A stretch of DNA of 64,000 nt from a virus (Duplodnaviria; Caudoviricetes), in the IMG/VR virus record IMGVR_UViG_3300017967_004030, positions 264 through 64,263 of that record. One strand, 5' to 3'. A program made the translations under genes and the position numbers. Under the pieces are notes generated by a model. That model was given only the letters and a program-made list of their open reading frames with translations, did not search any database and had not been told where the DNA came from. This document shows positions 1 through 64,000 of this stretch, in pieces; the stretch's first letter is position 1; each line of letters starts with the position of its first letter.

Positions 1-246
1 AAATACACTGTGTAAATTATTTTCTGTTACTGCCTTACGTAAATCTTCAGTATCATAATTGTTTACAACTCTAAAAATACTGTGAAGATTTTCCTCTATA
101 ATTGCTTTACGTAGTTCTTCATCTGCATTTAATAATCTAAATAAACTACTTAAATCATTGTCTATATATGTTCTACGCAAATCTGCTAATTTTGTATTTG
201 TTGGATACAACAATTCAAATCTATCTAGCAACTCAAATGTTTGCAT
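1..246 (-). CDS. 5' part of a hypothetical protein with ~23-aa tandem repeats (runs off the left edge)
   Basis: Not in the ORF track. Hand translation from ATG at 246: MQTFELLDRFELLYPTNTKLADLRRTYIDNDLSSLFRLLNADEELRKAIIEENLHSIFRVVNNYDTEDLRKAVTENNLHSVF, open to position 1. The start overlaps the end of the 438-aa gene, as in an operon. Confidence 0.8.
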   Translation of the reverse strand, partial: MQTFELLDRFELLYPTNTKLADLRRTYIDNDLSSLFRLLNADEELRKAIIEENLHSIFRVVNNYDTEDLRKAVTENNLHSVF

Positions 247-1549
247 TTTTAAATTGCTCCTGTAACCAATCAAAATCATTAATCTTCTTTAGTGCTTCAT
301 TATCTCCTTGATACCTTGCACCATATGCTGCTCCGGATTTTGCACCAGCTATTACATATTTACCGAAAGGTTTATCTGCACCTACTGTACACCAAATCTT
401 TAATCTATTATTAGTTTCTTCGTCTTTTTGTCGATCAATAATTTTACTACTTAATTTACAACATTCTCTAAATGCACTTTTCCAGGATTCAAATTCGCCT
501 GTATTAAAACTTGTAATATTAGCAATCTTTTTTATAGCATTAAATTTTCTACTAATACTTGTTGTCATATCAGTATTTGATACATCCATATTAATAGTCA
601 TACTAGTAGGAAACAATTTTACACCACCATATCCGTATACTAAATCATTTACAGGATTTTGTGATCTCCATACAAATACGTGATCGTGTTGCCATCTTGG
701 TACTTGATAATCAAACTTAAAATCATCTACAATTATTGCATCTGCATCAACTATCCAAAACATTGATGTATCACATACTTTTGCAGCTTCAATATGTGCT
801 TGGTGTATTCCAGTAATGCCGTGAACACGATGTATAACTCTATCCGGAAACTGTTCTAATAAACATTCAAAATTTTCATCAGCGTTTGGTTCGTTATAAC
901 TTATAAAAACAATATCATATGGTATTGGCGAAGAAGCATTTATTTCTACATCTATTTTTTTAGCAAACCAAGCATAATCATACTCGCGACGGGAAACGTG
1001 AAAATCTTTGTGCTGCAAAAAAATACCATCATTGTAATAATGATTTTTAAACAAAAAAACAAGATCTTTATCCCAATAAGATACTTGATAGTTAAAATCA
1101 AAATTTACACTTATATCAGACGGTATTATCCATACAAATTCACTAGTAACGTTTTTTAATTTTTCTTTATAATCGTCGTAATCTTTAGCGTATATTTTTT
1201 CAAATTCAGCAGATTTACTTGCTGTTATATCTACTTCTTTTTTATGTATAAATTGTCTTTGACTTATTTCTTCATCTGTTAAAATTACATCCTTTGGAAA
1301 TAAGCATACACCGTCAAATTTTTCTCCGTTTTTAAAAACGTGCGTAACATCTAAACTCCAATTATCGGCTTCATAACTAAAATCAAAAGAATCTAATGGA
1401 GTAATATCATTCCATATTACCCAAAACATTTTTGTAAAAACTTTTCTTTTTGCGCTATCTAACGAGTCTGCACGTTTTGCTGTAAAGAATTTTTTCTTTA
1501 CATTTTTCCAATTACTTTCGTCGTTTCCGATATATACAATATCATACAT
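233..1549 (-). CDS. Glycosyltransferase-like protein (GT-A-type) with internally repeated domains
   Basis: C-terminal domain YDIVFISYNEPNA...HRVHG...H...FWIVDAD has a DxD motif and is paralogous to 9189-10109. Two degenerate N-terminal copies (FWVIWND, VWIIPSD). Confidence 0.6.
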   Translation of the reverse strand: MYDIVYIGNDESNWKNVKKKFFTAKRADSLDSAKRKVFTKMFWVIWNDITPLDSFDFSYEADNWSLDVTHVFKNGEKFDGVCLFPKDVILTDEEISQRQFIHKKEVDITASKSAEFEKIYAKDYDDYKEKLKNVTSEFVWIIPSDISVNFDFNYQVSYWDKDLVFLFKNHYYNDGIFLQHKDFHVSRREYDYAWFAKKIDVEINASSPIPYDIVFISYNEPNADENFECLLEQFPDRVIHRVHGITGIHQAHIEAAKVCDTSMFWIVDADAIIVDDFKFDYQVPRWQHDHVFVWRSQNPVNDLVYGYGGVKLFPTSMTINMDVSNTDMTTSISRKFNAIKKIANITSFNTGEFESWKSAFRECCKLSSKIIDRQKDEETNNRLKIWCTVGADKPFGKYVIAGAKSGAAYGARYQGDNEALKKINDFDWLQEQFKNANI

Positions 1550-1567
1550 ACTTTATTATACAATCTT

Positions 1568-2701
1568 TTATTGTAAATGTCTAGTGTTGCCATAACTTAC
1601 AGTATAGTTATCGCCTTTGTAAGTACGCCAAGGATCAAATACAGTAAATTGCCCTTTTGGAACTTTGTCGTTTTCGTGAGCTAAAACAAAAACGCTCGGA
1701 TTTTCGTTCACTATCCAACCACCGTGTTCTTTTATATAATGTTGTACAAGTAAACTGTAACTACCATCTGTATATTCTACGCCAGACTTGTAGCTATCAC
1801 TACTAAATTGTATCTTATTTCCATATTTAAGTATTTCGATAGCCATATTTTGTGCCTGTTGTTCTCTTGCATTCATTATACTATCAAAAATGTCATATCC
1901 TAAATGTAATTTCTTTGCCATAAATCTTAAAGCAATATTATCTCTAGGATGACAGGCTCCGCCGTCCCCCATACCGGCTTTCATATAACTAGGACCCATA
2001 ATTCTTTGTGTACTATCCTTTAAAGCATTGGTTACAATGTCAACATTTATATTACCTTGTTGTTGTGCTACATCTTGAATCATATTCACCAATCCAATTT
2101 TAGTTGATATAAATGTATTATAAAAAACTTTTATACATTCACATTCGTCCCAAGTGCCAACAACATAGCGAGGATCATTTTCCATTATAGTTTTGTAAAA
2201 ATCTACTAGTTGCTTTGCATCGCCTGTTTCGCTACCGTCTTCGGTACCAATCATTACCATTTCAGGATTTACCATATCCCAAGCAACTGTTCCCATTGCG
2301 ATAAGATAAGGATTGTAAACAAATCTTGTATTAGTGATTAACTGAACGAACTCTCTACGAACAGTACCTGGTAAAACTGTACTTATAAGTACTAGCAATT
2401 GATTTTTATTCATATGCTTGTTACACTCTGTTAAAACTTCTTTAACAATGTTATAAGAGAAGTCTTTAGGCTCAAGGTGTGCTGTTGGAGCTCTGCCGTC
2501 ATAATCTGGATCGTGTGGTGTAGGTACTGCAACAAATACAATATCTCTACCATTTACTGCTCCTTCTATAGTAGGAAACTGATCAACATTGTTAGTCTTA
2601 TATTTTTTAATATCATAACCTGTAACATTATGTCCTTTAGAAGCAATAACCTCTGCACAAGGTAAACCTAATTTACCTAGACCTATAAAACTTATATTCA
2701 T
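1568..2701 (-). CDS. ugd: UDP-glucose/GDP-mannose dehydrogenase family protein
   Basis: Rossmann motif IGLGKLG, FVAVPTP, ISTVLPGT, KVFYNTF, catalytic GGACHPRD. Start moved to ATG 2701 (MNISF) because AGGAG lies at 2712-2708. Confidence 0.9.
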   Translation of the reverse strand: MNISFIGLGKLGLPCAEVIASKGHNVTGYDIKKYKTNNVDQFPTIEGAVNGRDIVFVAVPTPHDPDYDGRAPTAHLEPKDFSYNIVKEVLTECNKHMNKNQLLVLISTVLPGTVRREFVQLITNTRFVYNPYLIAMGTVAWDMVNPEMVMIGTEDGSETGDAKQLVDFYKTIMENDPRYVVGTWDECECIKVFYNTFISTKIGLVNMIQDVAQQQGNINVDIVTNALKDSTQRIMGPSYMKAGMGDGGACHPRDNIALRFMAKKLHLGYDIFDSIMNAREQQAQNMAIEILKYGNKIQFSSDSYKSGVEYTDGSYSLLVQHYIKEHGGWIVNENPSVFVLAHENDKVPKGQFTVFDPWRTYKGDNYTVSYGNTRHLQ

Positions 2702-2748
2702 AGAAAACTCCTTATAGTCATACTTATCTGCGTACATTACTCAACCCT

Positions 2749-2756
2749 AATAAATA
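2749..2756 (+). promoter_or_regulatory. T4-type late promoter motif (AATAAATA)
   Basis: Lies in the short divergent intergenic gap just upstream of the plus-strand cassette. Same TAAATA core precedes many structural genes in this window. Confidence 0.55.
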
Positions 2757-2777
2757 TGACATATATTGGATTTATGA

Positions 2778-3365
2778 ATGTTTGAAAAAATTTTAGATTT
2801 TGAAAATAAATTATCAGAATTTACAGGTGCTCCTTATGTCGTTACTACCGATTGTTGCACTCACGCTATCGAATTATGTTTATATCTAGATGAAGTTAAA
2901 GAGTGCAATTTTAGTGCGTTTACATATATAAGTGTTTTACAAACAATGCACAAATTAGACGTTAATTACAATTTAATAGAAGAACACTGGATAGGAGAAT
3001 ATAATTTACACAAAACAAGAATTTGGGACAGTGCAAGAAGATTAGAACCTAATATGTACCGCAAAGGTCAACTTCAGTGTTTGAGTTTTGGTTATAGTAA
3101 ACCGTTAGACATAGGGAGGGGTGGCGCAATATTATTAGATTCGAAAGAAGATTATAACAAACTTAAAAAATTAGGATACGACGGCAGAGATTTAGAAATT
3201 CAACCTTGGATTGACCAGCAGGAGTTTTCTATAGGATATCATTATAAATTAAATCCTGAAGAATGTATAAAAGGTATAACATATTTAGATTATTATATTA
3301 AAGCAAGAAAATTTGATCCAATAAATGTAGTATATCCCGATTGTAGGAAAGTAAAAATAAAATGA
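2778..3365 (+). CDS. DegT/DnrJ/EryC1/StrS-family PLP aminotransferase, short form
   Basis: FENKLSEFTGAPYVVTTDCCTHAIEL, DSA, and SFGYSKPLDIGRGGAIL (PLP-lysine motif). Only 195 aa. Confidence 0.8.
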   Translation: MFEKILDFENKLSEFTGAPYVVTTDCCTHAIELCLYLDEVKECNFSAFTYISVLQTMHKLDVNYNLIEEHWIGEYNLHKTRIWDSARRLEPNMYRKGQLQCLSFGYSKPLDIGRGGAILLDSKEDYNKLKKLGYDGRDLEIQPWIDQQEFSIGYHYKLNPEECIKGITYLDYYIKARKFDPINVVYPDCRKVKIK

Positions 3366-4033
3366 AAATATTAATTTGTGGCGACAGTTGGACATCCGGT
3401 TACGGTGTTGATTATAAAGATAGTTGGCCAAACTTAATTGGTTATGGGTATATTGATACTTCAGAAATAGGTGCTTCTAATGATTTAATAGTTACACGTT
3501 TTTTAGAAAATTATAATGATACTTATGATGCTGTAATTATAGGATGGAGCGGAGTTACAAGATTTTGGGACGGAAAAGCTAGAGATTTTTCCAGTGTTGA
3601 TAATAATGTAGTCGAATATTATAAAGATAAAAGTTTAAATGATATACTTGTAAATTGGGATAATCAAATTTCAAAAATTTTAGAAACTGCAAAAGTGCCA
3701 GTTATACAATACAGCGTATTTGGTGATATACCTATTAACAAAGATTATTTTTTAGAAAAAAGTTATTTAGAATTTCTTGCTAATAAAAGCGGAGTATTTT
3801 TTAATTATCAAATACCTATATTTGAATTTGACTGGCTAAATGAAAATAATTTAAAAATGACTGAGTCATTTGGCGAAAAATATTTTCCTCGTAAATGGAA
3901 GAGAGCTTGTGTAGAAAGAGAAAACTTACGTGGTACTGGATATTTTTTAGATTGCGGACATCCTACTGCTGAAGGACACAAATTATGGGCAGAATATATA
4001 AAAGAGAAATTAAATGATATATTCAGTAAATGA
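3362..4033 (+). CDS. SGNH/GDSL hydrolase-fold protein (esterase or acyltransferase)
   Basis: N-terminal GDSWTSG, GASN block, C-terminal DCGHPTAEGHKLWA. Confidence 0.8.
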   Translation: MKILICGDSWTSGYGVDYKDSWPNLIGYGYIDTSEIGASNDLIVTRFLENYNDTYDAVIIGWSGVTRFWDGKARDFSSVDNNVVEYYKDKSLNDILVNWDNQISKILETAKVPVIQYSVFGDIPINKDYFLEKSYLEFLANKSGVFFNYQIPIFEFDWLNENNLKMTESFGEKYFPRKWKRACVERENLRGTGYFLDCGHPTAEGHKLWAEYIKEKLNDIFSK

Positions 4034-4928
4034 ATGGGACCAGTTAAAAAGAATAGTTGTAGGTTCAGCAACAAATGCTCACTGGCCTGTTCAATGTCCT
4101 ATATTTAGAAATCAAGAAAAAACAACATTGTGGAAAGAAACTCCTGTCCCTGCTGGGCCTGTTGACGAAAATATAATTTTAGAAGCTAACAAAGACTTAG
4201 ATAACTTTTCGTCAATCTTAAAAAACTATGGTGTAGTTGTTGAACGACCTACAGAACTTGATTTTCATTTATTTGACGGTATGTATAACTATTGCCCGAG
4301 AGACAGATTACTAATTGTTGGTGATAAAGTGATTGATGCTCCTATGCTTTACCCTACTAGAAAAAAAGAAATAGAAGCATTAAATCATTTGTTGGACACA
4401 GAAATAATTATTTGCAATGATCCGGAAGCAACCTTTGATGCTGCAAATATCTGTAGGCTAGGAAAAGATCTTTTATACTTAGTAAGCGAAAGTGGAAATA
4501 TTAAAGGTGCTAAATGGTTACAAGAAACTTTAGGATCAAAGTACACAGTTCATATATTAGATAATCTATATAGCGGTGTACACATAGATAGTACAATTAG
4601 TCCAGTTCGAGAAGGATTAGTTGTTGTAAACGGTGATAGAATTAATTCTAATAATATGCCAAGTGTTTTTAAAAAATGGGATGTTATTAGTATTTCGGGA
4701 AAAGATTTAGTGGCACAGCCTTTTATAGACTATCCTTACGCAAGTAAATATATAGCACTCAACTTTTTAGCAATTAATCCTAATACTGTAGTTTGTGATC
4801 CATTTCAAACAGTTTTAAGAAACGAATTAGAGAAAAAAAACATAGAAACAATCGGATGTGAGCTTCGACATAGCAGAACCTTAGGAGGTGGACATCATTG
4901 TGTTACACTAGATTTAGAAAGGAATTAA
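4014..4928 (+). CDS. Amidinotransferase (glycine / scyllo-inosamine-phosphate amidinotransferase family)
   Basis: NEWDQLKRIVVG, NYCPRD, FDAAN, HIDST and C-terminal LGGGHHCVTLD give the Asp-His-Cys triad of the family. Confidence 0.9.
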   Translation: MIYSVNEWDQLKRIVVGSATNAHWPVQCPIFRNQEKTTLWKETPVPAGPVDENIILEANKDLDNFSSILKNYGVVVERPTELDFHLFDGMYNYCPRDRLLIVGDKVIDAPMLYPTRKKEIEALNHLLDTEIIICNDPEATFDAANICRLGKDLLYLVSESGNIKGAKWLQETLGSKYTVHILDNLYSGVHIDSTISPVREGLVVVNGDRINSNNMPSVFKKWDVISISGKDLVAQPFIDYPYASKYIALNFLAINPNTVVCDPFQTVLRNELEKKNIETIGCELRHSRTLGGGHHCVTLDLERN

Positions 4929-4929
4929 T

Positions 4930-5427
4930 GTGTGGTATATAGACAAATTGCCTGAAGGTATAATTGACGATAGCTATAAAACATTGCCTTACATTAAAGA
5001 ACCATTTAATGATCCTACAGCAGTTAAAGAATGGATACAAATTTATGGTAATATTTTTGACACAGGTGAAATGGTAGATTATAGACACCCACAACCGGAG
5101 TGGACACAAAAAATTATTGAGTATACTGGTTTAGGTTTAGCAGGTAGTAGTTACTATAAAATGAATCCTGGAAAAATACTTCCTTACCATAGAGATGCAT
5201 ATGTAAGATATATCGATTATCACAAATTAGAAGAAGTTGAAAGAATACATCGTGCTATTATATTTTTAGAGGACTGGCAGCCGGGACATATATTTGAAAT
5301 AGACGGATATCCTTTAACAAATTACAAATCTGGAACTATAGTAGTATGGCAATATGACACTCCACACCTTGCCGCTAACTTAGGTACTAGTGACAGATAC
5401 ACTCTTCAAATTACCGGAATAAAATGA
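4930..5427 (+). CDS. 2OG-Fe(II) oxygenase / cupin-fold protein
   Basis: PGKILPYHRD (HxD), distal PHLAAN histidine and RYTLQITG. GTG start. Confidence 0.7.
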   Translation: MWYIDKLPEGIIDDSYKTLPYIKEPFNDPTAVKEWIQIYGNIFDTGEMVDYRHPQPEWTQKIIEYTGLGLAGSSYYKMNPGKILPYHRDAYVRYIDYHKLEEVERIHRAIIFLEDWQPGHIFEIDGYPLTNYKSGTIVVWQYDTPHLAANLGTSDRYTLQITGIK

Positions 5428-6602
5428 AATATCCAAATATTGAAATAATTACTGAAGATAAAAATATCTTTTTTGACGAGAATGGCATCTTCAAAGAAAC
5501 ATACTTATTCCGTGAATCAGACTATCTTTACCAAAAAATAAACAAAGATACTGTATTACTTGTAATTTCGCAAAATATAAAAAAAGTAAATCCAGTAGTA
5601 CAGTTCCTATTAGAGAATAAGATAAAAGAAATTATTTTTGTAATAGATGACATATTCCGTATATCTTACAAAGGACAAATTTTACCTATGATGGAGGGTA
5701 AGGTAATAGAATCTGATTTTGAAAACACAAAACTTTTAGAAATAGAAATAATATCAAACATTTTATCACATACACAAATAAAAAAATTTGATGTATTTCA
5801 TTGTGAAATTATTCCAGATGATATTAAAAATAAAATAGGATATGATATAAAATATTACGACAAGTTTTTAAATACTTGGAAAAAATTCAAATCACATCAT
5901 TTAGATAACATAGAAAATAATTTAAATTTTGAATATAAAGTATCTTCTTTATCAAACAGATGGGATTATCATAGAACATTTATTACGTCACTTTATTATG
6001 ATAATCCAGAATTTTCTTATACATTTTGTGAAAAGCCTGATCAAGATGATATGTTAGACAATAATAGTTTAATTATTAAACAATTTCCAAAAAACGTTCG
6101 TAAAAGACTAAAAAACAAATTAAATAATTTTTTAGATACACCTTGTGTATATTTAGATGAAAAATACGAACAAACAAGTACAAATAATATACTAGACTAT
6201 CAAGTACAAAACAACTTAAATGTATATACACATATACAAAATAGTTTTGTAAATGTTACAAATGAAACTAGATTTGTTTCTCCTATGCAATATATAAGTG
6301 AAAAATCATTCAAGCCTATAATGTGCTTTAGGCCTTTAATAATGCTAGGACCGCCCGGAAATCTTAATATTTTAAAAACTTGGGGCTTTAAAACATTTAA
6401 TCAATGGTGGGACGAAAGTTATGATTTCGAAAAAAATCACCACAAAAGATTTTCAATGATTGTAAAAATAATAGATGAATTATTAATAAAAGACAAAAAA
6501 GAATTATGTGATATGTTAGATAGTATGCAAGATGTTTTAGAGCATAACTACAATATTTTTACAAAATTTAACAGCGAATTTTATAAGTTAGTAAGTAACT
6601 GA
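5424..6602 (+). CDS. Putative glycosyltransferase with GT10-like C-terminal domain
   Basis: ETRF...ISEKSFKPI...RPLIMLG...LKTWGFKTF..WWDESYD resembles the SEK donor-binding region of GT10-like enzymes. Paralogous to 6581-7795. Confidence 0.5.
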   Translation: MKYPNIEIITEDKNIFFDENGIFKETYLFRESDYLYQKINKDTVLLVISQNIKKVNPVVQFLLENKIKEIIFVIDDIFRISYKGQILPMMEGKVIESDFENTKLLEIEIISNILSHTQIKKFDVFHCEIIPDDIKNKIGYDIKYYDKFLNTWKKFKSHHLDNIENNLNFEYKVSSLSNRWDYHRTFITSLYYDNPEFSYTFCEKPDQDDMLDNNSLIIKQFPKNVRKRLKNKLNNFLDTPCVYLDEKYEQTSTNNILDYQVQNNLNVYTHIQNSFVNVTNETRFVSPMQYISEKSFKPIMCFRPLIMLGPPGNLNILKTWGFKTFNQWWDESYDFEKNHHKRFSMIVKIIDELLIKDKKELCDMLDSMQDVLEHNYNIFTKFNSEFYKLVSN

Positions 6603-7795
6603 TTAACTAACAAAGATAAATCTTTGTTCCTTTTTTCTAGATTATTATAATTATGTTCTAAAATAGGTATCATTGAATTAAGATCCTTTTTAATATCCTC
6701 AAAGTCTCTAGAAATAAATTTATCAATAGAATTGCAGGTAGCTAAAAATCTTTTATTATAATTTTTTATTTCGTCGTAAGATTCATCAATAAAACTATCA
6801 AAGGTCTTATAGCCTAAAGATTTTAAATATTTTAAACTATTTGCCTGTCCAAAAAGAATAAAAGGTCTCATAAAAAATATAGGTTTAATTATTTTTTCAC
6901 TAAAAAACATCCTATCAGATTTATCAGTATAAAATGTTTCACTCACAATATGTAAATATGATTCGTAATATTTCCTTAGTTTGATATCGTGGGTAGGATT
7001 ATTAAAAGTCATATCTTCATAATCTATTACTGCTGGCAGTGTTTTAGATAAATTTTTTTTGTTAAATCTTTTATATATTTTAGGAAATTTTTCTGCAAAT
7101 TCTTTAATTGCAAAATCTATATTATCATTATTTGCAATATCCACTGCTTGAGATACTAATCCGTATTGCTTATTATTAATAAATTCATAAAGAGCTAAAC
7201 GTTGCGCACTAGGACGTCTATTTAGACACAAAAATTTATATTTTAAATTTTCATTATTTTTTATTTTCTTTAATGATAATTCTTTAAAATTTATTTTGTG
7301 TTTATTATAGAAAAGATATATATCTTCAAATCTATTATGATATATGTTTATTACACCGTTAGGGCTTTGTCTTACTAAATTACCTGTTAAATATATTACA
7401 TTAGAAAAATCTAAATCATACTTTTTTAAAATTGTCTCATAAACAGTATTATCTAAATAACCCAAATTCCAACCTTCTAATGTGTTGTGAATTAAAAGTT
7501 TACATTTTCCATCTTTTATTGATTTAACAATATCAATTGGGATAAAAAATGAATCCCAAAGCAACTTTCTGTCTTTTACATCTACATCGTAAGGAAAAAG
7601 CCAGTGTGATAGATACACAGGATAATAAAACTTATTAGTGCCTACACTGTTAATAAAATCTATATGTTTTGCATCTATCGGATCAGTTACACTATAATCA
7701 TTATCAGTATACTTCCCCCAGGTATCATTATTAAATCCGTTGAAAAGTTTATTTTTATCTCTGTATAGGGGAACTTTTATACTAGGGCTTTGCAT
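6581..7795 (-). CDS. Putative glycosyltransferase with GT10-like C-terminal domain
   Basis: FLCLNRRP, VSETFY, FSEKIIKPI..RPFILFG..LKSLGYKTF..IDESYD. Confidence 0.5.
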   Translation of the reverse strand: MQSPSIKVPLYRDKNKLFNGFNNDTWGKYTDNDYSVTDPIDAKHIDFINSVGTNKFYYPVYLSHWLFPYDVDVKDRKLLWDSFFIPIDIVKSIKDGKCKLLIHNTLEGWNLGYLDNTVYETILKKYDLDFSNVIYLTGNLVRQSPNGVINIYHNRFEDIYLFYNKHKINFKELSLKKIKNNENLKYKFLCLNRRPSAQRLALYEFINNKQYGLVSQAVDIANNDNIDFAIKEFAEKFPKIYKRFNKKNLSKTLPAVIDYEDMTFNNPTHDIKLRKYYESYLHIVSETFYTDKSDRMFFSEKIIKPIFFMRPFILFGQANSLKYLKSLGYKTFDSFIDESYDEIKNYNKRFLATCNSIDKFISRDFEDIKKDLNSMIPILEHNYNNLEKRNKDLSLLVNQLLTNL

Positions 7796-9192
7796 ACGTG
7801 ATAAAATTCTTCCATTTCAGGGAAAGTTTTTAAGAAGTCTGTTCCTCTGCGTCTATCGTGTTCTGTTACAAATTTATAAAAATCTGCTCTATTGCGATTT
7901 ACTTCATCAATATGCTTATAACTTTCTGATAATTTTTCTTGGAATACTTGATAATTCCTTCTCATACGTGTTATTTCGTGTTCATAAAAACCCATACCAC
8001 ACAATGGAGGCCAATCAATTTGTTCTTTATTTAAGTACATATAAGTAACCTGGTCTTTCATAATATTAAGGTAACTATGATCTAATATAAAAACACTCTG
8101 ATGTTGTGGCCATCTAAGATATGCAGCATCCATACTTACTGGATTTCGTCTTTCTGGGCCTGTGTTGAACTCATATCTAAACTTAATAAAGTCTTGCATA
8201 AACTCTTTGTAAGTTGTTACACTCAAAGCATTATAAGTTGCCATATTAGTTAATTTGCTTTGTGGGATTTCATTTAATATTCTATGACAGTTATCTAGCC
8301 ATTTGTTATAATCCAATCCGTGTCTAATATATTCTGCTTTTGCGCCTTTTGCTTCACAACTTGTATACAATTTAAATTCTTTAATCATACCCTCTGATTG
8401 TATGCGTTTCATTTTTTCTATCAAACTATCTATCATCGAATCAGGAACGCACAAATTACTATTAATATTCAATTCTAATTTAGGATTAGGATTTTCAATT
8501 ATATAATCAAGCACCTTAAATGTATCTTTACACATTAAAGGTTCACCGCCTGTTATTCTAAAAACTTGTAAGCTAGGATATAGTTCAGGCCACCATTTCC
8601 AAAATGCTTCTACATATGGATTGTGTTCTCTGTGTGGTATAGGTAATCTGTTTTCTCTTTCTAAGACATCCAAATTATTAAATCGAGTACTTGTAGGATA
8701 AGGTCCAAATTGTTTTATTTCTTCCATCCATTTACTACTAACTTCAGGTAAACAATAAGAACATTTAAAATTACATACGCTACTAAAACTTACTTCTAAA
8801 TATTTTGGATTAATATTTTTGGTAAAAGGATTATTTGTGATTTCTGAAAAATACGGATAGCTCCAATCTTCAGCACTTTTCATTACACGATCACTAAACA
8901 CAACATTATCTTTATCCGAATCTTCAATATTCCAACAGTAATCGCACTCTTCAGGTCTTTCGCCTTCGAGCATTTGTTTGCGTTTTTCTTTTTTGTAACT
9001 AGTATTATGTAATGCACTAGGATCAACTTCAATTTCTTGTAAAGGTATTTTATGTGCAGGTACGTGGTGGCAGCTATGTGTCATTCCTGTTTGAAGGTGT
9101 AAAGTTACTTGTGTCCATTTGGCCAAACATAGTGAACAACTTTTATTGTTTAGTTCACTTTGTACACTTCTATAATCGTTTGCTTGTGTCAT
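7777..9192 (-). CDS. Radical SAM enzyme with N-terminal Cys-rich (twitch/SPASM-like) domain
   Basis: CNFKCSYC (CX3CX2C), ITGGEP, plus N-terminal CLAKW...SCHH...ECDYCW. Confidence 0.9.
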   Translation of the reverse strand: MTQANDYRSVQSELNNKSCSLCLAKWTQVTLHLQTGMTHSCHHVPAHKIPLQEIEVDPSALHNTSYKKEKRKQMLEGERPEECDYCWNIEDSDKDNVVFSDRVMKSAEDWSYPYFSEITNNPFTKNINPKYLEVSFSSVCNFKCSYCLPEVSSKWMEEIKQFGPYPTSTRFNNLDVLERENRLPIPHREHNPYVEAFWKWWPELYPSLQVFRITGGEPLMCKDTFKVLDYIIENPNPKLELNINSNLCVPDSMIDSLIEKMKRIQSEGMIKEFKLYTSCEAKGAKAEYIRHGLDYNKWLDNCHRILNEIPQSKLTNMATYNALSVTTYKEFMQDFIKFRYEFNTGPERRNPVSMDAAYLRWPQHQSVFILDHSYLNIMKDQVTYMYLNKEQIDWPPLCGMGFYEHEITRMRRNYQVFQEKLSESYKHIDEVNRNRADFYKFVTEHDRRRGTDFLKTFPEMEEFYHVCKALV

Positions 9193-10109
9193 TCTTTTTC
9201 CAAAAATTTGTTTGACATTCTCATTGGATTTTGATAAATTTCTTTAAAAAATTTACTGTGAGGACCATCCAATGGTTTTGTAGAAATAGGAATATTTAAT
9301 TTGTCTTTTAATATATCCCCTAAAACTTCAATTTCTTGTAATAGATTTTTTTCTGTTAAATTTTTTGTTAATCCGTCCCAGTGCGAATTTAAATATTCAA
9401 AATCTCTTACGTTAATATAATCCCAATCAGTACACATTGTTTGATATAAACCTTCTCTAGCACCATAGATAGCCCAAAGTCCGTTTTCTACATCTGCGCC
9501 GACCATTAACCAAATATATAGTCTATGCAAGTTTTTCCAATGATTTTTATGAAAGTCCTCGACACTTACTTTTACGCCTCTATCTAGTGCCATTTTTACA
9601 CCTTCACGAAATCCTGCTCTCCAGGCCTGATGTGGAGTAGAATTGTTATGCACATCACAATACACTCCTTCCATTTGAATGTATTGTACGTCCCAGCAAA
9701 AATCAACTTGTGCGTGAGGGTTATTAGGATCGGCATTTTCGTGAGTTTTCATATTCAAAACAAATTCTTTAGGCCAACATTTAAGTCCGCCATTACCGTA
9801 TATTAGGCCGTTAATCATATTATTTCCTGCCCAACTTATTACACAGTTTGACAAATTTTTGTTTTCGTCAAAGTCTATAGTTTGATTTAAAAACTCTTGC
9901 CTAATAATATTATCGCCATCTACTGTGATAAATCTATCTGTTTCACTTAATTCAGCACAAGCTTTGTGTGCAGCATCTGAACCTTTTACACCGTGTACAC
10001 GTTTTGCCCAAGGAACTTTGCTGCATAAGTCTGCGTAATTTTTTTCAGCATTTGGTTCATCATAACTTAGATATATTATATCGTAGTCTAAAACTTTAAA
10101 TTTTTTCAT
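9189..10109 (-). CDS. Glycosyltransferase-like protein (GT-A-type)
   Basis: YDIIYLSYDEPNA, RVHGVKGSDAAH, FITVDGD (DxD), YGNGGLK, AWRAGFRE. Paralogous to the C-terminal domain of 233-1549. Confidence 0.6.
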   Translation of the reverse strand: MKKFKVLDYDIIYLSYDEPNAEKNYADLCSKVPWAKRVHGVKGSDAAHKACAELSETDRFITVDGDNIIRQEFLNQTIDFDENKNLSNCVISWAGNNMINGLIYGNGGLKCWPKEFVLNMKTHENADPNNPHAQVDFCWDVQYIQMEGVYCDVHNNSTPHQAWRAGFREGVKMALDRGVKVSVEDFHKNHWKNLHRLYIWLMVGADVENGLWAIYGAREGLYQTMCTDWDYINVRDFEYLNSHWDGLTKNLTEKNLLQEIEVLGDILKDKLNIPISTKPLDGPHSKFFKEIYQNPMRMSNKFLEKE

Positions 10110-10723
10110 TGTCTCACTTCATAATTATAAGTATCAAAATACTTTGCAGTGTATACACTTACGTTATTAGGATTAATTGTAGAATCAATTTGATCACTTA
10201 TATTAACTTGTTCTTGATTAAGTAATGATTGATAATTTATTTTTATACTTTGGTGAAGTATGTTTGGATCGTTCTTATCAGTTATACTAAAATTCATCAC
10301 TAAATCAAAAGATAATCTTTTATCTGCTTCAAAATGTTCTAATCTTTTTTCTTCATTCAAATATACAGTCCATTCATCTCGATAACAACATATGTTTATA
10401 TCAGCATTTGGCACATTTTGTGGAATATTATATAATCTATCTCTTACATTAGGTATTTTTGTTTTTTCTAATTGATCTGTTATAACTAATCTATTTTTTG
10501 TTGGATTGTATGTTACAATAAAATCATCAATACGCCTTACACCGTGTTGTATATCTTTAACATCTTCATAATTGACATATATACTATGCAAGCCGGGTGC
10601 TGTTTCTTCTTTACTAGATATCTTGTTTATTTTTCCAGTATCAGGATCAAAATAAACGTGCATTCCTACATTTGATTTAGAAACTTCTAAATTTTCAACA
10701 AATTTTCTTAAATTGTTTATCAT
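10106..10723 (-). CDS. Hypothetical protein
   Basis: 205-aa ORF overlapping both neighbours by 4 nt. No motif recognised. Confidence 0.75.
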   Translation of the reverse strand: MINNLRKFVENLEVSKSNVGMHVYFDPDTGKINKISSKEETAPGLHSIYVNYEDVKDIQHGVRRIDDFIVTYNPTKNRLVITDQLEKTKIPNVRDRLYNIPQNVPNADINICCYRDEWTVYLNEEKRLEHFEADKRLSFDLVMNFSITDKNDPNILHQSIKINYQSLLNQEQVNISDQIDSTINPNNVSVYTAKYFDTYNYEVRQ

Positions 10724-11556
10724 TGCACTAATTCCATATAATTGTTTAACATATATGGTTTTAAGAAATCTTTTTCAGTATAATGTAAAATTCCTAACTG
10801 TTGAAAATTTCCTAATTTTATTTCGCCTTTATGATTCATATATACGTCTACACAATCTTGCCAGTTTTTCTTTTTATTTGTCCATCCTTGTATCTGTGAC
10901 TTCATATGGATAAAGTTAGGAAAGCTAGAAACTTTGTTAGTAATTTTATCTTCACAATCTAGTATTATTGTAACAATTGCACTACACACATCAATACTAC
11001 ACCAAGACGGTCTGTTTTCTTTCAAAAATATTTCATAAAATTTTTGCCAATTTTGTACCACAAATTCTAACCATTTATAAAACTTGTGCGCAAAATCGCC
11101 TTTATTAAAATAATGAAATCCGCTGTATATATTAGGTAAATTATTACTTACAAATGTTTTTCTATAATATGTGTCAGTTATAATGTCTCCTCTATAGGTA
11201 AAGACTTTACTTGTATAAAACATTTCATAATTTTCTAAAAAGTCCCACCAAGAAGATATAGATTGTAAAATTAAAGTATCTGTATCAAGTACAATTGTTC
11301 TATCATACGGTGATGAATGATAAATTTTCCATCTATTTTGAATCTTCCATTCAAATTCTGCGGCATCATCATCCCACATTATAGGAATAATCTTGTCAAA
11401 TAAGTTTTTGTACTTTGCTGGAACTACATCGTCAGTAATAATACTTATTAGTTCTGTAGGATTATGTTTTTTCAAACTTAGAGCAAGTAGACAAGCTTGT
11501 TGTACATAATTAACTTGTTCATTATTCTGTGCAAGTACAACTATACCTTTACTCAT
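10720..11556 (-). CDS. Putative GT-A glycosyltransferase (GT8/mannosyltransferase-like)
   Basis: KGIVVLAQN, SPYDRTIVLDTD (DxD), NIYSGFHYF, LHYTEK. Confidence 0.65.
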   Translation of the reverse strand: MSKGIVVLAQNNEQVNYVQQACLLALSLKKHNPTELISIITDDVVPAKYKNLFDKIIPIMWDDDAAEFEWKIQNRWKIYHSSPYDRTIVLDTDTLILQSISSWWDFLENYEMFYTSKVFTYRGDIITDTYYRKTFVSNNLPNIYSGFHYFNKGDFAHKFYKWLEFVVQNWQKFYEIFLKENRPSWCSIDVCSAIVTIILDCEDKITNKVSSFPNFIHMKSQIQGWTNKKKNWQDCVDVYMNHKGEIKLGNFQQLGILHYTEKDFLKPYMLNNYMELVQ

Positions 11557-12400
11557 ATCCTACCTCGTCTATTATTCTATTTAGACTAAATTTATTCATT
11601 ACGTGTACACTTTGATCTTTAATAGAAATAGCTGTATATTCGCCTCTGTAATTTTCTTTTTCTACTAAAAAAATAAATTTATTATCTTCTAATTTCCACA
11701 AAATGTCTCTATCTATTGTATATAAATGCTTTCCTGGCAATTCTGCAATAAAACTACCTCTAGAAAATCCATTCATAATATGACCTGCTATACTAAATGC
11801 AAAATCATTCCTAAATAATGAGCTTTCTAGCTGATATACTGTTGTGTAATGACTCCAATTTTCTTGTATGTGCTTAATTAAGTCAAAATATATTTTGTTA
11901 AGTTCAGTTTTTCGAAAAAAAACTACAGTAGCCCAATAAAAGTCTATACTGTAATCGCTTATATAATCAAACTCTCTTTCGTCTCTTACTTTTGCAATAT
12001 CTTCTGATTTTTTAAACATTTGAAGATCATTTGGAGAATCAAAACAATTAGATAGTAAATTATTAGAAATTATATAATCAGTATCCAACAATAAAGTTTC
12101 TTCATAAGGAGACAAATCGTATGCTTCTACTCTATAGTTATTTTTAAAATTTAGTTTCTGGCTATAAAGAGTTCCATCGTGATAACTTTTTTTGTTAGGA
12201 CTGTCGTCTTTGTAATCAATTTTAATAATTTTTTCAAATGTGTCCTCAGGGAAAGAATCTTGAAGGTATAAGACACTATCTGTAATAATACTTACAGGAA
12301 TATTTAAATATTTTTTTATTCTGTTTGCAAGGAATACTGCTTGTTTTACATAATCAATTGTATCGTTATTTCTTGCAATTAAAAGTGCGCCTTTAGTCAA
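11549..12400 (-). CDS. Putative GT-A glycosyltransferase, paralogue of 10720-11556
   Basis: KGALLIARN, SPYEETLLLDTD (DxD), FRNDFAFS, HVMNK. Confidence 0.65.
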   Translation of the reverse strand: MTKGALLIARNNDTIDYVKQAVFLANRIKKYLNIPVSIITDSVLYLQDSFPEDTFEKIIKIDYKDDSPNKKSYHDGTLYSQKLNFKNNYRVEAYDLSPYEETLLLDTDYIISNNLLSNCFDSPNDLQMFKKSEDIAKVRDEREFDYISDYSIDFYWATVVFFRKTELNKIYFDLIKHIQENWSHYTTVYQLESSLFRNDFAFSIAGHIMNGFSRGSFIAELPGKHLYTIDRDILWKLEDNKFIFLVEKENYRGEYTAISIKDQSVHVMNKFSLNRIIDEVGYE

Positions 12401-12749
12401 TTTCTAATCCTACTAAATCAGTAACACTCCTATTTTTTTTGAGTTTTTCGTATTCGACAAAATAATTATTAGACGATGTAAAATACGTATTCAATATTTC
12501 ATTGTAAAATTCTTGTATATTGTCAATTTGTAAGGGTATGTTATTATCATCTACTAATACAATCTCATCTTGCTCCGATGACAACATTGTGTAGCAAAAA
12601 TTTATTAGTTCTTTAGTAACTGTGAACTGGCAACCGTCATAAAAATAAATTAGATCTTCTAAATATTTTTCTTTTAACAATCTTTTCTGGTTGTTAAGTG
12701 TAACCATAAAATTAGAAAATTCAATAGCTTTTTCTAAACGCTCGTCCAT
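12393..12749 (-). CDS. Hypothetical protein, first gene of the glycosyltransferase operon
   Basis: Start moved to ATG 12749 (MDERLEKA) because GGAG is at 12760-12757 and the longer start falls inside the promoter. Confidence 0.75.
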   Translation of the reverse strand: MDERLEKAIEFSNFMVTLNNQKRLLKEKYLEDLIYFYDGCQFTVTKELINFCYTMLSSEQDEIVLVDDNNIPLQIDNIQEFYNEILNTYFTSSNNYFVEYEKLKKNRSVTDLVGLEID

Positions 12750-12773
12750 ACTTGTACTCCTATAAGATATAAT

Positions 12774-12802
12774 AGTATATAACAAAAAAAATTATTTGTC
12801 AA
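12774..12802 (-). promoter_or_regulatory. Sigma70-type promoter TTGACA-17-TATACT
   Basis: Minus strand TTGACA at 12802-12797, 17-nt spacer, TATACT at 12779-12774, followed by GGAG and ATG. Confidence 0.85.
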
Positions 12803-12813
12803 ATAAGATCTGA

Positions 12814-13536
12814 CTACATTTTCCGCTGATGATCTAGAAATTTGTTACCTTGGGTGTCTTCACCACGCCAATATCTCTTTCCTACACCGTGCGGTTTTTT
12901 CTTGTCGACGCTGTTGCGTTCAATTCCTGCATTTTTCATTTCTTGTTGTTCAAGTTGAATGGCGTTTTCACTAAAATAATTTTCAGCAAGTTCTATTTCA
13001 AATTTATCAACAAAATATCTAGGAATAGGCATAACTGCACTTATTATATCTCCTTTTTTTACTTCTACTACTAGCTTAGGAGAAAGTATTTTTAAGTTAA
13101 AAGTAAAGTCTCTACGTAAATTATCTGTTTCAACTACTGCGGTCATATTAGATAAATTTGGTATAAAATAATTAGGAGGATTCATTACCATTAAATTAAT
13201 ACCGGGAGGAGTTCTAAATGTAAATCTATTTTGTACAGTAATAAGTCCACTTCCAAAATGAGCACTTATTGTTTGTTTACTGCAAGGACTTGTTTTTATT
13301 GTAACATCATTAGGCGCTTCTCCACCATTCCATTCTGCTGTAAAATCACAACTACTCCTTATTGCAAAACCGTATTGATTTCCAATGACTACAGGCAAAC
13401 AGTGAGCAACGTGTTTGTTGACCCAGTCTCTTGTTTTCATTCCTTTTAATGGTTGTACTATATCTAGATAATCATCTTTATGATATATCGATTCTGGTAC
13501 AACTAATATTTTGTTTTTTGGAAAATTATTAAGCAT
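12814..13536 (-). CDS. DUF6065-like protein
   Basis: HCLPVVIGNQYGF, FRTPPGINL, PPNY, VVETD match my recollection of DUF6065. Overlaps the end of the oxygenase gene. Confidence 0.6.
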   Translation of the reverse strand: MLNNFPKNKILVVPESIYHKDDYLDIVQPLKGMKTRDWVNKHVAHCLPVVIGNQYGFAIRSSCDFTAEWNGGEAPNDVTIKTSPCSKQTISAHFGSGLITVQNRFTFRTPPGINLMVMNPPNYFIPNLSNMTAVVETDNLRRDFTFNLKILSPKLVVEVKKGDIISAVMPIPRYFVDKFEIELAENYFSENAIQLEQQEMKNAGIERNSVDKKKPHGVGKRYWRGEDTQGNKFLDHQRKM

Positions 13537-14056
13537 TTTTTGTCAAAAATAGAACTATTGTATATCTTTCACCAGATTTAACTTCAGTTACTCCGTGTAA
13601 ATATTCTTTTGTACCTTCAAATTGTACAAGTGTTCCCGGAGTTGTTTCTGGTTGTAAATTTTGGTTTGGAAAAAATATTTGGCCGCCTTCGTAATCTTCA
13701 TTAAGATAGATTAATACACTATAATGTCTATTAGGATAAGGGTGTAGAGAACCGTCGAGATGTTCACAATCTGCGTGAGGAGGGTCTAGTTTATCTCCTT
13801 TGCGCCATCTTACCAACTGAAATGTTTCTATCAAACATTTGGTTTTGTATTTTGTTTCTATAATTTGTCGTACGTTTAATCCTATGTCGTCTAACAATTG
13901 TTGTATATCTTTATTAGATATATTACTTTTATGAATAAATTTTTCAGACCAATGGTCGTTTGTAACTATCCAGTCATTTGTTGTTGTTACATAATCTACG
14001 AGACTGTTAATATTATTCTTATTTAAAAAATTATTATCTATATAAATGTCCTGCAT
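13529..14056 (-). CDS. Prolyl 4-hydroxylase-like 2OG-Fe(II) oxygenase
   Basis: PPHAD (HxD), YSVLIYLNEDYEGGQIFF, LHGVTEVKSGERYT (distal His and 2OG-binding Arg). Confidence 0.8.
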   Translation of the reverse strand: MQDIYIDNNFLNKNNINSLVDYVTTTNDWIVTNDHWSEKFIHKSNISNKDIQQLLDDIGLNVRQIIETKYKTKCLIETFQLVRWRKGDKLDPPHADCEHLDGSLHPYPNRHYSVLIYLNEDYEGGQIFFPNQNLQPETTPGTLVQFEGTKEYLHGVTEVKSGERYTIVLFLTKNA

Positions 14057-14084
14057 ACTTTATATATTTAAAATACACAGGACA
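14047..14084 (-). promoter_or_regulatory. 15-bp RNA hairpin covering the oxygenase start codon, with a TAAATA late promoter motif (14070-14065) at the loop
   Basis: Minus strand TGTCCTGTGTATTTT-AAATATAT-AAAGTATGCAGGACA pairs fully with 3 G-U wobbles. The ATG (14056) is in the 3' arm. Confidence 0.7.
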
Positions 14085-14103
14085 CTATATAGTAATTGGT
14101 TTA

Positions 14104-17100
14104 CTACGGAAGCAAACCGCCTGATATTGTGAACGAAGCACCATCTGAACCTGCGCCTGTTTGCGCAACTCCTACAGTATAGAAACCAGTTGGAAGTTGA
14201 GCAGATATAGTATCAGTACCGTTTGCATCTGTTGTTCTACTACCAGATGTATATGCTGCGCCGTCTTTGTACACTGAATACGCATACGATGTATTTGGTA
14301 TTCCGCCTGTGATACTGACATACGCTGTCAAACCTACTGCTACTGCCGTAACCTGAATAGCATACGTCGGAGGTGGCGGAGGCGGTGGTGGTGGCGGAGG
14401 CGGAGGTGGTGGCGGAGGTGGTGGCGGAGGTGGTGGCGGAGGTGTTGAGACTGCCGAAACTATTGTAAACGCTTGATCTACTACAGTGCCATTTAAAACT
14501 AAATCTGCTCTCCAAGTACCTACTTGCCCGATACCTGTACTTGTACTTCCACTAGCACTCGAACTAAATAATCCTTGGAATACATTATCTTTATAAGCGT
14601 TTACGGCCACAGTTGTTGCATTGCTACTGCTCCAGGTAATAGTATAAATGTCTGATGTAGTTCCAGATAGAGGAGATATACTAACACTTCCAGTTGGTCC
14701 AGGGGGCGGTGGTGGAGGTGGTGGAGGTGGCGGAGGTGGTGGCGGAGGTGGTGGTGGTGCTGCACTTACAAAGATAGTATCTGTATCTAGTGTATCTGTA
14801 CCGTGCGCTAGTGCTGCTGTATGGATTCCTCCTGCAGTAGCAGTAAAAGTTCGAGAACCAGAAGTTCCATTAACTGGGCCAACAACTATACTATTCAATC
14901 CATAATAAGCATAAGCTGTAACTGTAGTGGTTGTATTACTACTTGTCCAGGTTACTGTTATTGTGTCTCCTACGTTATATACACCTGATCCTTCAAAATA
15001 AATATTTCCAGTTGGTCCTGGTAAGCCGACTGCAATAGTATCACTTGCTGTTACGTACTTTAATGTGTTAGTGGCATCATAATAAGATGATGCAATACTT
15101 GCTCTCCAATTGCCTGTATTAGCTAGAACTTCGTATGTTAAGGCGCCACCCGGTTTTGTAGTTGAACTTACAACTGCTGTAGTAGACGATGGCGGATATA
15201 TAGCAGCATAGGTAGTATTCGCACCAGTACCAGCGGTGTAATCAGCACGTATGGTTTCTCCTATAAACGCAGACGCAGCGTCAAACGCAATAGTTGGGTT
15301 TGGAATAGTTACTGCTTGATTAACAGTTAATGCTGGATTAGTTGATACTGTAATTTCTAGGGATGTATCAATTAAATTATATATTTTAATATAACCAGTC
15401 CAGGTACCTACTTGGTCTGCTACGCCAGATGCTGATCCTGACTTTGTGTTATACCTATTAGGATTAACATTACCTGATGGACTTATTACATAAATGTCAT
15501 ACCCAAATAAGGTTGCAGAGTTATAGCCGCCGTCCCAAGATAATGTAAATGAAGTAGAATTTACTGTACCCGATGTTGGTGACCAAGATATTGCAACATT
15601 ATCATAAGTAGGTGAGGGGTTCGCAACAGGTGTTTGGCTAGTGTCATTGATAGTTATTGACTGACTAGCAACTGCTCCGCCCGATGCTGTTTTTCTGACG
15701 TTAATTGTTTTAGATTCTGCACCTTCTGTGGTTGCATCTGCTATAGGACTTAAACTAAAACTTCCGGAATTATTAAACATCGAGAATGATCCACTAGATG
15801 TACTAAAATCTGATCCGCCCGTTACATCCCAATATAATGTAGGTGCACTTGCCCATCCTGTAGCTGTTACTGTATAAGTACCAGAACTTCCTTCGTTAAT
15901 ATTACTGGGTCCACTTATGCTATAAGTTGGTTCAACTGGAGTGACTGCATAGTATGCACTTGTACCGTCAGAAAAGTTAACAGTTATTGTTACACCTTCT
16001 CCGAAGCTTGTAGACATTGTAACAGGAAAAGTAGCTGTTCCACTAGCATTGGTTGTGCCCGACCCGCTATTGCCTGAAGTTAATTCTGTAGCAGACCAGG
16101 TAAAGTTTGTATTAGGGCGAGCATAATAGATATATACATCACCATCCGGATTTCCGGTAGCAGATACAATACTAACACTAGGACTATATACTGCTGTTAC
16201 CGTAAATGTAAGTGAACTAGCTAGGTCAGGGTTAGGCACTGATACATTATATGTTCTTTGTCCTGCTGAACCAAAAGATACTGTAGAAGTATAATTGCCG
16301 CTACTGTTAAAAGTTCCTGTAAATACGTCACTGCCCGAAACACTAAACGATCCATTAGGTCGACCTGTTATAGTTAAAGTTGCATTTTGATTTACATCAG
16401 GCGAACTAGGACTAATAGATATAGTGCTTTGATATACATCTGTTACAGTATAATTTAACGTTGTTGAGTTGTTACTAAATGCTTCTGCAATAGTAAAACT
16501 ATATGATCCTGCAGGGGAAGTTTGTATTTGTATTGTTGCCGTTCCATTAGAATCAAATACAAAAGCACTAAGGGATTGACCATTAATACTAAACTGTCCG
16601 CCGGGGAAACCTCCAGCTATAGTAACTTCTCGATCTGCGCCTGTCGCGCCTTCTATTACTGTAAAATTATTTCTACTTAAACCTAGCACAGCAGTAATTG
16701 TATAGTTTGTCGAAGCTGTCAAAGGGCTATAACCAGACACATTTTCAAAATGTGAAGTATATGTATAATTTCCAGGTTTTGCTTGTAACCTAGTAAAAAC
16801 TAATTGTCCATTTGCAGGAATAGTTGCCCCTGTTCCAGGTAATCCTTTTGGTACATCAGCCACAGACGGATTATTACTAGTCACAGAACCAAGATGTTCG
16901 GTATTAGGAGGACCAACTACAGTATGTGTGAACGAATTATACACAGGAGAAGATGTCGGATTAACTGTTGTACTGTTTACTCCCGAAGGTAAATCATCAT
17001 TAATAAGCGTTAGTGAAGTACTAGCACTATCACCTGTATCTCGATGTGTCCAAGTTACCGTCATAGTTTTGTTGCCATCATTGACAGATTCTTGTAGGAA

Positions 17101-19479
17101 CTGCTTTACAATACCTACATATCCGCTGACGCCGCCGCCCGATTGTGCTTTCGAACCACTTAATGCACTGTAGGTGCTAGTAAAGTCTCCGGCGGTTATT
17201 GTACCAGAAATCGACCAATCCCAAATATCTCCCGCGTTATAGCCGGTTGACTCACATTGTAATATAATAGAATCACCTTCATTAGCTGATGTTATGAGAC
17301 TTTGTAGTGCAGTACTCCAAAAATTTACTGTAATGCTTTTTGCAATTGGTGTTGTTGAAGTGTCTTGTATTATAGCAAATATAGCATTTGAACTATTGTT
17401 AGGTCCACTTACTCGTGTTCCAAAAATTTCGGATCCTTCAGTTGTAGAATCTGCAACAGATGTTCTAGTAAATGTGTATGAACCATCTCCTGTGTTTGGA
17501 AGATTAGTAATTGTTACAGATGCTGTGCCGCTCATAGCCCCGCCAACAAAGTCTGCTGCAACAGCATTTGTTCCACTAACTGCATTTACGTTAGACCAAC
17601 TTACTCCGCCAGTTGTAGCTTCCCAGTTGCTTACTGTTCCTGTATATGTAAAGGTTTTGTATGTAGTTTCGTCACCGAGAGTTGGAGAACTATATCCAGT
17701 AGTAACATCTAAATCACTATTTACTACAGGAACGTTTGCAATTTCTGATTTTCCTGTCCAATAAATTTTAGTGCTTTGACCATTACCGTCTGATTGAAGA
17801 ACTGTAAAATCATATGTTATGCCTGCACCTCTAGCATCCAACACTGTTGTTGGTGTTACACTTACCGGTACTGTAACGCTTTGTCCAACACCTATGGTAT
17901 AATTTTTACTTGCAACTCCGCTGGCTGAACTTACACCGTCGACATCTACAGTCCAGGCAGCAGGTCTGTTTGTTTCTTGAACTGTTATTGTTCCGCTACT
18001 ATTGCCGGTGTTTGTAACAGTAATGTTTGTACTTGCCGAAGTATTGACAATTACATCTCCAATATCCCACGCAGTATTTTGAGTAAGGTATGCACTTGGG
18101 GTAACGCTAAAAGTGAATACCGCCGGTGGTGGAGGTGGTGGTGGTGGAGGTGGTGGGGGCGGTGGTGGGACACTAGTATCATTAATAACTATACTAATGG
18201 AATCTGCACCATTATCTAGACTAAGTGTTAATGTTTCAGGACCTTCTGCAAGTTGATCAGACACAGGACTAATTACTAAAGAATTTAAAGTTCCAACTGT
18301 AAAGGCTCCTTGCAAAGGTATTCCAATGTCTGCTTGGCTAGTTCCTGTAATAGTATAAGGGATAATAGTACCATTAGAAACATTTGTAGTTGTAAGAGTA
18401 ATACTAGCACTGCTGCCTTCATTGACACTAGCAGCTGATCTACTTAAAGTATAAGACGGAACAGGTGGCTGGCTTGCACTTAATTGTACTATTGTGCTGC
18501 CCACAGGAAGACTTGCTGTGGGAAATACTACAGTATCGTAAGCTGTACCATTAATATTTACTGTTCCATCTGGAATTAGTAGAGATACAGAACTTGTCCA
18601 ATCACCTAATACAGCTTCATCTATCGAAAAACCTCCGGGATTGGGATCTGTAAATAAAACTTTAAATTGAATTGTTCTACTGCTTGTCTGTAATGCATAT
18701 AACTCATATGCACTTTGACTATATGTATTACCTGCATCTTTTCTATAACAAAGTTGATAACTACTACTTAAATTTGTAGCACCGATATTTTGACCTTGGC
18801 CTACACCTTTATTACTAAATGTACTATCGCCTTTAAAACTAACAACTCCCATATTGTTCATTTCGGTTTGCCAGTCTATTGTTTTTTGCTGATTAAGATT
18901 ATAGCTTACACTTGCATTAAATCGTATTTCACCACCTGCATTAAAAAAATGTCTACGAGCAGCATCTGAAGGGAAAGTAACACTAAAAATATGGTTTATA
19001 TAACTAGTCCAATTTCCGCTTACAGAATTTAAATATGTACTTGATATTTGTGTACCTGAACTATTATTTAAATTTACTGTAGCTGCCTGATCAACAGTGT
19101 CGATTTCAAATTTATCATTTTCAATTTGAGTCATTAGGTTTTCTAATGACTGGATATATGCGATTTCTATTAGATCTGCATTCACAGGATCATTTTCAAA
19201 ATCTCCAACAATAAAATCATTTATAGATACATTTCCAGCACCCACTTGATGTGCTCTACATCTAATTAGATCAACATAAAGATCTTCATATTGCTGTGCA
19301 GTTATTTTGTCTGAAGTTGGAGGATTAACAGTGCGAGTACCTTGCACATCGCTATTAGCATTTAAAGTTTCTCCGTAACCGAAACTTGGAGTACTAGCTA
19401 ATGATAAACCTAGAACTTTTTCTAACCTATTTTGAAGGTTGTTAAATCTAGATGCTAAAATAGTTGTAGTTGTAGGCAT
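14104..19479 (-). CDS. Giant virion fibre/structural protein with Ig/Calx-beta-like repeats and polyproline linkers
   Basis: N-terminal domain shared with 19538-24577 (VTF...RRHFFNAGGEIRF). Repeated units such as SVNEGSSASITLTT...EGPETL and NINEGSSGTYTVT...TEGAES. Three polyproline runs. Located in the tail module. Confidence 0.75.
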   Translation of the reverse strand: MPTTTTILASRFNNLQNRLEKVLGLSLASTPSFGYGETLNANSDVQGTRTVNPPTSDKITAQQYEDLYVDLIRCRAHQVGAGNVSINDFIVGDFENDPVNADLIEIAYIQSLENLMTQIENDKFEIDTVDQAATVNLNNSSGTQISSTYLNSVSGNWTSYINHIFSVTFPSDAARRHFFNAGGEIRFNASVSYNLNQQKTIDWQTEMNNMGVVSFKGDSTFSNKGVGQGQNIGATNLSSSYQLCYRKDAGNTYSQSAYELYALQTSSRTIQFKVLFTDPNPGGFSIDEAVLGDWTSSVSLLIPDGTVNINGTAYDTVVFPTASLPVGSTIVQLSASQPPVPSYTLSRSAASVNEGSSASITLTTTNVSNGTIIPYTITGTSQADIGIPLQGAFTVGTLNSLVISPVSDQLAEGPETLTLSLDNGADSISIVINDTSVPPPPPPPPPPPPPPPAVFTFSVTPSAYLTQNTAWDIGDVIVNTSASTNITVTNTGNSSGTITVQETNRPAAWTVDVDGVSSASGVASKNYTIGVGQSVTVPVSVTPTTVLDARGAGITYDFTVLQSDGNGQSTKIYWTGKSEIANVPVVNSDLDVTTGYSSPTLGDETTYKTFTYTGTVSNWEATTGGVSWSNVNAVSGTNAVAADFVGGAMSGTASVTITNLPNTGDGSYTFTRTSVADSTTEGSEIFGTRVSGPNNSSNAIFAIIQDTSTTPIAKSITVNFWSTALQSLITSANEGDSIILQCESTGYNAGDIWDWSISGTITAGDFTSTYSALSGSKAQSGGGVSGYVGIVKQFLQESVNDGNKTMTVTWTHRDTGDSASTSLTLINDDLPSGVNSTTVNPTSSPVYNSFTHTVVGPPNTEHLGSVTSNNPSVADVPKGLPGTGATIPANGQLVFTRLQAKPGNYTYTSHFENVSGYSPLTASTNYTITAVLGLSRNNFTVIEGATGADREVTIAGGFPGGQFSINGQSLSAFVFDSNGTATIQIQTSPAGSYSFTIAEAFSNNSTTLNYTVTDVYQSTISISPSSPDVNQNATLTITGRPNGSFSVSGSDVFTGTFNSSGNYTSTVSFGSAGQRTYNVSVPNPDLASSLTFTVTAVYSPSVSIVSATGNPDGDVYIYYARPNTNFTWSATELTSGNSGSGTTNASGTATFPVTMSTSFGEGVTITVNFSDGTSAYYAVTPVEPTYSISGPSNINEGSSGTYTVTATGWASAPTLYWDVTGGSDFSTSSGSFSMFNNSGSFSLSPIADATTEGAESKTINVRKTASGGAVASQSITINDTSQTPVANPSPTYDNVAISWSPTSGTVNSTSFTLSWDGGYNSATLFGYDIYVISPSGNVNPNRYNTKSGSASGVADQVGTWTGYIKIYNLIDTSLEITVSTNPALTVNQAVTIPNPTIAFDAASAFIGETIRADYTAGTGANTTYAAIYPPSSTTAVVSSTTKPGGALTYEVLANTGNWRASIASSYYDATNTLKYVTASDTIAVGLPGPTGNIYFEGSGVYNVGDTITVTWTSSNTTTTVTAYAYYGLNSIVVGPVNGTSGSRTFTATAGGIHTAALAHGTDTLDTDTIFVSAAPPPPPPPPPPPPPPPPPPPGPTGSVSISPLSGTTSDIYTITWSSSNATTVAVNAYKDNVFQGLFSSSASGSTSTGIGQVGTWRADLVLNGTVVDQAFTIVSAVSTPPPPPPPPPPPPPPPPPPPPPPPPPTYAIQVTAVAVGLTAYVSITGGIPNTSYAYSVYKDGAAYTSGSRTTDANGTDTISAQLPTGFYTVGVAQTGAGSDGASFTISGGLLP
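14368..14442 (-). repeat. CCN tract encoding 25 consecutive prolines
   Basis: 25 NGG triplets on the plus strand, in frame with the 1791-aa ORF, mixed codons. Confidence 0.95.
14701..14757 (-). repeat. CCN tract encoding 19 consecutive prolines
   Basis: 19 NGG triplets on the plus strand, in frame. Confidence 0.95.
18124..18168 (-). repeat. CCN tract encoding 15 consecutive prolines
   Basis: 15 NGG triplets on the plus strand, in frame. Confidence 0.95.
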
Positions 19480-19507
19480 TAATTCTCTCTATACACTTTG
19501 CTTAGTG

Positions 19508-19515
19508 TATTTATT
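19508..19515 (-). promoter_or_regulatory. Late promoter motif AATAAATA
   Basis: In the intergenic gap upstream of the 1791-aa gene start at 19479. Confidence 0.7.
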
Positions 19516-19537
19516 AAAAAATAATACACAACTATTT

Positions 19538-22500
19538 TTACGGTAAAATGCCACCAATGCCGCCATCATTTGGTAGTACTTCGATGTTAGCCTGATCTAC
19601 AAATTCTCCATTTAACCATAATTGTACATAATAAAAGCCTTGAGTAGCAAAGTAGTACGAAGATGAACCGCTTGCACTAACTGTAGTTAACGGATTAAGG
19701 GTACTTACACCTTCTTTGCCTACTCTAATTTGGACAACTCCTGCTCCTTCACTTGTCCAAGTATACGATTCTATTATACCTGTTTCACTAAACGGAGCAT
19801 CCCAAGAAATACTTCCTGATGGTTCTGGCGGTCTAGCAATCATACTAGTTGAATCTGAAGCTAACTCTGTAGTTCCGTCAAATAATCTAACAGTCCACGT
19901 ACCTATTTGGTTTAAAGTTACAGGTCCTATCTGTCCTGATGCAGCAGTACTCACTGGACCAATTGTTTGTCCGTCTGGTCTAGTAAATGAATATTTAGGT
20001 GAATCGGCATTTGCTGTGGTCCACTCTATAAAGACTTGTGTTTCGTCAACATATCCATTAGCAGGATAAACATCTAAAGTTCCAGTTGCTTCTGGTGCAA
20101 CTACTGTAACAGTTGATGTATCAATAACTGTGCCATCTAATACTAATTCAAATGTATATGATCCAATTGTATTTAGAATAATTGTATCTGTACCTTGTGC
20201 TGTAACTTTATCATATTGTAAACGTAAACCATCAGGTTTTAATATATCCACTCTAACAGTTGACGCATTTGCCGCTGCCCAAGTATAGCTACATAAATTT
20301 GCACCTTGCATTTCAGCTGTAATTGTACCAGTAACTCTTGCTCCTACAGTAAATCCAACGGTATCAAGTGTTGCGCCTGTATAACTGCCTGTTCTAACTT
20401 GTACAGCCCAATTTCCTACAGGAGCATTTATAGGCACATCATAAATCCAATTTACGCTGTTACCGGTAATCTGTTGTACAGAAGATTGTGTTGTAGTGCC
20501 TAGCGGGTTAGTTACCGTTATATATACTAGTTCGCCATCCGGAACATTAGTTGTAGTAAGTGTGTATCTTATAGCACTTTGTGCAAACACATCAACGACC
20601 CTCGGACTTAATGAATAAGTAGGATCTGGAACATCTATTACTTCTCTTTGAACAGTAATAGTGTGTGTAGGGAATTCTCCACTAAAACCAGAAGCAGGTG
20701 CAGATATGGTAAATTGATATGTTTCTGCTTCGTCATCTGGAATAATTATAGCATAATAAACTAGTTTTGATTCAAAGTATTGTGTACCACGTGCATCTAT
20801 AGACCAAGTTCTTGGATTTGTAGCTACTCCAGAAATATTGCTCGGTTTATCAGAAAAATACACTTCGCCTGATACAACTGAATCTCTACCGTAATCTATA
20901 TAATTATCTTTATAGTCATCTTCAAAAATAATTGTAAGTCTACCACTTATTGTGTGTCTTCCGGTAGAAGGAATAGTTAGTGTGTCGGAAGAACCTTCTT
21001 GGAATCTGATAGGAGAAGCTGTATATTCATTTGGTTTTTCATTTATTACTATTTGTACAGTATCAGCTTCAATGCCAGGATAATCATATGTAACATTATA
21101 CACATAAGTACCAGCGGCGGTAATTTTGAATGTTCCTTCCCAATTACCTTGAGCATCAAATGTGCCAGTCTTTTCTTCTATTCCGTTATTAGCTCTCCAA
21201 ATAGTATTTGGTCTGCCTCCTGAGGCGGTTACTGTAAAGAATTCTCCTTTAAAGGCTGATCCCGGTAGTGACCATTTTACGTCATACTCTGGATCTTCTT
21301 CTCCAGTTGATGTATCTACTATTGCAACCCAAGCAACATCTAATCTAGGACCAGATCGGCTTGTTCTTATTTCAGTACCGAATGTTTCGCCACCTTCTTT
21401 TAGTAAATCCTCTGCAAGTGTTCTTGAAAAAGTTCCTGTATTATTGTTAATTGTAATACTTCCTGACAATCTAAAATCAGTAAAGTCGTCTTCTTCTAAA
21501 TAACGAGGTTGTCCTACAATATCACTATATTGTGTATGATTCCAATATAAAGTAGTTCCGTTTGGAACAAATGTAGTATTAACTGTATAGGTAAGTGTCT
21601 CTCCTTCATTGACAGAATCTTTGTTTGCTGATATACTGTATGTTGGAGTTCGATCTATTGCTTTTTCGTATGTAACTGGTATTACTATATTATCTATGCC
21701 TGCTTCATTAGCCTCTAGGAAAAATGTCAAACTTCCAGTAAAATTGTTGCTGTTAGTATTAAAAGAAAATTCTAGTGTAGGGGAGAAAGTAGGCGTTGCT
21801 GTGAAATTTAAAATAGAGTCCGGAGTAGTTGAAGTTGGAGTATAGTTTACTGGAGTTAAACTAGTAGTTACACCAGATGGGAAACTTGGACTCCAGCCTA
21901 TAACTTTATATTGACCGTTTTTAGCTTGGAACTGTATCTGTCTAGTAGTGATAGTAGTAAAATCAAGGCTCGCCGGGGCAGTACTTGCTTCTAAAGGTGC
22001 CTCAGGTGGATCTACGTTCTCTTCCCATTCAATGTAAACAGCTCCAACACCGCCACTACTTTGTCCTGAACTTGATCCGAATCCAATACCTGATACGTCT
22101 CCGCCTGTCGCTCCGCCGCCACCGCCGTATCTTCCGCCTGTACCATCTGAACCCGACCCGGAAGTTCCGTCGTTGCCACTGCCGCCTCCTGTTCCTGAAC
22201 TACCAGAAGGAGTACCAAATGCGCCTCCGACTGTATTTGTAAATGCAAGACCGGTACCGCCGCCGCCTCCAGCATAAAGAGCCGGTTCAGCACTACCGCT
22301 GCCGCCGCCACCGCCTCCAGCGCCTGCGCCGCCTTCTATACCTCGTATAGCGTCAATGCCTGTAAGATAACGGCCACCGCGGCCACCAGTCCCGCCATTA
22401 GAACCTCCCCAATATCCAGCGCCGCCTCCGCCGCCGCCACCATATTCGTAGTATCCTTGGCCGCCGGAACCGCCGTTTCCGCCAGTATCTCCATAGTAGC

Positions 22501-24577
22501 CTCCGCCGAGGCCGCCTGCACTAAGAACTGCATTGTTTACAATGTAGCCACCACGACGGCCGCCTAATCCTGCTATCTCTGTTTGAGATTTAAACCAAGA
22601 TGGTTGCCCGTTTTGTCCTAGTTGACCAAAACTGCCTGCGCCGCCAGCCCCAACTTGAACATCAAATTCTTGTCCAGGAGTAACTGTGATTGTTTTTTCT
22701 GCTGCGCCGCCTCCGCCGCCTCCGCCGCCGCCGGTACCTGAACCAGCGCCACCGCCTCCGATTACTCTTACTGTAAGTTGTGTTACATCATTAGGAACAA
22801 TAAACTTATATAATCCCGGTACATCTTCGAAAACTGGTGACGAAAGGTTAGATATATATTGCACTGAGGGTGGAGAGAATGATGTCTCATTAATTATTGT
22901 TTGGGCGCCATTACCAACCTCTAATACCACTGTACCAGTATCAGATCCTAATCTTAATTGTACATCGTATGTTTCGTCTGCACCATCCGTAAATGCGTCC
23001 GCAGTGGCAGTTAAACTAAAGCTTCCTTCTCCATTATTATCTAATGTAAATGATCCGCTAAGAGAATTACTTGTAAAATCACTTGCAGTTACATTATTTC
23101 CGACAATAGTATAAAACAGTTCTGTACCAGCATCTAATCCAGTTGTTTGAACTCCGTAAAATGCTGTGTATTGTCCTTCTTCGATAATTGTATCGTCTAC
23201 TGGATTTGTAGTGCTTACTGTAATTGCATAAGTAGGATTAGAAGGAGTTTCTACTCCTTCTGAATTGTCAACAATAGTAACTACTCCAGTTTGATCAACA
23301 AATCTTGTTCTAGCAGAATCTGTGAATAACCGTAGTCTAAAACTTTCATTACCTTCTGTAAAACTATCTGCTACTGTTGTTCTAGTTATTGTTCTTTCAG
23401 CTTGTGTATAAGCTTCTGATATAGTTATACTACCTTGTAACGTATTATCACTAAAATCGCTTGTAGTAATGCTACCGTTAACAACTTGTGTATCCCAATA
23501 CAAAGTAATCGGAAAATTATTTACACTTGCTGATACCACAAAATCTAATGATACAATGCGAGAACCGTTCTCGTCATCTTCATACATAGTTTTTTCAAGG
23601 TCAACACCGATGTTATATTCAGGGGCAGCAGGCGCAGGAGGAACATCAAATCCAGAAATAGAAGTTGTTGTTGCAAAATCTGGCTGGGCAATCTGAACAT
23701 AACTGCCTACAGCCCTATACATAACTATATTACTTTCTAATTTTCCGTCTACATTGTTGTCTACGTTTGTGCCTGTATCTAAATCATTAAATATAACTTT
23801 AAATTCAAGTTGACTTTCTGAAATTGCTCTAGCTTCTATAGAGTATCTATTTACTTCATATATTTGTTGATAAAGTCCGCGGCCAGTTTGTCCAAAAATT
23901 TCTTGATAACTAGATGTTAAATCATAGTTGCCAATGTTTCCTACAACTACGCTACCTTTTTTAGTCGACGTATATCCAAAAGAAATTGTTCCTACTTGAC
24001 TACAAATGTCAGCCCAATCTAATCCTTTAGGTGTATTTGCACCTGTATTTGCTGCTGTAAATCTAATCTCGCCGCCTGTATTGAAAAAATGTCTTCTATG
24101 ATCAGCATTGTCAAATGTTACAGTAAAAATATGATAAACCGAAGAGTTCCACGATGCAGATCTAAAATCTCTTAAGGATAGTTTTTGTTCTGCTTGAGAT
24201 GGATGTACGGTGAATTTGTCTGCTTCTACTTGAGCAATTAGTCTTTCAAAATCATCAAAACCTTTTTTGAATCCATCTGGATCTGTGCTTAACTGGCCTT
24301 GATTATTAATAAATTGACTAGTTTCTTCTGCAACTGTGTTTAAATTTGCTGTTACTTGCGCAATAGATAAATCGCCAGGTCCTACTTGGTGGACTCTTGC
24401 ATTTAGAATATCAGCATAAATGTTATTAATGTCTGATGCTCTAATTATACCTTCTAAGGCATTGACTTGTGAACTAGCTAGAACCTGTCCATATCCGCTT
24501 TGTCCTGAACCTGTCCCATAAATTAATGCAATTCTATTTTGCAGGTTATTAATATCAGCTGCCTGAATACTTGCCAT
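19538..24577 (-). CDS. Giant virion fibre/adhesin with Calx-beta/Ig-like repeats and a glycine-rich domain
   Basis: N-terminal domain shared with the 1791-aa protein, ADSFTEGNESF and SVNEGETLTYTV repeats, Gly-rich block at about 22025-22820. Confidence 0.75.
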   Translation of the reverse strand: MASIQAADINNLQNRIALIYGTGSGQSGYGQVLASSQVNALEGIIRASDINNIYADILNARVHQVGPGDLSIAQVTANLNTVAEETSQFINNQGQLSTDPDGFKKGFDDFERLIAQVEADKFTVHPSQAEQKLSLRDFRSASWNSSVYHIFTVTFDNADHRRHFFNTGGEIRFTAANTGANTPKGLDWADICSQVGTISFGYTSTKKGSVVVGNIGNYDLTSSYQEIFGQTGRGLYQQIYEVNRYSIEARAISESQLEFKVIFNDLDTGTNVDNNVDGKLESNIVMYRAVGSYVQIAQPDFATTTSISGFDVPPAPAAPEYNIGVDLEKTMYEDDENGSRIVSLDFVVSASVNNFPITLYWDTQVVNGSITTSDFSDNTLQGSITISEAYTQAERTITRTTVADSFTEGNESFRLRLFTDSARTRFVDQTGVVTIVDNSEGVETPSNPTYAITVSTTNPVDDTIIEEGQYTAFYGVQTTGLDAGTELFYTIVGNNVTASDFTSNSLSGSFTLDNNGEGSFSLTATADAFTDGADETYDVQLRLGSDTGTVVLEVGNGAQTIINETSFSPPSVQYISNLSSPVFEDVPGLYKFIVPNDVTQLTVRVIGGGGAGSGTGGGGGGGGGAAEKTITVTPGQEFDVQVGAGGAGSFGQLGQNGQPSWFKSQTEIAGLGGRRGGYIVNNAVLSAGGLGGGYYGDTGGNGGSGGQGYYEYGGGGGGGAGYWGGSNGGTGGRGGRYLTGIDAIRGIEGGAGAGGGGGGSGSAEPALYAGGGGGTGLAFTNTVGGAFGTPSGSSGTGGGSGNDGTSGSGSDGTGGRYGGGGGATGGDVSGIGFGSSSGQSSGGVGAVYIEWEENVDPPEAPLEASTAPASLDFTTITTRQIQFQAKNGQYKVIGWSPSFPSGVTTSLTPVNYTPTSTTPDSILNFTATPTFSPTLEFSFNTNSNNFTGSLTFFLEANEAGIDNIVIPVTYEKAIDRTPTYSISANKDSVNEGETLTYTVNTTFVPNGTTLYWNHTQYSDIVGQPRYLEEDDFTDFRLSGSITINNNTGTFSRTLAEDLLKEGGETFGTEIRTSRSGPRLDVAWVAIVDTSTGEEDPEYDVKWSLPGSAFKGEFFTVTASGGRPNTIWRANNGIEEKTGTFDAQGNWEGTFKITAAGTYVYNVTYDYPGIEADTVQIVINEKPNEYTASPIRFQEGSSDTLTIPSTGRHTISGRLTIIFEDDYKDNYIDYGRDSVVSGEVYFSDKPSNISGVATNPRTWSIDARGTQYFESKLVYYAIIIPDDEAETYQFTISAPASGFSGEFPTHTITVQREVIDVPDPTYSLSPRVVDVFAQSAIRYTLTTTNVPDGELVYITVTNPLGTTTQSSVQQITGNSVNWIYDVPINAPVGNWAVQVRTGSYTGATLDTVGFTVGARVTGTITAEMQGANLCSYTWAAANASTVRVDILKPDGLRLQYDKVTAQGTDTIILNTIGSYTFELVLDGTVIDTSTVTVVAPEATGTLDVYPANGYVDETQVFIEWTTANADSPKYSFTRPDGQTIGPVSTAASGQIGPVTLNQIGTWTVRLFDGTTELASDSTSMIARPPEPSGSISWDAPFSETGIIESYTWTSEGAGVVQIRVGKEGVSTLNPLTTVSASGSSSYYFATQGFYYVQLWLNGEFVDQANIEVLPNDGGIGGILP

Positions 24578-24586
24578 AACAAATCC

Positions 24587-26062
24587 TTATACTTTTAGAA
24601 CGCATTCAATTAATTTTTCATTTTCGTCATCGCTGCTTTCTAATGCAACTCCTACTAACCCGTTACTTGCAATAGTGGAAGCAACTCCATCCTGCCAAGC
24701 ATAAACTGTTTGTCCTTTTGATACTGGTCCTGCAACTCTAACAGGTACTCTACCTTTTAGTCCTATTGCTTGGCCGTCTGCTTCTGAATTCATTAAGTAT
24801 GCTGGTTTATCACTTATAACACCTATTACTAAATCACTAACTTTAGCAGCTCTAGCTTCAGCTTCGCCACCAACTGCCATAACAGTTCCTACTGGATATT
24901 CTTGATCAGTAGTATATTTCTCTGCTAAGTCAGCATATCTTGCGCTTGTAGCAGTACCTTGAAATAAGTTTGCTACTAAGTTACCATCTGCTGTTCTAAC
25001 TGCAACAGTATTATTACTAAGTAATTGGCTTCCGCTTGCATATAATCCTGTTGCATATTTTAATTGATCAGCTTTATCTGATATTCCTCTAAAATTAGCT
25101 GCATAAACTTCGTTCCATCTTAAAGCAGTACTACCAATATCAAAAATATTATCAGCACCTGGAACTATATTTGTAGGAGTAACTCTACCTATTTCTTTTG
25201 TTATTCCTAAATTATCTGTAGTACGCCAAATAATGTTTTGTGTAGGTAGTGTATTTTCTAAAATACCATCATTATTTTGAACGTAAATTCTAAACTCGTT
25301 ATTATCGCCTATTGTTAATCCAGCATTTGGAAAATTTGTTATACCTACAAATGATGCACCATCTCTCAACAAGAAATCAGTCGATGGTCTGCCGTTCAAT
25401 TTTGCTGCATTAGATGCTGTACCGTGGAATTCAAAATTTCTATCAGGTATTTGTGCGCTATTAGTAACGCCTAAATCAACTTCTTGTGTATACTTTAATG
25501 TTACACCTTTACGTACTAGATCAAACCCAGCAATTGCATTACTAGGATCTATTCTAAATTCAAAATTACTAATTATTGTAACTACTTGATCTTCGATTGT
25601 AGAAGCAATTACTGAATATGTAAGACCGTCCAAGCCTAAAATATCAAGACTTACCATTTGTGTAAGTCCTTCGCCAGCATTTTGTGGGCCTATTAATACA
25701 AAATTTGTTCCATTATATACATATAACTGTTCATTTACTGTATCCCACCAAAAATCACCTACTGTTGCACCTGTGGGTTGAGATTCCGAAGCGTTTGCGC
25801 CTCCTGATGTTTTCCAAGCATTACCGTCATAAAATTTTAATTTTGTTGCATTACTATCATACCAAATTTGACCACTTAAAGGCCTTTGCGGTGCAACTGT
25901 GCCGGAAAAATTTTCTAACAAAAACAAAAAGTTTTCGTTTTGTATTTCGCCGTATCCGGCATAATTCTTACCTATAAATTTTAAGTCAGTTGTTTGATCA
26001 AGAGTTCCATCTTCAACTGTAGTTAAAATGGTATTATTATATCTATCTATTTGGTATGCCAT
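24587..26062 (-). CDS. Tail fibre-like protein with C-terminal intramolecular chaperone (peptidase G2/IMC-like)
   Basis: N-terminal GKNYAGYGE..NENF..LLENF domain. C-terminal ARYADLAEKY...IGVIS.KPAYLMN...GRVPVRV.G.V.KG. Confidence 0.7.
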   Translation of the reverse strand: MAYQIDRYNNTILTTVEDGTLDQTTDLKFIGKNYAGYGEIQNENFLFLLENFSGTVAPQRPLSGQIWYDSNATKLKFYDGNAWKTSGGANASESQPTGATVGDFWWDTVNEQLYVYNGTNFVLIGPQNAGEGLTQMVSLDILGLDGLTYSVIASTIEDQVVTIISNFEFRIDPSNAIAGFDLVRKGVTLKYTQEVDLGVTNSAQIPDRNFEFHGTASNAAKLNGRPSTDFLLRDGASFVGITNFPNAGLTIGDNNEFRIYVQNNDGILENTLPTQNIIWRTTDNLGITKEIGRVTPTNIVPGADNIFDIGSTALRWNEVYAANFRGISDKADQLKYATGLYASGSQLLSNNTVAVRTADGNLVANLFQGTATSARYADLAEKYTTDQEYPVGTVMAVGGEAEARAAKVSDLVIGVISDKPAYLMNSEADGQAIGLKGRVPVRVAGPVSKGQTVYAWQDGVASTIASNGLVGVALESSDDENEKLIECVLKV

Positions 26063-26089
26063 TCCTATAAACCCCTAAGTGCTATATGT

Positions 26090-26097
26090 TATTTATT
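26090..26097 (-). promoter_or_regulatory. Late promoter motif AATAAATA
   Basis: Intergenic, upstream of ATG 26062. Confidence 0.7.
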
Positions 26098-26100
26098 CGT

Positions 26101-28029
26101 TTAAAATGAATAAGGTGATGTTGTGCTAACGTGATCCCAACTTGTTCCGTTTGATGTAAATACCATCAATGTGCGTACAGGTGTAAGTATTACATTACCG
26201 CTTGCTGTGTTAGATGCTACGATGTCTTGTATCACTGATTCATTTTGTGTTCCATTTGAGTCTACATCTAATGCAGATTTTGTTAAAACTCCTGTTGTGT
26301 CTGGTGACAATGTTACGCTTACATTGATACCTTCAACTGTTGCTCCTGCATATGAAGTAGCGTGTATTTTTGCTTCTTTTCCAATATTAATAGTGTGCGC
26401 AGGGTACATAGATTGTATTACTAAAGCTACGTTGTTTTCTAATGTTATGCCAGAACCTAACCCAGTAATATCCATACTAAAAACAATAGGTTCCTCAGCT
26501 ATTGAGCTATCAACATAATTTTTTGTTGCAGCATCTTGCAAATTTGATGGATCAGCTAAGCCAGTAATTTTTTGCGAATCTTGTATTGCTATATCTCCGC
26601 CGGCTGTTAAATTAACACCGTTATTAGAAACAATTGCAAATGTACCCGAAGAAGGAGATGCTGTAATCGTCGCACCATTTATTCCTATATCATCTACGTT
26701 CAAATATAGTAATGTGCCTATTTCATCTAAGTCTAAACCCTTTTGTATATTGGTTAAGCTTGTATTTGTAAGCTTATCAACTCCGCCGATTTGATATGTT
26801 TTTGTAGCGTCACTTATATCTAAATTTACATTAGATGTCCAAGCATCTTCTGCTGCTATCCAAGTCCAAGATTTAGAACCAACATCATTTGTATCTAATA
26901 ATAATCCTGCATTGTCTGCTTCTACACCATTTAGTCTGCCGCCATCGGCAGTTTTTGCAATTTCTATGTTTTTATCTTCGACTCTTAATGTTGCTACATC
27001 AATACTTGTTGTATCTCCTTCAACTAATAAGTTTCCAGTAACTCGTAAATCACCGTCAACATCTAACGTATATTCAGGTAATCTCGAAGATGTGCCAGTA
27101 GGATCTTTAGTAAAAATTCCTACTCTTTCTGTACTAGCATCTATATAAATTGCATCAACTGTAACACTTCCAGCTTGACTAGACTTAATTCTTAAACTAA
27201 TATCTTCATCTGTAATCTGATTTTCAATATAAAACCTTGGACCAACTATACGTTGTACAACGTTTTGTGATAATCCTAATGTTAAACCACCATTATTAGC
27301 AACTGTTAAAGTTCCGGTAGTAGTTCCATTTGCAGCTGAAGGTAAAAAAGAATCAGCTGTTCTTACAATTCCGCCTTCAGTTACAAGTGCGTTAGCAGAA
27401 TCAGCTATTCCTCTATATTTAAAATTGTCTTTATCTATAATGTTGAATCCTTTATAGATAATTCCATCTGGGTTTGCATCTGTAACTAGTCCTAAAATTC
27501 TTTGGCTATAAGTAGGTGTAAATTCTATTTCACTTACAACTGCTGTAATTACACCTCCTATATATAAACTTGCTACAGTTCTAGATCTACTTTGAGAATC
27601 TAAAATACTTTCTACTCTAAAACCTGTTTCTTGCTGAGTAGTAGTATAACTAGGCCCTATTAATATAAGATCGGTCCCGTCATATGCATAAAGCTGATTG
27701 TTTAGGTTATCAATCCACAAATCGCCTGCAACCATTTGTGGCTGGCTATCTTGTACAAATGGTCCACCACTAGCTTTCCATTGCTCTCCGTCAAAAACTT
27801 TGAGGCGTTTATCACTTGTGTCCCACCAAACTTGTCCAGTTAACGGATTACTAGGTGCAGCAGAATTAGAAAAGCTTTCTAATAATCTAATAAAGTTTTC
27901 ATTAAAATATTCACCATACCCTGTATAGTTTCTTCCTACAAGCACTAAGTTAGTACTGGTATTATCTATTTGTCCATCAACTAGATCAGTAAGTATGGTT
28001 CCGTCTGTTTTATTTAATTGATAACTCAT
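26101..28029 (-). CDS. Tail fibre/baseplate-associated structural protein
   Basis: Same N-terminal domain (VGRNYTGYGEYFNENFIRLLESF, GQVWWD). Fibre-type motifs LDVDGDLRVTGNL and DPSNLQDAATKNYVD. Confidence 0.7.
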   Translation of the reverse strand: MSYQLNKTDGTILTDLVDGQIDNTSTNLVLVGRNYTGYGEYFNENFIRLLESFSNSAAPSNPLTGQVWWDTSDKRLKVFDGEQWKASGGPFVQDSQPQMVAGDLWIDNLNNQLYAYDGTDLILIGPSYTTTQQETGFRVESILDSQSRSRTVASLYIGGVITAVVSEIEFTPTYSQRILGLVTDANPDGIIYKGFNIIDKDNFKYRGIADSANALVTEGGIVRTADSFLPSAANGTTTGTLTVANNGGLTLGLSQNVVQRIVGPRFYIENQITDEDISLRIKSSQAGSVTVDAIYIDASTERVGIFTKDPTGTSSRLPEYTLDVDGDLRVTGNLLVEGDTTSIDVATLRVEDKNIEIAKTADGGRLNGVEADNAGLLLDTNDVGSKSWTWIAAEDAWTSNVNLDISDATKTYQIGGVDKLTNTSLTNIQKGLDLDEIGTLLYLNVDDIGINGATITASPSSGTFAIVSNNGVNLTAGGDIAIQDSQKITGLADPSNLQDAATKNYVDSSIAEEPIVFSMDITGLGSGITLENNVALVIQSMYPAHTINIGKEAKIHATSYAGATVEGINVSVTLSPDTTGVLTKSALDVDSNGTQNESVIQDIVASNTASGNVILTPVRTLMVFTSNGTSWDHVSTTSPYSF

Positions 28030-28032
28030 CTA

Positions 28033-30165
28033 TTATTGCCCCGTATAAATTATGTAATTAACAGCTAAGAATGGATTTAACACATTAATTGCAGCACCCA
28101 CATATTCAGGATTCTCGTCTGTGCCTAAATTCCTGAAGTCGCCTGTGCCTGTCGCTCCGCCGCCTGAAACGCCTCCACTAGATGATAATCCTTGTGTTCC
28201 ACCTAATCCCGGTTCAACAGTTAATCGTATTGCATTGTCATCAGCAGGTTCACCTGCTGCTTCTCTAATAGCGTAATATTGATTTCCGCTTGCGCCTTCT
28301 AAGTCGTGTTCGTGTTCAGGTAAATTAGTATTTCTAATTGTAACTTCTTCTTGGCCTGCATTGCCACCTATTGCATCTGCTGCATCGTTTGTAACTCGAT
28401 TTGCCGAGGTATCGTTCATATTGTCTAAGCCCAAAGGAAATCTACCTCTTAAATCAGGCAAGCCAAATGTTGTAGCTCCATTATTAGCTAATAATGATCT
28501 GTCTTTAAATGAATATTCAATTGCTGCAAATAAAACACTGTAATCTGATATATTTACAATAGATCCATCGCAAAATAGCCATCCGTCCGGTAAATTTATT
28601 CCGCCAAAAGGAACAATAACTCCAGCCGGTACTAAAGGTATTGTACTTAAAAAAGTACTTTTATTAATTTTATAAACACCTGAGTTGTAGCCGCCGGATG
28701 AATTTACTTTGTTTATAAGTAATTCATCTTCGTTGTTAGAAAAAGGTATTCTACCTTTGTTTGATATAAAACTGTTACCTATTCTTACATCGAAAGTTTT
28801 GTTAGTGCCGCCTGTTTGTCCGTCAAAATCAAAACTTACAGTGTTCACATCTCCAGTCAATTGGAAGGTAGTTGCTGTAGCTAATTTATCTGCTGATCCG
28901 GCTCTTCCTGACACAGTACCACTAACATTTCCTTGTATATTACCGTAAAACGTTGCAGCGTGTATTTCTTCATACTTATTACTAGATGTACCTATAAATC
29001 TTGTGCCACTCCCGTCTGGAACAATATTTCCAGATGTTATAACGCCTGCACCGTCACCTGTGCCCATTGATAAGTCGCCGCCAACATATAAGTTTCTTGA
29101 AATAGCGGCGCCGCCTTTTGTTACAATAGTCCCAGTGTTAAGATCTGTAGCTTGGAAGGTAGTATCTATTAAAATTTGACCTGTAGTAGGATCACCTGTT
29201 TTGGAATTTACTTTTATATTACCTTTTACATCTAATTCTTCTTCAGGAGCAGCAGTGTTTATACCAACTAGTCCTCTTGCATCAACTCGCAAAACAGTAG
29301 AATATGTAGTGCCGTTAAGCATTCTAAAATCAATAGATGATCCTGAACTATTATGCTGTATTATACCGCTTTGATTTTCTACTTGTAGACTAAGTTGACC
29401 ACTAGTTCCAATAGCAATGCCTTGATCGTTTTTAACACTTAATTTAAAGTCGGAACTAGTTTCTGCATCAGCACGTAAAAAATTAGCTGCTGGGATTGTT
29501 GCGCCGCCAACTACAAGTGCATTAGCTTTTTCTGCGGTACCATAATATTTTAAACTTTCTGATCCTACTAGTGGTTCTGTGCTTAAATTAATACCTGCAC
29601 CGACACCTCCAGTAAATCCTGGAATTACAGTTTTTGGAATAAACGAAGAATCACTAATTATTATTGCAATTTTGTTTTTTACTTTAATTGTAAAAACGCT
29701 ATATGTCACATCGTCGGTACCAACAACTGATTCAGTTTGACCTCCAGTTAACAGTCCATCACTAAAATCAGGACCTACTAAAATCCAGCCCGCTCCAGTA
29801 AATAGATATAATTGTTGAGTTTCAGTGTTTACCCAAAGATCTCCTGTAGTACTATTAGCAACCGCTGGCTGATTAGTTGCTTTTTTTACACCACTAGCTG
29901 CAATCCAAGTAGTTCCATCGTAAATTTTTAATTGGTCAACACCCTGTGTAGTATCATACCAAAGCTGGCCTTCTACAGGTCGTTCAGGTGAATTCTCGCT
30001 TGCAAAGTTTTCTAGTAAATGTAAAAAATTTTCATTTACTGCTAAACCATATCCAGTATAACTTTTTCCCGGAAACGATAATGAAGTATCTTGGTTAAGA
30101 GTATTATCTTCAACAACAATAGTACCTTTATTAACAATATCGGTAAATTTTATTTCATATGCCAT
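28033..30165 (-). CDS. Short tail fibre-like protein with tail collar domain
   Basis: Same N-terminal domain. C-terminal PAGVIVPFGG..LPDGWLFCDGS...FGLPDLRGRFPLG...NPFLAVNYII is a phage tail collar signature. Confidence 0.8.
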   Translation of the reverse strand: MAYEIKFTDIVNKGTIVVEDNTLNQDTSLSFPGKSYTGYGLAVNENFLHLLENFASENSPERPVEGQLWYDTTQGVDQLKIYDGTTWIAASGVKKATNQPAVANSTTGDLWVNTETQQLYLFTGAGWILVGPDFSDGLLTGGQTESVVGTDDVTYSVFTIKVKNKIAIIISDSSFIPKTVIPGFTGGVGAGINLSTEPLVGSESLKYYGTAEKANALVVGGATIPAANFLRADAETSSDFKLSVKNDQGIAIGTSGQLSLQVENQSGIIQHNSSGSSIDFRMLNGTTYSTVLRVDARGLVGINTAAPEEELDVKGNIKVNSKTGDPTTGQILIDTTFQATDLNTGTIVTKGGAAISRNLYVGGDLSMGTGDGAGVITSGNIVPDGSGTRFIGTSSNKYEEIHAATFYGNIQGNVSGTVSGRAGSADKLATATTFQLTGDVNTVSFDFDGQTGGTNKTFDVRIGNSFISNKGRIPFSNNEDELLINKVNSSGGYNSGVYKINKSTFLSTIPLVPAGVIVPFGGINLPDGWLFCDGSIVNISDYSVLFAAIEYSFKDRSLLANNGATTFGLPDLRGRFPLGLDNMNDTSANRVTNDAADAIGGNAGQEEVTIRNTNLPEHEHDLEGASGNQYYAIREAAGEPADDNAIRLTVEPGLGGTQGLSSSGGVSGGGATGTGDFRNLGTDENPEYVGAAINVLNPFLAVNYIIYTGQ

Positions 30166-30175
30166 TATCTACTCC

Positions 30176-30778
30176 TCACCCTGCCAAGCTCTGAACTCTA
30201 ACAGTATAGTCGATTTGTATTAAACGATTGAGCGATTTTTGTACAGGATGGAAAATAACGTGTGTAATTAATCTACCAGAACCGTCTGCAGAGTAACTTT
30301 TTAAACCTAGTTCGTCAAATACATAGTTATTTGTCTGACTGGCAGCAGTATCAAATGCGTCCTGTCCATCAGGTTCGCCATAATCTAACAAACAACTTAC
30401 TAATATATCTGTATAATTAGTTCCGCTTAAATGACGTACTTCTGTTTTGTTTCTTACAGGATCTGTATTATTAACACTACGTTCATCTACAACTTTTGTG
30501 TATGTTTGATTATATAAAGCAGCATTTGTACCTGTTGAATTTGGTGTCAAATAAGTAATTATACCTGTAGGATCTACGCTAGTACCTCCATTGCCAAAGG
30601 CCATTTCATATATAAAACCTTGCCCTTGATTAGCTAAACTTTCTGCTAAGGCAATACTCATATTTTCATAGTGAATTGCATTACGTTTATCAATGTAAAC
30701 CTTTTGTGATTCAGGATCATATATTTTAATATGTCCTTGAACTAATACTCCACTGTTATCTTGCATTTTATCGCTCAT
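30176..30778 (-). CDS. Putative baseplate/virion structural protein
   Basis: 200-aa ORF in the tail module with its own TAAATA motif. MAFGNGG and FDELGL...LITHVIF pattern is like small baseplate-fibre attachment proteins. Confidence 0.55.
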   Translation of the reverse strand: MSDKMQDNSGVLVQGHIKIYDPESQKVYIDKRNAIHYENMSIALAESLANQGQGFIYEMAFGNGGTSVDPTGIITYLTPNSTGTNAALYNQTYTKVVDERSVNNTDPVRNKTEVRHLSGTNYTDILVSCLLDYGEPDGQDAFDTAASQTNNYVFDELGLKSYSADGSGRLITHVIFHPVQKSLNRLIQIDYTVRVQSLAG

Positions 30779-30796
30779 TTTGATTTTCCTATACTG

Positions 30797-30804
30797 TATT
30801 TATT
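30797..30804 (-). promoter_or_regulatory. Late promoter motif AATAAATA overlapping the stop codon of the 5311-aa gene
   Basis: Minus strand GAATAAATAC, upstream of ATG 30778. Confidence 0.65.
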
Positions 30805-33800
30805 CAGGCAGTTCAGATGTTCCTGCACGTAAGAATCTACCTATACTATTTTCTGATTCTCCTAAAGTTTTGGTTCCTTCATTCCATATTTTACCTTTTC
30901 GTCTAATAACAGTGATCTTTACTCCCTCTAAAGGTGGAGTTTTTAAATAGATATTTTGACTCACAGTGTCTAATTGTATATCAGATGGTAAGTTAAAATC
31001 ACCTTCCGGACTGGTTTGTTCAAAAACAGGCAAATATTTTGTAATATCATTTTTATCTAACCTTTTCCCGCCAACAAATACTTCTATTTCATTTACACTT
31101 GCTGTAGGTGTGTTAAGTTTAAAGGTTTGAGTTTGTCCATCACCAATAAAGGTTTGAACAATTGTTTCGTCTCTGTAAGGAATAGTCTTACTTATATTCT
31201 GGTCGTAAACTTTAGAATTAACTTCGTGTATTTCTTTTATACCTGTACCTAGTGTGCCTCTACGTAATTGTCTTAGCGTATTTCCTTCTTTTACAAAATA
31301 TTCTATTCTTTCTCCGTTTATAAACAATATACCTGGGAGGTTTTGTCCTTTATTTGGTTCAGATAATAAACTTCCGTCTTGTACTTCGATGCGTAAATCA
31401 TAATATGTAAGAGGTTCAGTAAGCACCGTAGCAGGAGCATCTAAACGTTTAAAGTGAGTTCTGTTAAGAATATCTTTAAACTGTCTAAATGCAAATTTGC
31501 TTACACTAGTTTCAGCAGTAAAATGTATTATATCTAACACATCATCTTCACTAGGATATTGCGACAGTATTACTTTATCTTTATTATCATTAATATAATA
31601 ATCAACATCATTTGTAAGTAATGTTCCGTTTTGTATTACCCAAACATACTTGCCGTCTATAGCTGGTTTCCTTAAAGATATTTCTCCAACCGATAGTCTA
31701 TTGTAGTCTATATAATTTGTTGTACCTGGTGCCATTGTTATTCTTGAAACAACATCATAATTAATTCTTTCAATTTCTAAAATGTCGTGATTACTAAATT
31801 GGTAGATTTCTATAGTAGTGCTATCTGCAGGAGGATTGTAAATTCTTACAGTATCTTCTGCGGATAATGTATAATCTCCATCAGTAATAACAAATATTTC
31901 TAATACGTCTCCGGGCTGACCGACATCGTCCGCTAACACAACACTACTATTTGCAATATCAAATCTCCATTGTAGTGACTCTACAGTAATACGTTCGCCA
32001 TTAATATATACAACAATATCACTTGTAAGTAATGATCCTGAAGGCTGTTGGAAAACTTCTAATGCAAATTCTCTTTGTCTGTTTTCTGGAATTGTATATT
32101 GTATATTGTATCCAGGAGTCAATATTAAATTACCTACTTTTACAATTAGGTTGTATTGAGACGGTTTACTGTAAAATGGAGCACTACTTAATTGAAAATC
32201 TGTAGTTAACCCATCTCCTGTAAACTGATCTTTTTTCAGTTGACTATAGTTTACTACACTATCTCCTGCAAATAGTGCAATATAAACAGCATCATTTAGA
32301 TTTGGTGCATTATCAAAACTTATAATAAGATTGCTGTCTGTAGAATCTTCTCCAAATGTTACATCTTGCTTAACACCATTAATACTTGCATAAACGGAAA
32401 TATTTTCTTGTAATCTTACATTAGTTTCAAAATCTCTAGTTTGTCCATCACCTTTGTAATTATAGAAATCAAGGATACTTTGACCTGCTTGCGCTATAGA
32501 AACAATACTTAATGATGCTCCGTTAACATAATTAGGTAGTTCTGTAAAAATACTATTCAATATTACTGTATTACTATTCCAGTTAATGCTGTAATCAATT
32601 CCTCTTCTTAAAATAAAGTTATTCACTTTTACAAAAACACTATCAATTGTACCAGGAGTAACCCCTAGATCGTACTCACTAATATCTTCATTCACTCGAT
32701 AATTTTGTACAAATATTTTACCTTGTCCAGATCCTTCTCTAGTAAATACTTTCAAATCTAATGTATCGTATATTTGTCCAGGAACAAGTTCCTCTGGGCC
32801 TGCCATTGCAGCTTCAGAAATAAATCCGTCGCCGTCTGTAATAATATCTTCTGCATTTATACCAGTTGCATTGTTATAAGATAAGTCTCCGCCACTTAAT
32901 TGTGTATCATAACTATTTGTATCAGGTAATACACTTCCATCACTTGTGGTTTTTCTTACAATTAATGTATCACCGTCTAACAATTCAACAGATAATTCTG
33001 CTAGATCTATTATATCGGTAACACCGTCTCCGGTTAAAGTTTGCATTTCTGCGTCTTTATTAGTTACTGGTGTAATAGTTCCAAAGTTAGGATCATCTAT
33101 TCTTACAAAAGGATTAGGATTAGGTAATACTGAACTATATTTTCTTCTATAAACATTATATTCGACACCCGATTCTAACGGAGAACTGAGTTGAACTGCA
33201 ACAGTTGATTGATCTGCAACAAAGATTTCATCTTCAAAAGTATCGTCAAATTCGTCCCAATAATCGGTATACCATCCTTTAGAATCCCAACCTGACACTC
33301 CTGCAAACTCATAACTTCTAACTTCAACACCGCCATAATCTATACCAGTCATTAACTGAGAAAGATCTTTTCCGTACATATCACTCAAAGGATTATATGA
33401 ATGTAAAATTCTATCTTCGGCACCTAACATACTTAGAGGTATTTGATATTCAATATATATCAAATCATCAGTAGCCGGCGGCGTTGTAAAGTTAATTCTA
33501 CCTTTTTCTACAGCAAATCCTTTTGAATTATCTACTACATTTTCGTATGTGTATTTGCTTCTAAGTTGTTCGACCTTATTAATATATACTTTTACTTTTG
33601 TATTTTCAAGATCCATAGGAAACGGTAGAGTGAAAACTGTATTAATATTTGTTCCTGTAAATGATGCTGTTTTTTGGATAGTATCGTAAGTATATGTTCC
33701 AGACAGTCTATCAAATTTAACTCTTATGTGCGGAGATCTAACTTTTCCGTTGCCTAAGACTGCAACTGCTTTGGCTTGAATACTATTTTCCTGTTGAGAC

Positions 33801-36800
33801 CCTTCTATAGTTACCGTAGGAAGACTAGTGTAGCCATTGCCGGGATCTGTAACTATAATTTTAGTTATTTTACCATATCCTAAAACTGCCTTTGCTTTGG
33901 CTCCTGAGCCGCCGCCGCCACTGATATTTACAACTGGTGTCCAAGTATAACCTGTACCAGGCTCTGCTACATTTATTTCTTTAATTTGATAACCTAAATT
34001 ATCTCTCCAATGTTTTCTTGGATATTGAGCAGTGTTAGATTCGTCACCTATTATTATATCTTGGGTGATACTAGCGTTGCTTGACGAAATTCTTCCAATT
34101 TCATCGTTAAAATAAGGTGCATTGTCAAAGTCAGTTGTTACACTATTAGTGTTATCTAAATTTTCGTAATTATCAACAAATTCTCTTATGTTTGTGCTAT
34201 AAGGTTTTACTTCTTTCACATAAGATTCGTAATCTTCTAAATTACTATACTTAAATGTAGGGCTTTGTTCTAATGTACCTAATTTATGTTTAGCTGATAT
34301 AAAGCTAGTTTTAAACATCCAATCTACACGAGCCTGCTCAGATAAAATATATCTCAAACTTGCAAAAAATAATTGATTATATTCTATTTCAAGATTTGTG
34401 GTAAAAATGTAATCTCTAATAGTATCAAATATAATGCGTAATTCTTTAACCGGATTAGTATCATAGAATGAACTATCAAAACTTGTATTATCATAACCAA
34501 TAGAATTCTTTATAAAATCATAAAGACTAGATTTAAATTCTATAGTTCCGTTTTGTCTGCCAACTGTTGAATAGTTAATTGTATAATCTTCAGTTTGTTC
34601 ATTGGAAACTTTTTGTAATAGTAGCCAACCTCCGGAACCTACATTGTTTATTTTAACAATATCTCCTATTGAATCATTTATACTAGGTAATTCATAAGAG
34701 TTGTCAACACTGTATTTTACATTTGTAAACTGATTGTAACCTTCGTCATACCAATCTATATAATCCCAATACACGCTAACATCATAGGACTGTATAGCAG
34801 TTCTAGTCCATTTGTTTAAAGTATTATTCCAATCATAAATTGTCCACTTATTAAATGCTGTATTGTCAGAATTAATTAATACACTAAATTTACGAGTGTT
34901 TATGATTGTATTTTCTTTATATCCCGAACCTTGTGCAGTTACAGTTACATCTGTAATTTGTCCTAAATTATTAATAGTAATGTCAAAAGCTGCTCCAGAT
35001 CCTTCGCCTTCAATATCATAGCTAGGAGGAACTTTATAGCCTCTTCCAGGATTTGTGATTATTATCCTTAATATTTTTCCATTTACTACTACAGGTGTAA
35101 GCACTGCAGGTGTAAGTTTGTTGGTACTTACAAATGCTAATTCTTCATATGTATCAATCTCTACATCAAATCTATTACTAATAGTTGTAGGTTTAATTTC
35201 ATTTTCAAATAATCTAGATAAATTCTTTTCATCTACAATAAGATTTTTTGAACACACATAATTAATTCTTTCTATAGTTTGTTTTAAAGCTTCTACTCTA
35301 TTGACAAACATACCCTGTCTTGGTCTATTTTGTATACCAATTCTTTTTGCTACAGGAATAGTTATATCAGGAACACGTCTTAGTTGAGTATCTACTCCGA
35401 TAAGACTGTCTATCCATTTGCGTTCTATATCTGAATTCGGTTTGCTAGTAGGCAACTTATCAGAAATAATTTGATATTGTTTATGCTCGTTTTGAGATTT
35501 TCCAGTTTCTTTTTTATATCTAATATTGAGAACCAAATCATCTGAGGTTATTAGTTTATCAAAATTATTTAAGATTAACTTATTATTTCCAATTAAACTT
35601 AAAAATCTATAGCCCGATTGTCTAGGTCTTGCAATCAAACCTACCATAGTTAATAGATTTATATTTCTATTTTCTACCCTTGGAACTGTTTGTTTGTTTT
35701 CTACCCAGAAATAATATTTGGTGCTGAAAGTTTTACTTACTTCGTTGTATGATAATTTGGCACTATACTTAGCGTCTCCGTAGATAGCTGTACCACTGAT
35801 ACCTAGTTTTATGCCATTGTCAGTATCTGCAAGCTGATTCCATTGACTAGGTAGATAGTCACTTTCTACCCACTCATAAATATCTATTGTTGATCCTGGA
35901 AGTAATCTATTCCATTCATTTTTCTGGAATGTTGTAGTTCCTTGATATGCATAACTAAATCTTGCATTAGTAATATTCCACCAAACCTGTCCTACATTTT
36001 TGTCAGTCCAAGCTACTTTAGGATCAACATCACTATCTGCTAATGGTCCAACATTATATCTAGCTGGGTCTAAATTAAGTTTATATGTAATTTCTTGATC
36101 AACTGTTCCTGCAATTTTACCTTGAATAGGATCAATATAGTCTATGTAAGAAATAATTTCGTTTGTTCTTTTATTATATAGGAATGCTCCATCAATTTTA
36201 TCTATATCAACTGGAACTTGGCTACTTCTTTTATTAGTCCAAGCAAGTTTATTTTTTGGCTTACGATAGTCAATTACATAACCTCTTTCGTCACCTAAAG
36301 GATTTATAGCGTTAGGTACACCCACATAAATGTGATTATTTTTAGCTTTTAAATTTTTTCCAAATTCAAATTGTACCGACGGATATATAAGTTGTTCTGA
36401 ATATATAAACCCATTACCTAATTTTTCAAATATGTATACTGTGCCTCTGTCTACTTTTTTGTTGGCAAAGGTTGTATAACCGATATCAAATGTTGTTGGC
36501 GTTCTAGCATCTGTATCAGAATCTAAAATATAACTATCATCAGAAATTGTATTAACAAATGTATCAAATCTAGTTGGAATATTCATATCTCCGTTTAAAC
36601 TTGATATAACTAAATTATCTTTGCCAAAACTGATAGTAGAACCAAATTTTTCAACTTCTTCGTTATTTGGCGATCTTAGCACAAACGTTGGATTAGTCAC
36701 ATCATTATTAACAATTCCATAATAACTATTATCGTAATCAAAATTATAAATCCAAACTTCGCCTTGTTCTTCTTTCTCAGTATCAATATATGGGACACTT

Positions 36801-39800
36801 ACTGCTAATGCTGAACCATCTGGAGACAAACTAATACTATCAGCCCATTTATTAGAATCAATATATACTTCCGGAGTAGCATTTGGATTAGGAACTCTAG
36901 TACCTACGACATCTTGATTTGTTGTATAATGCAATCCTGCAGGATTAGTGTCTTGATATACTGCTGGTATGTTACTATTATTAGCGTCTTTCAGCCATCT
37001 ATCATTATCATTATCTTGTAATGTTTGTCCTGATGCCGGTGCTTTAATTATTTGTTTTAACGTATATTTTTTGTTTTCTAAATTATAAACAACAAGAGAA
37101 ACTTCATAACTACTATCAGATAAAACTTGTCTAGATTTAACTATTAATGTTTCTCCATCTTCACTAACCTCAAAGCTATCTGCAAACTGCTCAATATTTT
37201 CATCTGGATCAAAAACTTGCTCTGCAAGATAGTTAAACCCAGATAAATTTGGTAGATAACCTAAATAATCTATTGTTGCAATTTGCTGCTGCCAAGAACT
37301 GTTAAGTGAATTTGGTGATACAGCTCCAGCACTAATATTAGTAAGTGCCTTCCAGAATAATCCATCTTGTAATACTATATTTCCTTCTGCATAAGAATAT
37401 AGATTGTTAAAGGCGCCTCTGTAGTTAGAATCTTTACTACGTCTCCAAGATATTTTATTCCAAAATATCGAATTATTAATTTCATTACTAGAAGATGATA
37501 TTGTTTTTCTTGCAGCAAAATAGTCATCTTTATAAAGAACTACATCGCCAGTTAGGTATTCAACTCCGAGAAGATAATCTCCTTTAAAAGTTTGATCTTC
37601 AAATACACCGTGATTATAAATTTCTATAGCACCAGGATTTTTCCTCCATTCGTATGGATCATTTCTTGCATCTCCTGTAGGTTCATTAGAAATTAATAGT
37701 TTATATAAATTATTCTTTTTCGTTATCTTAACATTAGAACCAAACTGTTTATCTTTTCCAGCATATTCAGACGTTAACACTATTTGTAGTTGATATAATC
37801 CTGAAACATCTCTTCTATAAATTGTCACGGCTCCTTGGTTTTCAAAACCGCCAGTACCAGTTCTGTCTGCAGGAATATTATAAATTTGAGTGTAGTCTTT
37901 ATTCAAAGAGTACGGTGCATTTTGCTCTCTATCAATACCAGTTAATGTATCTTCATTATAAAAATAATATTCTTGATCAACTATCGGAATAATATCATCC
38001 CAATTATCTACTGCTGGAAATGTTGAATCTGCTTCGATAACTAAAAGTTTTCCAATAAGTGATGTTCCTAATGCTATATCATCATTAATATCTAAAATAG
38101 TACCAATAACTTGATCAGGATCTCCAGCACCACGTAAGGTTGGATTAGATAAACGTTTGACTTGGAATCTTCCAATATTTGTTAACTGTGACCAATTGCC
38201 TGAAGCAATATCTGTACGTAATTTAACGTAAACTCTTATTCTATTAAAGTTTCTTTGATAATAAACAACTTCAGCTGCACTTGTAGTTGAACTTGTTACA
38301 GCTAAACCACCTTGGCCATCTCTAGGTGTTTGTACATCGACTAGAATATCTCCAATTTCTGGTTCAAAAACATTACCTTGGAAGTCAAATTCAGTAAAAT
38401 CAAATTCAATAAACCCGTCCCACATATCATTAATGCTATGAGTTTTTGTTAAGTCAGATACTTGTAAGCCAGTAGAGCTTATATCATAATCTGGATTATC
38501 ATAATATTTCATTTCTATAGAAAGATTATTAGGTCCTTCTGATAAAAATCTAGGATACAGTAAATCAGAATATGTTTTAGACAATCTTACTACAAACTTA
38601 TTACTAGGATACGGACTATTTACTCCTCCATTATCACCATTAAAAGATAAGTGGGTAATAAAACTAGCTTGATTTTTTCTATTAAGGTATGGTCCAATTG
38701 TTCCTACAGTATCTTGAATATTACTATAAGCATTAATAGGATGATTTTCCTGTATTTCGGAAATACGTCTCACATCAGAATAAACCAATCCTCTACCTAC
38801 ATCATAGTATCTACTGTTATTACTATATGTAAATGTATCTCCAGAAAAATTAGGAACTACGTGAGTTGGTACAGGGTCTTGGCCGATATCATATGTTTTA
38901 AACAACCAGTAACCGCCTACAGAGTCAGTAGTAGAATAAGTATTTTCTTCTGTATAAAAGCCTACAAAATCTTTATTATCAGTAAACATTTCGCCAGTAA
39001 TTGGAAAGACACCATTTGCATCAGTAATATAAATTACTGCACTATCACCTAGAGTAGCTCTATAATAGACTATTCCTGAACCTGTGTCAGTTTCTATTCT
39101 ATCACCAACATTAGGAAGTGTTACAAATGTTTCTAAAAAGAAAATGTTATCAATCTTTTGTTGTATAATGTGTTCTTGCGAAATATAAGCAGCACTTAGT
39201 TCTGAAATTTCTTCATCAAAAGGAAAATATCTATCTAATGTTGGAAATGCATAACTTCTCGAATTCCAAGATAATGATACTCCGTCACCTACTTGGGTTC
39301 CATTATACATATCAGCAGGAGCTCTAACTAAGAAATGATCTACAACACTATTTTCTAAACCAGGATTTCCTGCAACTAAAAGTGTAAGTGTAGTGCTATC
39401 TGCATCCTGTTGTTCAGTAATGTTAATGTAAGAGTCAAATGTAGTAAACGGTTGATCTTCGATTTTAGGTAATATTTCTCTATTTGCTTTCCATAAACTT
39501 TCTCTATATCTAACTATATCGCCCTTTATGTATGTGCGAGTTGAATCAAATTCTCCTAAAAATCTAGTAGGAACATAGCTTGCGTTTGGAGATCCTACTG
39601 CTAAAAATTCGCCGTCTGCAGAAACATCAATTGATTTTCCGAATTGACTATTATATGGATCAAAATACGCAAATGCATTTGTAATTTGTTCCCAATAAGT
39701 ACTTGCTTCTGTGTCACTAAAAAATGTGCCACTAGTATGATTGTCAATTGCTTTCCAATACGTGCGTGTACTGTCAACATCGTATACAATAACGTTATTT

Positions 39801-42800
39801 CTTAAATAATCTTTATTCGGTTCCCATACATCGATTGTATCTGGAGGTAAAATTGTTTGATCAATGACAAAACCTTGAACATCATTAGATCTTCTATAAT
39901 AGTCAACTTTTCCATTTGCATCAGAATAAGATGATATAAACAAATTCTTATTATCACTACTTACTGCAATGCTATCAGAAAATCCTTGCATTTCATTTAA
40001 AAAACTATTTGTGTTAATAATTGTTTGATTTGCCTCATAAACACTATTATTTTCTATTACTTTCCAATCGTTGTTTTCAAAATTTTCAACCCAAAAACGT
40101 TGTCCTTGATAAACTTTTTGTTGTGCTAATGTATTTGCTGCTTCAATATCTTTTACTCTTACATTGCGTAGTATAGTTACTAAGAAATTTTCATTTGTAA
40201 AACTTGAAGGTTGATTGTCAGAAGAAGTTTTAATTGTAATTTTATCAAGATTTGTATTATCAACAATATAAAGTCCATTTAAGTCATATTCTTGAGCTCC
40301 TTTAACTCCTATAATATCACCTACTTTTATTATGTCTCCGGGCCATCTATCAATTTTTATTTGCCAAAGTTGATTTCCGTCTGTATCGGTAGTTTCTAAA
40401 TCAGTAAAATCTATTGCTTTTGCACCTGATTCTATATGTTGATAAACTGCCCAAGGATTTTCTCCTTGTTCAACTACCCAAATATAGGAACCTAAAATAA
40501 GCTGATTTACATCTCCTGTAGGCAATTCCGCATTATTTCCTGCTACAAATGCAACATCTTCCTCGTTAACAAAACCACCCGATTTTATAATCTCCGTATC
40601 TAGTATTTTTGTAGGGAACGGCTTGTGATCATAATCAGCTGGCTTATCATACATTTGAAATGGTAAAATTCTATAATGACGATCATAGTTTGTGTCTGGT
40701 AGAGACGTTACTAATTCTATAGCCTGAGGAGAATCAACAATTTTTTCTTCTTCAAAATTAATTTCTATTTGATTTTTATTATCAACGTTTCCGTATCTAC
40801 CTACTTGAATTGCCCATTCTTCGTAAAATTCTAATGTGTCTTGGCCCGAATTACCTAAAGAAGAAAATAATTTATCTAGTGCATTCTTTGTGCCTTTATC
40901 TTGGATAAATCCTTGATAGAATTTATATTGGCTTACATCATCTTGAATTATATTTGCAAGATATTGTCTTTTTTGGAATCCAGTAAGATGCTTAGCCATT
41001 TTTTGTAATTCACTATCAAATCCTGTTGTATCTAAATTATAAAAATCACTAAACTGATCAATTCTGTAGTCAAAATTTGTAATTAGTTCTGATTCTGGTT
41101 TTTTGCTTAATCTATACCAATCATTAGAATTAAATTTGTTAGTTCCAGGAATATTATTTGTAGCTACATAATAAAACTGTCTATATTTTACTATACTACC
41201 TATAGCGTAATCTTTCCAATTTGTCCAATCTGTAACTTTAGCATCATCATACACAAATCCTGGAATATTTAGGCCTCCGTTCCAATCAGCTGCACGATAT
41301 CCTGTGACTTTGATTCTTTCTTGTCTGTAACCTGTTGAAGGTTCGAACACCACATCATTGAACACAGTTTTGTTATCAATTACAACTACGTGTTCTTTAT
41401 GCACAAGAGGTAATGCAGCACTATACAATCCTTCGGTAGTGTCAATGGTTTCTATACCAAAACTATTTTTGTTTCTGAGTAAACTTGTAAATTCTGTAGA
41501 TAATGGCTCACCGTTAGCTTGCAAAATACTATAAGGATAAAATGCATCATTTATATTATCAACTACAAAATAATCTTGTTTAAAGTTAAAACTATTAGCA
41601 GCAGGTGATAATGTAATAACTGTTCCACTTGCCCATCCTTGTGTGGTCCAGAATAAAAATTCTTTACAAATTTGATCCCAGTTGTTAACTAATCCTTCGC
41701 CTTCTACATAATTAAACTCAAAACCTATATCTTGTAGTCTTTCACCATAGCCAAGAAGGAAATCTACTACATCTTGCGAGGTTGAAAGTGTTGTACCGTA
41801 TTGTAAGCTTAGAACTTCAGTTTTATCAAAATTACGTTTAAAACCAGCAGTTTTGCCGCCAACAGTTGGCAGTTCAGGTAACTTGACAAAATTTTGTAAA
41901 CTAAAACTTTCACCTGACGTATGATCTTTTAAAGCTCTATAAAAATTATTATTATATTCTACTACTGTATCTTTTACATAAAACTTTGCAGATTGCCAGT
42001 CTGTAGAAGATTCGGATATACCACCAACTGTTACATTTACTGATTTACTACCTATTCTTGGAGTATAATATTCAAAAAATGGATTCTCGTTATTATATCC
42101 TCTAATAGTAAATCCGTTAGCTCTTTTTTCTACAACAACTCCACTATAGGTTGCAATTTTTTGAGGAGAACTAGTATTGAAAATAATTTTATAATTTTCT
42201 TGAGGAATATATATTCCTCCTTCCTCTAATTGTTGTTGTGGACTACGGCTATCTAAAACTAAATTTAATTTTGAAGTATCACTAAAACTACCTAATTTAA
42301 AGCCTAATTGGTTTTGTATTGACTTTACTTCATTTTGATAATCTTCGTAGATTGTGAGTATATCATTTGCTACTAGATTATATATAAAGTTGATAAAACC
42401 AGCAGCCAAAACTCTTTGATTGTCAGCATATGTATTAGGAAATACAATACTGTCTGTTCTAATATGCTTATTGTTATTATATACATACTGTCCTGCAAGA
42501 TTTTTTGAAATTCTTGATACATCAAACCCTTTACTTAATGTATCCGAAGGTTTATTCAACAACATACTAGATATAACAGCAAATGGATAATCAGAACTTC
42601 TTCTCCACGCAGTTTCAACTGGGGCCTCGTCGCCAAAATTGAAATTGTTTGTGCTTTGTCTAAGTACAAAACCTTTTACATAACCGCTTTGTTGTGGCGG
42701 CTTTAATTTACCTTTTGAATCAACCGGAATGTGTGAAAGTATTCCAGGTCGGCTATATTGAGTTGTATATCTTGTATTTTCAGGATCAGCAATTTTTCCT

Positions 42801-45800
42801 GCTTCTATATCTCTCCATAAAATTAAATTATCACTTGTGTATGGGGCAGGACCGTATACTGTATCCCACCATTTTGGTTTACGTTTTATTCCTAGTATTT
42901 CCCAAGGCTGCGAATGTGGTTTATCTGTGCCAAACGCTCTTTTGTAGATTCCTCTCCAAAAACCAGGTAAAAGATTTCCGTTAGGATCTAATGCAGTTGA
43001 ATAGTTAAATGTGAAAGAGTTATTGCGATCATAAAAATAATTATCTGAATAATCAGCGTCAACTAATGTGAGCCATCTTTTAAAGTATTGCAGTAATGAA
43101 CTATTAATTTCTGCTCTAGAAAAAACGTTATTAGATTTATCATCACCTAAAAACTTATCAACATCTAATCCTGTATTTTCATAGTTTACTTTTATATTAT
43201 TAAAGATTCTTTTTTCTAATTCTAAAAGTAATTCATCTCTATAATCTAAGTATGCTCTAACATAACTTCCGTCGTGACCTCTAATAAATGGAATACCGGT
43301 TGGATAAGAATCTATTTCAACATTATCTTCGCCGCCGTGAACTCCTCCAGTATTTGGCATATAAAGAGTAACATTTAAACCTTTAAATTGGTGTTTGTGT
43401 ATTTCTCCTGTGCCACCATTTTCAATGTCTGCTGATTTAGCTGCTTGTTGTGTAGTAAACAAAGGATAGAACCATCCTCGCATTTTAGCGTTTTGGAATC
43501 CTTCAGAAACTTCGCCATAAACTTTATATTTTTTATCGTCTAACGCATTTTCTGTTTGGTAAGTGTCATCTAAAAGAAGTTCAGGATAGTATTTTGGATA
43601 CAATCCTAATTTTGTCGGCGTAGGAGCAATGTAAGAACCGTCAGTAGTTTCAAACTCGTATATTTCAATAATATCATCTTCAGTTTGTCCTGCTTCAATT
43701 ATTACATAACCGTCATTACTGAAACTGTAATCTAATTCTGCTGTAAGTTGAACTCCGTTCAAATATACATTAATAGCTTTTGCTGATAATTCGTCAAGGC
43801 TAAATGCGTTGCTTAGAGCATATTGACTTATTCTAGAATCTAATACTTTATATGCTAGTCTATTGTAAGGACCATAACCTAGCATATCTGAAAAGTAAAA
43901 CGGTTGAGACTTTACTTTATCTTTATTAATTTCTTGTAGAATTTTATCGACGTGCTGCTTTGTTTCTCCGTCATAACCTAAAGATTCAGATGTTTGTAAA
44001 AAAATTCTTTTAAATCTATTGTATTCAGTATTCGAATACCTGATAGCTTTTACTAAATTATAATTTTTATTTGTAATGTGATAAAGAGATAAGTTTAACG
44101 GACTAGAATGTTTAACAAATCTTTTTCCGTATTTGCTTACATTTCCTATATCTCTAATATTTCCTACTCCGGGAAACGTACCAATAAAATTAGGAATTTC
44201 CGGCACCATACTATCTACGTGATCAATTACTTCACCTAGAGTAAATTCACCTATGTCATCGTTCATAGGATTTCTATCTAAATTTATAGGAACTTCATAA
44301 TATCCTAAATTATTTTTTATAGCACTACTATAGGCTTTAATAATTATTGAATCATTAATAGATAGATCTGTATTAAATCTAATTAATGCTTCTTTGTTGA
44401 TACGGTTAATTACATAGTCTGTATTTTTAATTTTTAACTTATTATTAACGTATACAATTACTTTTAAATCATTTAAGTCACCGGCATCTTTAAAAACTCT
44501 GACAGGAAAATCGTTTGTTTTTTCTAAACTAACGACCCTTTGATCTATTACATACTGCTTGCTATATTGTGGTGTATTAGACCAGCCATTTACATAATTA
44601 AACGTAGTTCTATCTTTATATTTTCTTAAAAACGCAGTATCTGTGTTAACAGTTACAATTTGATCATTGTTTTGTACTGTAAACTTGTCAGTTTGTAAAT
44701 TAAAATCAAATAATATATCACCAGAATTTTCTATAGATCGATACGATAAAGCAAATCCTAATTCTGAATCGATAAATCCATCTTCGTTTTCTTTGTAAGA
44801 AAATATTTTTGTACCTTTAAAAGTAGATGAATTAAATACATCCAAATCTCCGTAAGGATTGCCTTGTGGACAACATAAATCAAACATAGGAGGTTGGTTT
44901 ACTTTATTTTTTTCTTGTGCTACTTTCCAAACGCTGTTTTCATAAAAATACGTTTTACCACTATTTTTGGTTCCATTTTTAACAAATACAGTTTCTAAAT
45001 CTAAAGGTTGGCTATCTTCAGCTTCTACTAAAGATATTTGTCTTTGATTGTTAATTGTTAGAAATTTTACAATAAAAATTTTACCGTTAACTAATAAATC
45101 TGTATCAGCAGTAAAAAGTATTCTCATTCCTTCTGCTAGATTTACACCATCTATATTATATCCTAGCTGACCTTCGATTGTAGAGAAAACGTCAGTTGTA
45201 AATGTATCAACTAAGTCAACGTCTGATTTAGCAAAAACTCCGTAATTATAAAGTTTCAATCCGGCTTCAAATTCTAAAATTGGCCTGCGAGCCCTAAAAT
45301 CTTCATTTAGATTGATAGGAATATTATTAAATTTATAACTTTGTTCTATTACATCTCTATGAAACCATTTATTATATCTAGACCAAGCATTTTTATCTTT
45401 ACTTGCTCTGTTTATGATAATATAATCTTTATCTGTGGCATATGCACTTGCGTTTGAAAAAGGCAATGCATCAAACTGGTCGGAATCAAAAGGTATAAGA
45501 ATATCTTGCGTATATCCGGAGGGTATTATAACATCCTTTTCGTTAATTAAAGTTATCTTGTCTCCTACACCTTCAACATACCATTGATCTTGTTCATATA
45601 TTTTTGGTGTAATATTTCCTTGGAATCTAATTTTCATTCCATTAGAAAGAGTTACGCCGTTAGAACTTGTATAAGTTTTTTTACCTAATATTTCATTTTG
45701 TACATCTAGTGAAGTATTTTCTTCTATATCGTAAATTCTAAAAACACCACTTGTGTCAATATCATTTTGTGAAATATAATATAATCTATCTGGGGCATTA

Positions 45801-46735
45801 AACGGAATAGTAAATTCTATTGTTCCGTTAGAAATATATACAACTGCAACTTCTTCGCCGTCTTCTCCTAGTTTTCTAATACCATCAGGATAAAGAGTAG
45901 AAACATTATCTCCTTCAGTAAATGTAACATTTCCACTTTCAGGTAATACAATAAATTCTCCTACATCATAACTTAAATTATTTGCGTCATATAGATTTGC
46001 ATCAAACAATCCAGAATCTCTAATACCTTCTGTACCAGCAGTAAGTATTGCTGTGCCAGGAGTAAATGTTCTGCTTATAGCTATAGCCATAGGATGATCA
46101 GGTGTATTAATTTCAAATCTGTAAGTCTGACCTCTATACAATTTTATAGACGGGTTACGTACAAATCCGTCATTAAATACGTAAGCAACATTATCACCCT
46201 GATCTTCTGTTGTAACCGTATATGTACTAACAATATCTTGACTTTGTCCTCTTACAGGAATAGATAATGGTCCGTTAGGCATCCAATAGTATTCACGGAA
46301 ATTTGCAAATTTATCCCAATCTATGCCTGGATTCCAAGTGTAATATTCAGAACTGTTTAATCTACTATGATTTTTTGTATTTCCGCCAAAGTAATTCAAT
46401 GTACCAAGATAATCGTTATAATCTTTATAGAAAGTAATGTTTTCTAGATTATCTTTTATAATAGTTGCAGGTTCTAATTGATAAGCTTCTCTTTCTGGAG
46501 TGATATCACCTAAATAATTGTCAGAATATTTGTAAGATTTAGCAGTTTTTCTTCCTACATAATCATTAATTTTTTCAGCAACACCGGGTTGGATAAGCTG
46601 ATCTATTGTTCCTTGTAAAAATTTTCTATTTGCTTCAGAGCGGAAAAATTTAGGTAAAAAGTCACTTGCTGTTCGATTTTTATTTGTATCGTCTGGCAAT
46701 GAACTTTCGTTATTGTAGTTATCATTATAGGACAT
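30800..46735 (-). CDS. Giant (5311 aa) baseplate wedge-associated structural protein, gp7-like by position
   Basis: Directly follows gp6. Contains KGTKNALDKL wedge-like motif, aromatic CBM-like repeats, propeller-like FG..(I/V).(I/V)S repeats, (N/D)PG.GY...P repeats and GDG.T..F repeats. Confidence 0.7.
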   Translation of the reverse strand: MSYNDNYNNESSLPDDTNKNRTASDFLPKFFRSEANRKFLQGTIDQLIQPGVAEKINDYVGRKTAKSYKYSDNYLGDITPEREAYQLEPATIIKDNLENITFYKDYNDYLGTLNYFGGNTKNHSRLNSSEYYTWNPGIDWDKFANFREYYWMPNGPLSIPVRGQSQDIVSTYTVTTEDQGDNVAYVFNDGFVRNPSIKLYRGQTYRFEINTPDHPMAIAISRTFTPGTAILTAGTEGIRDSGLFDANLYDANNLSYDVGEFIVLPESGNVTFTEGDNVSTLYPDGIRKLGEDGEEVAVVYISNGTIEFTIPFNAPDRLYYISQNDIDTSGVFRIYDIEENTSLDVQNEILGKKTYTSSNGVTLSNGMKIRFQGNITPKIYEQDQWYVEGVGDKITLINEKDVIIPSGYTQDILIPFDSDQFDALPFSNASAYATDKDYIIINRASKDKNAWSRYNKWFHRDVIEQSYKFNNIPINLNEDFRARRPILEFEAGLKLYNYGVFAKSDVDLVDTFTTDVFSTIEGQLGYNIDGVNLAEGMRILFTADTDLLVNGKIFIVKFLTINNQRQISLVEAEDSQPLDLETVFVKNGTKNSGKTYFYENSVWKVAQEKNKVNQPPMFDLCCPQGNPYGDLDVFNSSTFKGTKIFSYKENEDGFIDSELGFALSYRSIENSGDILFDFNLQTDKFTVQNNDQIVTVNTDTAFLRKYKDRTTFNYVNGWSNTPQYSKQYVIDQRVVSLEKTNDFPVRVFKDAGDLNDLKVIVYVNNKLKIKNTDYVINRINKEALIRFNTDLSINDSIIIKAYSSAIKNNLGYYEVPINLDRNPMNDDIGEFTLGEVIDHVDSMVPEIPNFIGTFPGVGNIRDIGNVSKYGKRFVKHSSPLNLSLYHITNKNYNLVKAIRYSNTEYNRFKRIFLQTSESLGYDGETKQHVDKILQEINKDKVKSQPFYFSDMLGYGPYNRLAYKVLDSRISQYALSNAFSLDELSAKAINVYLNGVQLTAELDYSFSNDGYVIIEAGQTEDDIIEIYEFETTDGSYIAPTPTKLGLYPKYYPELLLDDTYQTENALDDKKYKVYGEVSEGFQNAKMRGWFYPLFTTQQAAKSADIENGGTGEIHKHQFKGLNVTLYMPNTGGVHGGEDNVEIDSYPTGIPFIRGHDGSYVRAYLDYRDELLLELEKRIFNNIKVNYENTGLDVDKFLGDDKSNNVFSRAEINSSLLQYFKRWLTLVDADYSDNYFYDRNNSFTFNYSTALDPNGNLLPGFWRGIYKRAFGTDKPHSQPWEILGIKRKPKWWDTVYGPAPYTSDNLILWRDIEAGKIADPENTRYTTQYSRPGILSHIPVDSKGKLKPPQQSGYVKGFVLRQSTNNFNFGDEAPVETAWRRSSDYPFAVISSMLLNKPSDTLSKGFDVSRISKNLAGQYVYNNNKHIRTDSIVFPNTYADNQRVLAAGFINFIYNLVANDILTIYEDYQNEVKSIQNQLGFKLGSFSDTSKLNLVLDSRSPQQQLEEGGIYIPQENYKIIFNTSSPQKIATYSGVVVEKRANGFTIRGYNNENPFFEYYTPRIGSKSVNVTVGGISESSTDWQSAKFYVKDTVVEYNNNFYRALKDHTSGESFSLQNFVKLPELPTVGGKTAGFKRNFDKTEVLSLQYGTTLSTSQDVVDFLLGYGERLQDIGFEFNYVEGEGLVNNWDQICKEFLFWTTQGWASGTVITLSPAANSFNFKQDYFVVDNINDAFYPYSILQANGEPLSTEFTSLLRNKNSFGIETIDTTEGLYSAALPLVHKEHVVVIDNKTVFNDVVFEPSTGYRQERIKVTGYRAADWNGGLNIPGFVYDDAKVTDWTNWKDYAIGSIVKYRQFYYVATNNIPGTNKFNSNDWYRLSKKPESELITNFDYRIDQFSDFYNLDTTGFDSELQKMAKHLTGFQKRQYLANIIQDDVSQYKFYQGFIQDKGTKNALDKLFSSLGNSGQDTLEFYEEWAIQVGRYGNVDNKNQIEINFEEEKIVDSPQAIELVTSLPDTNYDRHYRILPFQMYDKPADYDHKPFPTKILDTEIIKSGGFVNEEDVAFVAGNNAELPTGDVNQLILGSYIWVVEQGENPWAVYQHIESGAKAIDFTDLETTDTDGNQLWQIKIDRWPGDIIKVGDIIGVKGAQEYDLNGLYIVDNTNLDKITIKTSSDNQPSSFTNENFLVTILRNVRVKDIEAANTLAQQKVYQGQRFWVENFENNDWKVIENNSVYEANQTIINTNSFLNEMQGFSDSIAVSSDNKNLFISSYSDANGKVDYYRRSNDVQGFVIDQTILPPDTIDVWEPNKDYLRNNVIVYDVDSTRTYWKAIDNHTSGTFFSDTEASTYWEQITNAFAYFDPYNSQFGKSIDVSADGEFLAVGSPNASYVPTRFLGEFDSTRTYIKGDIVRYRESLWKANREILPKIEDQPFTTFDSYINITEQQDADSTTLTLLVAGNPGLENSVVDHFLVRAPADMYNGTQVGDGVSLSWNSRSYAFPTLDRYFPFDEEISELSAAYISQEHIIQQKIDNIFFLETFVTLPNVGDRIETDTGSGIVYYRATLGDSAVIYITDANGVFPITGEMFTDNKDFVGFYTEENTYSTTDSVGGYWLFKTYDIGQDPVPTHVVPNFSGDTFTYSNNSRYYDVGRGLVYSDVRRISEIQENHPINAYSNIQDTVGTIGPYLNRKNQASFITHLSFNGDNGGVNSPYPSNKFVVRLSKTYSDLLYPRFLSEGPNNLSIEMKYYDNPDYDISSTGLQVSDLTKTHSINDMWDGFIEFDFTEFDFQGNVFEPEIGDILVDVQTPRDGQGGLAVTSSTTSAAEVVYYQRNFNRIRVYVKLRTDIASGNWSQLTNIGRFQVKRLSNPTLRGAGDPDQVIGTILDINDDIALGTSLIGKLLVIEADSTFPAVDNWDDIIPIVDQEYYFYNEDTLTGIDREQNAPYSLNKDYTQIYNIPADRTGTGGFENQGAVTIYRRDVSGLYQLQIVLTSEYAGKDKQFGSNVKITKKNNLYKLLISNEPTGDARNDPYEWRKNPGAIEIYNHGVFEDQTFKGDYLLGVEYLTGDVVLYKDDYFAARKTISSSSNEINNSIFWNKISWRRSKDSNYRGAFNNLYSYAEGNIVLQDGLFWKALTNISAGAVSPNSLNSSWQQQIATIDYLGYLPNLSGFNYLAEQVFDPDENIEQFADSFEVSEDGETLIVKSRQVLSDSSYEVSLVVYNLENKKYTLKQIIKAPASGQTLQDNDNDRWLKDANNSNIPAVYQDTNPAGLHYTTNQDVVGTRVPNPNATPEVYIDSNKWADSISLSPDGSALAVSVPYIDTEKEEQGEVWIYNFDYDNSYYGIVNNDVTNPTFVLRSPNNEEVEKFGSTISFGKDNLVISSLNGDMNIPTRFDTFVNTISDDSYILDSDTDARTPTTFDIGYTTFANKKVDRGTVYIFEKLGNGFIYSEQLIYPSVQFEFGKNLKAKNNHIYVGVPNAINPLGDERGYVIDYRKPKNKLAWTNKRSSQVPVDIDKIDGAFLYNKRTNEIISYIDYIDPIQGKIAGTVDQEITYKLNLDPARYNVGPLADSDVDPKVAWTDKNVGQVWWNITNARFSYAYQGTTTFQKNEWNRLLPGSTIDIYEWVESDYLPSQWNQLADTDNGIKLGISGTAIYGDAKYSAKLSYNEVSKTFSTKYYFWVENKQTVPRVENRNINLLTMVGLIARPRQSGYRFLSLIGNNKLILNNFDKLITSDDLVLNIRYKKETGKSQNEHKQYQIISDKLPTSKPNSDIERKWIDSLIGVDTQLRRVPDITIPVAKRIGIQNRPRQGMFVNRVEALKQTIERINYVCSKNLIVDEKNLSRLFENEIKPTTISNRFDVEIDTYEELAFVSTNKLTPAVLTPVVVNGKILRIIITNPGRGYKVPPSYDIEGEGSGAAFDITINNLGQITDVTVTAQGSGYKENTIINTRKFSVLINSDNTAFNKWTIYDWNNTLNKWTRTAIQSYDVSVYWDYIDWYDEGYNQFTNVKYSVDNSYELPSINDSIGDIVKINNVGSGGWLLLQKVSNEQTEDYTINYSTVGRQNGTIEFKSSLYDFIKNSIGYDNTSFDSSFYDTNPVKELRIIFDTIRDYIFTTNLEIEYNQLFFASLRYILSEQARVDWMFKTSFISAKHKLGTLEQSPTFKYSNLEDYESYVKEVKPYSTNIREFVDNYENLDNTNSVTTDFDNAPYFNDEIGRISSSNASITQDIIIGDESNTAQYPRKHWRDNLGYQIKEINVAEPGTGYTWTPVVNISGGGGSGAKAKAVLGYGKITKIIVTDPGNGYTSLPTVTIEGSQQENSIQAKAVAVLGNGKVRSPHIRVKFDRLSGTYTYDTIQKTASFTGTNINTVFTLPFPMDLENTKVKVYINKVEQLRSKYTYENVVDNSKGFAVEKGRINFTTPPATDDLIYIEYQIPLSMLGAEDRILHSYNPLSDMYGKDLSQLMTGIDYGGVEVRSYEFAGVSGWDSKGWYTDYWDEFDDTFEDEIFVADQSTVAVQLSSPLESGVEYNVYRRKYSSVLPNPNPFVRIDDPNFGTITPVTNKDAEMQTLTGDGVTDIIDLAELSVELLDGDTLIVRKTTSDGSVLPDTNSYDTQLSGGDLSYNNATGINAEDIITDGDGFISEAAMAGPEELVPGQIYDTLDLKVFTREGSGQGKIFVQNYRVNEDISEYDLGVTPGTIDSVFVKVNNFILRRGIDYSINWNSNTVILNSIFTELPNYVNGASLSIVSIAQAGQSILDFYNYKGDGQTRDFETNVRLQENISVYASINGVKQDVTFGEDSTDSNLIISFDNAPNLNDAVYIALFAGDSVVNYSQLKKDQFTGDGLTTDFQLSSAPFYSKPSQYNLIVKVGNLILTPGYNIQYTIPENRQREFALEVFQQPSGSLLTSDIVVYINGERITVESLQWRFDIANSSVVLADDVGQPGDVLEIFVITDGDYTLSAEDTVRIYNPPADSTTIEIYQFSNHDILEIERINYDVVSRITMAPGTTNYIDYNRLSVGEISLRKPAIDGKYVWVIQNGTLLTNDVDYYINDNKDKVILSQYPSEDDVLDIIHFTAETSVSKFAFRQFKDILNRTHFKRLDAPATVLTEPLTYYDLRIEVQDGSLLSEPNKGQNLPGILFINGERIEYFVKEGNTLRQLRRGTLGTGIKEIHEVNSKVYDQNISKTIPYRDETIVQTFIGDGQTQTFKLNTPTASVNEIEVFVGGKRLDKNDITKYLPVFEQTSPEGDFNLPSDIQLDTVSQNIYLKTPPLEGVKITVIRRKGKIWNEGTKTLGESENSIGRFLRAGTSELPE

Positions 46736-49700
46736 TAGTAACTAGTTCCTCCGCTATTATTACTAGTAGTGTTTGTTGTACTTGTTAAACCGCCGGAATT
46801 TGTTGTAGTGCTAGAACTACTAGAACTTGCTATGTCAGTTGTTGTGCTTGTAGAAACACTTGTTACAACTTTTCCGCTTGCTTTTATTTCCGTTGCTGTT
46901 ATTTCATCAATAATTTCTATGTCAGAAACCTTTGCAGCACTTATAAAAATTTCGTCAAATTCTGATTTTATTTCAAATAAACTACCAAAACTTTGATCAG
47001 CTTTTTTAGGTACAATTATAATACTTTGTAGTTTTGGACTAAGAGTATTCATAATGTAAGCACTAAGCTCTTGGAAATAAAATGTTTCGCCGAAATCCCA
47101 ATTTTCTAATTCAAAGAAAGTGTCAATAGCAGAAATAATATCGGCCTTTAGTTCATTTTCGTTTACAACTAAGTCTTTATTTCTAACAATTTTGAAATTT
47201 ACTTGCAAGTCTTCTTTCGCCTTACTTCCAAACAATACTTTATACTTAACTGGATGATAGACAACTTCGTCGCTTATTGATTTTATTGCATTTATTTCTG
47301 ATCCGTATGATCTTGTTAAAATATCGTTGCTAGGTGGTAAGGGCATTAATGATAATGCTCCGCTGATATACTTCCTTACATCTATATCATAATTTTTTGT
47401 AAGGATATATGTATCAATAATATTACTTGCACTTGGATCAATTCTATAAGAACTATCAGCAACGTGAATATAATGGAATTTTAAGTTTGATCGTCCAACA
47501 TATGCTTTATAATCTGTATTAATTGTTAAATTACTAGCTGTTTTATCAAGTTGTTTGAAAACTTTTTCTTCTACAAGGTAAAAAACTTGTCTATCTTTAT
47601 GAGTAGAATATGATCCAATTGCATTCTCATTTGTAACTATTTTTATTTCGCTAGAGGTATTATTAAAAAATTTAAAATCTTCTACGCCATCAGTAGTAGT
47701 GTATTTTTTTTGAAAAACTGTTTTATTAGCTACAGTAATATCACTATTATTTTCGTCTACTATTTCATAAAAAAGATCAAGATTATCAACTGCTCCGTCA
47801 TCATCTAAGTCAAAAAACTGAATTTGTATTTTTCTTGAATCTACATAACCTTCTTTGTCTCTATATGCATCGCTAATACTCCAAACATAATCTTGGCTAT
47901 AAGAAGATGTTCCGCCTGCTTGTTTGTTAATACTTAAAACTTTGATTTGGTCTCTTACAATTTTTCCTGTTTTAGGATCATATATTTTATCAGCATTATC
48001 AAAGAAAAATCTAATCTCATTTTCACTTTCAAAAATGTATCTTTGATTTCTATTTTTTACAGTATACTTTTCTCCATCAGTTTTAAAATATAATAACCAG
48101 CTCGAATCTAAATTTTCTCCAGTAGCGTCACCGGCTTTACCTAAAGCAAAATTATTAATAGTATTGATATTTTCATTTAATACTATTTTCCAATCTCTTT
48201 CTTCAATATCATATCTTAATGCAAAATCTTTGTAAGCAAATGCTTGATCAATAATTTGTACTTTAGTATCATTATTAAGTATCTTACTAAATTTTGCAAC
48301 TATTTCTACTAATATACTATCTTCATTTATTACGTCTGTTAATACAATGTCTCCAATGTTATTAAGCACTCCGTCGCCTTCATTTGCAACTGAAAAGACT
48401 TTAGTCCATCTAATCATAGAAGCACCAAATTCTTCTGCATTTGTAGTTAATGAGCCATTAGGTAAAAAATATTGTTGCGTACCATTTAGCTTAGGTGCTT
48501 GGAATTTTAACATTGATCCTGCTTCTACAAATCTTAAATTATTTGATGTAAAAGTTCCTGTTTTAAACTTCGACTGGCTATCGGCACCGGAAGACAACGT
48601 GCCTGTATTTTGGTCTGTTGCTTGATAGCTATTTTTCCAAACAGCATTTAGATCTAATGTAGATATTCTAGGATACTCGCTGTAATAAAAATTACGTAAA
48701 TTTGTAGATTGTATAATACCTTCTATAGTATTATAAATTACTCCCTCAATATCACTTTGTGTTACAAATGTAAATGTAGATGTTGAATCAAAAAACTCTT
48801 TATAAATTACACCATCGTCTGCAAATAAACTTGTATTTGAATATTTTCCGCTTGCGTCTATTAAATCAAAATATCTACTGATACCACTTGATATTCTGTT
48901 CACTGATTTTGTCTTAATGATATCTTGACTTATAGCTAAAGGTCCTATGTTATAATCTTCAGCCGTTATAAGTCTGTTTTGTGTATAATAAGTTGCAGGT
49001 GCATTTTGTTTTATACTTGTATTTGTTTCTGTAGTTGTACTATTAGATACTGTATAATTTAATCTAAATCCTAAAGTTAGTGTTTCAAGATTTCCGTTTC
49101 TACCTTGATAAGGGATTTCGATATTTACATTGCCTATGCTTGCAGGTGTTACTACCATATTTGTGTTTGCACTTGTTCTATAAAACACTTTAAAGTTACC
49201 TGAAGGTAAGTTTCCAAATACTCCGTCACTGAATACTAAGTTTACTCTATCGCCTATTCTAGTTGTGACTGCAAATACATTTCTTATACCTTCAAACAAG
49301 CTGTTGTATATAACATTATTACCTTCTACACTAGATAATTTTGTCCAAGAAGTTGTTTCAAAGCCATTTGAATCTGTATTGTATAACCATATATCATCAT
49401 TGTTAATATTTTCTGCATCTATAGCAATAATTTGATTAGGAATAGGATTTGAAATTGAAAAATTACCAGTATCTAATTTGCCCTGACGGAAATGCATAAA
49501 GAATCCTGTGTTCACACTTGCAGCGCCTTGTCCATCATCTCTAAATAAAAATGCAGGACTAGTTCCTGGAACAGGCGGCTCTTCTATTATAACATCACCT
49601 TGTATATCAGTGCTAACTATTTCAAAAACAGTGCTAATACCTTCTATATTTTTTGAAAATGGAAATATTGCACTTGTAGTATTTGTAGCATTGAATCTGT

Positions 49701-50259
49701 ATTTTTGTGTTTGTACACCATCGATGTTTTCGCTTTTTAATGGACTACCTATTGAATTAGTAACAGGCAATGCAGCATTAAGAATCTTAATAAACTGTTC
49801 AAAATAATTTGTATTTGTTTGGTCATTCCACTTGATTACTCTTCCAGCTAATTGAGCACCTGTACTGTCAGTAAGATTTTCCGAAGTTTTTACTGTGGCT
49901 AATTTCAACAATCCTCTAGAAGGTTGATTTCTACGGGGATTGTAAGAAAGCATACGTGCAAGTCGTAGTATGCTTTCTCTGCGTTCTGCTGTTTCAAGGA
50001 AGTTTTCTCTAGCGTTTAAGTCAATACGGAACGATAAGTTTTGCCCAAGGAATGCAATCATATCAATTAGTGCAAGATATTCACTAGATTCAATATAATC
50101 GTTAAAATCTTCTGGATAATTTTGACGTAGATAATTAATCATTGTTCTACGTAAATTATCAAAATCATAGCTTTGAAAATCAGCATTTCTAAAACTTTGA
50201 TATATTTTTTTCCAATCTTCTGCTACAAGTAGTCTGGATTGTCTTTCGCTTGACGACAT
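46735..50259 (-). CDS. gp6: Baseplate wedge subunit, T4 gp6-like
   Basis: DFDNLRRTMINYL, DFNDYIESS, ENFLETA.RRESILRLARMLSYNP, FSDGVFGNLP, QNRLITAEDY. Confidence 0.85.
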   Translation of the reverse strand: MSSSERQSRLLVAEDWKKIYQSFRNADFQSYDFDNLRRTMINYLRQNYPEDFNDYIESSEYLALIDMIAFLGQNLSFRIDLNARENFLETAERRESILRLARMLSYNPRRNQPSRGLLKLATVKTSENLTDSTGAQLAGRVIKWNDQTNTNYFEQFIKILNAALPVTNSIGSPLKSENIDGVQTQKYRFNATNTTSAIFPFSKNIEGISTVFEIVSTDIQGDVIIEEPPVPGTSPAFLFRDDGQGAASVNTGFFMHFRQGKLDTGNFSISNPIPNQIIAIDAENINNDDIWLYNTDSNGFETTSWTKLSSVEGNNVIYNSLFEGIRNVFAVTTRIGDRVNLVFSDGVFGNLPSGNFKVFYRTSANTNMVVTPASIGNVNIEIPYQGRNGNLETLTLGFRLNYTVSNSTTTETNTSIKQNAPATYYTQNRLITAEDYNIGPLAISQDIIKTKSVNRISSGISRYFDLIDASGKYSNTSLFADDGVIYKEFFDSTSTFTFVTQSDIEGVIYNTIEGIIQSTNLRNFYYSEYPRISTLDLNAVWKNSYQATDQNTGTLSSGADSQSKFKTGTFTSNNLRFVEAGSMLKFQAPKLNGTQQYFLPNGSLTTNAEEFGASMIRWTKVFSVANEGDGVLNNIGDIVLTDVINEDSILVEIVAKFSKILNNDTKVQIIDQAFAYKDFALRYDIEERDWKIVLNENINTINNFALGKAGDATGENLDSSWLLYFKTDGEKYTVKNRNQRYIFESENEIRFFFDNADKIYDPKTGKIVRDQIKVLSINKQAGGTSSYSQDYVWSISDAYRDKEGYVDSRKIQIQFFDLDDDGAVDNLDLFYEIVDENNSDITVANKTVFQKKYTTTDGVEDFKFFNNTSSEIKIVTNENAIGSYSTHKDRQVFYLVEEKVFKQLDKTASNLTINTDYKAYVGRSNLKFHYIHVADSSYRIDPSASNIIDTYILTKNYDIDVRKYISGALSLMPLPPSNDILTRSYGSEINAIKSISDEVVYHPVKYKVLFGSKAKEDLQVNFKIVRNKDLVVNENELKADIISAIDTFFELENWDFGETFYFQELSAYIMNTLSPKLQSIIIVPKKADQSFGSLFEIKSEFDEIFISAAKVSDIEIIDEITATEIKASGKVVTSVSTSTTTDIASSSSSSTTTNSGGLTSTTNTTSNNSGGTSY

Positions 50260-50285
50260 AGCTTTTTCCTTGTTAAACTTAAAAA

Positions 50286-50291
50286 TATTTA
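50286..50291 (-). promoter_or_regulatory. Late promoter motif TAAATA
   Basis: Intergenic upstream of the gp6 start (GATAAATA). A second TAAATA lies at 50316-50311. Confidence 0.6.
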
Positions 50292-50320
50292 TCTGTTATG
50301 AAAAAGTGCGTATTTAATTT

Positions 50321-50758
50321 TTACAGCAAGCCGTTAGCTTGATCAAACTTAAATTTTAAACTTTCAGAAATGTCATACGGAAGATATGTTAGGTTACATT
50401 CAATGCTTATACCTTGTTCGTAGGTATCTACAATAACTTCATTAACTTGGAGTCTTTTATCATAATTTACAATATTTGTAACATTTTCTATAATAGCTTC
50501 TTGTATAGCAGGAGTAAACGGTTCAAATAGTAGATCCCATATTATACAACCAAACGCAGGATTACTTAATTTTTCCCCTTGACGAATATGAAAGTGGTTA
50601 ATCAAATCCTGTTTGATTAGTTCAAAATCATATAAACTATATCCCTTTTTGCCTATAGCAAGGGTACTGAACCCTCTGTAAGCTCTGCCTTTTTTAGCAG
50701 TCCTTTTAGAGTTAGTAACAGTAACACGTTTATATAAATTTTTTTCTAATTCGCTCAT
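50321..50758 (-). CDS. gp25: Baseplate wedge subunit, gp25-like
   Basis: LIKQDLINHFHIRQGEKLSNPAFGCIIWDLLFEP...YDKRL. Start moved to ATG 50758 (MSELEK) to avoid a long overlap with the upstream gene. Confidence 0.85.
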   Translation of the reverse strand: MSELEKNLYKRVTVTNSKRTAKKGRAYRGFSTLAIGKKGYSLYDFELIKQDLINHFHIRQGEKLSNPAFGCIIWDLLFEPFTPAIQEAIIENVTNIVNYDKRLQVNEVIVDTYEQGISIECNLTYLPYDISESLKFKFDQANGLL

Positions 50759-50762
50759 ATTG

Positions 50763-50768
50763 TATTTA
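50763..50768 (-). promoter_or_regulatory. Late promoter motif TAAATA, 4 nt before the gp25 ATG
   Basis: Minus strand GGTAAATA-CAAT-ATG. The TAA doubles as the stop of the 917-aa gene. Confidence 0.55.
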
Positions 50769-53519
50769 CCCTTCGTTATTAGGGGTACCGTCACTATTTT
50801 GCGGTCCTGGTAAATTTGTTTCATCCTGATCTGAAGGTTCTTCTAGATCGTTTCCTCTTTCTTCGTCAACAATCGGATGTGTTGTTTCGTTATAATTAGA
50901 TGGGCCTGCAGGTATTGTTCCGTCTCTTGGGAATGTATATGCGCCGCCTTCTTGTGTATGGGCACTGAAGTGCATAGCATCGTCTAAGCTAGTCCAAGCG
51001 CCGCCCCAGCCTAATCCGTGTTTATTAGCAATTTCTTTAGTATTTGCTGGCATATCTGTCATAGGTGCGTTAGCAGGTCGTGGATCATAAAAACCATTTG
51101 GATATGTATCTCTCACCGGATTAGGCCAATTAATGTCAATCGCTGCACCACTAGCGTGACAACTCCAGGCCCTTCCAGTAATAGTTTCTCTATATGCATA
51201 TCCGCCTAATTGTTTAATTTCATATCCGGTGGCTTCAAACTCGTCTAAGAAGTCTTGGAAATTCTTCTGGAATACTTCTGCAACTTGGCAACTTAGTCCT
51301 GCTCGTCTAGCATAAACTGTAACAAGTTTACCTTGGCCGTTAGGATCAAATTGTGTATCACTACGCTGTGTTGAATTTGGATTTCTGTTTACATTACCGT
51401 CTCCAGTTCGACCGTCAAAATCTCCGCCGTTGCCGCCAGATCCAACTACTGTTCTTGATGTTGTATTAACTGCTTTATTTTTGTTAAATGTATCTGGGCT
51501 TTCAATACGTGTAGAAGGATTAAGCGGTCCAGGACTTTCTCTATCTGTTTGTTCTTTCTTAAATGATGCTGGATTCATATTTTCGTGATGCATCCAGGGT
51601 TCGTGTTGTGGAGCACGAGTTAGTATACTTTCATAAGGAACAGGCTGTTGCGCACCGGGGAACATATATGGCAATACTACTGTTGTAAGTGGAGATATCG
51701 GAGCTGCATCTTGAGGATCGGATGCTTCTGTTGCATCAAATGCTGTAAGTGAAACAATAGGATCATCACCTTCAGATGCTGCGCTACTTAATCCACTATT
51801 TAAATGTATTTGATCTGCATCTTCTTGTATAACTCCTACTGCTTGAACATTTACATTTGTTGCAGCATTATGATATGAACTTTGTGCAGTAATAACGTGA
51901 TGCGACCCAGTAGCTTCTTGGTGCATATTTCCGCCACTAATATCTGTCATATTTGCTTCGGTTTCTGTTACAATGTTACCAGTAACTTTAAGGCTTAAAT
52001 CTCCATCAATATCTCTGTGATCCCATCCGGTTATTTTTCCTTCCATATTACCATTAATACGGAATCTACAATCTCCACTGTCCATTCCTGCGCCAGTGGT
52101 TGATAAATTATAACTTGCGGATTTGTCGTATCTTAAACCAGCTGTAAGATCGTGCATATTAACTCCTGCATAACGAAACGTACTTGCACCACTCTTTTGA
52201 TGCATTGTTCTATCTGCTTTGAGTCTTATGTTTCTATTACTATGTACTTGGTAATCTTGTTTTACTGTGGTTTTCATACCTAAACTTACATTCGTATCAG
52301 ATTCGCCTACAACTGTAAGTTTATAATCTTTTCCTACGTGTAACTTAGTATTAAACTTGCTTTCTATGTGTACTCTTCCGCTTTCCTTTCCGTCGAAATC
52401 TTGTTGACCATCACTCCATCTTGCAGTAGCTGATAAATTAATATTTCTTCCAGCTTCTATATTAAAGTCTCTCTCTGCTGTAAAATTTATATCGTTGTCT
52501 GACATTATACTAATACTGTCTTGGGCGTGAATATCAATTTTACCATCTGATGTTAATTCAATCCAAGCTGTTCCGCGGCTGTTCGCTATGTAGATTAGAT
52601 CTTCTGAATTATGTAAAAGTATCTGATGACCTGTTCTAGTACGCAATCTAATTAATTCATTATGAGGTATAGTTTCGTCGCCGCCAGTTTCGCCATTTAA
52701 TCTATTAAGATATCTAGGTGGTCCGTCTTCAGCGTGTGTTGCTCTAACAAGTTTATCATTGCCATCGTCCATTACAAAGCTAGATCCGCCTAGTCTATTA
52801 TACGGGATATTTGCTTTTCTACCAGTAGTACCAACATCTACTCTTGGACTTCCTGCTCTTTTATCTTGGGGACCTGGTGTACTCCAACCAAAAACACCAC
52901 TAGGTATTTCTCTACGAGCACTAGTTGACGTTGTTCCTCTAGTTTCGTCAAAAATCAAACCTTGGATTTCTAAAACATTTGTAAAATCTTTATTGTAAGG
53001 TTTATTAAATAAGTTTGTATCAATAAGCTCGCCTGTTTCTATTTTTTTATTATATTCGCCTACAGGCAACTTTGCACCTTTTAACGGTTGAGGTGTAACT
53101 TCAGTGGTCATTGATGTAGATGCTCTTCCATCAGGAACCATAAAGTTCATATAATCATCTTGAATACAACCTATCCAATATCCAAAATTTGTATTTCCTT
53201 CTGCAAATATTACAAGAACTTTAGTGCCTATATCCGGAGGAACAGCCCAAAATCCATAACTTTTTTGAGAATATTGATATCCGTCTTGTTCTTGTAACCC
53301 GAACACAGGTGTTACTCCGTAGAATGGACTAAGATATTTTACGTTTAATAATTGTCCACTACGTTCAGGGGTGCCGCCGGCACCTGTATAACGTAAAATT
53401 TCTACTTCTAATGTACCCATCATTTTAGTATCAAGATGGTTTGTTACAATAGCTTCGTAAGGTCCACTATCATAAACTCCGGTAAGTTCTGCTGTAGTTC
53501 TTGTATAATTTCCTGACAT
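50766..53519 (-). CDS. gp5: Baseplate spike, gp5/VgrG-like, with C-terminal M15-family peptidase
   Basis: OB-fold-type PPDIGTKVLVIF, RLRTRTGHQILL, beta-helix repeats. C-terminal GGYAYR...SCHASGAAIDIN...WGGAW...DAMHF is the M15 zinc motif (H-x6-D...H). Confidence 0.8.
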   Translation of the reverse strand: MSGNYTRTTAELTGVYDSGPYEAIVTNHLDTKMMGTLEVEILRYTGAGGTPERSGQLLNVKYLSPFYGVTPVFGLQEQDGYQYSQKSYGFWAVPPDIGTKVLVIFAEGNTNFGYWIGCIQDDYMNFMVPDGRASTSMTTEVTPQPLKGAKLPVGEYNKKIETGELIDTNLFNKPYNKDFTNVLEIQGLIFDETRGTTSTSARREIPSGVFGWSTPGPQDKRAGSPRVDVGTTGRKANIPYNRLGGSSFVMDDGNDKLVRATHAEDGPPRYLNRLNGETGGDETIPHNELIRLRTRTGHQILLHNSEDLIYIANSRGTAWIELTSDGKIDIHAQDSISIMSDNDINFTAERDFNIEAGRNINLSATARWSDGQQDFDGKESGRVHIESKFNTKLHVGKDYKLTVVGESDTNVSLGMKTTVKQDYQVHSNRNIRLKADRTMHQKSGASTFRYAGVNMHDLTAGLRYDKSASYNLSTTGAGMDSGDCRFRINGNMEGKITGWDHRDIDGDLSLKVTGNIVTETEANMTDISGGNMHQEATGSHHVITAQSSYHNAATNVNVQAVGVIQEDADQIHLNSGLSSAASEGDDPIVSLTAFDATEASDPQDAAPISPLTTVVLPYMFPGAQQPVPYESILTRAPQHEPWMHHENMNPASFKKEQTDRESPGPLNPSTRIESPDTFNKNKAVNTTSRTVVGSGGNGGDFDGRTGDGNVNRNPNSTQRSDTQFDPNGQGKLVTVYARRAGLSCQVAEVFQKNFQDFLDEFEATGYEIKQLGGYAYRETITGRAWSCHASGAAIDINWPNPVRDTYPNGFYDPRPANAPMTDMPANTKEIANKHGLGWGGAWTSLDDAMHFSAHTQEGGAYTFPRDGTIPAGPSNYNETTHPIVDEERGNDLEEPSDQDETNLPGPQNSDGTPNNEG

Positions 53520-53522
53520 TTT

Positions 53523-54761
53523 TTATCCTACTCCTACTCCGCTACTATCTGTCCAAGAAGAACCTGCAATCGAAGTAGTAGTACTTTGTGTTATTGGCTC
53601 TGGACACGGTTGTTGTGTCGGTGGTGGAGGTGGTGGAGGTGGAGCTCGACCTTCTAAAACTTGATTTTGTTCTTCTGGCGTAGGTATACTTCTTTGATCT
53701 GTTCCTCTAGGATCTGCTGCATCTGGATCAATATTATCTTCTACAGGAGCTCCTTCACCTCCAAACGCTTCTAATGGATCTGTTGTATCACTTGGTGCAG
53801 GAGCACTTTCAGGAATTTGATCTCTGCCTCTAGGATCAGTTAGGTCTGAATCTGTTCCGGGAGGAACTACACCTGTATTAGTTACAGCAACATTTGACGG
53901 ACCTACATTTGTTTCAACGTGGGGTGTTGCTGCTGCTGCTCCGGTGCCGTGAACTAATAAGTCTTTTACTTTTGTTCCGGTCCTAAAATCATATCTATCA
54001 TCTAAAGGATCAGTAGGTTCGTATACATAAACAGCTACTCCGCCAGGAAGTGAAGTTCTTCCTATTGGCTGAGATCCAGGACGTCCTGTACCAGAGACTG
54101 AACCTACACCCGTACCTGCTGCTGCTCTAGCAACTTGTGTTCTAGGACTTTGTCCTGTTTCTGGTATAGCACCACTTGGACCATCAGAATTTACATCAAC
54201 TAGTGTAGATTCGCCTACTTCGCCTGTTCTTATTTCTTCTAATTCTTGGTATAACGTATCGGGATTGTGACTAGCTCTATTTAAACCGTCGCCTGCGTAA
54301 TAACTTTGTCCTTTATTAACTCTTCTTGACTGTCCTTGCATAGCATAAGGTACAGGCATACTTGCAAATTCTTGTGCAAGTTTAATCATAAATTTATCTG
54401 TAGCGTAAGTACCAGCAAGCCAATCATTTAGTCTTCTATATCTTTTTAAAATACCTATAATTAGTGCATCTTGCACATCGGCAGTATATCTTGTAGTTAA
54501 AGGGTCTATTCCAAGTGTTTCAATTGCTGCTGTAAGTGTTCTTTTAATAAACTGATACCTTCCGCAAGCACTTGATCTAAATCCGTTGTCTATTCGTTGT
54601 TGTTGGAAGCGTTGTACTTCAGCACAAGTCATTTGAACTAGTGCTGGTTCCGAACTTCCAGGCCACAAACTTGTATAAGGGTCTGCGCCTGCGACAGCTT
54701 CACCTTTTGCAATTAAATCTAGCAAAGATTTTTCTTGGTCTGTTATTGTAACCGCTGGCAT
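53523..54761 (-). CDS. Tail-associated lysozyme/lytic transglycosylase with a long disordered C-terminus
   Basis: LLDLIAKGE...SSACGRYQF...QD...LAQEFASMP matches lambda-R-like muramidases. Pro/Gly/Asp-rich tail with 8 consecutive Pro at 53619-53642. Confidence 0.8.
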   Translation of the reverse strand: MPAVTITDQEKSLLDLIAKGEAVAGADPYTSLWPGSSEPALVQMTCAEVQRFQQQRIDNGFRSSACGRYQFIKRTLTAAIETLGIDPLTTRYTADVQDALIIGILKRYRRLNDWLAGTYATDKFMIKLAQEFASMPVPYAMQGQSRRVNKGQSYYAGDGLNRASHNPDTLYQELEEIRTGEVGESTLVDVNSDGPSGAIPETGQSPRTQVARAAAGTGVGSVSGTGRPGSQPIGRTSLPGGVAVYVYEPTDPLDDRYDFRTGTKVKDLLVHGTGAAAATPHVETNVGPSNVAVTNTGVVPPGTDSDLTDPRGRDQIPESAPAPSDTTDPLEAFGGEGAPVEDNIDPDAADPRGTDQRSIPTPEEQNQVLEGRAPPPPPPPPTQQPCPEPITQSTTTSIAGSSWTDSSGVGVG

Positions 54762-57700
54762 TAAACTCCTCCGTTTCCGCCTGGTCCTGAAGGTCTAGCG
54801 TTTGCAACAATATTTGCTTGTTGTAATGTTTTTTCAATTTGTTGAACTGTAGAAGTAGCCTGTGTTACTGCTGCGGCAGCTTGTTTAGCTGCTTTTGGCG
54901 CACTTGCAAATATATTTTGGTTAGGCGTCCAAGCAAATTCGCCTATTTGAATTACGGGTTGACTAAACACTACATCATCTCCTGCTGTTGTTGACTTATT
55001 ATTAAATACCGGCATACTCATTAACAAATCCTCTGCAGATGCTTGCGTTATATTTTGAACTGCTTGCACTGCATTTACAGGAGATGTTATATCACAAGGA
55101 TTTGATGCTCCTGCTGTGCTATTTACAGAATTGTTTGCGCCTGCACCCTCACCATTGGCTCCTAATGTTCCATCAGTAGTTTCTTTAATATTTTTGTCGT
55201 CACTTGGTTTAATCGGAACATTGCTTGTAGTTGGAGTGTCATCTTGTCCTCGACGGCGTATAAGTTTTAATGTTTGTCTAAATTGACCTCTGCTAAACGT
55301 ATTTGTCACAGCCCAAATAGAATATAACCCACTAAATTGAGGTACAGTTTGCGGGAACTCCATTGTTGCACCTTGAATTTGATAATCAAATGGTGTTTTA
55401 AAATTTACAATACACATCACTTCGTTTTGCAAATAATTCATAGTTTGTTCAGCAAGGACATTTGGATTACCTGTAGGCGTTCCTACAAAGTTACCTGTTT
55501 GTTGTGGTAAGAAAAACGGATCTCCCCATATTTCCATTTCAGCCGTTACCATATCTGCAGGAGAGTTTATAAGTGTATTATGAAATTGTTCTGCTATGCG
55601 TTGCCTCATATCTCCGCTTACTGATGCAGCATTATATCTCATTTCATTTGTTTCTTTAAATTGGGCGCCGGGTTCTCTTTTTCCACCACCACCTTCTACA
55701 ACAACTTCACTACCTTTTACTTCGTTACTATTTTGTAATGTTTTCTTATTAGCTCCATCTAAAGCGACTGTACCGCTGTTTTGACCATAGTTAGCAAATG
55801 CTGCTTGGAAAAATGCATTATTAAATGATATATCAAAATTCAAAACATCTTCATTTTGTCCGGTATAAAAGTAATTGTATTCTTTAGGTGCTAACGCTTT
55901 TAATCCTTCAGTATTTGATGGAGACTGTGTAGGTGCTAAAAATTTAGCTTCATCTGTGAAATAAGGTAATATACTATAAACATAAATTTTTGGTGAGCGG
56001 CCTCTTTGTAGTTCTGCGGCAGGGTTTCTGTCTATAAAAACTTGTGTATCAATCTTAAACCACTGCTTAGTTCCGTTTGTAGATTCTTCAGTAGATTTTT
56101 CTTTGCAATATTCGCTATCTAACAAAACTTTTGTTATTATATCTGTTATTGTTTCACCTTGTCGAAATCTAAAAACTCTGCCTTTTTCAGCTGCTGCTGC
56201 TTCGGAAGATCCTAAATCTACTACATCTCCGAATTCGTCATAAGTTGCATCCTGTTCAGCTTGTGGAGTATCTCCTGGAGCGTTAGTATCAATTACTAAG
56301 TCACTTAAACCAATAGGATTCATACTGCCTGTGTCCGATGCATAAGCTTTTAATACTGTAAATAAATTGCTAGGTGCTTGTACAGAATTGTCTTCAATAC
56401 CTTGCTGTTTTTTCTCAGTGCTTCTGTCAATTTCAGGATTAGCCATCCCTTTTTCTCTTCTTTGTTGTTCAGGTGCATCGACGGTTAAAGAAGTTGAACC
56501 AGCTAGATCGCCTCCGGCGTTTTTTACAATATTAACTAGTGCATCTGGAGTTTTTGGAAATGCAATAATATATCTATCTTCTTGGATTGTCGTTCCTGCT
56601 TGTTCTAATTCTTGTACTCTTTCGTTATAAACTGCTTGTACACTCTTTTCATCGCCATTAAGTATTTCGTGTACTTTTTGACCTGCTGCTTGAATTTGAA
56701 CTTTAGATTCTTGGATTTTATCGTCTAGTCCTGTTTCGCTCATAGGAACAGCTTTTACAGTATACATTGCTCCTTTTCCTGTTACTGAAAATTCTATTTT
56801 CGTAATTAAAATAGGTATATAAATCGGTTGTGTAAATGTTCCTGCAGATTCTCCATATTCGTCCCAGCCTACAAAATCTATTCTTAAACAAAACGGAGCA
56901 TCAGTATAATTTGCATATCCAATCTCTGACGAAGCGCCAATTATTGCCTCAATAAATTGTCCCATTGAATAGGGTTCTACAACTTCAAATGAAAGTGATG
57001 TTCCTAGTGCAACGTTAGTTGCTCTATTAGGAGCAATAACGGCATCCATTTCTAAATTTTCTATATAGTATTCAGCATCTTGATCGCCTTCTAAATAGGT
57101 TTTATATCTTTTACCTAAATTTCCGCCGCCAGATTTAAGTATGTAGGTTTGTGTAAAATCTGTTTCTCTATACTGACTTGGAAAATTAAATTCGCTGTCA
57201 TTTAATATACCAAGTGTAATAATATAATTCCAAGAAATTGCTTCACGTAATGGATTTGGAATTCTACTCTTTGCAGTGCCTGCACTAACAGTTCCTCCGC
57301 TAGAAGCATTTCTAACAAGATTTTCGTCCCAAGGATTTTTAAAAGTAAGGTCTAAAAAGTCTCCTGTTATACCAGAAAGATCACCTTGTTCTGCAAGTTG
57401 TCTCAAACGATCAAATTCACCGCCAACTGCACCAATTAATTCTCCAATATCTCTTGGCACAACTGTTACAACATTTTGTACTAAATTTGTAAAATCTCCA
57501 AAAGATCCAACTAAACTATTAAGACTGCTTATATTAAATCCATTTAAAGAACTTAACTTGCTTTTTATAGATCCAACACTAGAACCAAACTGAGAACTTA
57601 CTCTACTCAGGGTATTTGCAACTCCTGCAATAGATCCTAAAGTATTAGAAACTTTTGATAAACCGCTTGTTAATCCACTGTTTACATTAACAGTTCCTCT

Positions 57701-58054
57701 ACCTGAAACACCCTGTATAGCATTAGCAACTGTACTTGCTGCGGCAGCAACATTTCCAATTTGTCCAGGATTTGAAACAAGACTATTTAATCTACTAGGA
57801 TCAAATACATCAAGTTGGCCTCTTTGTTGAAAACTTTTTGATACTTGCAAAAGATCGTTTTCTGATACATTCAAATTACTGCCAACTGCAATTCTTATAT
57901 CATTTGCTGCTTTTGAAATTTCTCCTGAAGCCCTTGCTGCACTATTAAGTGATGAAGCAGATGTTTGGGCTGCCTTAGTAATAGAATTTACACTAGCTAC
58001 TGCATTAGAAACTTGTGCTGCTTGATTAATTATTCTTGAGAAATTAATAGCCAT
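54761..58054 (-). CDS. Putative baseplate hub / tail protein
   Basis: Position between the gp53-like and lysozyme/gp5 genes. C-terminal MEIWGDP...FSGLYSIWAVTNTFSRGQFRQTLKLIR is hub-like. Confidence 0.6.
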   Translation of the reverse strand: MAINFSRIINQAAQVSNAVASVNSITKAAQTSASSLNSAARASGEISKAANDIRIAVGSNLNVSENDLLQVSKSFQQRGQLDVFDPSRLNSLVSNPGQIGNVAAAASTVANAIQGVSGRGTVNVNSGLTSGLSKVSNTLGSIAGVANTLSRVSSQFGSSVGSIKSKLSSLNGFNISSLNSLVGSFGDFTNLVQNVVTVVPRDIGELIGAVGGEFDRLRQLAEQGDLSGITGDFLDLTFKNPWDENLVRNASSGGTVSAGTAKSRIPNPLREAISWNYIITLGILNDSEFNFPSQYRETDFTQTYILKSGGGNLGKRYKTYLEGDQDAEYYIENLEMDAVIAPNRATNVALGTSLSFEVVEPYSMGQFIEAIIGASSEIGYANYTDAPFCLRIDFVGWDEYGESAGTFTQPIYIPILITKIEFSVTGKGAMYTVKAVPMSETGLDDKIQESKVQIQAAGQKVHEILNGDEKSVQAVYNERVQELEQAGTTIQEDRYIIAFPKTPDALVNIVKNAGGDLAGSTSLTVDAPEQQRREKGMANPEIDRSTEKKQQGIEDNSVQAPSNLFTVLKAYASDTGSMNPIGLSDLVIDTNAPGDTPQAEQDATYDEFGDVVDLGSSEAAAAEKGRVFRFRQGETITDIITKVLLDSEYCKEKSTEESTNGTKQWFKIDTQVFIDRNPAAELQRGRSPKIYVYSILPYFTDEAKFLAPTQSPSNTEGLKALAPKEYNYFYTGQNEDVLNFDISFNNAFFQAAFANYGQNSGTVALDGANKKTLQNSNEVKGSEVVVEGGGGKREPGAQFKETNEMRYNAASVSGDMRQRIAEQFHNTLINSPADMVTAEMEIWGDPFFLPQQTGNFVGTPTGNPNVLAEQTMNYLQNEVMCIVNFKTPFDYQIQGATMEFPQTVPQFSGLYSIWAVTNTFSRGQFRQTLKLIRRRGQDDTPTTSNVPIKPSDDKNIKETTDGTLGANGEGAGANNSVNSTAGASNPCDITSPVNAVQAVQNITQASAEDLLMSMPVFNNKSTTAGDDVVFSQPVIQIGEFAWTPNQNIFASAPKAAKQAAAAVTQATSTVQQIEKTLQQANIVANARPSGPGGNGGV

Positions 58055-58055
58055 A

Positions 58056-58355
58056 TTATATGCCTAACTGTGATTGCAAATTACTACCTTGCGGCAAATA
58101 AATTTCTGTTCCTGAAACAAAATCAAATACAGGATCTTTTAATACGTCTGGATTCCTTTGTGCAAAAACCCACCATAATTCTTTTTTGCCGTATAAATCA
58201 TTTGCTAACAAATCTGGTCTATAATTATACGCAGGCAAAATTGTATATAACACATCGTCGCCTGCAACAGGAATTGGTCTAGGAACAAAAATGTCAAGAT
58301 ATCCGTTTGAGTTTATTTTTGTTTTACCATAAGGTCCAAAATTATTTCCAGCCAT
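58056..58355 (-). CDS. gp53: Baseplate wedge protein, gp53/LysM-like
   Basis: YRPDLLANDLYGKKELWWVFAQRN...GTEIYLP. Confidence 0.75.
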   Translation of the reverse strand: MAGNNFGPYGKTKINSNGYLDIFVPRPIPVAGDDVLYTILPAYNYRPDLLANDLYGKKELWWVFAQRNPDVLKDPVFDFVSGTEIYLPQGSNLQSQLGI

Positions 58356-59317
58356 TATACAAATCCTTGATCTTGACCTACAAATGTACCATTAGCATAA
58401 TCAACAAGACTAAATCTAGCCTGTGATCTTCTTGCGTATTGTGGCGTAGCTGTTATCGTTACTGTTGCTTGAGCAGGAACGTAGTTTGTTTCGTTACCTA
58501 CAACTGTTTGTATATAATCTACATCAGCTGGAAAATCTGTTGTAAAGTTTGTTATAAGGACAGGAATATTATTTAAAACGTGTTTACCATATCCATTTAA
58601 TCTACAAACAGGAGGTGGTTGTCCTACTAAGTCTCCTTCTCCGCCATAAAACATTTTTGTAACAGTCCTTAAAAAATGAAGCGTAGCAATAAAGTATTGC
58701 GCATCTGCTGTTGTTTCATTTAAAAATTCTCCAGCAATAGTATAATTGTCTACTTGACTATTTTCATATGCATTATAAGGAAAATTAGAGTGTGTTGGCG
58801 TAATTTGACTGTAATTCGCACTATGTCCTATTAACACTGTTGGGTTAAATGGAAATATCATTCTGTTTCCAGTTCCTGCTAATGGAGCAAGTATTGGCGA
58901 GGATGCAAAAATACCAGGAACACTTATACTCACTCTCCAGTCAGTTTCGTCAGCCGACGAAACATTAGCAGACAATATTGCTCTTGTAAGTTCTCTTGAT
59001 CTAGGAGCAGCATTATAACCAACTCCTTGCGAAGCATTACCAATCATACGTATAGCAGCACCAATATTCGAAAGGCTGTTTCCGCGATTTATTAAATTAT
59101 CTACAGCACCTACTGTATTCCTTAAATTTCCTGCAATACTTGTTACTTGGTTTAATGTATTAACTAAACCACCCGATGTACTAAAGTTACGTATTCCACT
59201 AGCAGCTCGATTAAAACTACTAGAAACGTTGTTAATTGTTCTCGATACTGAATTTATATTGCTAAACGCATTATTGACACTAGTAGCAAGATTGTTAAAT
59301 GCACTAAACAGTCCCAT
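58355..59317 (-). CDS. Putative tail tube initiator / baseplate-tube junction protein
   Basis: IFPFNP.V...HSANY...PTHSN, PPPVCRLNGYG..VLNNIPVLITNF pattern and its position before the gp53-like gene. Confidence 0.6.
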   Translation of the reverse strand: MGLFSAFNNLATSVNNAFSNINSVSRTINNVSSSFNRAASGIRNFSTSGGLVNTLNQVTSIAGNLRNTVGAVDNLINRGNSLSNIGAAIRMIGNASQGVGYNAAPRSRELTRAILSANVSSADETDWRVSISVPGIFASSPILAPLAGTGNRMIFPFNPTVLIGHSANYSQITPTHSNFPYNAYENSQVDNYTIAGEFLNETTADAQYFIATLHFLRTVTKMFYGGEGDLVGQPPPVCRLNGYGKHVLNNIPVLITNFTTDFPADVDYIQTVVGNETNYVPAQATVTITATPQYARRSQARFSLVDYANGTFVGQDQGFV

Positions 59318-59337
59318 AAAATATATTTCTCCATTAG

Positions 59338-59343
59338 TATTTA
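59338..59343 (-). promoter_or_regulatory. Late promoter motif TAAATA heading the tail operon
   Basis: Minus strand CTAAATACTAATGGAG, upstream of ATG 59317. Confidence 0.65.
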
Positions 59344-59344
59344 G

Positions 59345-59373
59345 TTGACAAAATTATCTACGTATATTATAAT
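59345..59373 (+). promoter_or_regulatory. Perfect sigma70 consensus promoter TTGACA-17-TATAAT
   Basis: TTGACA 59345-59350, TATAAT 59368-59373, GGAG 59387-59390, ATG 59397. Confidence 0.9.
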
Positions 59374-59378
59374 AAATA
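59371..59378 (+). promoter_or_regulatory. Late promoter motif AATAAATA overlapping the -10 box upstream of gp55
   Basis: Sequence reads TATAATAAATAC. Confidence 0.5.
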
Positions 59379-59396
59379 CTATAACTGGAGCAGTAT

Positions 59397-60239
59397 ATGA
59401 GACCTAAAAATTACCTCAACAACAAAGACATTTTAAAAGAAATACACAGATCAAAAAACACATTTAACAGCTACGTAGAAAAAGATTATGCCGACTATGA
59501 CATCATCTTAGAAAGCGTAGAGAAAGTTAACATAAGAACGATTGCAGAAGCAAAAAGAAATAAAGCAAAACGTTTATCTAACGAAGATTACGAAAAAAGA
59601 AAAATTAATGGTGAAAAAGTAAAACAAGCAGATTGCGAAGTTGATTATAAAACCATTACTAAAGAAGAAATAATCTTTCGTATAATGACGTATGATCACA
59701 TTCCGGAAGAGCCAGGACGTAAAAAGAATCCAAAAACTGTAGCTGATACAAAAACTAAACTAAATTTTCCACCTTTCCAGCATTATAAATTTAACGATGA
59801 CGGTGAACTTGTTTGTGTAGGCAAATCTCACTGGGTTGGAGGAATGGAGAATGGACATTTTTCTAAGGATCACGGCAAAGCAACTAACAAACTTGCACTT
59901 ATGTGGATGAAACTATGTGACAGATATGCAACACGAGGAAATGTGAGAGGATACACTTATAATGACGAAATGCGAGGACAAGCAATATTGCAACTTGCTC
60001 AAATTGGTCTACAGTTTGATGAGTCTAAAAGTCAAAACCCCTTTGCTTATTACACAGCAGCAGTTACAAACTCATTTGTGCGTGTTATCAACATTGAAAA
60101 ACGCAATCAAAACATTAGAGACGACATCCTCGAAATGAACGACTTAACACCGAGTTATACAAGACAACATCAAGGCGAATGGGAAGCTAGTGTAAAACGG
60201 AATGAAGATGCTAGTATTTCATCATTTTCAAAAGAATAG
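59397..60239 (+). CDS. gp55: Late-transcription sigma factor, T4 gp55-like
   Basis: NYLNNKD, N.RGYTYNDEM, FDESKSQNPFAYYT, RVINIEK. Adjacent to gp47/gp46 as in T4-like phages. Confidence 0.85.
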   Translation: MRPKNYLNNKDILKEIHRSKNTFNSYVEKDYADYDIILESVEKVNIRTIAEAKRNKAKRLSNEDYEKRKINGEKVKQADCEVDYKTITKEEIIFRIMTYDHIPEEPGRKKNPKTVADTKTKLNFPPFQHYKFNDDGELVCVGKSHWVGGMENGHFSKDHGKATNKLALMWMKLCDRYATRGNVRGYTYNDEMRGQAILQLAQIGLQFDESKSQNPFAYYTAAVTNSFVRVINIEKRNQNIRDDILEMNDLTPSYTRQHQGEWEASVKRNEDASISSFSKE

Positions 60240-60242
60240 CGG

Positions 60243-60271
60243 TTGACAAGTGTATAATTACATAGTATACT
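60243..60271 (+). promoter_or_regulatory. Sigma70-type promoter TTGACA-17-TATACT
   Basis: TTGACA 60243-60248, TATACT 60266-60271, GGAGG 60287-60291 before the TTG start at 60299. Confidence 0.85.
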
Positions 60272-60298
60272 TTAACAAGTATATATGGAGGATTTTCT

Positions 60299-61315
60299 TT
60301 GTTTAAGAAAGCTGCGGTGTTTACAGACATCCATTTTGGCCTAAAAGGCAACAGTCGCATACACAACGACGACTGCGAAGAATTTATCGATTGGTTTATT
60401 GCAACTGCAAAAGAAAATAATTGTGAAACAGGTATTTTTTGTGGAGACTGGCATCACAACAGAAATTCGCTTAATCTTACTACTATGGATGCAACAATCC
60501 GTAGTATGGAAAAATTAGGTAAAGCTTTTGAACAATTTTTCTTTTTTGATGGCAATCACGACTTGTATTATAAAGACAAGCGTGATGTAAATTCTACTGC
60601 ATTTGCAACTTATATTCCAGGTATCACATTTGTTGACGAAATGACAACTATCGACGATGTTACACTTGTGCCTTGGCTTGTAGGCGACGAATGGAAAAAA
60701 ATGACCAAACTTAAAAGCAAATATGTATTTGGTCATTTTGAACTGCCGTCATTTTATATGAATGCTATGGTACAAATGCCAGATCACGGCGATTTAAAGG
60801 CTGAGCATTTTGCTAATCAAAGTTATGTGTTTTCAGGACATTTTCACAAACGACAAAAACAAGGCAAAGTACATTACATTGGTAATGCTTTTCCGCATAA
60901 TTATGCAGATGCTTGGGACGACGATCGTGGTATGATGATACTCGATCGAGAAAACAATGCAGAACCAGAATATATTAACTGGTCAAACTGTCCTAAATAT
61001 CGTACTGTTAAACTTTCTCAATTATTAGACGAAACAGAAACACTTGTCAAAGATAAAATGTATCTAAGAGTAACGCTTGACTTGCCTATTAGTTATGAAG
61101 AAGCAAACTTTATCAAAGAAACATTTATTAAACAATACGGATGTAGAGAAATTACATTAATTCCTCAAAAACAAATAGAAGAAATTTCAACTGATTTAGA
61201 CATTGCACAGTTTGAAAGTGTAGATCAAATTGTTGCCGGTGAAATTGCAGAATTAGATACAGAAAACTACAACAAAAAGATGCTGTTAGACATCTATAAT
61301 GGACTTGAACAATAA
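60299..61315 (+). CDS. gp47: Recombination endonuclease subunit, Mre11/SbcD-like
   Basis: Metallophosphoesterase motifs DIHFG, GDWHH, GNHD, GHFE, SGHFH. Confidence 0.9.
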   Translation: MFKKAAVFTDIHFGLKGNSRIHNDDCEEFIDWFIATAKENNCETGIFCGDWHHNRNSLNLTTMDATIRSMEKLGKAFEQFFFFDGNHDLYYKDKRDVNSTAFATYIPGITFVDEMTTIDDVTLVPWLVGDEWKKMTKLKSKYVFGHFELPSFYMNAMVQMPDHGDLKAEHFANQSYVFSGHFHKRQKQGKVHYIGNAFPHNYADAWDDDRGMMILDRENNAEPEYINWSNCPKYRTVKLSQLLDETETLVKDKMYLRVTLDLPISYEEANFIKETFIKQYGCREITLIPQKQIEEISTDLDIAQFESVDQIVAGEIAELDTENYNKKMLLDIYNGLEQ

Positions 61316-63088
61316 ATGATTCGTATCAAAGATTTAACTGTAAAAAACTTTATGAGTGTGGGCAACCAGACTCAGGCTGTTGACTTTAATCGCGAACAGC
61401 TCACTTTAGTGCTTGGCGAAAACTTAGACCAAGGAGGTGACGATTCCGGATCCCGTAACGGTACAGGCAAAACAACGATAATCAATGCATTATCTTACGC
61501 TTTGTACGGTCAAGCACTGACTAACATCAAGAGGAATAATCTTATTAATAAGACAAATTCTAAAGGGATGTTAGTCACCCTACACTTTGAAAAGAATGGC
61601 GTAGATTATAGGATTGAGCGCGGTCGCTCTCCTAATGTACTTAAATTCTTTGTCAATGATCAAGAACAAGAACTAATTGACGAATCGCAAGGTGATAGTA
61701 GAAAAACACAAGAATCGATTAGTGAACTTCTTGGTATGAGTCACGATATGTTTAAACATATTGTTGCACTCAACACTTATAGCGAACCGTTTCTTTCAAT
61801 GAGAGCAAACGATCAGCGTGATATTATTGAACAATTGTTAGGTATAACATTATTAACTGAAAAGGCAGAATTGTTAAAAGAACAAATTCGAAATACAAGA
61901 GATACAATTACACAAGAAACACTAAAAATTGAAGCTATTCAAACTGCAAATTCAAAGATTGAAAATACTATTGATAGTTTAAAAAATAATCAACGTGCTT
62001 GGTTAGCAAAAAAACAACAAGACATAAAAAAACTTAGCAACGGTATTGATGAATTAGAGAAAGTTGATATTGATTTAGAATTAGATGCGCACGAAAAATT
62101 GCAAAACTGGACTGAATTAAACAATGCAATTACGGCTCTTAATAAAGAAAAAAGCACATTAGAGAGTGCATTGCTACGTGCTACTAAGAGTGTTGAAAAA
62201 GCCGAAAAAGACATCGCAAATCTTGACGATGCTACTTGTTATACTTGTGGACAAGCATTACACGAAGATAAAAAAACAGAAATTGAGTCAAGAAAAGCAA
62301 AAGAACTTAATGATGCAATGGCGTATCAAACCGAAGTAGGTAATAAACTGCAAGAAGTATTATCTGGCCTTGAAGAAATAGGTAATATTAACGGAAAACC
62401 GAATACGTTTTACGAAACTGCAAAAGAAGCATATGAACACAGAAACAACGTAGATAACTTAAAGCAAGCATTGCTAAGTAAAGAGCAAGAAGATGATCCA
62501 TATCAATCACAAATAGACGATTTAACAAATACAGCACTTCAAGAAATTGACTGGAATATCGTAAACGAACTAACTTCGTTTAAAGAACACCAAGAATTTT
62601 TGTTAAAGCTACTTACAAACAAAGATAGCTTCATTCGTAAAAAGATTATTGATCAAAATCTTGCATATTTGAACAACAGGCTCACATATTACCTCGATAA
62701 ACTAGGCTTACCGCACCAAGTAGTATTCCAAAACGACTTAAATGTAGAAATTACCCAACTAGGACAAGACTTAGACTTTGATAACTTGTCAAGAGGTGAG
62801 CGTAACCGTTTGATTCTTGGATTAAGTTTTGCATTCCGTGATGTTTGGGAAAGTTTATATCAACATATTAACTTGTTGTTTATCGACGAGTTGATCGATA
62901 GTGGTATGGATACTGCTGGTGTTGAAAATTCACTAAGCATCCTTAAAAAAATGGGCAGAGAACGTGACAAAAACATTTATTTGATTAGTCACAAAGATGA
63001 GCTAGTAGGAAGAGTTAACCACGTTCTAAAAGTTATTAAAGAAAATGGATTTACTAGCTACGAAAATGACATAGAAGTAATAGACTAA
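61316..63088 (+). CDS. gp46: Recombination ATPase subunit, Rad50/SbcC-like
   Basis: KNFMS, Walker A NGTGKT, coiled coil with CYTC zinc hook, LSRGE signature, FIDE Walker B, ISH. Confidence 0.92.
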   Translation: MIRIKDLTVKNFMSVGNQTQAVDFNREQLTLVLGENLDQGGDDSGSRNGTGKTTIINALSYALYGQALTNIKRNNLINKTNSKGMLVTLHFEKNGVDYRIERGRSPNVLKFFVNDQEQELIDESQGDSRKTQESISELLGMSHDMFKHIVALNTYSEPFLSMRANDQRDIIEQLLGITLLTEKAELLKEQIRNTRDTITQETLKIEAIQTANSKIENTIDSLKNNQRAWLAKKQQDIKKLSNGIDELEKVDIDLELDAHEKLQNWTELNNAITALNKEKSTLESALLRATKSVEKAEKDIANLDDATCYTCGQALHEDKKTEIESRKAKELNDAMAYQTEVGNKLQEVLSGLEEIGNINGKPNTFYETAKEAYEHRNNVDNLKQALLSKEQEDDPYQSQIDDLTNTALQEIDWNIVNELTSFKEHQEFLLKLLTNKDSFIRKKIIDQNLAYLNNRLTYYLDKLGLPHQVVFQNDLNVEITQLGQDLDFDNLSRGERNRLILGLSFAFRDVWESLYQHINLLFIDELIDSGMDTAGVENSLSILKKMGRERDKNIYLISHKDELVGRVNHVLKVIKENGFTSYENDIEVID

Positions 63089-63291
63089 TGGAAAATGATG
63101 TTCACGATCAGTTAGTCAAAGCATATTTAGAATATTTTAAGGCTAACGAAAAGTTTGAAAGGCAAAATAGTGTTCGCACACATAGATATGTACGTAAATG
63201 TTTACGTGACATTAGACAACTAGCAAAAGACAGAGCAGACGAAATACACGTATATCATAACACTACACGAAAAACCAGAAAAGGCACTTAA
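63088..63291 (+). CDS. Small basic helical hypothetical protein
   Basis: 67 aa, start overlaps the gp46 stop (TAATG). Arg/Lys-rich. Confidence 0.7.
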   Translation: MENDVHDQLVKAYLEYFKANEKFERQNSVRTHRYVRKCLRDIRQLAKDRADEIHVYHNTTRKTRKGT

Positions 63292-63316
63292 CTGTTTAGG
63301 TAGAAATACATAATGT

Positions 63317-63766
63317 ATGAATTGGACATATCAAGGTAAACAAATAGACACTATACCAGACGAGTATGAGGGTTTTGTTTACTTAATAACCAATATTACT
63401 ACTGGACAAAAGTACATAGGCAAAAAACTAGCAAAGTTTAAAACAACTAAGCCACCTCTCAAAGGCAAAAAGAACAAACGTAGAGGCTACAAAGAAAGCG
63501 ATTGGCGTGACTATTGGGGATCATCTGATAGACTACAAGCTGATGTTGAAGCACTAGGCCCAGAAAACTTCACAAGAGAAATATTATATCTTTGCAAAGG
63601 CAGAGGCGAAATGTCTTATCTAGAGGCTAAAGAGCAGTTTGACCGTCGTGTATTAGAGACAGATGAGTATTATAACGGAATTATTAATGTAAGAGTTGGC
63701 GGCTCAGACAAATTAAAACAAGCTCTATTAGAACACACCATCAAGGCAAAACATTCCAACACATAA
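63317..63766 (+). CDS. GIY-YIG family endonuclease (single catalytic domain)
   Basis: GFVYLITN...KYIGKK, YWGSS, FTREIL, conserved Glu (YLEAKEQ) and YYN. Confidence 0.8.
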   Translation: MNWTYQGKQIDTIPDEYEGFVYLITNITTGQKYIGKKLAKFKTTKPPLKGKKNKRRGYKESDWRDYWGSSDRLQADVEALGPENFTREILYLCKGRGEMSYLEAKEQFDRRVLETDEYYNGIINVRVGGSDKLKQALLEHTIKAKHSNT

Positions 63767-64000
63767 GGTTAGCGGGCCAGACTAGAAATACCGCTGTGGA
63801 AAAAGCATCCGTATAGGAGCACACGTAACACGTTGAGCGGCGTTCGGTAGTAGAGCGTTTGATTGACGTAGACTGAATGTTGGCTGTCGAAAAACTGCAC
63901 ATTGTACATAAAAACCGTATGCACTAGGAACGAAGCAACGGGTAGCGAAAGCGATGTCGACGTAGGTTGGGAAAGGTCAGAGCCCATTGTACAGCAGAAA
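63767..64000 (+). ncRNA. Candidate structured non-coding RNA of unknown family (truncated by the window end)
   Basis: About 47% GC by hand count over 63781-64000, clearly above the neighbouring genes. No credible ORF. At least seven helices, several with G-U pairs favouring the plus strand. Confidence 0.6.

What the first reader, a model, noticed from the sequence alone, without database searches (positions are those of the whole stretch)
9189..19479. Candidate virion hydroxyproline-glycosylation system: polyproline fibre, prolyl hydroxylase and glycosyltransferases in series
Seen: the 1791-aa fibre gene carries P15, P19 and P25 runs. The very next gene is a prolyl-4-hydroxylase-like oxygenase with a late promoter motif, then a DUF6065-like gene, then three DxD glycosyltransferase-like genes on the same strand. 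Established: plant and algal extensins are made by P4H acting on proline runs followed by O-glycosylation of hydroxyproline; chlorovirus PBCV-1 encodes a P4H acting on Pro-rich repeats; some phages glycosylate their virions. Inference: this phage may build extensin-like glycosylated polyproline rods in its fibres for stiffness, protease shielding or adhesion. Caveat: 2OG oxygenases are common in aquatic T4-like phages, so adjacency alone is not proof.
Basis: partly seen in the sequence, partly recalled or inferred. Interest (0 to 1): 0.85.

Follow-up and report, generated by a model that had tools for sequence, protein, structure and literature searches.

The report
Polyproline phage fibre with matched hydroxylase
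An uncultured giant phage has a tail-fibre-like protein with three long pure-proline spacers, followed by a collagen-hydroxylase-type enzyme and a helper that related phages without such spacers lack; the neighbouring sugar-transferase genes are an older, separate block.

Summary
A 1791-aa fibre-like gene carries P15, P19 and P25 runs. It is followed by a 175-aa 2OG/Fe oxygenase, a DUF6065 gene, two GT8-like paralogs and a third, unconfirmed DxD gene. The claimed late promoter before the oxygenase was not confirmed.

The reading is partly supported. The oxygenase has the HxD..H..R set, and its model matches protein prolyl/lysyl hydroxylases best. DUF6065 has a dUTPase-like fold and occurs fused to this oxygenase in both orders, so the two form one unit.

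Of 80 related loci that keep the fibre N-domain gene and the GT/radical-SAM cassette, 79 lack the oxygenase, DUF6065 and any proline run. Only the window's clade has all three; L005 (from another search) also has all three.

In 37 of 46 informative loci, this oxygenase family sits just downstream of a Pro-rich repeat gene (polyPro, PPFF, VPPP, PPVV or collagen-like). The base rate is 9 of 433 control ORFs.

The GT cassette is therefore older than the hydroxylase and independent of it. It also occurs, without hydroxylase, in Ralstonia phage RsoM2USA. A dedicated hydroxyproline-glycosylation chain is not supported.

Earlier notes of this scan had already found PPFF-plus-oxygenase arrays on other DNA. 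No chemistry has been shown.

The parts
14104..19479 (-). Fibre-like structural gene, 1791 aa. Thr/Ser/Gly-rich with Ig-like domains and three polyproline spacers (P15, P19, P25). The last two each precede a small ~86-aa beta domain at the C-terminus.
   Evidence: Pfam HYDIN/VesB-like Ig E 2.8e-5, just below cut-off. N-terminal ~300 aa are 31% identical (E 1e-31) to the neighbouring 1679-aa gene.
18124..18168 (-). P15 run (aa 438-452)
14701..14757 (-). P19 run (aa 1575-1593). The paralogous fibre has only PPEP at the aligned site.
14368..14442 (-). P25 run (aa 1680-1704)
13529..14056 (-). 175-aa 2OG/Fe(II) oxygenase of the prolyl/lysyl-hydroxylase structural type. Invariant H94, D96, H154, R164.
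   Evidence: Pfam PF13640. Alignment A1. AF2 pLDDT 95.6. Foldseek top hit PBCV-1 vCPH 5c5t, E 3.7e-10. VIA-align P3H1 Z 17.6, vCPH 17.2, P. putida P4H 17.2, PHD2 17.0.
12814..13536 (-). DUF6065 protein, 240 aa, overlapping the oxygenase gene by 8 nt. dUTPase-like beta-barrel plus a C-terminal helix. Invariant R36, W38, H42, C46 lie in a low-confidence loop. Partner of the oxygenase.
   Evidence: Pfam E 1.2e-39. A2. AF2 pLDDT 83. Foldseek top hits all dUTPase/dCTP deaminase. VIA-align Z 10.2-8.2 for the top 14, all dUTPase-type. Fusions with the oxygenase.
12393..12785 (-). orf130 (118 aa from the ATG at 12749), first gene of the conserved cassette. No family.
   Evidence: Homolog present in 73 of 80 related loci and in RsoM2USA.
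11549..12400 (-). GT8-like putative glycosyltransferase a, 283 aa, DTD motif
   Evidence: present in 77 of 80 related loci
10720..11556 (-). GT8-like putative glycosyltransferase b, 278 aa, paralog of a, DTD motif
   Evidence: present in 78 of 80 related loci
10106..10723 (-). orf205, no family
   Evidence: present in 57 of 80 related loci
9189..10109 (-). orf306, a very abundant, highly conserved phage protein of unknown family with an invariant DGD. Glycosyltransferase status unconfirmed.
   Evidence: At least 8000 relatives, none with a Pfam domain among the 120 listed.
7777..9192 (-). Twitch-domain radical SAM protein, last conserved cassette gene
   Evidence: NCBIfam NF033640, E 1.1e-96, 324 bits over cut-off 170; present in 70 of 80 related loci
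19538..24577 (-). Paralogous 1679-aa fibre-like gene without proline runs
19508..19515 (-). AATAAATA, the likely late-promoter-type motif ahead of the fibre gene. It probably drives fibre, oxygenase and DUF6065 together.
   Evidence: inference for co-transcription

Best explanation
The interval holds two separate modules.

Module A is the polyproline fibre, the oxygenase and DUF6065.
- The oxygenase is an active-looking 2OG/Fe(II) protein hydroxylase of the prolyl/lysyl-hydroxylase structural type.
- It works as one unit with the dUTPase-fold DUF6065 protein.
- It most likely hydroxylates prolines in the P15/P19/P25 spacers of the fibre encoded just upstream. This would stiffen or stabilise these polyproline-II rods, which hold the distal Ig-like domains. 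This step is inferred, not shown.

Module B is orf130, two GT8-like genes, orf205, orf306 and the radical SAM gene.
- It is an older cassette that follows the fibre N-domain genes in hundreds of related phages that have no hydroxylase.
- It therefore has a job that does not depend on hydroxyproline. Its target is unknown; it could be the fibre N-domain protein or a glycan.
- If it glycosylates the fibre at all, hydroxyproline would at most be an extra acceptor.
For: Enzyme:
- HxD..H..R is invariant in 20 of 20 aligned relatives.
- The confident model (pLDDT 95.6) matches viral collagen prolyl hydroxylase, P3H1, LH3, PHD2 and bacterial P4H first. By sequence, the PDB search gives P3H1 at E 1.1e-4.

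Partner:
- A DUF6065 gene lies in 75 of 85 loci of the oxygenase family.
- One protein carries both domains in L075:4769-6016, and so do 5 of 12 longer DUF6065 homologs. Both domain orders occur.

Presence and absence:
- Of 80 loci with orf306 relatives (63-86% identity), the oxygenase, DUF6065 and any run of at least 6 prolines occur together in 1 and are all absent in 79.
- In 70 of 72 such loci the gene before orf130 is a fibre N-domain homolog. Median length is 328 aa, and 65 of 66 complete ones are at most 434 aa.
- All 5 clade members whose fibre is fully seen (the window, L002, L003, L005, L006) have proline runs of 14-36 plus the oxygenase.

Family-wide link:
- Of 46 loci with more than 1.5 kb upstream of the first oxygenase, 37 have a Pro-rich or collagen-like ORF ending within 2 kb.
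- Across the loci these ORFs fall into four sequence classes: PPFF 37 loci, polyPro 8, VPPP/PPVV 2, GXY 8.
- The control is 9 of 433 ORFs in 398 kb of the same phages away from the arrays.

Reverse test:
- Of 74 PPFF-repeat loci found by DNA pattern alone, 49 have this oxygenase within 2 kb.
- A further 15 of 24 searched records have it elsewhere in the record.

Within the window's structural module, runs of 10 or more prolines occur only in the fibre next to the oxygenase.

For the split into two modules:
- RsoM2USA keeps orf130-GTa-GTb-orf205-orf306-rSAM (28-48% identity) with no oxygenase, no DUF6065 and no proline run.
- A sigma-70-like site (11 of 12 matches) sits in the gap before orf130. 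This is a hint only.
Against: - No chemistry: hydroxyproline has not been shown in any phage virion in the papers I saw.
- The fold ranking declines smoothly (Z 17.6 to 12 at rank 50). Non-prolyl oxygenases such as PolD and PiuC score within 2 Z units.
- Long proline runs do not need such an enzyme. PF13640 was found in only 5 of 43 viral records holding a polyPro run. Of the 7 records that are at least 90% complete, 5 lack it. Only 1 of 69 polyPro sites has the oxygenase within 2 kb.
- Some family members have 2 kb or more upstream and no Pro-rich ORF (L010, L014, L047, L069, L086). L015 and L047 sit among replication genes.
- L009 has the oxygenase and DUF6065 at the same site, but the 182 aa seen of its upstream ORF hold no proline run.
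- Fibre, oxygenase and DUF6065 are adjacent and seem to move as a block. The label needs 3 changes on the orf306 tree. The co-variation therefore counts few independent events and could reflect linkage alone.
- The role of a dUTPase-fold partner in protein hydroxylation is unexplained.
Confidence: 0.5

Rival explanations
1. The proline runs are passive rigid linkers that need no modification. The oxygenase and DUF6065 modify some other residue or protein (another fibre residue such as Lys, Asn or Asp, or another virion protein). The link with polyproline reflects only that an adjacent block is inherited and exchanged together.
For: - Most viral polyPro runs have no such enzyme nearby (1 of 69 within 2 kb; 5 of 43 records).
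- The block [fibre-oxygenase-DUF6065] appears in three places on the orf306 tree, as expected for a mobile block.
- Lysyl hydroxylases LH3 and the mimivirus LH score almost as well as prolyl hydroxylases.
Against: - The same oxygenase family lies next to non-homologous Pro-rich sequences of four classes in different phage types.
- The PPFF reverse test is strongly positive.
- One related long fibre (1559 aa) without proline runs has no oxygenase.
Confidence: 0.2
2. The whole island (oxygenase, DUF6065, GTs, radical SAM, and the UDP-sugar genes further on) makes or remodels a polysaccharide or a secondary metabolite. The purpose could be to alter the host surface against superinfection. The island lies near fibre genes only because that region is variable.
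For: - Published readings of comparable phage clusters exist. PMC7824862 (passages seen) reads GT/2OGFeDO/cupin clusters of jumbo cyanophages as capsular-polysaccharide modification or secondary metabolism.
- PMC2938197 (passages seen) reads the Syn9 array of 10 dioxygenases plus a dUTPase-fold Cys protein as secondary-metabolite synthesis.
- The window also holds a UDP-glucose-dehydrogenase-like gene, a DegT fragment and a weak GT2.
- Arrays of up to 11 paralogs resemble pathway diversification.
Against: - The oxygenase pair and the GT cassette are inherited separately.
- The oxygenase family tracks Pro-rich protein genes, not sugar genes. L079 has 8 PF13640 oxygenase genes and no GT.
- DUF6065 is fused to TPR repeats in 4 of 12 longer homologs, which points to protein binding.
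Confidence: 0.15
3. The oxygenase hydroxylates a host translation factor or ribosomal protein, as P. putida P4H does with EF-Tu and OGFOD1 does with uS12. This would help ribosomes through consecutive prolines, which would explain why it accompanies genes rich in PP motifs.
For: - P. putida P4H (in complex with EF-Tu) scores Z 17.2 and OGFOD1 Z 15.8.
- PolyPro, PPFF, VPPP and PPVV repeats all contain consecutive prolines.
- That such motifs stall ribosomes and need EF-P is recalled knowledge, not from a call.
Against: - Collagen-like GXY neighbours do not need such help.
- Arrays of 5-11 paralogs are hard to explain with one host target.
- Most polyPro-bearing viruses lack the enzyme.
Confidence: 0.08
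4. DUF6065 (dUTPase-like fold) and the oxygenase act on a nucleotide or on DNA, and the transferases then add sugar to the modified base.
For: - dUTPase/dCTP-deaminase fold.
- Weak Tet_JBP Pfam match of the oxygenase, E 3.2e-5, 23.7 bits, below the cut-off of 34.9.
- Glycosyltransferase-like genes nearby.
Against: - No Pfam dUTPase match for P0003 at E <= 0.01.
- NgTET1 ranks only 40th, Z 13.0.
- TPR fusions.
- The pair sits in the structural module after a fibre gene and tracks Pro-rich protein genes.
- The GT cassette is independent of it.
Confidence: 0.07

Closest known systems
PBCV-1 (chlorovirus) viral collagen prolyl 4-hydroxylase, vCPH/vP4H (PDB 5c5t, 5c5u)
   Same: A small single-domain viral 2OG/Fe oxygenase. 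It is the best Foldseek match (E 3.7e-10, TM 0.72) and scores VIA Z 17.2. The virus also encodes Pro-rich repeat proteins. That it hydroxylates Pro-rich peptides is taken from the citation of Eriksson 1999 in PMC9301287 (passage seen) and from recall.
   Different: About 20% identity only. The host is eukaryotic. No DUF6065 partner is known for it. Here the candidate substrate is a homopolymeric run in a phage fibre, and activity is untested.
Tandem dioxygenase array of Synechococcus phage Syn9 with a dUTPase-fold, conserved-Cys protein (Iyer et al. 2010, PMC2938197; passages seen)
   Same: Phage-encoded classical 2OGFeDO genes are accompanied by a novel dUTPase-fold protein with a conserved cysteine. 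This fits DUF6065 (invariant C46). One of the oxygenase families there is TPR-fused.
   Different: There it is 10 oxygenases plus tryptophan halogenases, read as secondary-metabolite synthesis, and no Pro-rich substrate gene was proposed. Here it is one oxygenase and one DUF6065 directly behind a polyproline fibre. I did not test orthology to the Syn9 genes.
(PPFF)n protein plus oxygenase arrays of uncultured lake phages
   Same: The same oxygenase family (31-34% identity) and DUF6065, directly downstream of a Pro-rich repeat protein in the fibre region.
   Different: Those have 3-11 paralogous oxygenases, Pro-Phe repeats with Cys-rich tails, and genomes of about 100 kb. Here there is a single oxygenase, pure proline runs inside a giant fibre, and a jumbo phage.
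Plant/algal extensin and protist Skp1 pathways (P4H, then Hyp-O-glycosyltransferases); recalled, not from a call
   Same: A P4H-type enzyme lies next to a proline-rich target, with GT-A-like genes nearby. GT8 is also the family of the terminal Skp1 transferase Gat1 (recalled).
   Different: No Hyp-specific GT family was detected. The GT cassette is kept in 79 of 80 relatives that lack the hydroxylase, so the coupling that defines those pathways is absent.
Collagen P3H1/CRTAP and LH3 complexes (PDB 8k0e, 8zgc)
   Same: Best VIA match (P3H1, Z 17.6, rmsd 2.0 over 163 residues). These are hydroxylases that work with an obligatory partner or fused domain.
   Different: The partner here has a dUTPase-like fold, not the CRTAP/TPR type. 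There is no sequence relation beyond the catalytic domain.

Membership tests
2OG-Fe(II) oxygenase, PF13640 (P4H-type clade) | Pfam score over the curated cut-off | tested here: met
   40.9 bits against cut-off 27, E 4.1e-10
2OG-Fe(II) oxygenase, PF13640 (P4H-type clade) | HxD...H iron triad and a basic residue for the 2OG C5 carboxylate | tested here: met
   H94, D96, H154 and R164 are invariant in 20 of 20 sequences. Assigning R164 to 2OG binding is inference.
2OG-Fe(II) oxygenase, PF13640 (P4H-type clade) | Double-stranded beta-helix fold closest to protein prolyl/lysyl hydroxylases | tested here: met
   pLDDT 95.6. The top Foldseek and VIA hits are vCPH, P3H1, P4H, PHD2 and LH3, but the margin over other oxygenases is small.
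Prolyl 4-hydroxylase (enzyme activity) | Hydroxylation of peptidyl proline | not testable with these tools
   Needs an enzyme assay or mass spectrometry.
DUF6065 (PF19541) | Pfam score over the cut-off | tested here: met
   136.7 bits against cut-off 26.6, E 1.2e-39
dUTPase / dCTP deaminase | Fold | tested here: met
   VIA Z 10.2 (EIAV dUTPase, rmsd 2.7, 111 aligned). The top 14 hits are all dUTPase-type. Foldseek E 2.6e-4.
dUTPase / dCTP deaminase | Sequence family match (catalytic motifs) | tested here: not met
   No Pfam dUTPase match at E <= 0.01. The PDB profile hit to WSSV dUTPase reaches only E 0.15. So it is not filed as a dUTPase.
GT8 (glycogenin-like retaining glycosyltransferases) | Sequence match including the DxD motif | tested here: inconclusive
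   The A3 profile hits only glycogenin, 19 of 19, best E 3.5e-4, over the N-terminal ~100 residues up to the DxD. No Pfam GT8 match.
GT2 (for orf306, 9189-10109) | Sequence or fold match | tested here: inconclusive
   No Pfam or PDB match. ESM Atlas clusters carry the name 'GT2-like' but no common Pfam family. None of the 120 listed relatives has a Pfam domain.
Hydroxyproline O-glycosylation pathway (extensin/Skp1 type) | Glycosyltransferases functionally tied to the hydroxylase (co-inheritance) | tested here: not met
   The cassette is present without oxygenase, DUF6065 or proline runs in 79 of 80 related loci and in RsoM2USA.
Hydroxyproline O-glycosylation pathway (extensin/Skp1 type) | Hyp and Hyp-linked glycan on the target | not testable with these tools
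   Needs virion or recombinant protein analysis.
Twitch-domain radical SAM (NF033640) | NCBIfam score over the cut-off | tested here: met
   324.3 bits against cut-off 170, E 1.1e-96

The most novel reading that the evidence does not exclude
Phages build extensin-like rods. A two-part prolyl hydroxylase (a P4H-type oxygenase plus a dUTPase-fold DUF6065 subunit) converts polyproline and Pro-rich repeat spacers of tail fibres into polyhydroxyproline. In this jumbo phage the neighbouring GT8-like/orf306/radical-SAM cassette then decorates the fibre, hydroxyproline included. That would be the first hydroxyproline-based virion glycoprotein in a bacterial virus, and it would give a substrate to the long-unexplained phage oxygenase genes.
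Probability: 0.12. Interest if true: 0.9.

Novelty: new variant of a known kind. Interest (0 to 1): 0.66.

Why it matters
P4H-like 2OG oxygenases are among the common 'auxiliary' genes of aquatic phages, and their use is called cryptic in print (PMC9301287, passage seen). The published in-silico readings favour secondary metabolites or polysaccharides.

This locus offers a minimal and clean test case: one oxygenase, one helper, and one obvious candidate substrate with pure proline runs. It also comes with natural controls, namely dozens of close relatives that lack all three.

If hydroxylation is confirmed, three things would follow:
- a substrate class for a large phage enzyme family;
- a role for DUF6065;
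- evidence that phages use post-translationally stiffened polyproline rods in host-recognition fibres.

The work also corrects the appealing 'in series' picture. The sugar-transferase cassette is a separate, much more widespread module whose own target is an open question.

Tried and rejected
- Megablast of the whole interval, and tblastn of DUF6065, the fibre and the PPFF protein against cultured phages gave nothing useful.
- ESM Atlas search with the fibre N-domain gave no usable hit.
- PHROGs gave no family for the fibre, the GT-like genes, orf130, orf205 or orf306.
- The PDB profile search with orf306 gave only chance-level hits. hhalign of orf306 against the GT8-like pair was not significant.
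- Cyanophage ACG-2014b, whose oxygenases are the nearest in cultured phages (28-31% identity), shows no Pro-rich repeat ORF beside them. The link therefore does not extend to every PF13640 gene of cyanophages.
- Six-frame scans for Pro-rich frames give false positives on the antisense of glycine-rich genes, so counts were made on called ORFs.
- T4's TATAAATA as late promoter was rejected: 0 sites.
- The terminator scan found nothing on the gene strand between the genes.
- Complex prediction for oxygenase plus DUF6065 never ran because the queue was full at each of 14 attempts. No result of any kind exists.
- The careful tree search did not finish in the time allowed, so the quick IQ-TREE tree was used.
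- Paper searches: 'DUF6065' gave 0 papers. 'prolyl 4-hydroxylase + phage + hydroxyproline + virion' gave 4 papers; I read passages of one of them. 'polyproline / tail fiber / jumbo phage' gave nothing relevant in the 15 listed. 'virion glycosylation ...' was seen as a listing only. From these searches I found no report of hydroxyproline in a phage virion. Supplements were not consulted.
Full report
**What is there**

The window is almost the whole of a 64,263-base IMG/VR virus record rated 16% complete. That implies a genome of several hundred kb. Its structural module (gp6-, gp25-, gp5-like baseplate genes, a gp55-like late sigma factor, gp46/47-like nuclease) is distantly T4-like. The gp6-like protein is nearest, at about 37% identity, to jumbo phages Phosso, Atu_ph07, SCTP-2 and PA5oct.

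All genes from 24577 down to 6581 lie on the minus strand. In transcription order they are:
- a 1679-aa fibre-like gene;
- the 1791-aa fibre-like gene of the finding;
- a 175-aa oxygenase, after a 47-nt gap;
- DUF6065, overlapping the oxygenase by 8 nt;
- orf130, two paralogous GT8-like genes, orf205 and orf306;
- a twitch-domain radical SAM gene and orf404.

**The proline runs are real**

The runs are P15, P19 and P25 at aa 438-452, 1575-1593 and 1680-1704, written in mixed CCN codons. No other run of 10 or more prolines occurs on the coding strand of the window. The only other one is a P8 in ORF 53523-54761.

The two fibre-like genes are paralogs: their N-terminal ~300 aa are 31% identical (E 1e-31), and later domains are shared. 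The 1679-aa paralog has only PPEP where the 1791-aa protein has P19. The last two runs each precede a small ~86-aa domain. The runs therefore act as spacers between distal domains. This is read directly from the sequence; 'rigid polyproline-II rod' is inference.

**The oxygenase**

- Pfam PF13640 at E 4.1e-10.
- H94, D96, H154 and R164 are invariant in 20 of 20 relatives down to 34% identity.
- The AlphaFold model has pLDDT 95.6.
- Foldseek ranks PBCV-1 collagen prolyl hydroxylase first (E 3.7e-10), then P3H1, LH3, PHD2 and B. anthracis P4H.
- An independent all-against-all alignment gives P3H1 Z 17.6, vCPH 17.2, P. putida P4H 17.2 and PHD2 17.0.
- The decline is smooth, however, reaching Z 12 at rank 50. 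Non-prolyl enzymes such as PolD and PiuC score within 2 Z units.

The fold supports 'protein hydroxylase type' but does not prove proline specificity.

**DUF6065**

- Pfam E 1.2e-39.
- The model (pLDDT 83) is a dUTPase-like barrel with a C-terminal helix. Foldseek's top hits are all dUTPase or dCTP deaminase. VIA-align gives Z 10.2-8.2 for the top 14, all dUTPase-type.
- There is no dUTPase sequence match, so I do not file it as a dUTPase.
- It is tied to the oxygenase. A DUF6065 gene lies in 75 of 85 loci of the oxygenase family.
- One ORF carries both domains in L075. Five of 12 longer DUF6065 homologs are fusions with PF13640, in both orders. Four more are about 1000-aa proteins with two DUF6065 copies and TPR repeats.
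- Iyer et al. [quoted passage not shown] C46 is invariant here.

The cassette is kept:
- GTa in 77, GTb in 78, orf130 in 73 and the radical SAM gene in 70 of 80.
- In 70 of 72 loci where it can be seen, the gene just before orf130 is a homolog of the fibres' N-terminal domain. Its median length is 328 aa, and 65 of 66 complete ones are at most 434 aa.

The oxygenase, DUF6065 and any run of six or more prolines occur in 1 of the 80, which is the same contig as L006 in the window's clade. All three are absent from the other 79. One relative has a long (1559-aa) version without proline runs and without the oxygenase. All five clade members whose fibre is fully seen have runs: window 15/19/25; L002, L003 and L006 14/17/26; L005 36.

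On a quick maximum-likelihood tree of orf306 (87 rows), the oxygenase-bearing loci fall in three places:
- a 6-row clade with the window (support 99);
- L005, inside a well-supported 11-row clade whose other 10 rows lack the oxygenase;
- the long-branched L009.

The label therefore needs at least 3 changes. I read this as the block [polyPro fibre-oxygenase-DUF6065] moving as a unit against the background of the cassette. The correlation is perfect, but it rests on very few independent events between adjacent genes. For L009 only 182 aa of the upstream ORF are seen, and they hold no run.

**Family-wide evidence**

With a profile of the oxygenase I obtained 80 of at least 676 relatives in IMG/VR. 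Many loci carry tandem arrays of 3-11 paralogs.

Counts on called ORFs:
- Of the 46 loci with more than 1.5 kb upstream of the first oxygenase, 37 have a Pro-rich ORF (at least 8 Pro in 20) or a collagen-like ORF (at least 8 GXY) ending within 2 kb upstream.
- 48 of 84 loci have one within 2 kb on either side.
- The sequences are not homologous to each other: (PPFF)n in 37 loci, polyPro in 8, (VPPP)n or (PPVV)n in 2, and GXY in 8.

Notable single cases:
- L012 has a 268-aa protein with P26, P25 and P6, ending 16 nt before the oxygenase.
- L066 has P12 in an 841-aa fn3 protein, ending 20 nt before the first oxygenase.

Control and exceptions:
- In 398 kb of the same phage records away from the arrays, 9 of 433 ORFs meet the same criteria.
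- L010, L014, L047, L069 and L086 have 2 kb or more upstream and no such ORF.
- L015 and L047 sit among replication genes.

**Reverse tests**

PPFF repeats:
- A DNA pattern for PPFFPPFFP gave 80 of at least 125 loci. In 74 the repeat is in an open frame.
- 49 of these 74 have the oxygenase within 2 kb.
- Of the other 25, 24 records were searched and 15 hold it elsewhere. The 9 without it are fragments of 4-37 kb rated 4-31% complete.

Pure polyproline is different:
- Of 69 sites with a run of 10 or more prolines (from 80 of at least 123 pattern hits), 1 has the oxygenase within 2 kb and none has DUF6065.
- I handed 50 of these 69 loci to the whole-record search. 43 records were held and searched.
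- PF13640 occurs in 5 of these 43. Among the 7 records at least 90% complete it occurs in 2.

Long proline runs as such do not need this enzyme. The enzyme family, however, nearly always has a Pro-rich neighbour.

**The glycosyltransferase part**

- The two GT8-like paralogs are supported only weakly: glycogenin is the sole PDB family hit, best E 3.5e-4, up to the DxD.
- orf306 is unconfirmed as a transferase. It belongs to a very large, very conserved family of at least 8000 relatives.
- In cultured phages this family occurs only in the Ralstonia jumbo phage RsoM2USA. There the order orf130-GTa-GTb-orf205-orf306-rSAM follows a 390-aa fibre N-domain homolog, with no oxygenase, no DUF6065 and no proline run.
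- Together with the 79 of 80 relatives above, this shows that the cassette predates the hydroxylase and is independent of it.
- Other lineages of the oxygenase family have other transferases nearby: GT7 x2 in L013, GT2 in L011, GT61 and GT1 in L067, GT1 in L014. Others have none: L079 has 8 PF13640 oxygenase genes plus an SDR.

Glycosylation of the fibre remains possible. A dedicated hydroxyproline-glycosylation chain is not supported.

**Transcription**

- The T4 late motif TATAAATA is absent from the window (0 sites against 15.9 expected).
- AATAAATA is depleted (6 against 17.6 expected). Five of the six sites lie 20-30 nt before gene starts, including the fibre gene.
- The oxygenase has no such site.
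- A sigma-70-like site with 11 of 12 matches lies before orf130. The scan as a whole is not above shuffles.

This fits fibre-oxygenase-DUF6065 as one late unit and the cassette as another. That is inference.

**Verdict**

- About 0.5: the oxygenase and DUF6065 act on the proline spacers of the adjacent fibre.
- About 0.12: the full glycosylated-hydroxyproline picture.

Rivals are listed with their evidence in the Rival explanations section. They are passive linkers with a linked but unrelated enzyme, polysaccharide or metabolite tailoring as proposed in print, a translation-factor hydroxylase, and nucleotide modification.

Earlier notes of this scan had already described PPFF-plus-oxygenase arrays on other genomes. 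I had reached the same pattern independently. What this window adds:
- the minimal single-enzyme form with pure polyproline in a jumbo-phage fibre;
- the natural presence/absence series;
- the DUF6065 fusions;
- the separation of the sugar cassette from the hydroxylase module.

Noticed in passing
whole window; sites at 2749, 19508, 26090, 30797, 59371: T4's late promoter TATAAATA occurs 0 times against 15.9 expected. AATAAATA is depleted (6 against 17.6 expected), and 5 of its 6 sites lie 20-30 nt before gene starts on the right strand. It is probably this phage's late-promoter core.
   Followed up: partly
window 9189-10109 and loci L358-L437, L357: orf306 belongs to a very large, very conserved family: at least 8000 relatives, many at 65-86% identity, and no Pfam domain among the 120 listed. 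It always lies in the cassette orf130-GT8x2-orf205-orf306-rSAM behind small fibre N-domain genes. The only cultured carrier found is Ralstonia jumbo phage RsoM2USA. The cassette's target is unknown.
   Followed up: partly
L360, L361, L369, L377, L416, L433 downstream of orf306: Relatives carry variable arrays of further twitch-type radical SAM paralogs and orf404-like paralogs after the cassette, up to 4 radical SAM hits in L377.
   Followed up: no
L079:4281-5279, L055:4039-4992, L067:17-589: fn3-(PPFF)n and (PPVV)n proteins end in Cys-rich tails (about 10-14 Cys in about 40 residues). SPASM-type radical SAM genes lie nearby in L067 and L086. This may be a second kind of modification.
   Followed up: no
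L011:985-2019, L102:1418-2092, L066:4753-7278: Pro-rich repeats are followed directly by a Hint/intein-like start (Cys then hydrophobic stretch). Pfam Hom_end_hint is weak in L011, E 2.2e-4. This suggests self-cleaving or self-ligating stalk proteins.
   Followed up: no
window 53523-54761 (-), run at 53619-53642: A second, shorter proline run (P8) lies in a 412-aa protein of the baseplate region (phrog_90, endolysin-like). The site is kept as P6 in clade relatives L228 and L230.
   Followed up: no
window 30800-46735 (-): A single ORF of 5311 aa lies in the structural module. It was not analysed.
   Followed up: no
proteins P0049-P0052: About 1000-aa proteins carry two DUF6065 copies plus TPR repeats. 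One homolog (P0041) is fused to a VIT1 iron-transporter domain.
   Followed up: partly
window 233-6602: A sugar-nucleotide island on mixed strands: a UDP-glucose-dehydrogenase-like gene (1568-2737), a short DegT-type aminotransferase fragment (2778-3365, 195 aa), a weak GT2 (233-1549) and a weak GDSL-like gene.
   Followed up: no
L215:5805-9521: A second, 1238-aa PPFF-repeat protein lies about 30 kb away from the oxygenase array in the same 90-kb phage record. Such phages may therefore have several candidate substrates.
   Followed up: no

What the first reader, a model, noticed from the sequence alone, without database searches (positions are those of the whole stretch)
63317..64000. Minimal GIY-YIG nuclease followed immediately by an unassigned, highly structured RNA
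Seen: starting 4 nt after the stop codon, helices AGCGG/CCGCT (63771-75/63791-95); TCC/GGA (63808-10/63816-18); ACGTTGA/TTGACGT (63830-36/63863-69) enclosing GGCGTTC/GAGCGTT (63839-45/63853-59); AATGT/ACATT (63876-80/63899-903); CCGT-A-TGC/GCA-ACGG (63915-22/63935-41); GC-GAAA-GC (63945-52); TGGG/CCCA (63968-71/63983-86); and a possible long-range TGTACA pair (63903-08/63988-93). GC is raised and there is no good ORF. The 149-aa nuclease lacks the C-terminal DNA-binding domains typical of GIY-YIG homing endonucleases but has a basic insert (KPPLKGKKNKRRG). I do not recognise it as tRNA, tmRNA, RNase P or an intron. Inference: a novel large ncRNA or ribozyme, possibly forming a ribonucleoprotein with the nuclease.
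Basis: partly seen in the sequence, partly recalled or inferred. Interest (0 to 1): 0.78.

Follow-up and report, generated by a model that had tools for sequence, protein, structure and literature searches.

The report
Knotted phage RNA overlapping nuclease gene
The stretch behind this small phage nuclease gene is the first half of a real, large, knotted non-coding RNA shared by hundreds of uncultured marine giant phages; its job is unknown and nothing shows that it guides the nuclease.

Summary
The finding is real, but the contig cuts it short. Window 63743-64000 holds about the first 258 nt of a 400-600 nt non-coding RNA. Covariation supports the fold: 85.9% of cells paired against 77.5% in shuffles, 0 of 500 shuffles as high. 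Single-sequence folding energy does not (z +0.6).

Its loop letters instead pair with the last codons of the nuclease gene (6 pairs, 64 of 64 sequences, 3 compensatory). So the RNA starts inside the ORF.

No Rfam family matches this window. Divergent sister loci at the same position match the orphan Polynucleobacter-1 motif (RF01718), which is therefore the 5' domain of a much longer phage RNA.

Every testable locus has the GIY-YIG gene just upstream of the RNA (112 of 112 viral, 57 of 57 metagenome), in at least two gene contexts. Cultured phages carry the same roughly 140-aa nuclease without the RNA.

The best reading is an autonomous RNA gene travelling with a Seg-type endonuclease, like T4 segB with tRNA genes. 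Its function is unknown. The scan found this family before on other DNA.

The parts
63317..63766 (+). SegE-type GIY-YIG nuclease gene, 149 aa, catalytic domain only
   Evidence: PF19835 E 1.4e-34 and phrog_447 E 6.7e-39. F20-V21-Y22, Y33, G35, R87, E88, E103 and N120 keep the window's residue in at least 98% of 133 unique relatives.
63743..64000 (+). Visible 5' part (about 55%) of the structured RNA; it overlaps the last ~24 nt of the ORF and is cut by the contig end
   Evidence: In 8 of 8 loci with an insertion behind the nuclease gene, the last ~23 nt of the ORF stay joined to the RNA. The full element is L003 4451 to about 4906. G-U pairs are frequent on the + strand.
63756..63761 (+). Pseudoknot PK1, 5' strand (CCAACA), inside the last codons of the ORF
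   Evidence: Pairs with 63878-63883. All 6 pairs form in 64 of 64 sequences. Three pairs show compensatory changes (CG50/AT11/GC3; CG59/TA5; AT53/GC11).
63878..63883 (+). Pseudoknot PK1, 3' strand (TGTTGG), the loop of hairpin H6
   Evidence: The same ORF-tail-to-loop pairing, at the same offset, is seen in the RF01718-type loci L079 and L067.
63771..63795 (+). Hairpin H1 (63771-75 with 63791-95)
   Evidence: 98.8% paired, 2 pairs with compensatory changes.
63796..63824 (+). H2 (63796-98 with 63822-24) enclosing hairpin H3 (63805-10 with 63816-20)
   Evidence: H2 middle pair UA52/AU13. In H3, 5 of 5 pairs show compensatory changes.
63830..63869 (+). H4 (63830-36 with 63863-69) enclosing the subtype-specific H5 (63839-45 with 63853-59)
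   Evidence: H4 is 98.3% paired with 3 compensatory pairs. H5 is present only in the short-insert subtype.
63871..63888 (+). Hairpin H6 (63871-75 with 63884-88), whose loop forms PK1
   Evidence: 98.2% paired, 4 of 5 pairs compensatory.
63895..63997 (+). Long-range helix H7 (63895-98 and 63904-08 with 63988-92 and 63994-97)
   Evidence: The inner part is 98.8% paired with 5 of 5 pairs compensatory. Cognate duplexes average -10.8 kcal/mol, non-cognate -6.9.
63915..63941 (+). Hairpin H8 with the conserved loop CACTAGGAACGAAG
   Evidence: 98.1% paired, 3 compensatory pairs. The loop is nearly invariant.
63945..63952 (+). H9, a minimal GC-GAAA-GC hairpin at a site of variable hairpin length
   Evidence: Relatives carry hairpins here with insertions of up to about 100 alignment columns. 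89% of cells are paired.
63953..63992 (+). Ultra-conserved core block. It includes the 5' strand of pseudoknot helix H10 (63962-67; partner beyond the contig end) and the invariant hairpin H11 (63968-71 with 63983-86).
   Evidence: Identical in most relatives. Core model R1 matches 63952-64000 with 50.7 bits, E 8.6e-10, cut at the 3' end. H10 is 99.7% paired with 2 compensatory pairs.

Best explanation
Window 63743-64000 is the first ~258 nt of a stand-alone structured RNA gene of about 400-600 nt, read from the + strand. It belongs to an abundant, uncultured group of marine giant T4-like phages (about 360-400 kb).

Shown:
- About a dozen helices carry compensatory changes.
- Pseudoknot PK1 joins the last codons of the nuclease ORF to the loop of hairpin H6. 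A second pseudoknot is formed by helices H7 and H10.
- The core is conserved more strongly than the neighbouring proteins.
- The GIY-YIG gene is always directly upstream.

Inferred:
- The RNA is made as the 3' part of the early or middle nuclease transcript, or from a start inside the ORF tail.
- It ends at the terminator-like hairpin(s), before a late-promoter-like site that serves the next gene.
- It acts on its own rather than as a guide. It shows two identical single-stranded 7-9-nt words to an unknown partner.
- The nuclease is a Seg-type free-standing (homing-like, probably domesticated) endonuclease. It is physically interlocked with the RNA gene and secures the RNA's inheritance or amplification, as T4/T6 SegB does for the tRNA gene cluster.
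For: Structure:
- On 66 full-length RNAs, 85.9% of cells are paired against 77.5% in shuffles (0 of 500 as high). The covariation score is 0.263 against 0.129. Slid controls give 36-41% paired.
- PK1 forms in 64 of 64 sequences with 3 compensatory pairs.
- H7 cognate duplexes are stronger than non-cognate ones. The core helices were counted on 99 sequences.

Not coding.

Spread:
- At least 599 nuclease loci.
- At least 120 viral and at least 119 metagenome contigs hold an exact 21-nt core word.
- No match among 50,697 deposited phage records.

Linkage:
- The GIY-YIG gene is upstream in 112 of 112 and 57 of 57 testable loci.
- It is also there behind a radical-SAM gene in L224 and L257.

Overlap with the ORF: the ORF tail stays with the RNA in 8 of 8 insertion loci.

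The nuclease does not need the RNA: homologues of about 140 aa in cultured phages have only 28-148 nt behind them, and Melnitz has no core match.

RNA end:
- A terminator-like hairpin lies at L003 4795-4816.
- A late-promoter-like word stands right after the last hairpin in 50 of 76 tails, against 4 of 76 controls.

Presence in RNA libraries: contigs of 4 metatranscriptome runs from 4 studies cover the nuclease gene and the RNA. One is a 319-nt contig (depth 19.7) lying on L003 4470-4787 with 5 mismatches.

Precedent: T4 segB sits in the tRNA cluster (PMC2330249, search listing and abstract). SegB amplifies tRNA and anti-defence loci, and segB genes are enriched next to tRNAs (PMC13096335, abstract and section 10 read).
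Against: - No function has been shown.
- Transcription is only suggested. RNA-library contigs may contain DNA and cannot show ends or strand.
- The nuclease is present in every locus and is well conserved. This is unlike a typical selfish homing gene with patchy distribution, and fits a functional tie to the RNA equally well.
- PK1 sits 3-8 nt before the stop codon, so a cis role on the nuclease mRNA is possible.
- The parallel change of the twin words has no explanation under this model.
- No promoter or processing site was found for the 5' end.
Confidence: 0.55

Rival explanations
1. Nuclease-RNA partnership. The RNA binds the GIY-YIG protein as a scaffold, inhibitor (antitoxin-like) or targeting subunit. 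The twin words would be the sites for two protein copies or two target strands.
For: The pair is never separated: 112 of 112 and 57 of 57 testable loci, and in two upstream contexts. The two genes overlap physically. The protein has no DNA-binding domain but has a conserved basic insert.
Against: The same ~140-aa nuclease family lives without the RNA in Melnitz, S-SRM01, S-H38 and phiN3. No guide-like variable segment exists. In 8 loci, and in L258 and L243, other ORFs are inserted between the nuclease and the RNA. The basic insert is part of the family domain.
Confidence: 0.15
2. Cis-acting 3' element of the nuclease mRNA. The knot at the stop codon and the folded 3' region would control termination, stability or decay of the transcript, and so the nuclease dose.
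For: PK1 uses the last codons, 3-8 nt before the stop codon. A ribosome that finishes the ORF must therefore unfold it. The RNA follows the ORF without a gap.
Against: More than 400 nt with two pseudoknots and an ultra-conserved core is far more than known 3' stabilisers need. In loci with inserted ORFs the tail stays with the RNA and not with the nuclease. The core is conserved more strongly than the nuclease (exact 21-mer where the protein is 53-58% identical).
Confidence: 0.15
3. Origin-type RNA. The transcript would pair back onto its own DNA to prime replication. This idea was raised in earlier notes of this scan.
For: The RNA lies beside replication and recombination genes (gp46, gp47). 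Many assemblies break at or inside the element. This is weak, indirect evidence.
Against: Nothing in my calls tests it. An RNA always matches its own template, so neither the covariation nor the twin words argue for it. The contigs examined hold one copy each.
Confidence: 0.07
4. Ribozyme or relic of a self-splicing intron that once carried the GIY-YIG gene.
For: The core is pseudoknotted and invariant. By recall, GIY-YIG genes are common in phage group I introns.
Against: No Rfam intron or ribozyme family matches at E up to 10 on the full element. No split host gene exists: gp46 and the 67-aa ORF are complete upstream, and a separate gene with its own late-promoter-like site follows.
Confidence: 0.05

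Closest known systems
Polynucleobacter-1 RNA motif (Rfam RF01718; Weinberg et al. 2010, PMC2864571)
   Same: Divergent sister loci L067 and L079 match it at 71.8 and 67.4 bits (cut-off 37), starting exactly at the stop codon of the same nuclease gene. They share the ORF-tail-to-loop pseudoknot at the same offset (-11), the twin words and the 3' hairpins. By eye, the start of the first hairpin and the H8 loop of the window resemble the family consensus; this is inference.
   Different: The window and its full-length relative do not match the Rfam model at E up to 10. The Rfam motif is 141 nt; the RNA here is 400-600 nt with two pseudoknots. In the one paper that names the motif (one search), it appears only in a table, as 'Burkholderiales, fresh water/estuary'. 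No phage or nuclease link is stated in the passage I saw.
T4/T6 segB GIY-YIG homing endonuclease within the tRNA and stable-RNA gene cluster (PMC2330249; PMC13096335)
   Same: A free-standing Seg-type GIY-YIG gene in a T4-like phage sits directly beside structured RNA genes. The papers report preferred inheritance and segmental amplification of the neighbouring RNA genes, and a general enrichment of segB next to tRNAs.
   Different: The nuclease here is of the SegE type and has the catalytic domain only. The RNA is one large knotted RNA, not tRNAs. The RNA overlaps the ORF. Cleavage, homing and amplification are untested here.
GOLLD and ROOL, large ornate RNAs of phages and prophages (PMC12286853, listing and abstract)
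   Same: Large, complex-fold, protein-free-looking RNAs of unknown function, carried by phages and found by comparative genomics.
   Different: No Rfam match to either. Smaller. No evidence of self-assembly. Bound to one gene neighbour.
HEARO/OMEGA-type nuclease-associated guide RNAs (IscB, TnpB)
   Same: A structured RNA lies next to, and overlaps the end of, a small nuclease gene.
   Different: The nuclease fold is different (GIY-YIG). There are no transposon ends and no variable guide. The locus is fixed in the phage genome. The nuclease family exists without the RNA. The description of those systems is from recall.

Membership tests
Rfam RF01718 Polynucleobacter-1 | Covariance-model score at or above the gathering score (37 bits) | tested here: not met
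   No match at E up to 10 in window 63000-64000, in L003 4400-5000, in L201-L203 or at the RNA locus of G000-G003. It is met by sister loci L067 (71.8 bits) and L079 (67.4 bits).
Rfam RF01718 Polynucleobacter-1 | Shared architecture with true members (same position behind the nuclease stop codon; ORF-tail-to-loop pseudoknot; twin words; 3' hairpins) | tested here: met
   These features are not part of Rfam's own definition, so they argue for kinship and not for membership of the model.
GIY-YIG nuclease, SegE type (PF19835 / phrog_447) | Domain match above cut-off and conserved catalytic Tyr, Tyr, Arg, Glu and Asn | tested here: met
   119.5 bits against a cut-off of 25. phrog_447 E 6.7e-39. 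Conserved residues on 133 proteins. The assignment of catalytic roles is from recall.
Homing endonuclease (functional class) | Patchy presence among close relatives, and cleavage of the allele that lacks the gene | tested here: not met
   Patchiness is not seen: the gene is present in 112 of 112 and 57 of 57 testable loci. Cleavage cannot be tested with these tools.
Group I / group II intron | Rfam intron model match and a host gene split into two exons | tested here: not met
   No Rfam match. The flanking genes are complete.
tRNA / tmRNA | ARAGORN or Rfam detection | tested here: not met
   (window and 10 loci).
GOLLD / ROOL / other curated large RNAs | Rfam model match | tested here: not met
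RNA-guided nuclease systems (OMEGA-like) | A variable, single-stranded guide segment next to a conserved scaffold | tested here: not met
   Alignment A1. The variable parts are a ~10-nt hairpin loop, a self-paired hairpin of variable length, and two 7-nt words.

The most novel reading that the evidence does not exclude
The RNA and the domain-only GIY-YIG nuclease work as one machine. The knotted RNA would supply what the protein lacks: substrate choice or control. Its two identical, co-evolving words would pair with two copies of a target sequence. That would be the first RNA-directed or RNA-gated GIY-YIG enzyme. Alternatively, the RNA may be a self-assembling ornate RNA whose twin words are the contacts.
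Probability: 0.1. Interest if true: 0.9.

Novelty: new variant of a known kind. Interest (0 to 1): 0.62.

Why it matters
Large RNAs with complex, knotted folds and near-invariant cores are rare. When their functions were solved they were usually ribozymes, riboswitches or central machines.

This one is common in marine giant-phage DNA: hundreds of contigs in two collections. It is missing from deposited phage genomes. It turns an orphan 141-nt Rfam motif from 2010 into the 5' domain of a much larger phage RNA with a fixed gene partner.

It also offers a second natural case, after segB and tRNAs, of a Seg-type endonuclease tied to an RNA gene. The twin words that change together give a direct handle for finding the RNA's partner.

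Tried and rejected
- **Rfam.** Nothing at gathering or at E up to 10 for the window, the full-length relative and 11 other loci. The only real hits are RF01718 in L067 and L079. Weak hits (L17DE, snoTBR7, mir-299, MIR1120) are chance level.
- **ARAGORN.** No tRNA or tmRNA.
- **Single-sequence folding.** No signal on either strand.
- **Similarity search against 50,697 phage records.** No match for the window part, the full RNA or the RF01718-type RNA.
- **Terminal overlap of the contig.** None. The contig cannot be extended from itself.
- **A third element complementary to the twin words.** Searched in the AT-rich spacer. Short matches exist but are not consistent, so the result is inconclusive.
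- **Naive all-against-all helix scan.** Too noisy to use.
- **Metatranscriptome contigs.** Parts of the stretch without cover, and contigs of three runs that stop near L003 4783-4787, are not evidence of RNA ends. They fit assembly breaks where relatives diverge.
- **The window's 67-aa ORF as an Hc1 histone-like protein.** Not supported, although the small ORF at that place in L258 is Hc1-like.
- **Solved structures by sequence for the nuclease.** None.
- **Scripted linkage count on the metagenome loci.** It failed because the script machine was lost. I replaced it with a degenerate DNA word for the YYNGII motif and ORF listings.
- **Supplementary files.** The files of Fremin et al. 2023 (PMC10690425; passages only) and the additional files of Weinberg et al. 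2010 were not seen. This RNA may be listed there.

Full report
**What is in the window.**
- The window is the end of a single 64,263-nt virus record. CheckV rates it 16% complete.
- The gene order is: gp55-like late sigma factor (59397-60239, phrog_12791); gp47-like phosphoesterase; gp46-like SbcC/Rad50 ATPase; a 67-aa ORF; a 149-aa SegE-type GIY-YIG gene (63317-63766; PF19835, E 1.4e-34); then 234 non-coding bases up to the contig end.
- The contig ends do not overlap, so it cannot be extended from itself.
- Sister contigs of 167-236 kb are rated 46-66% complete. The phage genome is therefore about 360-400 kb.
- The closest gp46 in deposited phages is only 48-49% identical (PA5oct group and Sinorhizobium phage Phosso).

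**Relatives and extent.**
- The nuclease protein recovers at least 599 viral-contig loci, of which 80 were kept.
- In 78 of these 80 the order gp47-gp46-67-aa ORF-nuclease is seen. The other two lack upstream sequence.
- The DNA behind the stop codon is conserved in 72 of the 80.
- L003 is 98.7% identical to the window's 234 bases without gaps. It shows the whole element, about 455 nt up to a last hairpin, followed by a separate gene.
- Among 173 loci with the core, 106 are full length and 66 of those are unique. They measure 406-605 nt including 30 nt of flank.
The viral contigs partly overlap those.
- No deposited phage record matches the RNA.

**Is it a structured RNA?**
- Single-sequence energy gives no signal (z +0.62 on the + strand, +0.76 on the - strand).
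- Comparative evidence is strong. RNAalifold on 66 sequences predicts 61 pairs, 28 of them with compensatory changes.
- My curated structure has 90 pairs. It gives 85.9% paired cells against 77.5% in shuffles (0 of 500 as high). The covariation score is 0.263 against 0.129 (0 of 500). Slid controls give 36-41% paired.
- Three helices in the 3' part (H7a, H15, H16a) score poorly in that count. MAFFT misaligns their sequence classes.
- H7 was therefore tested by duplex energy. Cognate strands average -10.8 kcal/mol against -6.9 for non-cognate ones.
- Frequent G-U pairs place the RNA on the + strand.
- It is not coding. Gap lengths show no preference for multiples of three (1261/358/316), there is no codon periodicity, and no open frame is conserved.

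- Seven of nine are confirmed. One of these holds only in a subtype, and one is a hairpin of variable length.
- TGGG/CCCA never varies, so it is neither supported nor refuted.
- AATGT/ACATT is not supported.
- The letters of that last helix belong to the loop of hairpin H6. That loop pairs with CCAACA at 63756-63761, inside the last codons of the nuclease ORF. All six pairs form in 64 of 64 sequences, and three pairs change on both sides.
- In 8 of 8 loci where 100-300 nt are inserted behind the nuclease gene, the last ~23 nt of the ORF stay joined to the RNA and not to the gene.
- The RNA therefore begins inside the ORF, not 4 nt after the stop codon.
- A second pseudoknot is made by helix H10 (5' strand at 63962-67, partner beyond the contig end), which crosses the long-range helix H7.

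**Beyond the contig end** (seen in relatives only).
- An invariant core block.
- Hairpins H13 and H12.
- A terminator-like hairpin.
- A conserved hairpin with tandem G-A pairs and a GNNA loop.
- A last hairpin. A word like the T4 late-promoter consensus (recalled) follows it within 80 nt in 50 of 76 unique tails, against 4 of 76 controls.
- Two single-stranded words (n266-276 and n329-340 in L003 numbering) that keep the same letters. Their 7-mers are identical in 76 of 78 unique RNAs. Five variant forms changed in both words at once, which also shows in mutual information on 99 sequences.
- I cannot explain this identity-type covariation. A search for a complementary third element was inconclusive.

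**Known families.**
- No Rfam 15 family matches the window or its full-length relatives.
- I followed a lead from earlier notes of this scan and searched divergent loci. In L067 and L079 the first 141 nt behind the same nuclease gene match Polynucleobacter-1 (RF01718) at 71.8 and 67.4 bits, against a cut-off of 37.
- These loci also have the ORF-tail-to-loop pseudoknot at the same offset, with different letters. They have matched twin words and the 3' hairpins. Their core is different: model R1 does not match them.
- So the window's RNA is a relative of that orphan motif but not a member by the Rfam model. The Rfam motif is only the 5' domain of a longer phage RNA.
- The only paper in the library that names the motif lists it in a table.

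**The nuclease.**
- On 133 unique proteins of 138-152 aa, the GIY and YIG tyrosines, Arg87, Glu88, Glu103 and Asn120 keep the window's residue in at least 98%. The basic insert is at least 90% conserved. The last ~25 residues vary.
- The family is phrog_447, a 148-position profile, so 'minimal' is the normal state.
- Homologues in Melnitz (70% identical), S-SRM01, S-H38 and phiN3 have only 28-148 nt behind them. The whole Melnitz genome has no match to the RNA core model.

**Linkage.**
- Loci found by the RNA word alone carry the nuclease gene directly upstream in 112 of 112 testable viral loci. Seven others start too close to the word to test.
- Among the 80 metagenome loci listed, 57 of 57 testable ones have it: 52 by a motif word and 5 by ORF listing. 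The other 23 have too little upstream sequence.
- In L224 and L257 the pair sits behind a radical-SAM gene instead of gp46.
- In L258 and L243 a 93-aa ORF lies between the nuclease gene and the RNA.
- I saw the RNA without the nuclease in none of these 169 loci.

**Expression.** Contigs of four metatranscriptome runs from four studies cover the nuclease gene and the RNA. One is a 319-nt contig lying on L003 4470-4787 with 5 mismatches. This shows presence in RNA libraries. It does not prove transcription and shows neither ends nor strand.

**Reading.**
- The best-supported model (0.55) is an autonomous structured RNA gene interlocked with a Seg-type endonuclease gene. It is comparable to segB and the tRNA genes of T4 and T6 (PMC2330249, abstract; PMC13096335, abstract and section 10).
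- The RNA would act through its conserved core and twin words on an unknown partner.
- A nuclease-RNA complex (0.15) and a cis 3' element (0.15) remain open.
- An origin RNA (0.07) and a ribozyme or intron relic (0.05) have little support.
- The scan has found this family before on other DNA.

Noticed in passing
L003 4716-4726 and 4779-4790 (beyond the window's contig end): Two single-stranded 7-9-nt words keep identical letters across relatives and change together (76 of 78 unique RNAs; 5 variant forms). This is identity-type covariation, not complementary covariation, and it is unexplained.
   Followed up: partly
L067 547-687; L079 4438-4579: Rfam Polynucleobacter-1 (RF01718) matches start at the stop codon of the same nuclease gene. 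The 141-nt Rfam motif is the 5' domain of a phage RNA of roughly 500 nt or more.
   Followed up: yes
L224 738-2455; L257 4802-6659: The nuclease-RNA pair sits behind a radical-SAM gene instead of gp46 and the 67-aa ORF, so the pair is kept in a second gene context.
   Followed up: partly
L258 11379-11660; L243 1-210: A 93-aa Cys-rich ORF with no Pfam family is inserted between the nuclease gene and the RNA in some relatives. In L258 the small ORF before the nuclease is Hc1 histone-like (PF07432). The window's 67-aa ORF (63088-63291) is not detectably so.
   Followed up: partly
window 64000 (contig end); L001-L080; L209-L288: Assemblies often break in or at this RNA. 22 of 77 viral loci end less than 350 nt after the nuclease stop codon. 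At least 8 metagenome loci begin 174-197 nt before the core word, close to the RNA start. Strain mixtures at borders between conserved and variable sequence are likely. Tandem amplification is not excluded.
   Followed up: no
window 14104-19479 and 19538-24577 (- strand): Two giant ORFs (1791 and 1679 aa) contain long poly-Pro and Gly-rich tracts. These make the only GC islands in the window richer than the RNA.
   Followed up: partly
window 59397-60239: A 280-aa homologue of the T4 gp55 late sigma factor (phrog_12791, E 1e-79), longer than the 181-position profile of the common family (phrog_234).
   Followed up: no
L082, L083, L084: The RNA word, with phage gp46 (L082, L084) and the nuclease gene (all three), lies in contigs of GTDB MAGs labelled Crocinitomicaceae and Neomarinimicrobiota (72.8, 335 and 153 kb). 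These are probably phage contigs binned into MAGs and are no host evidence.
   Followed up: no
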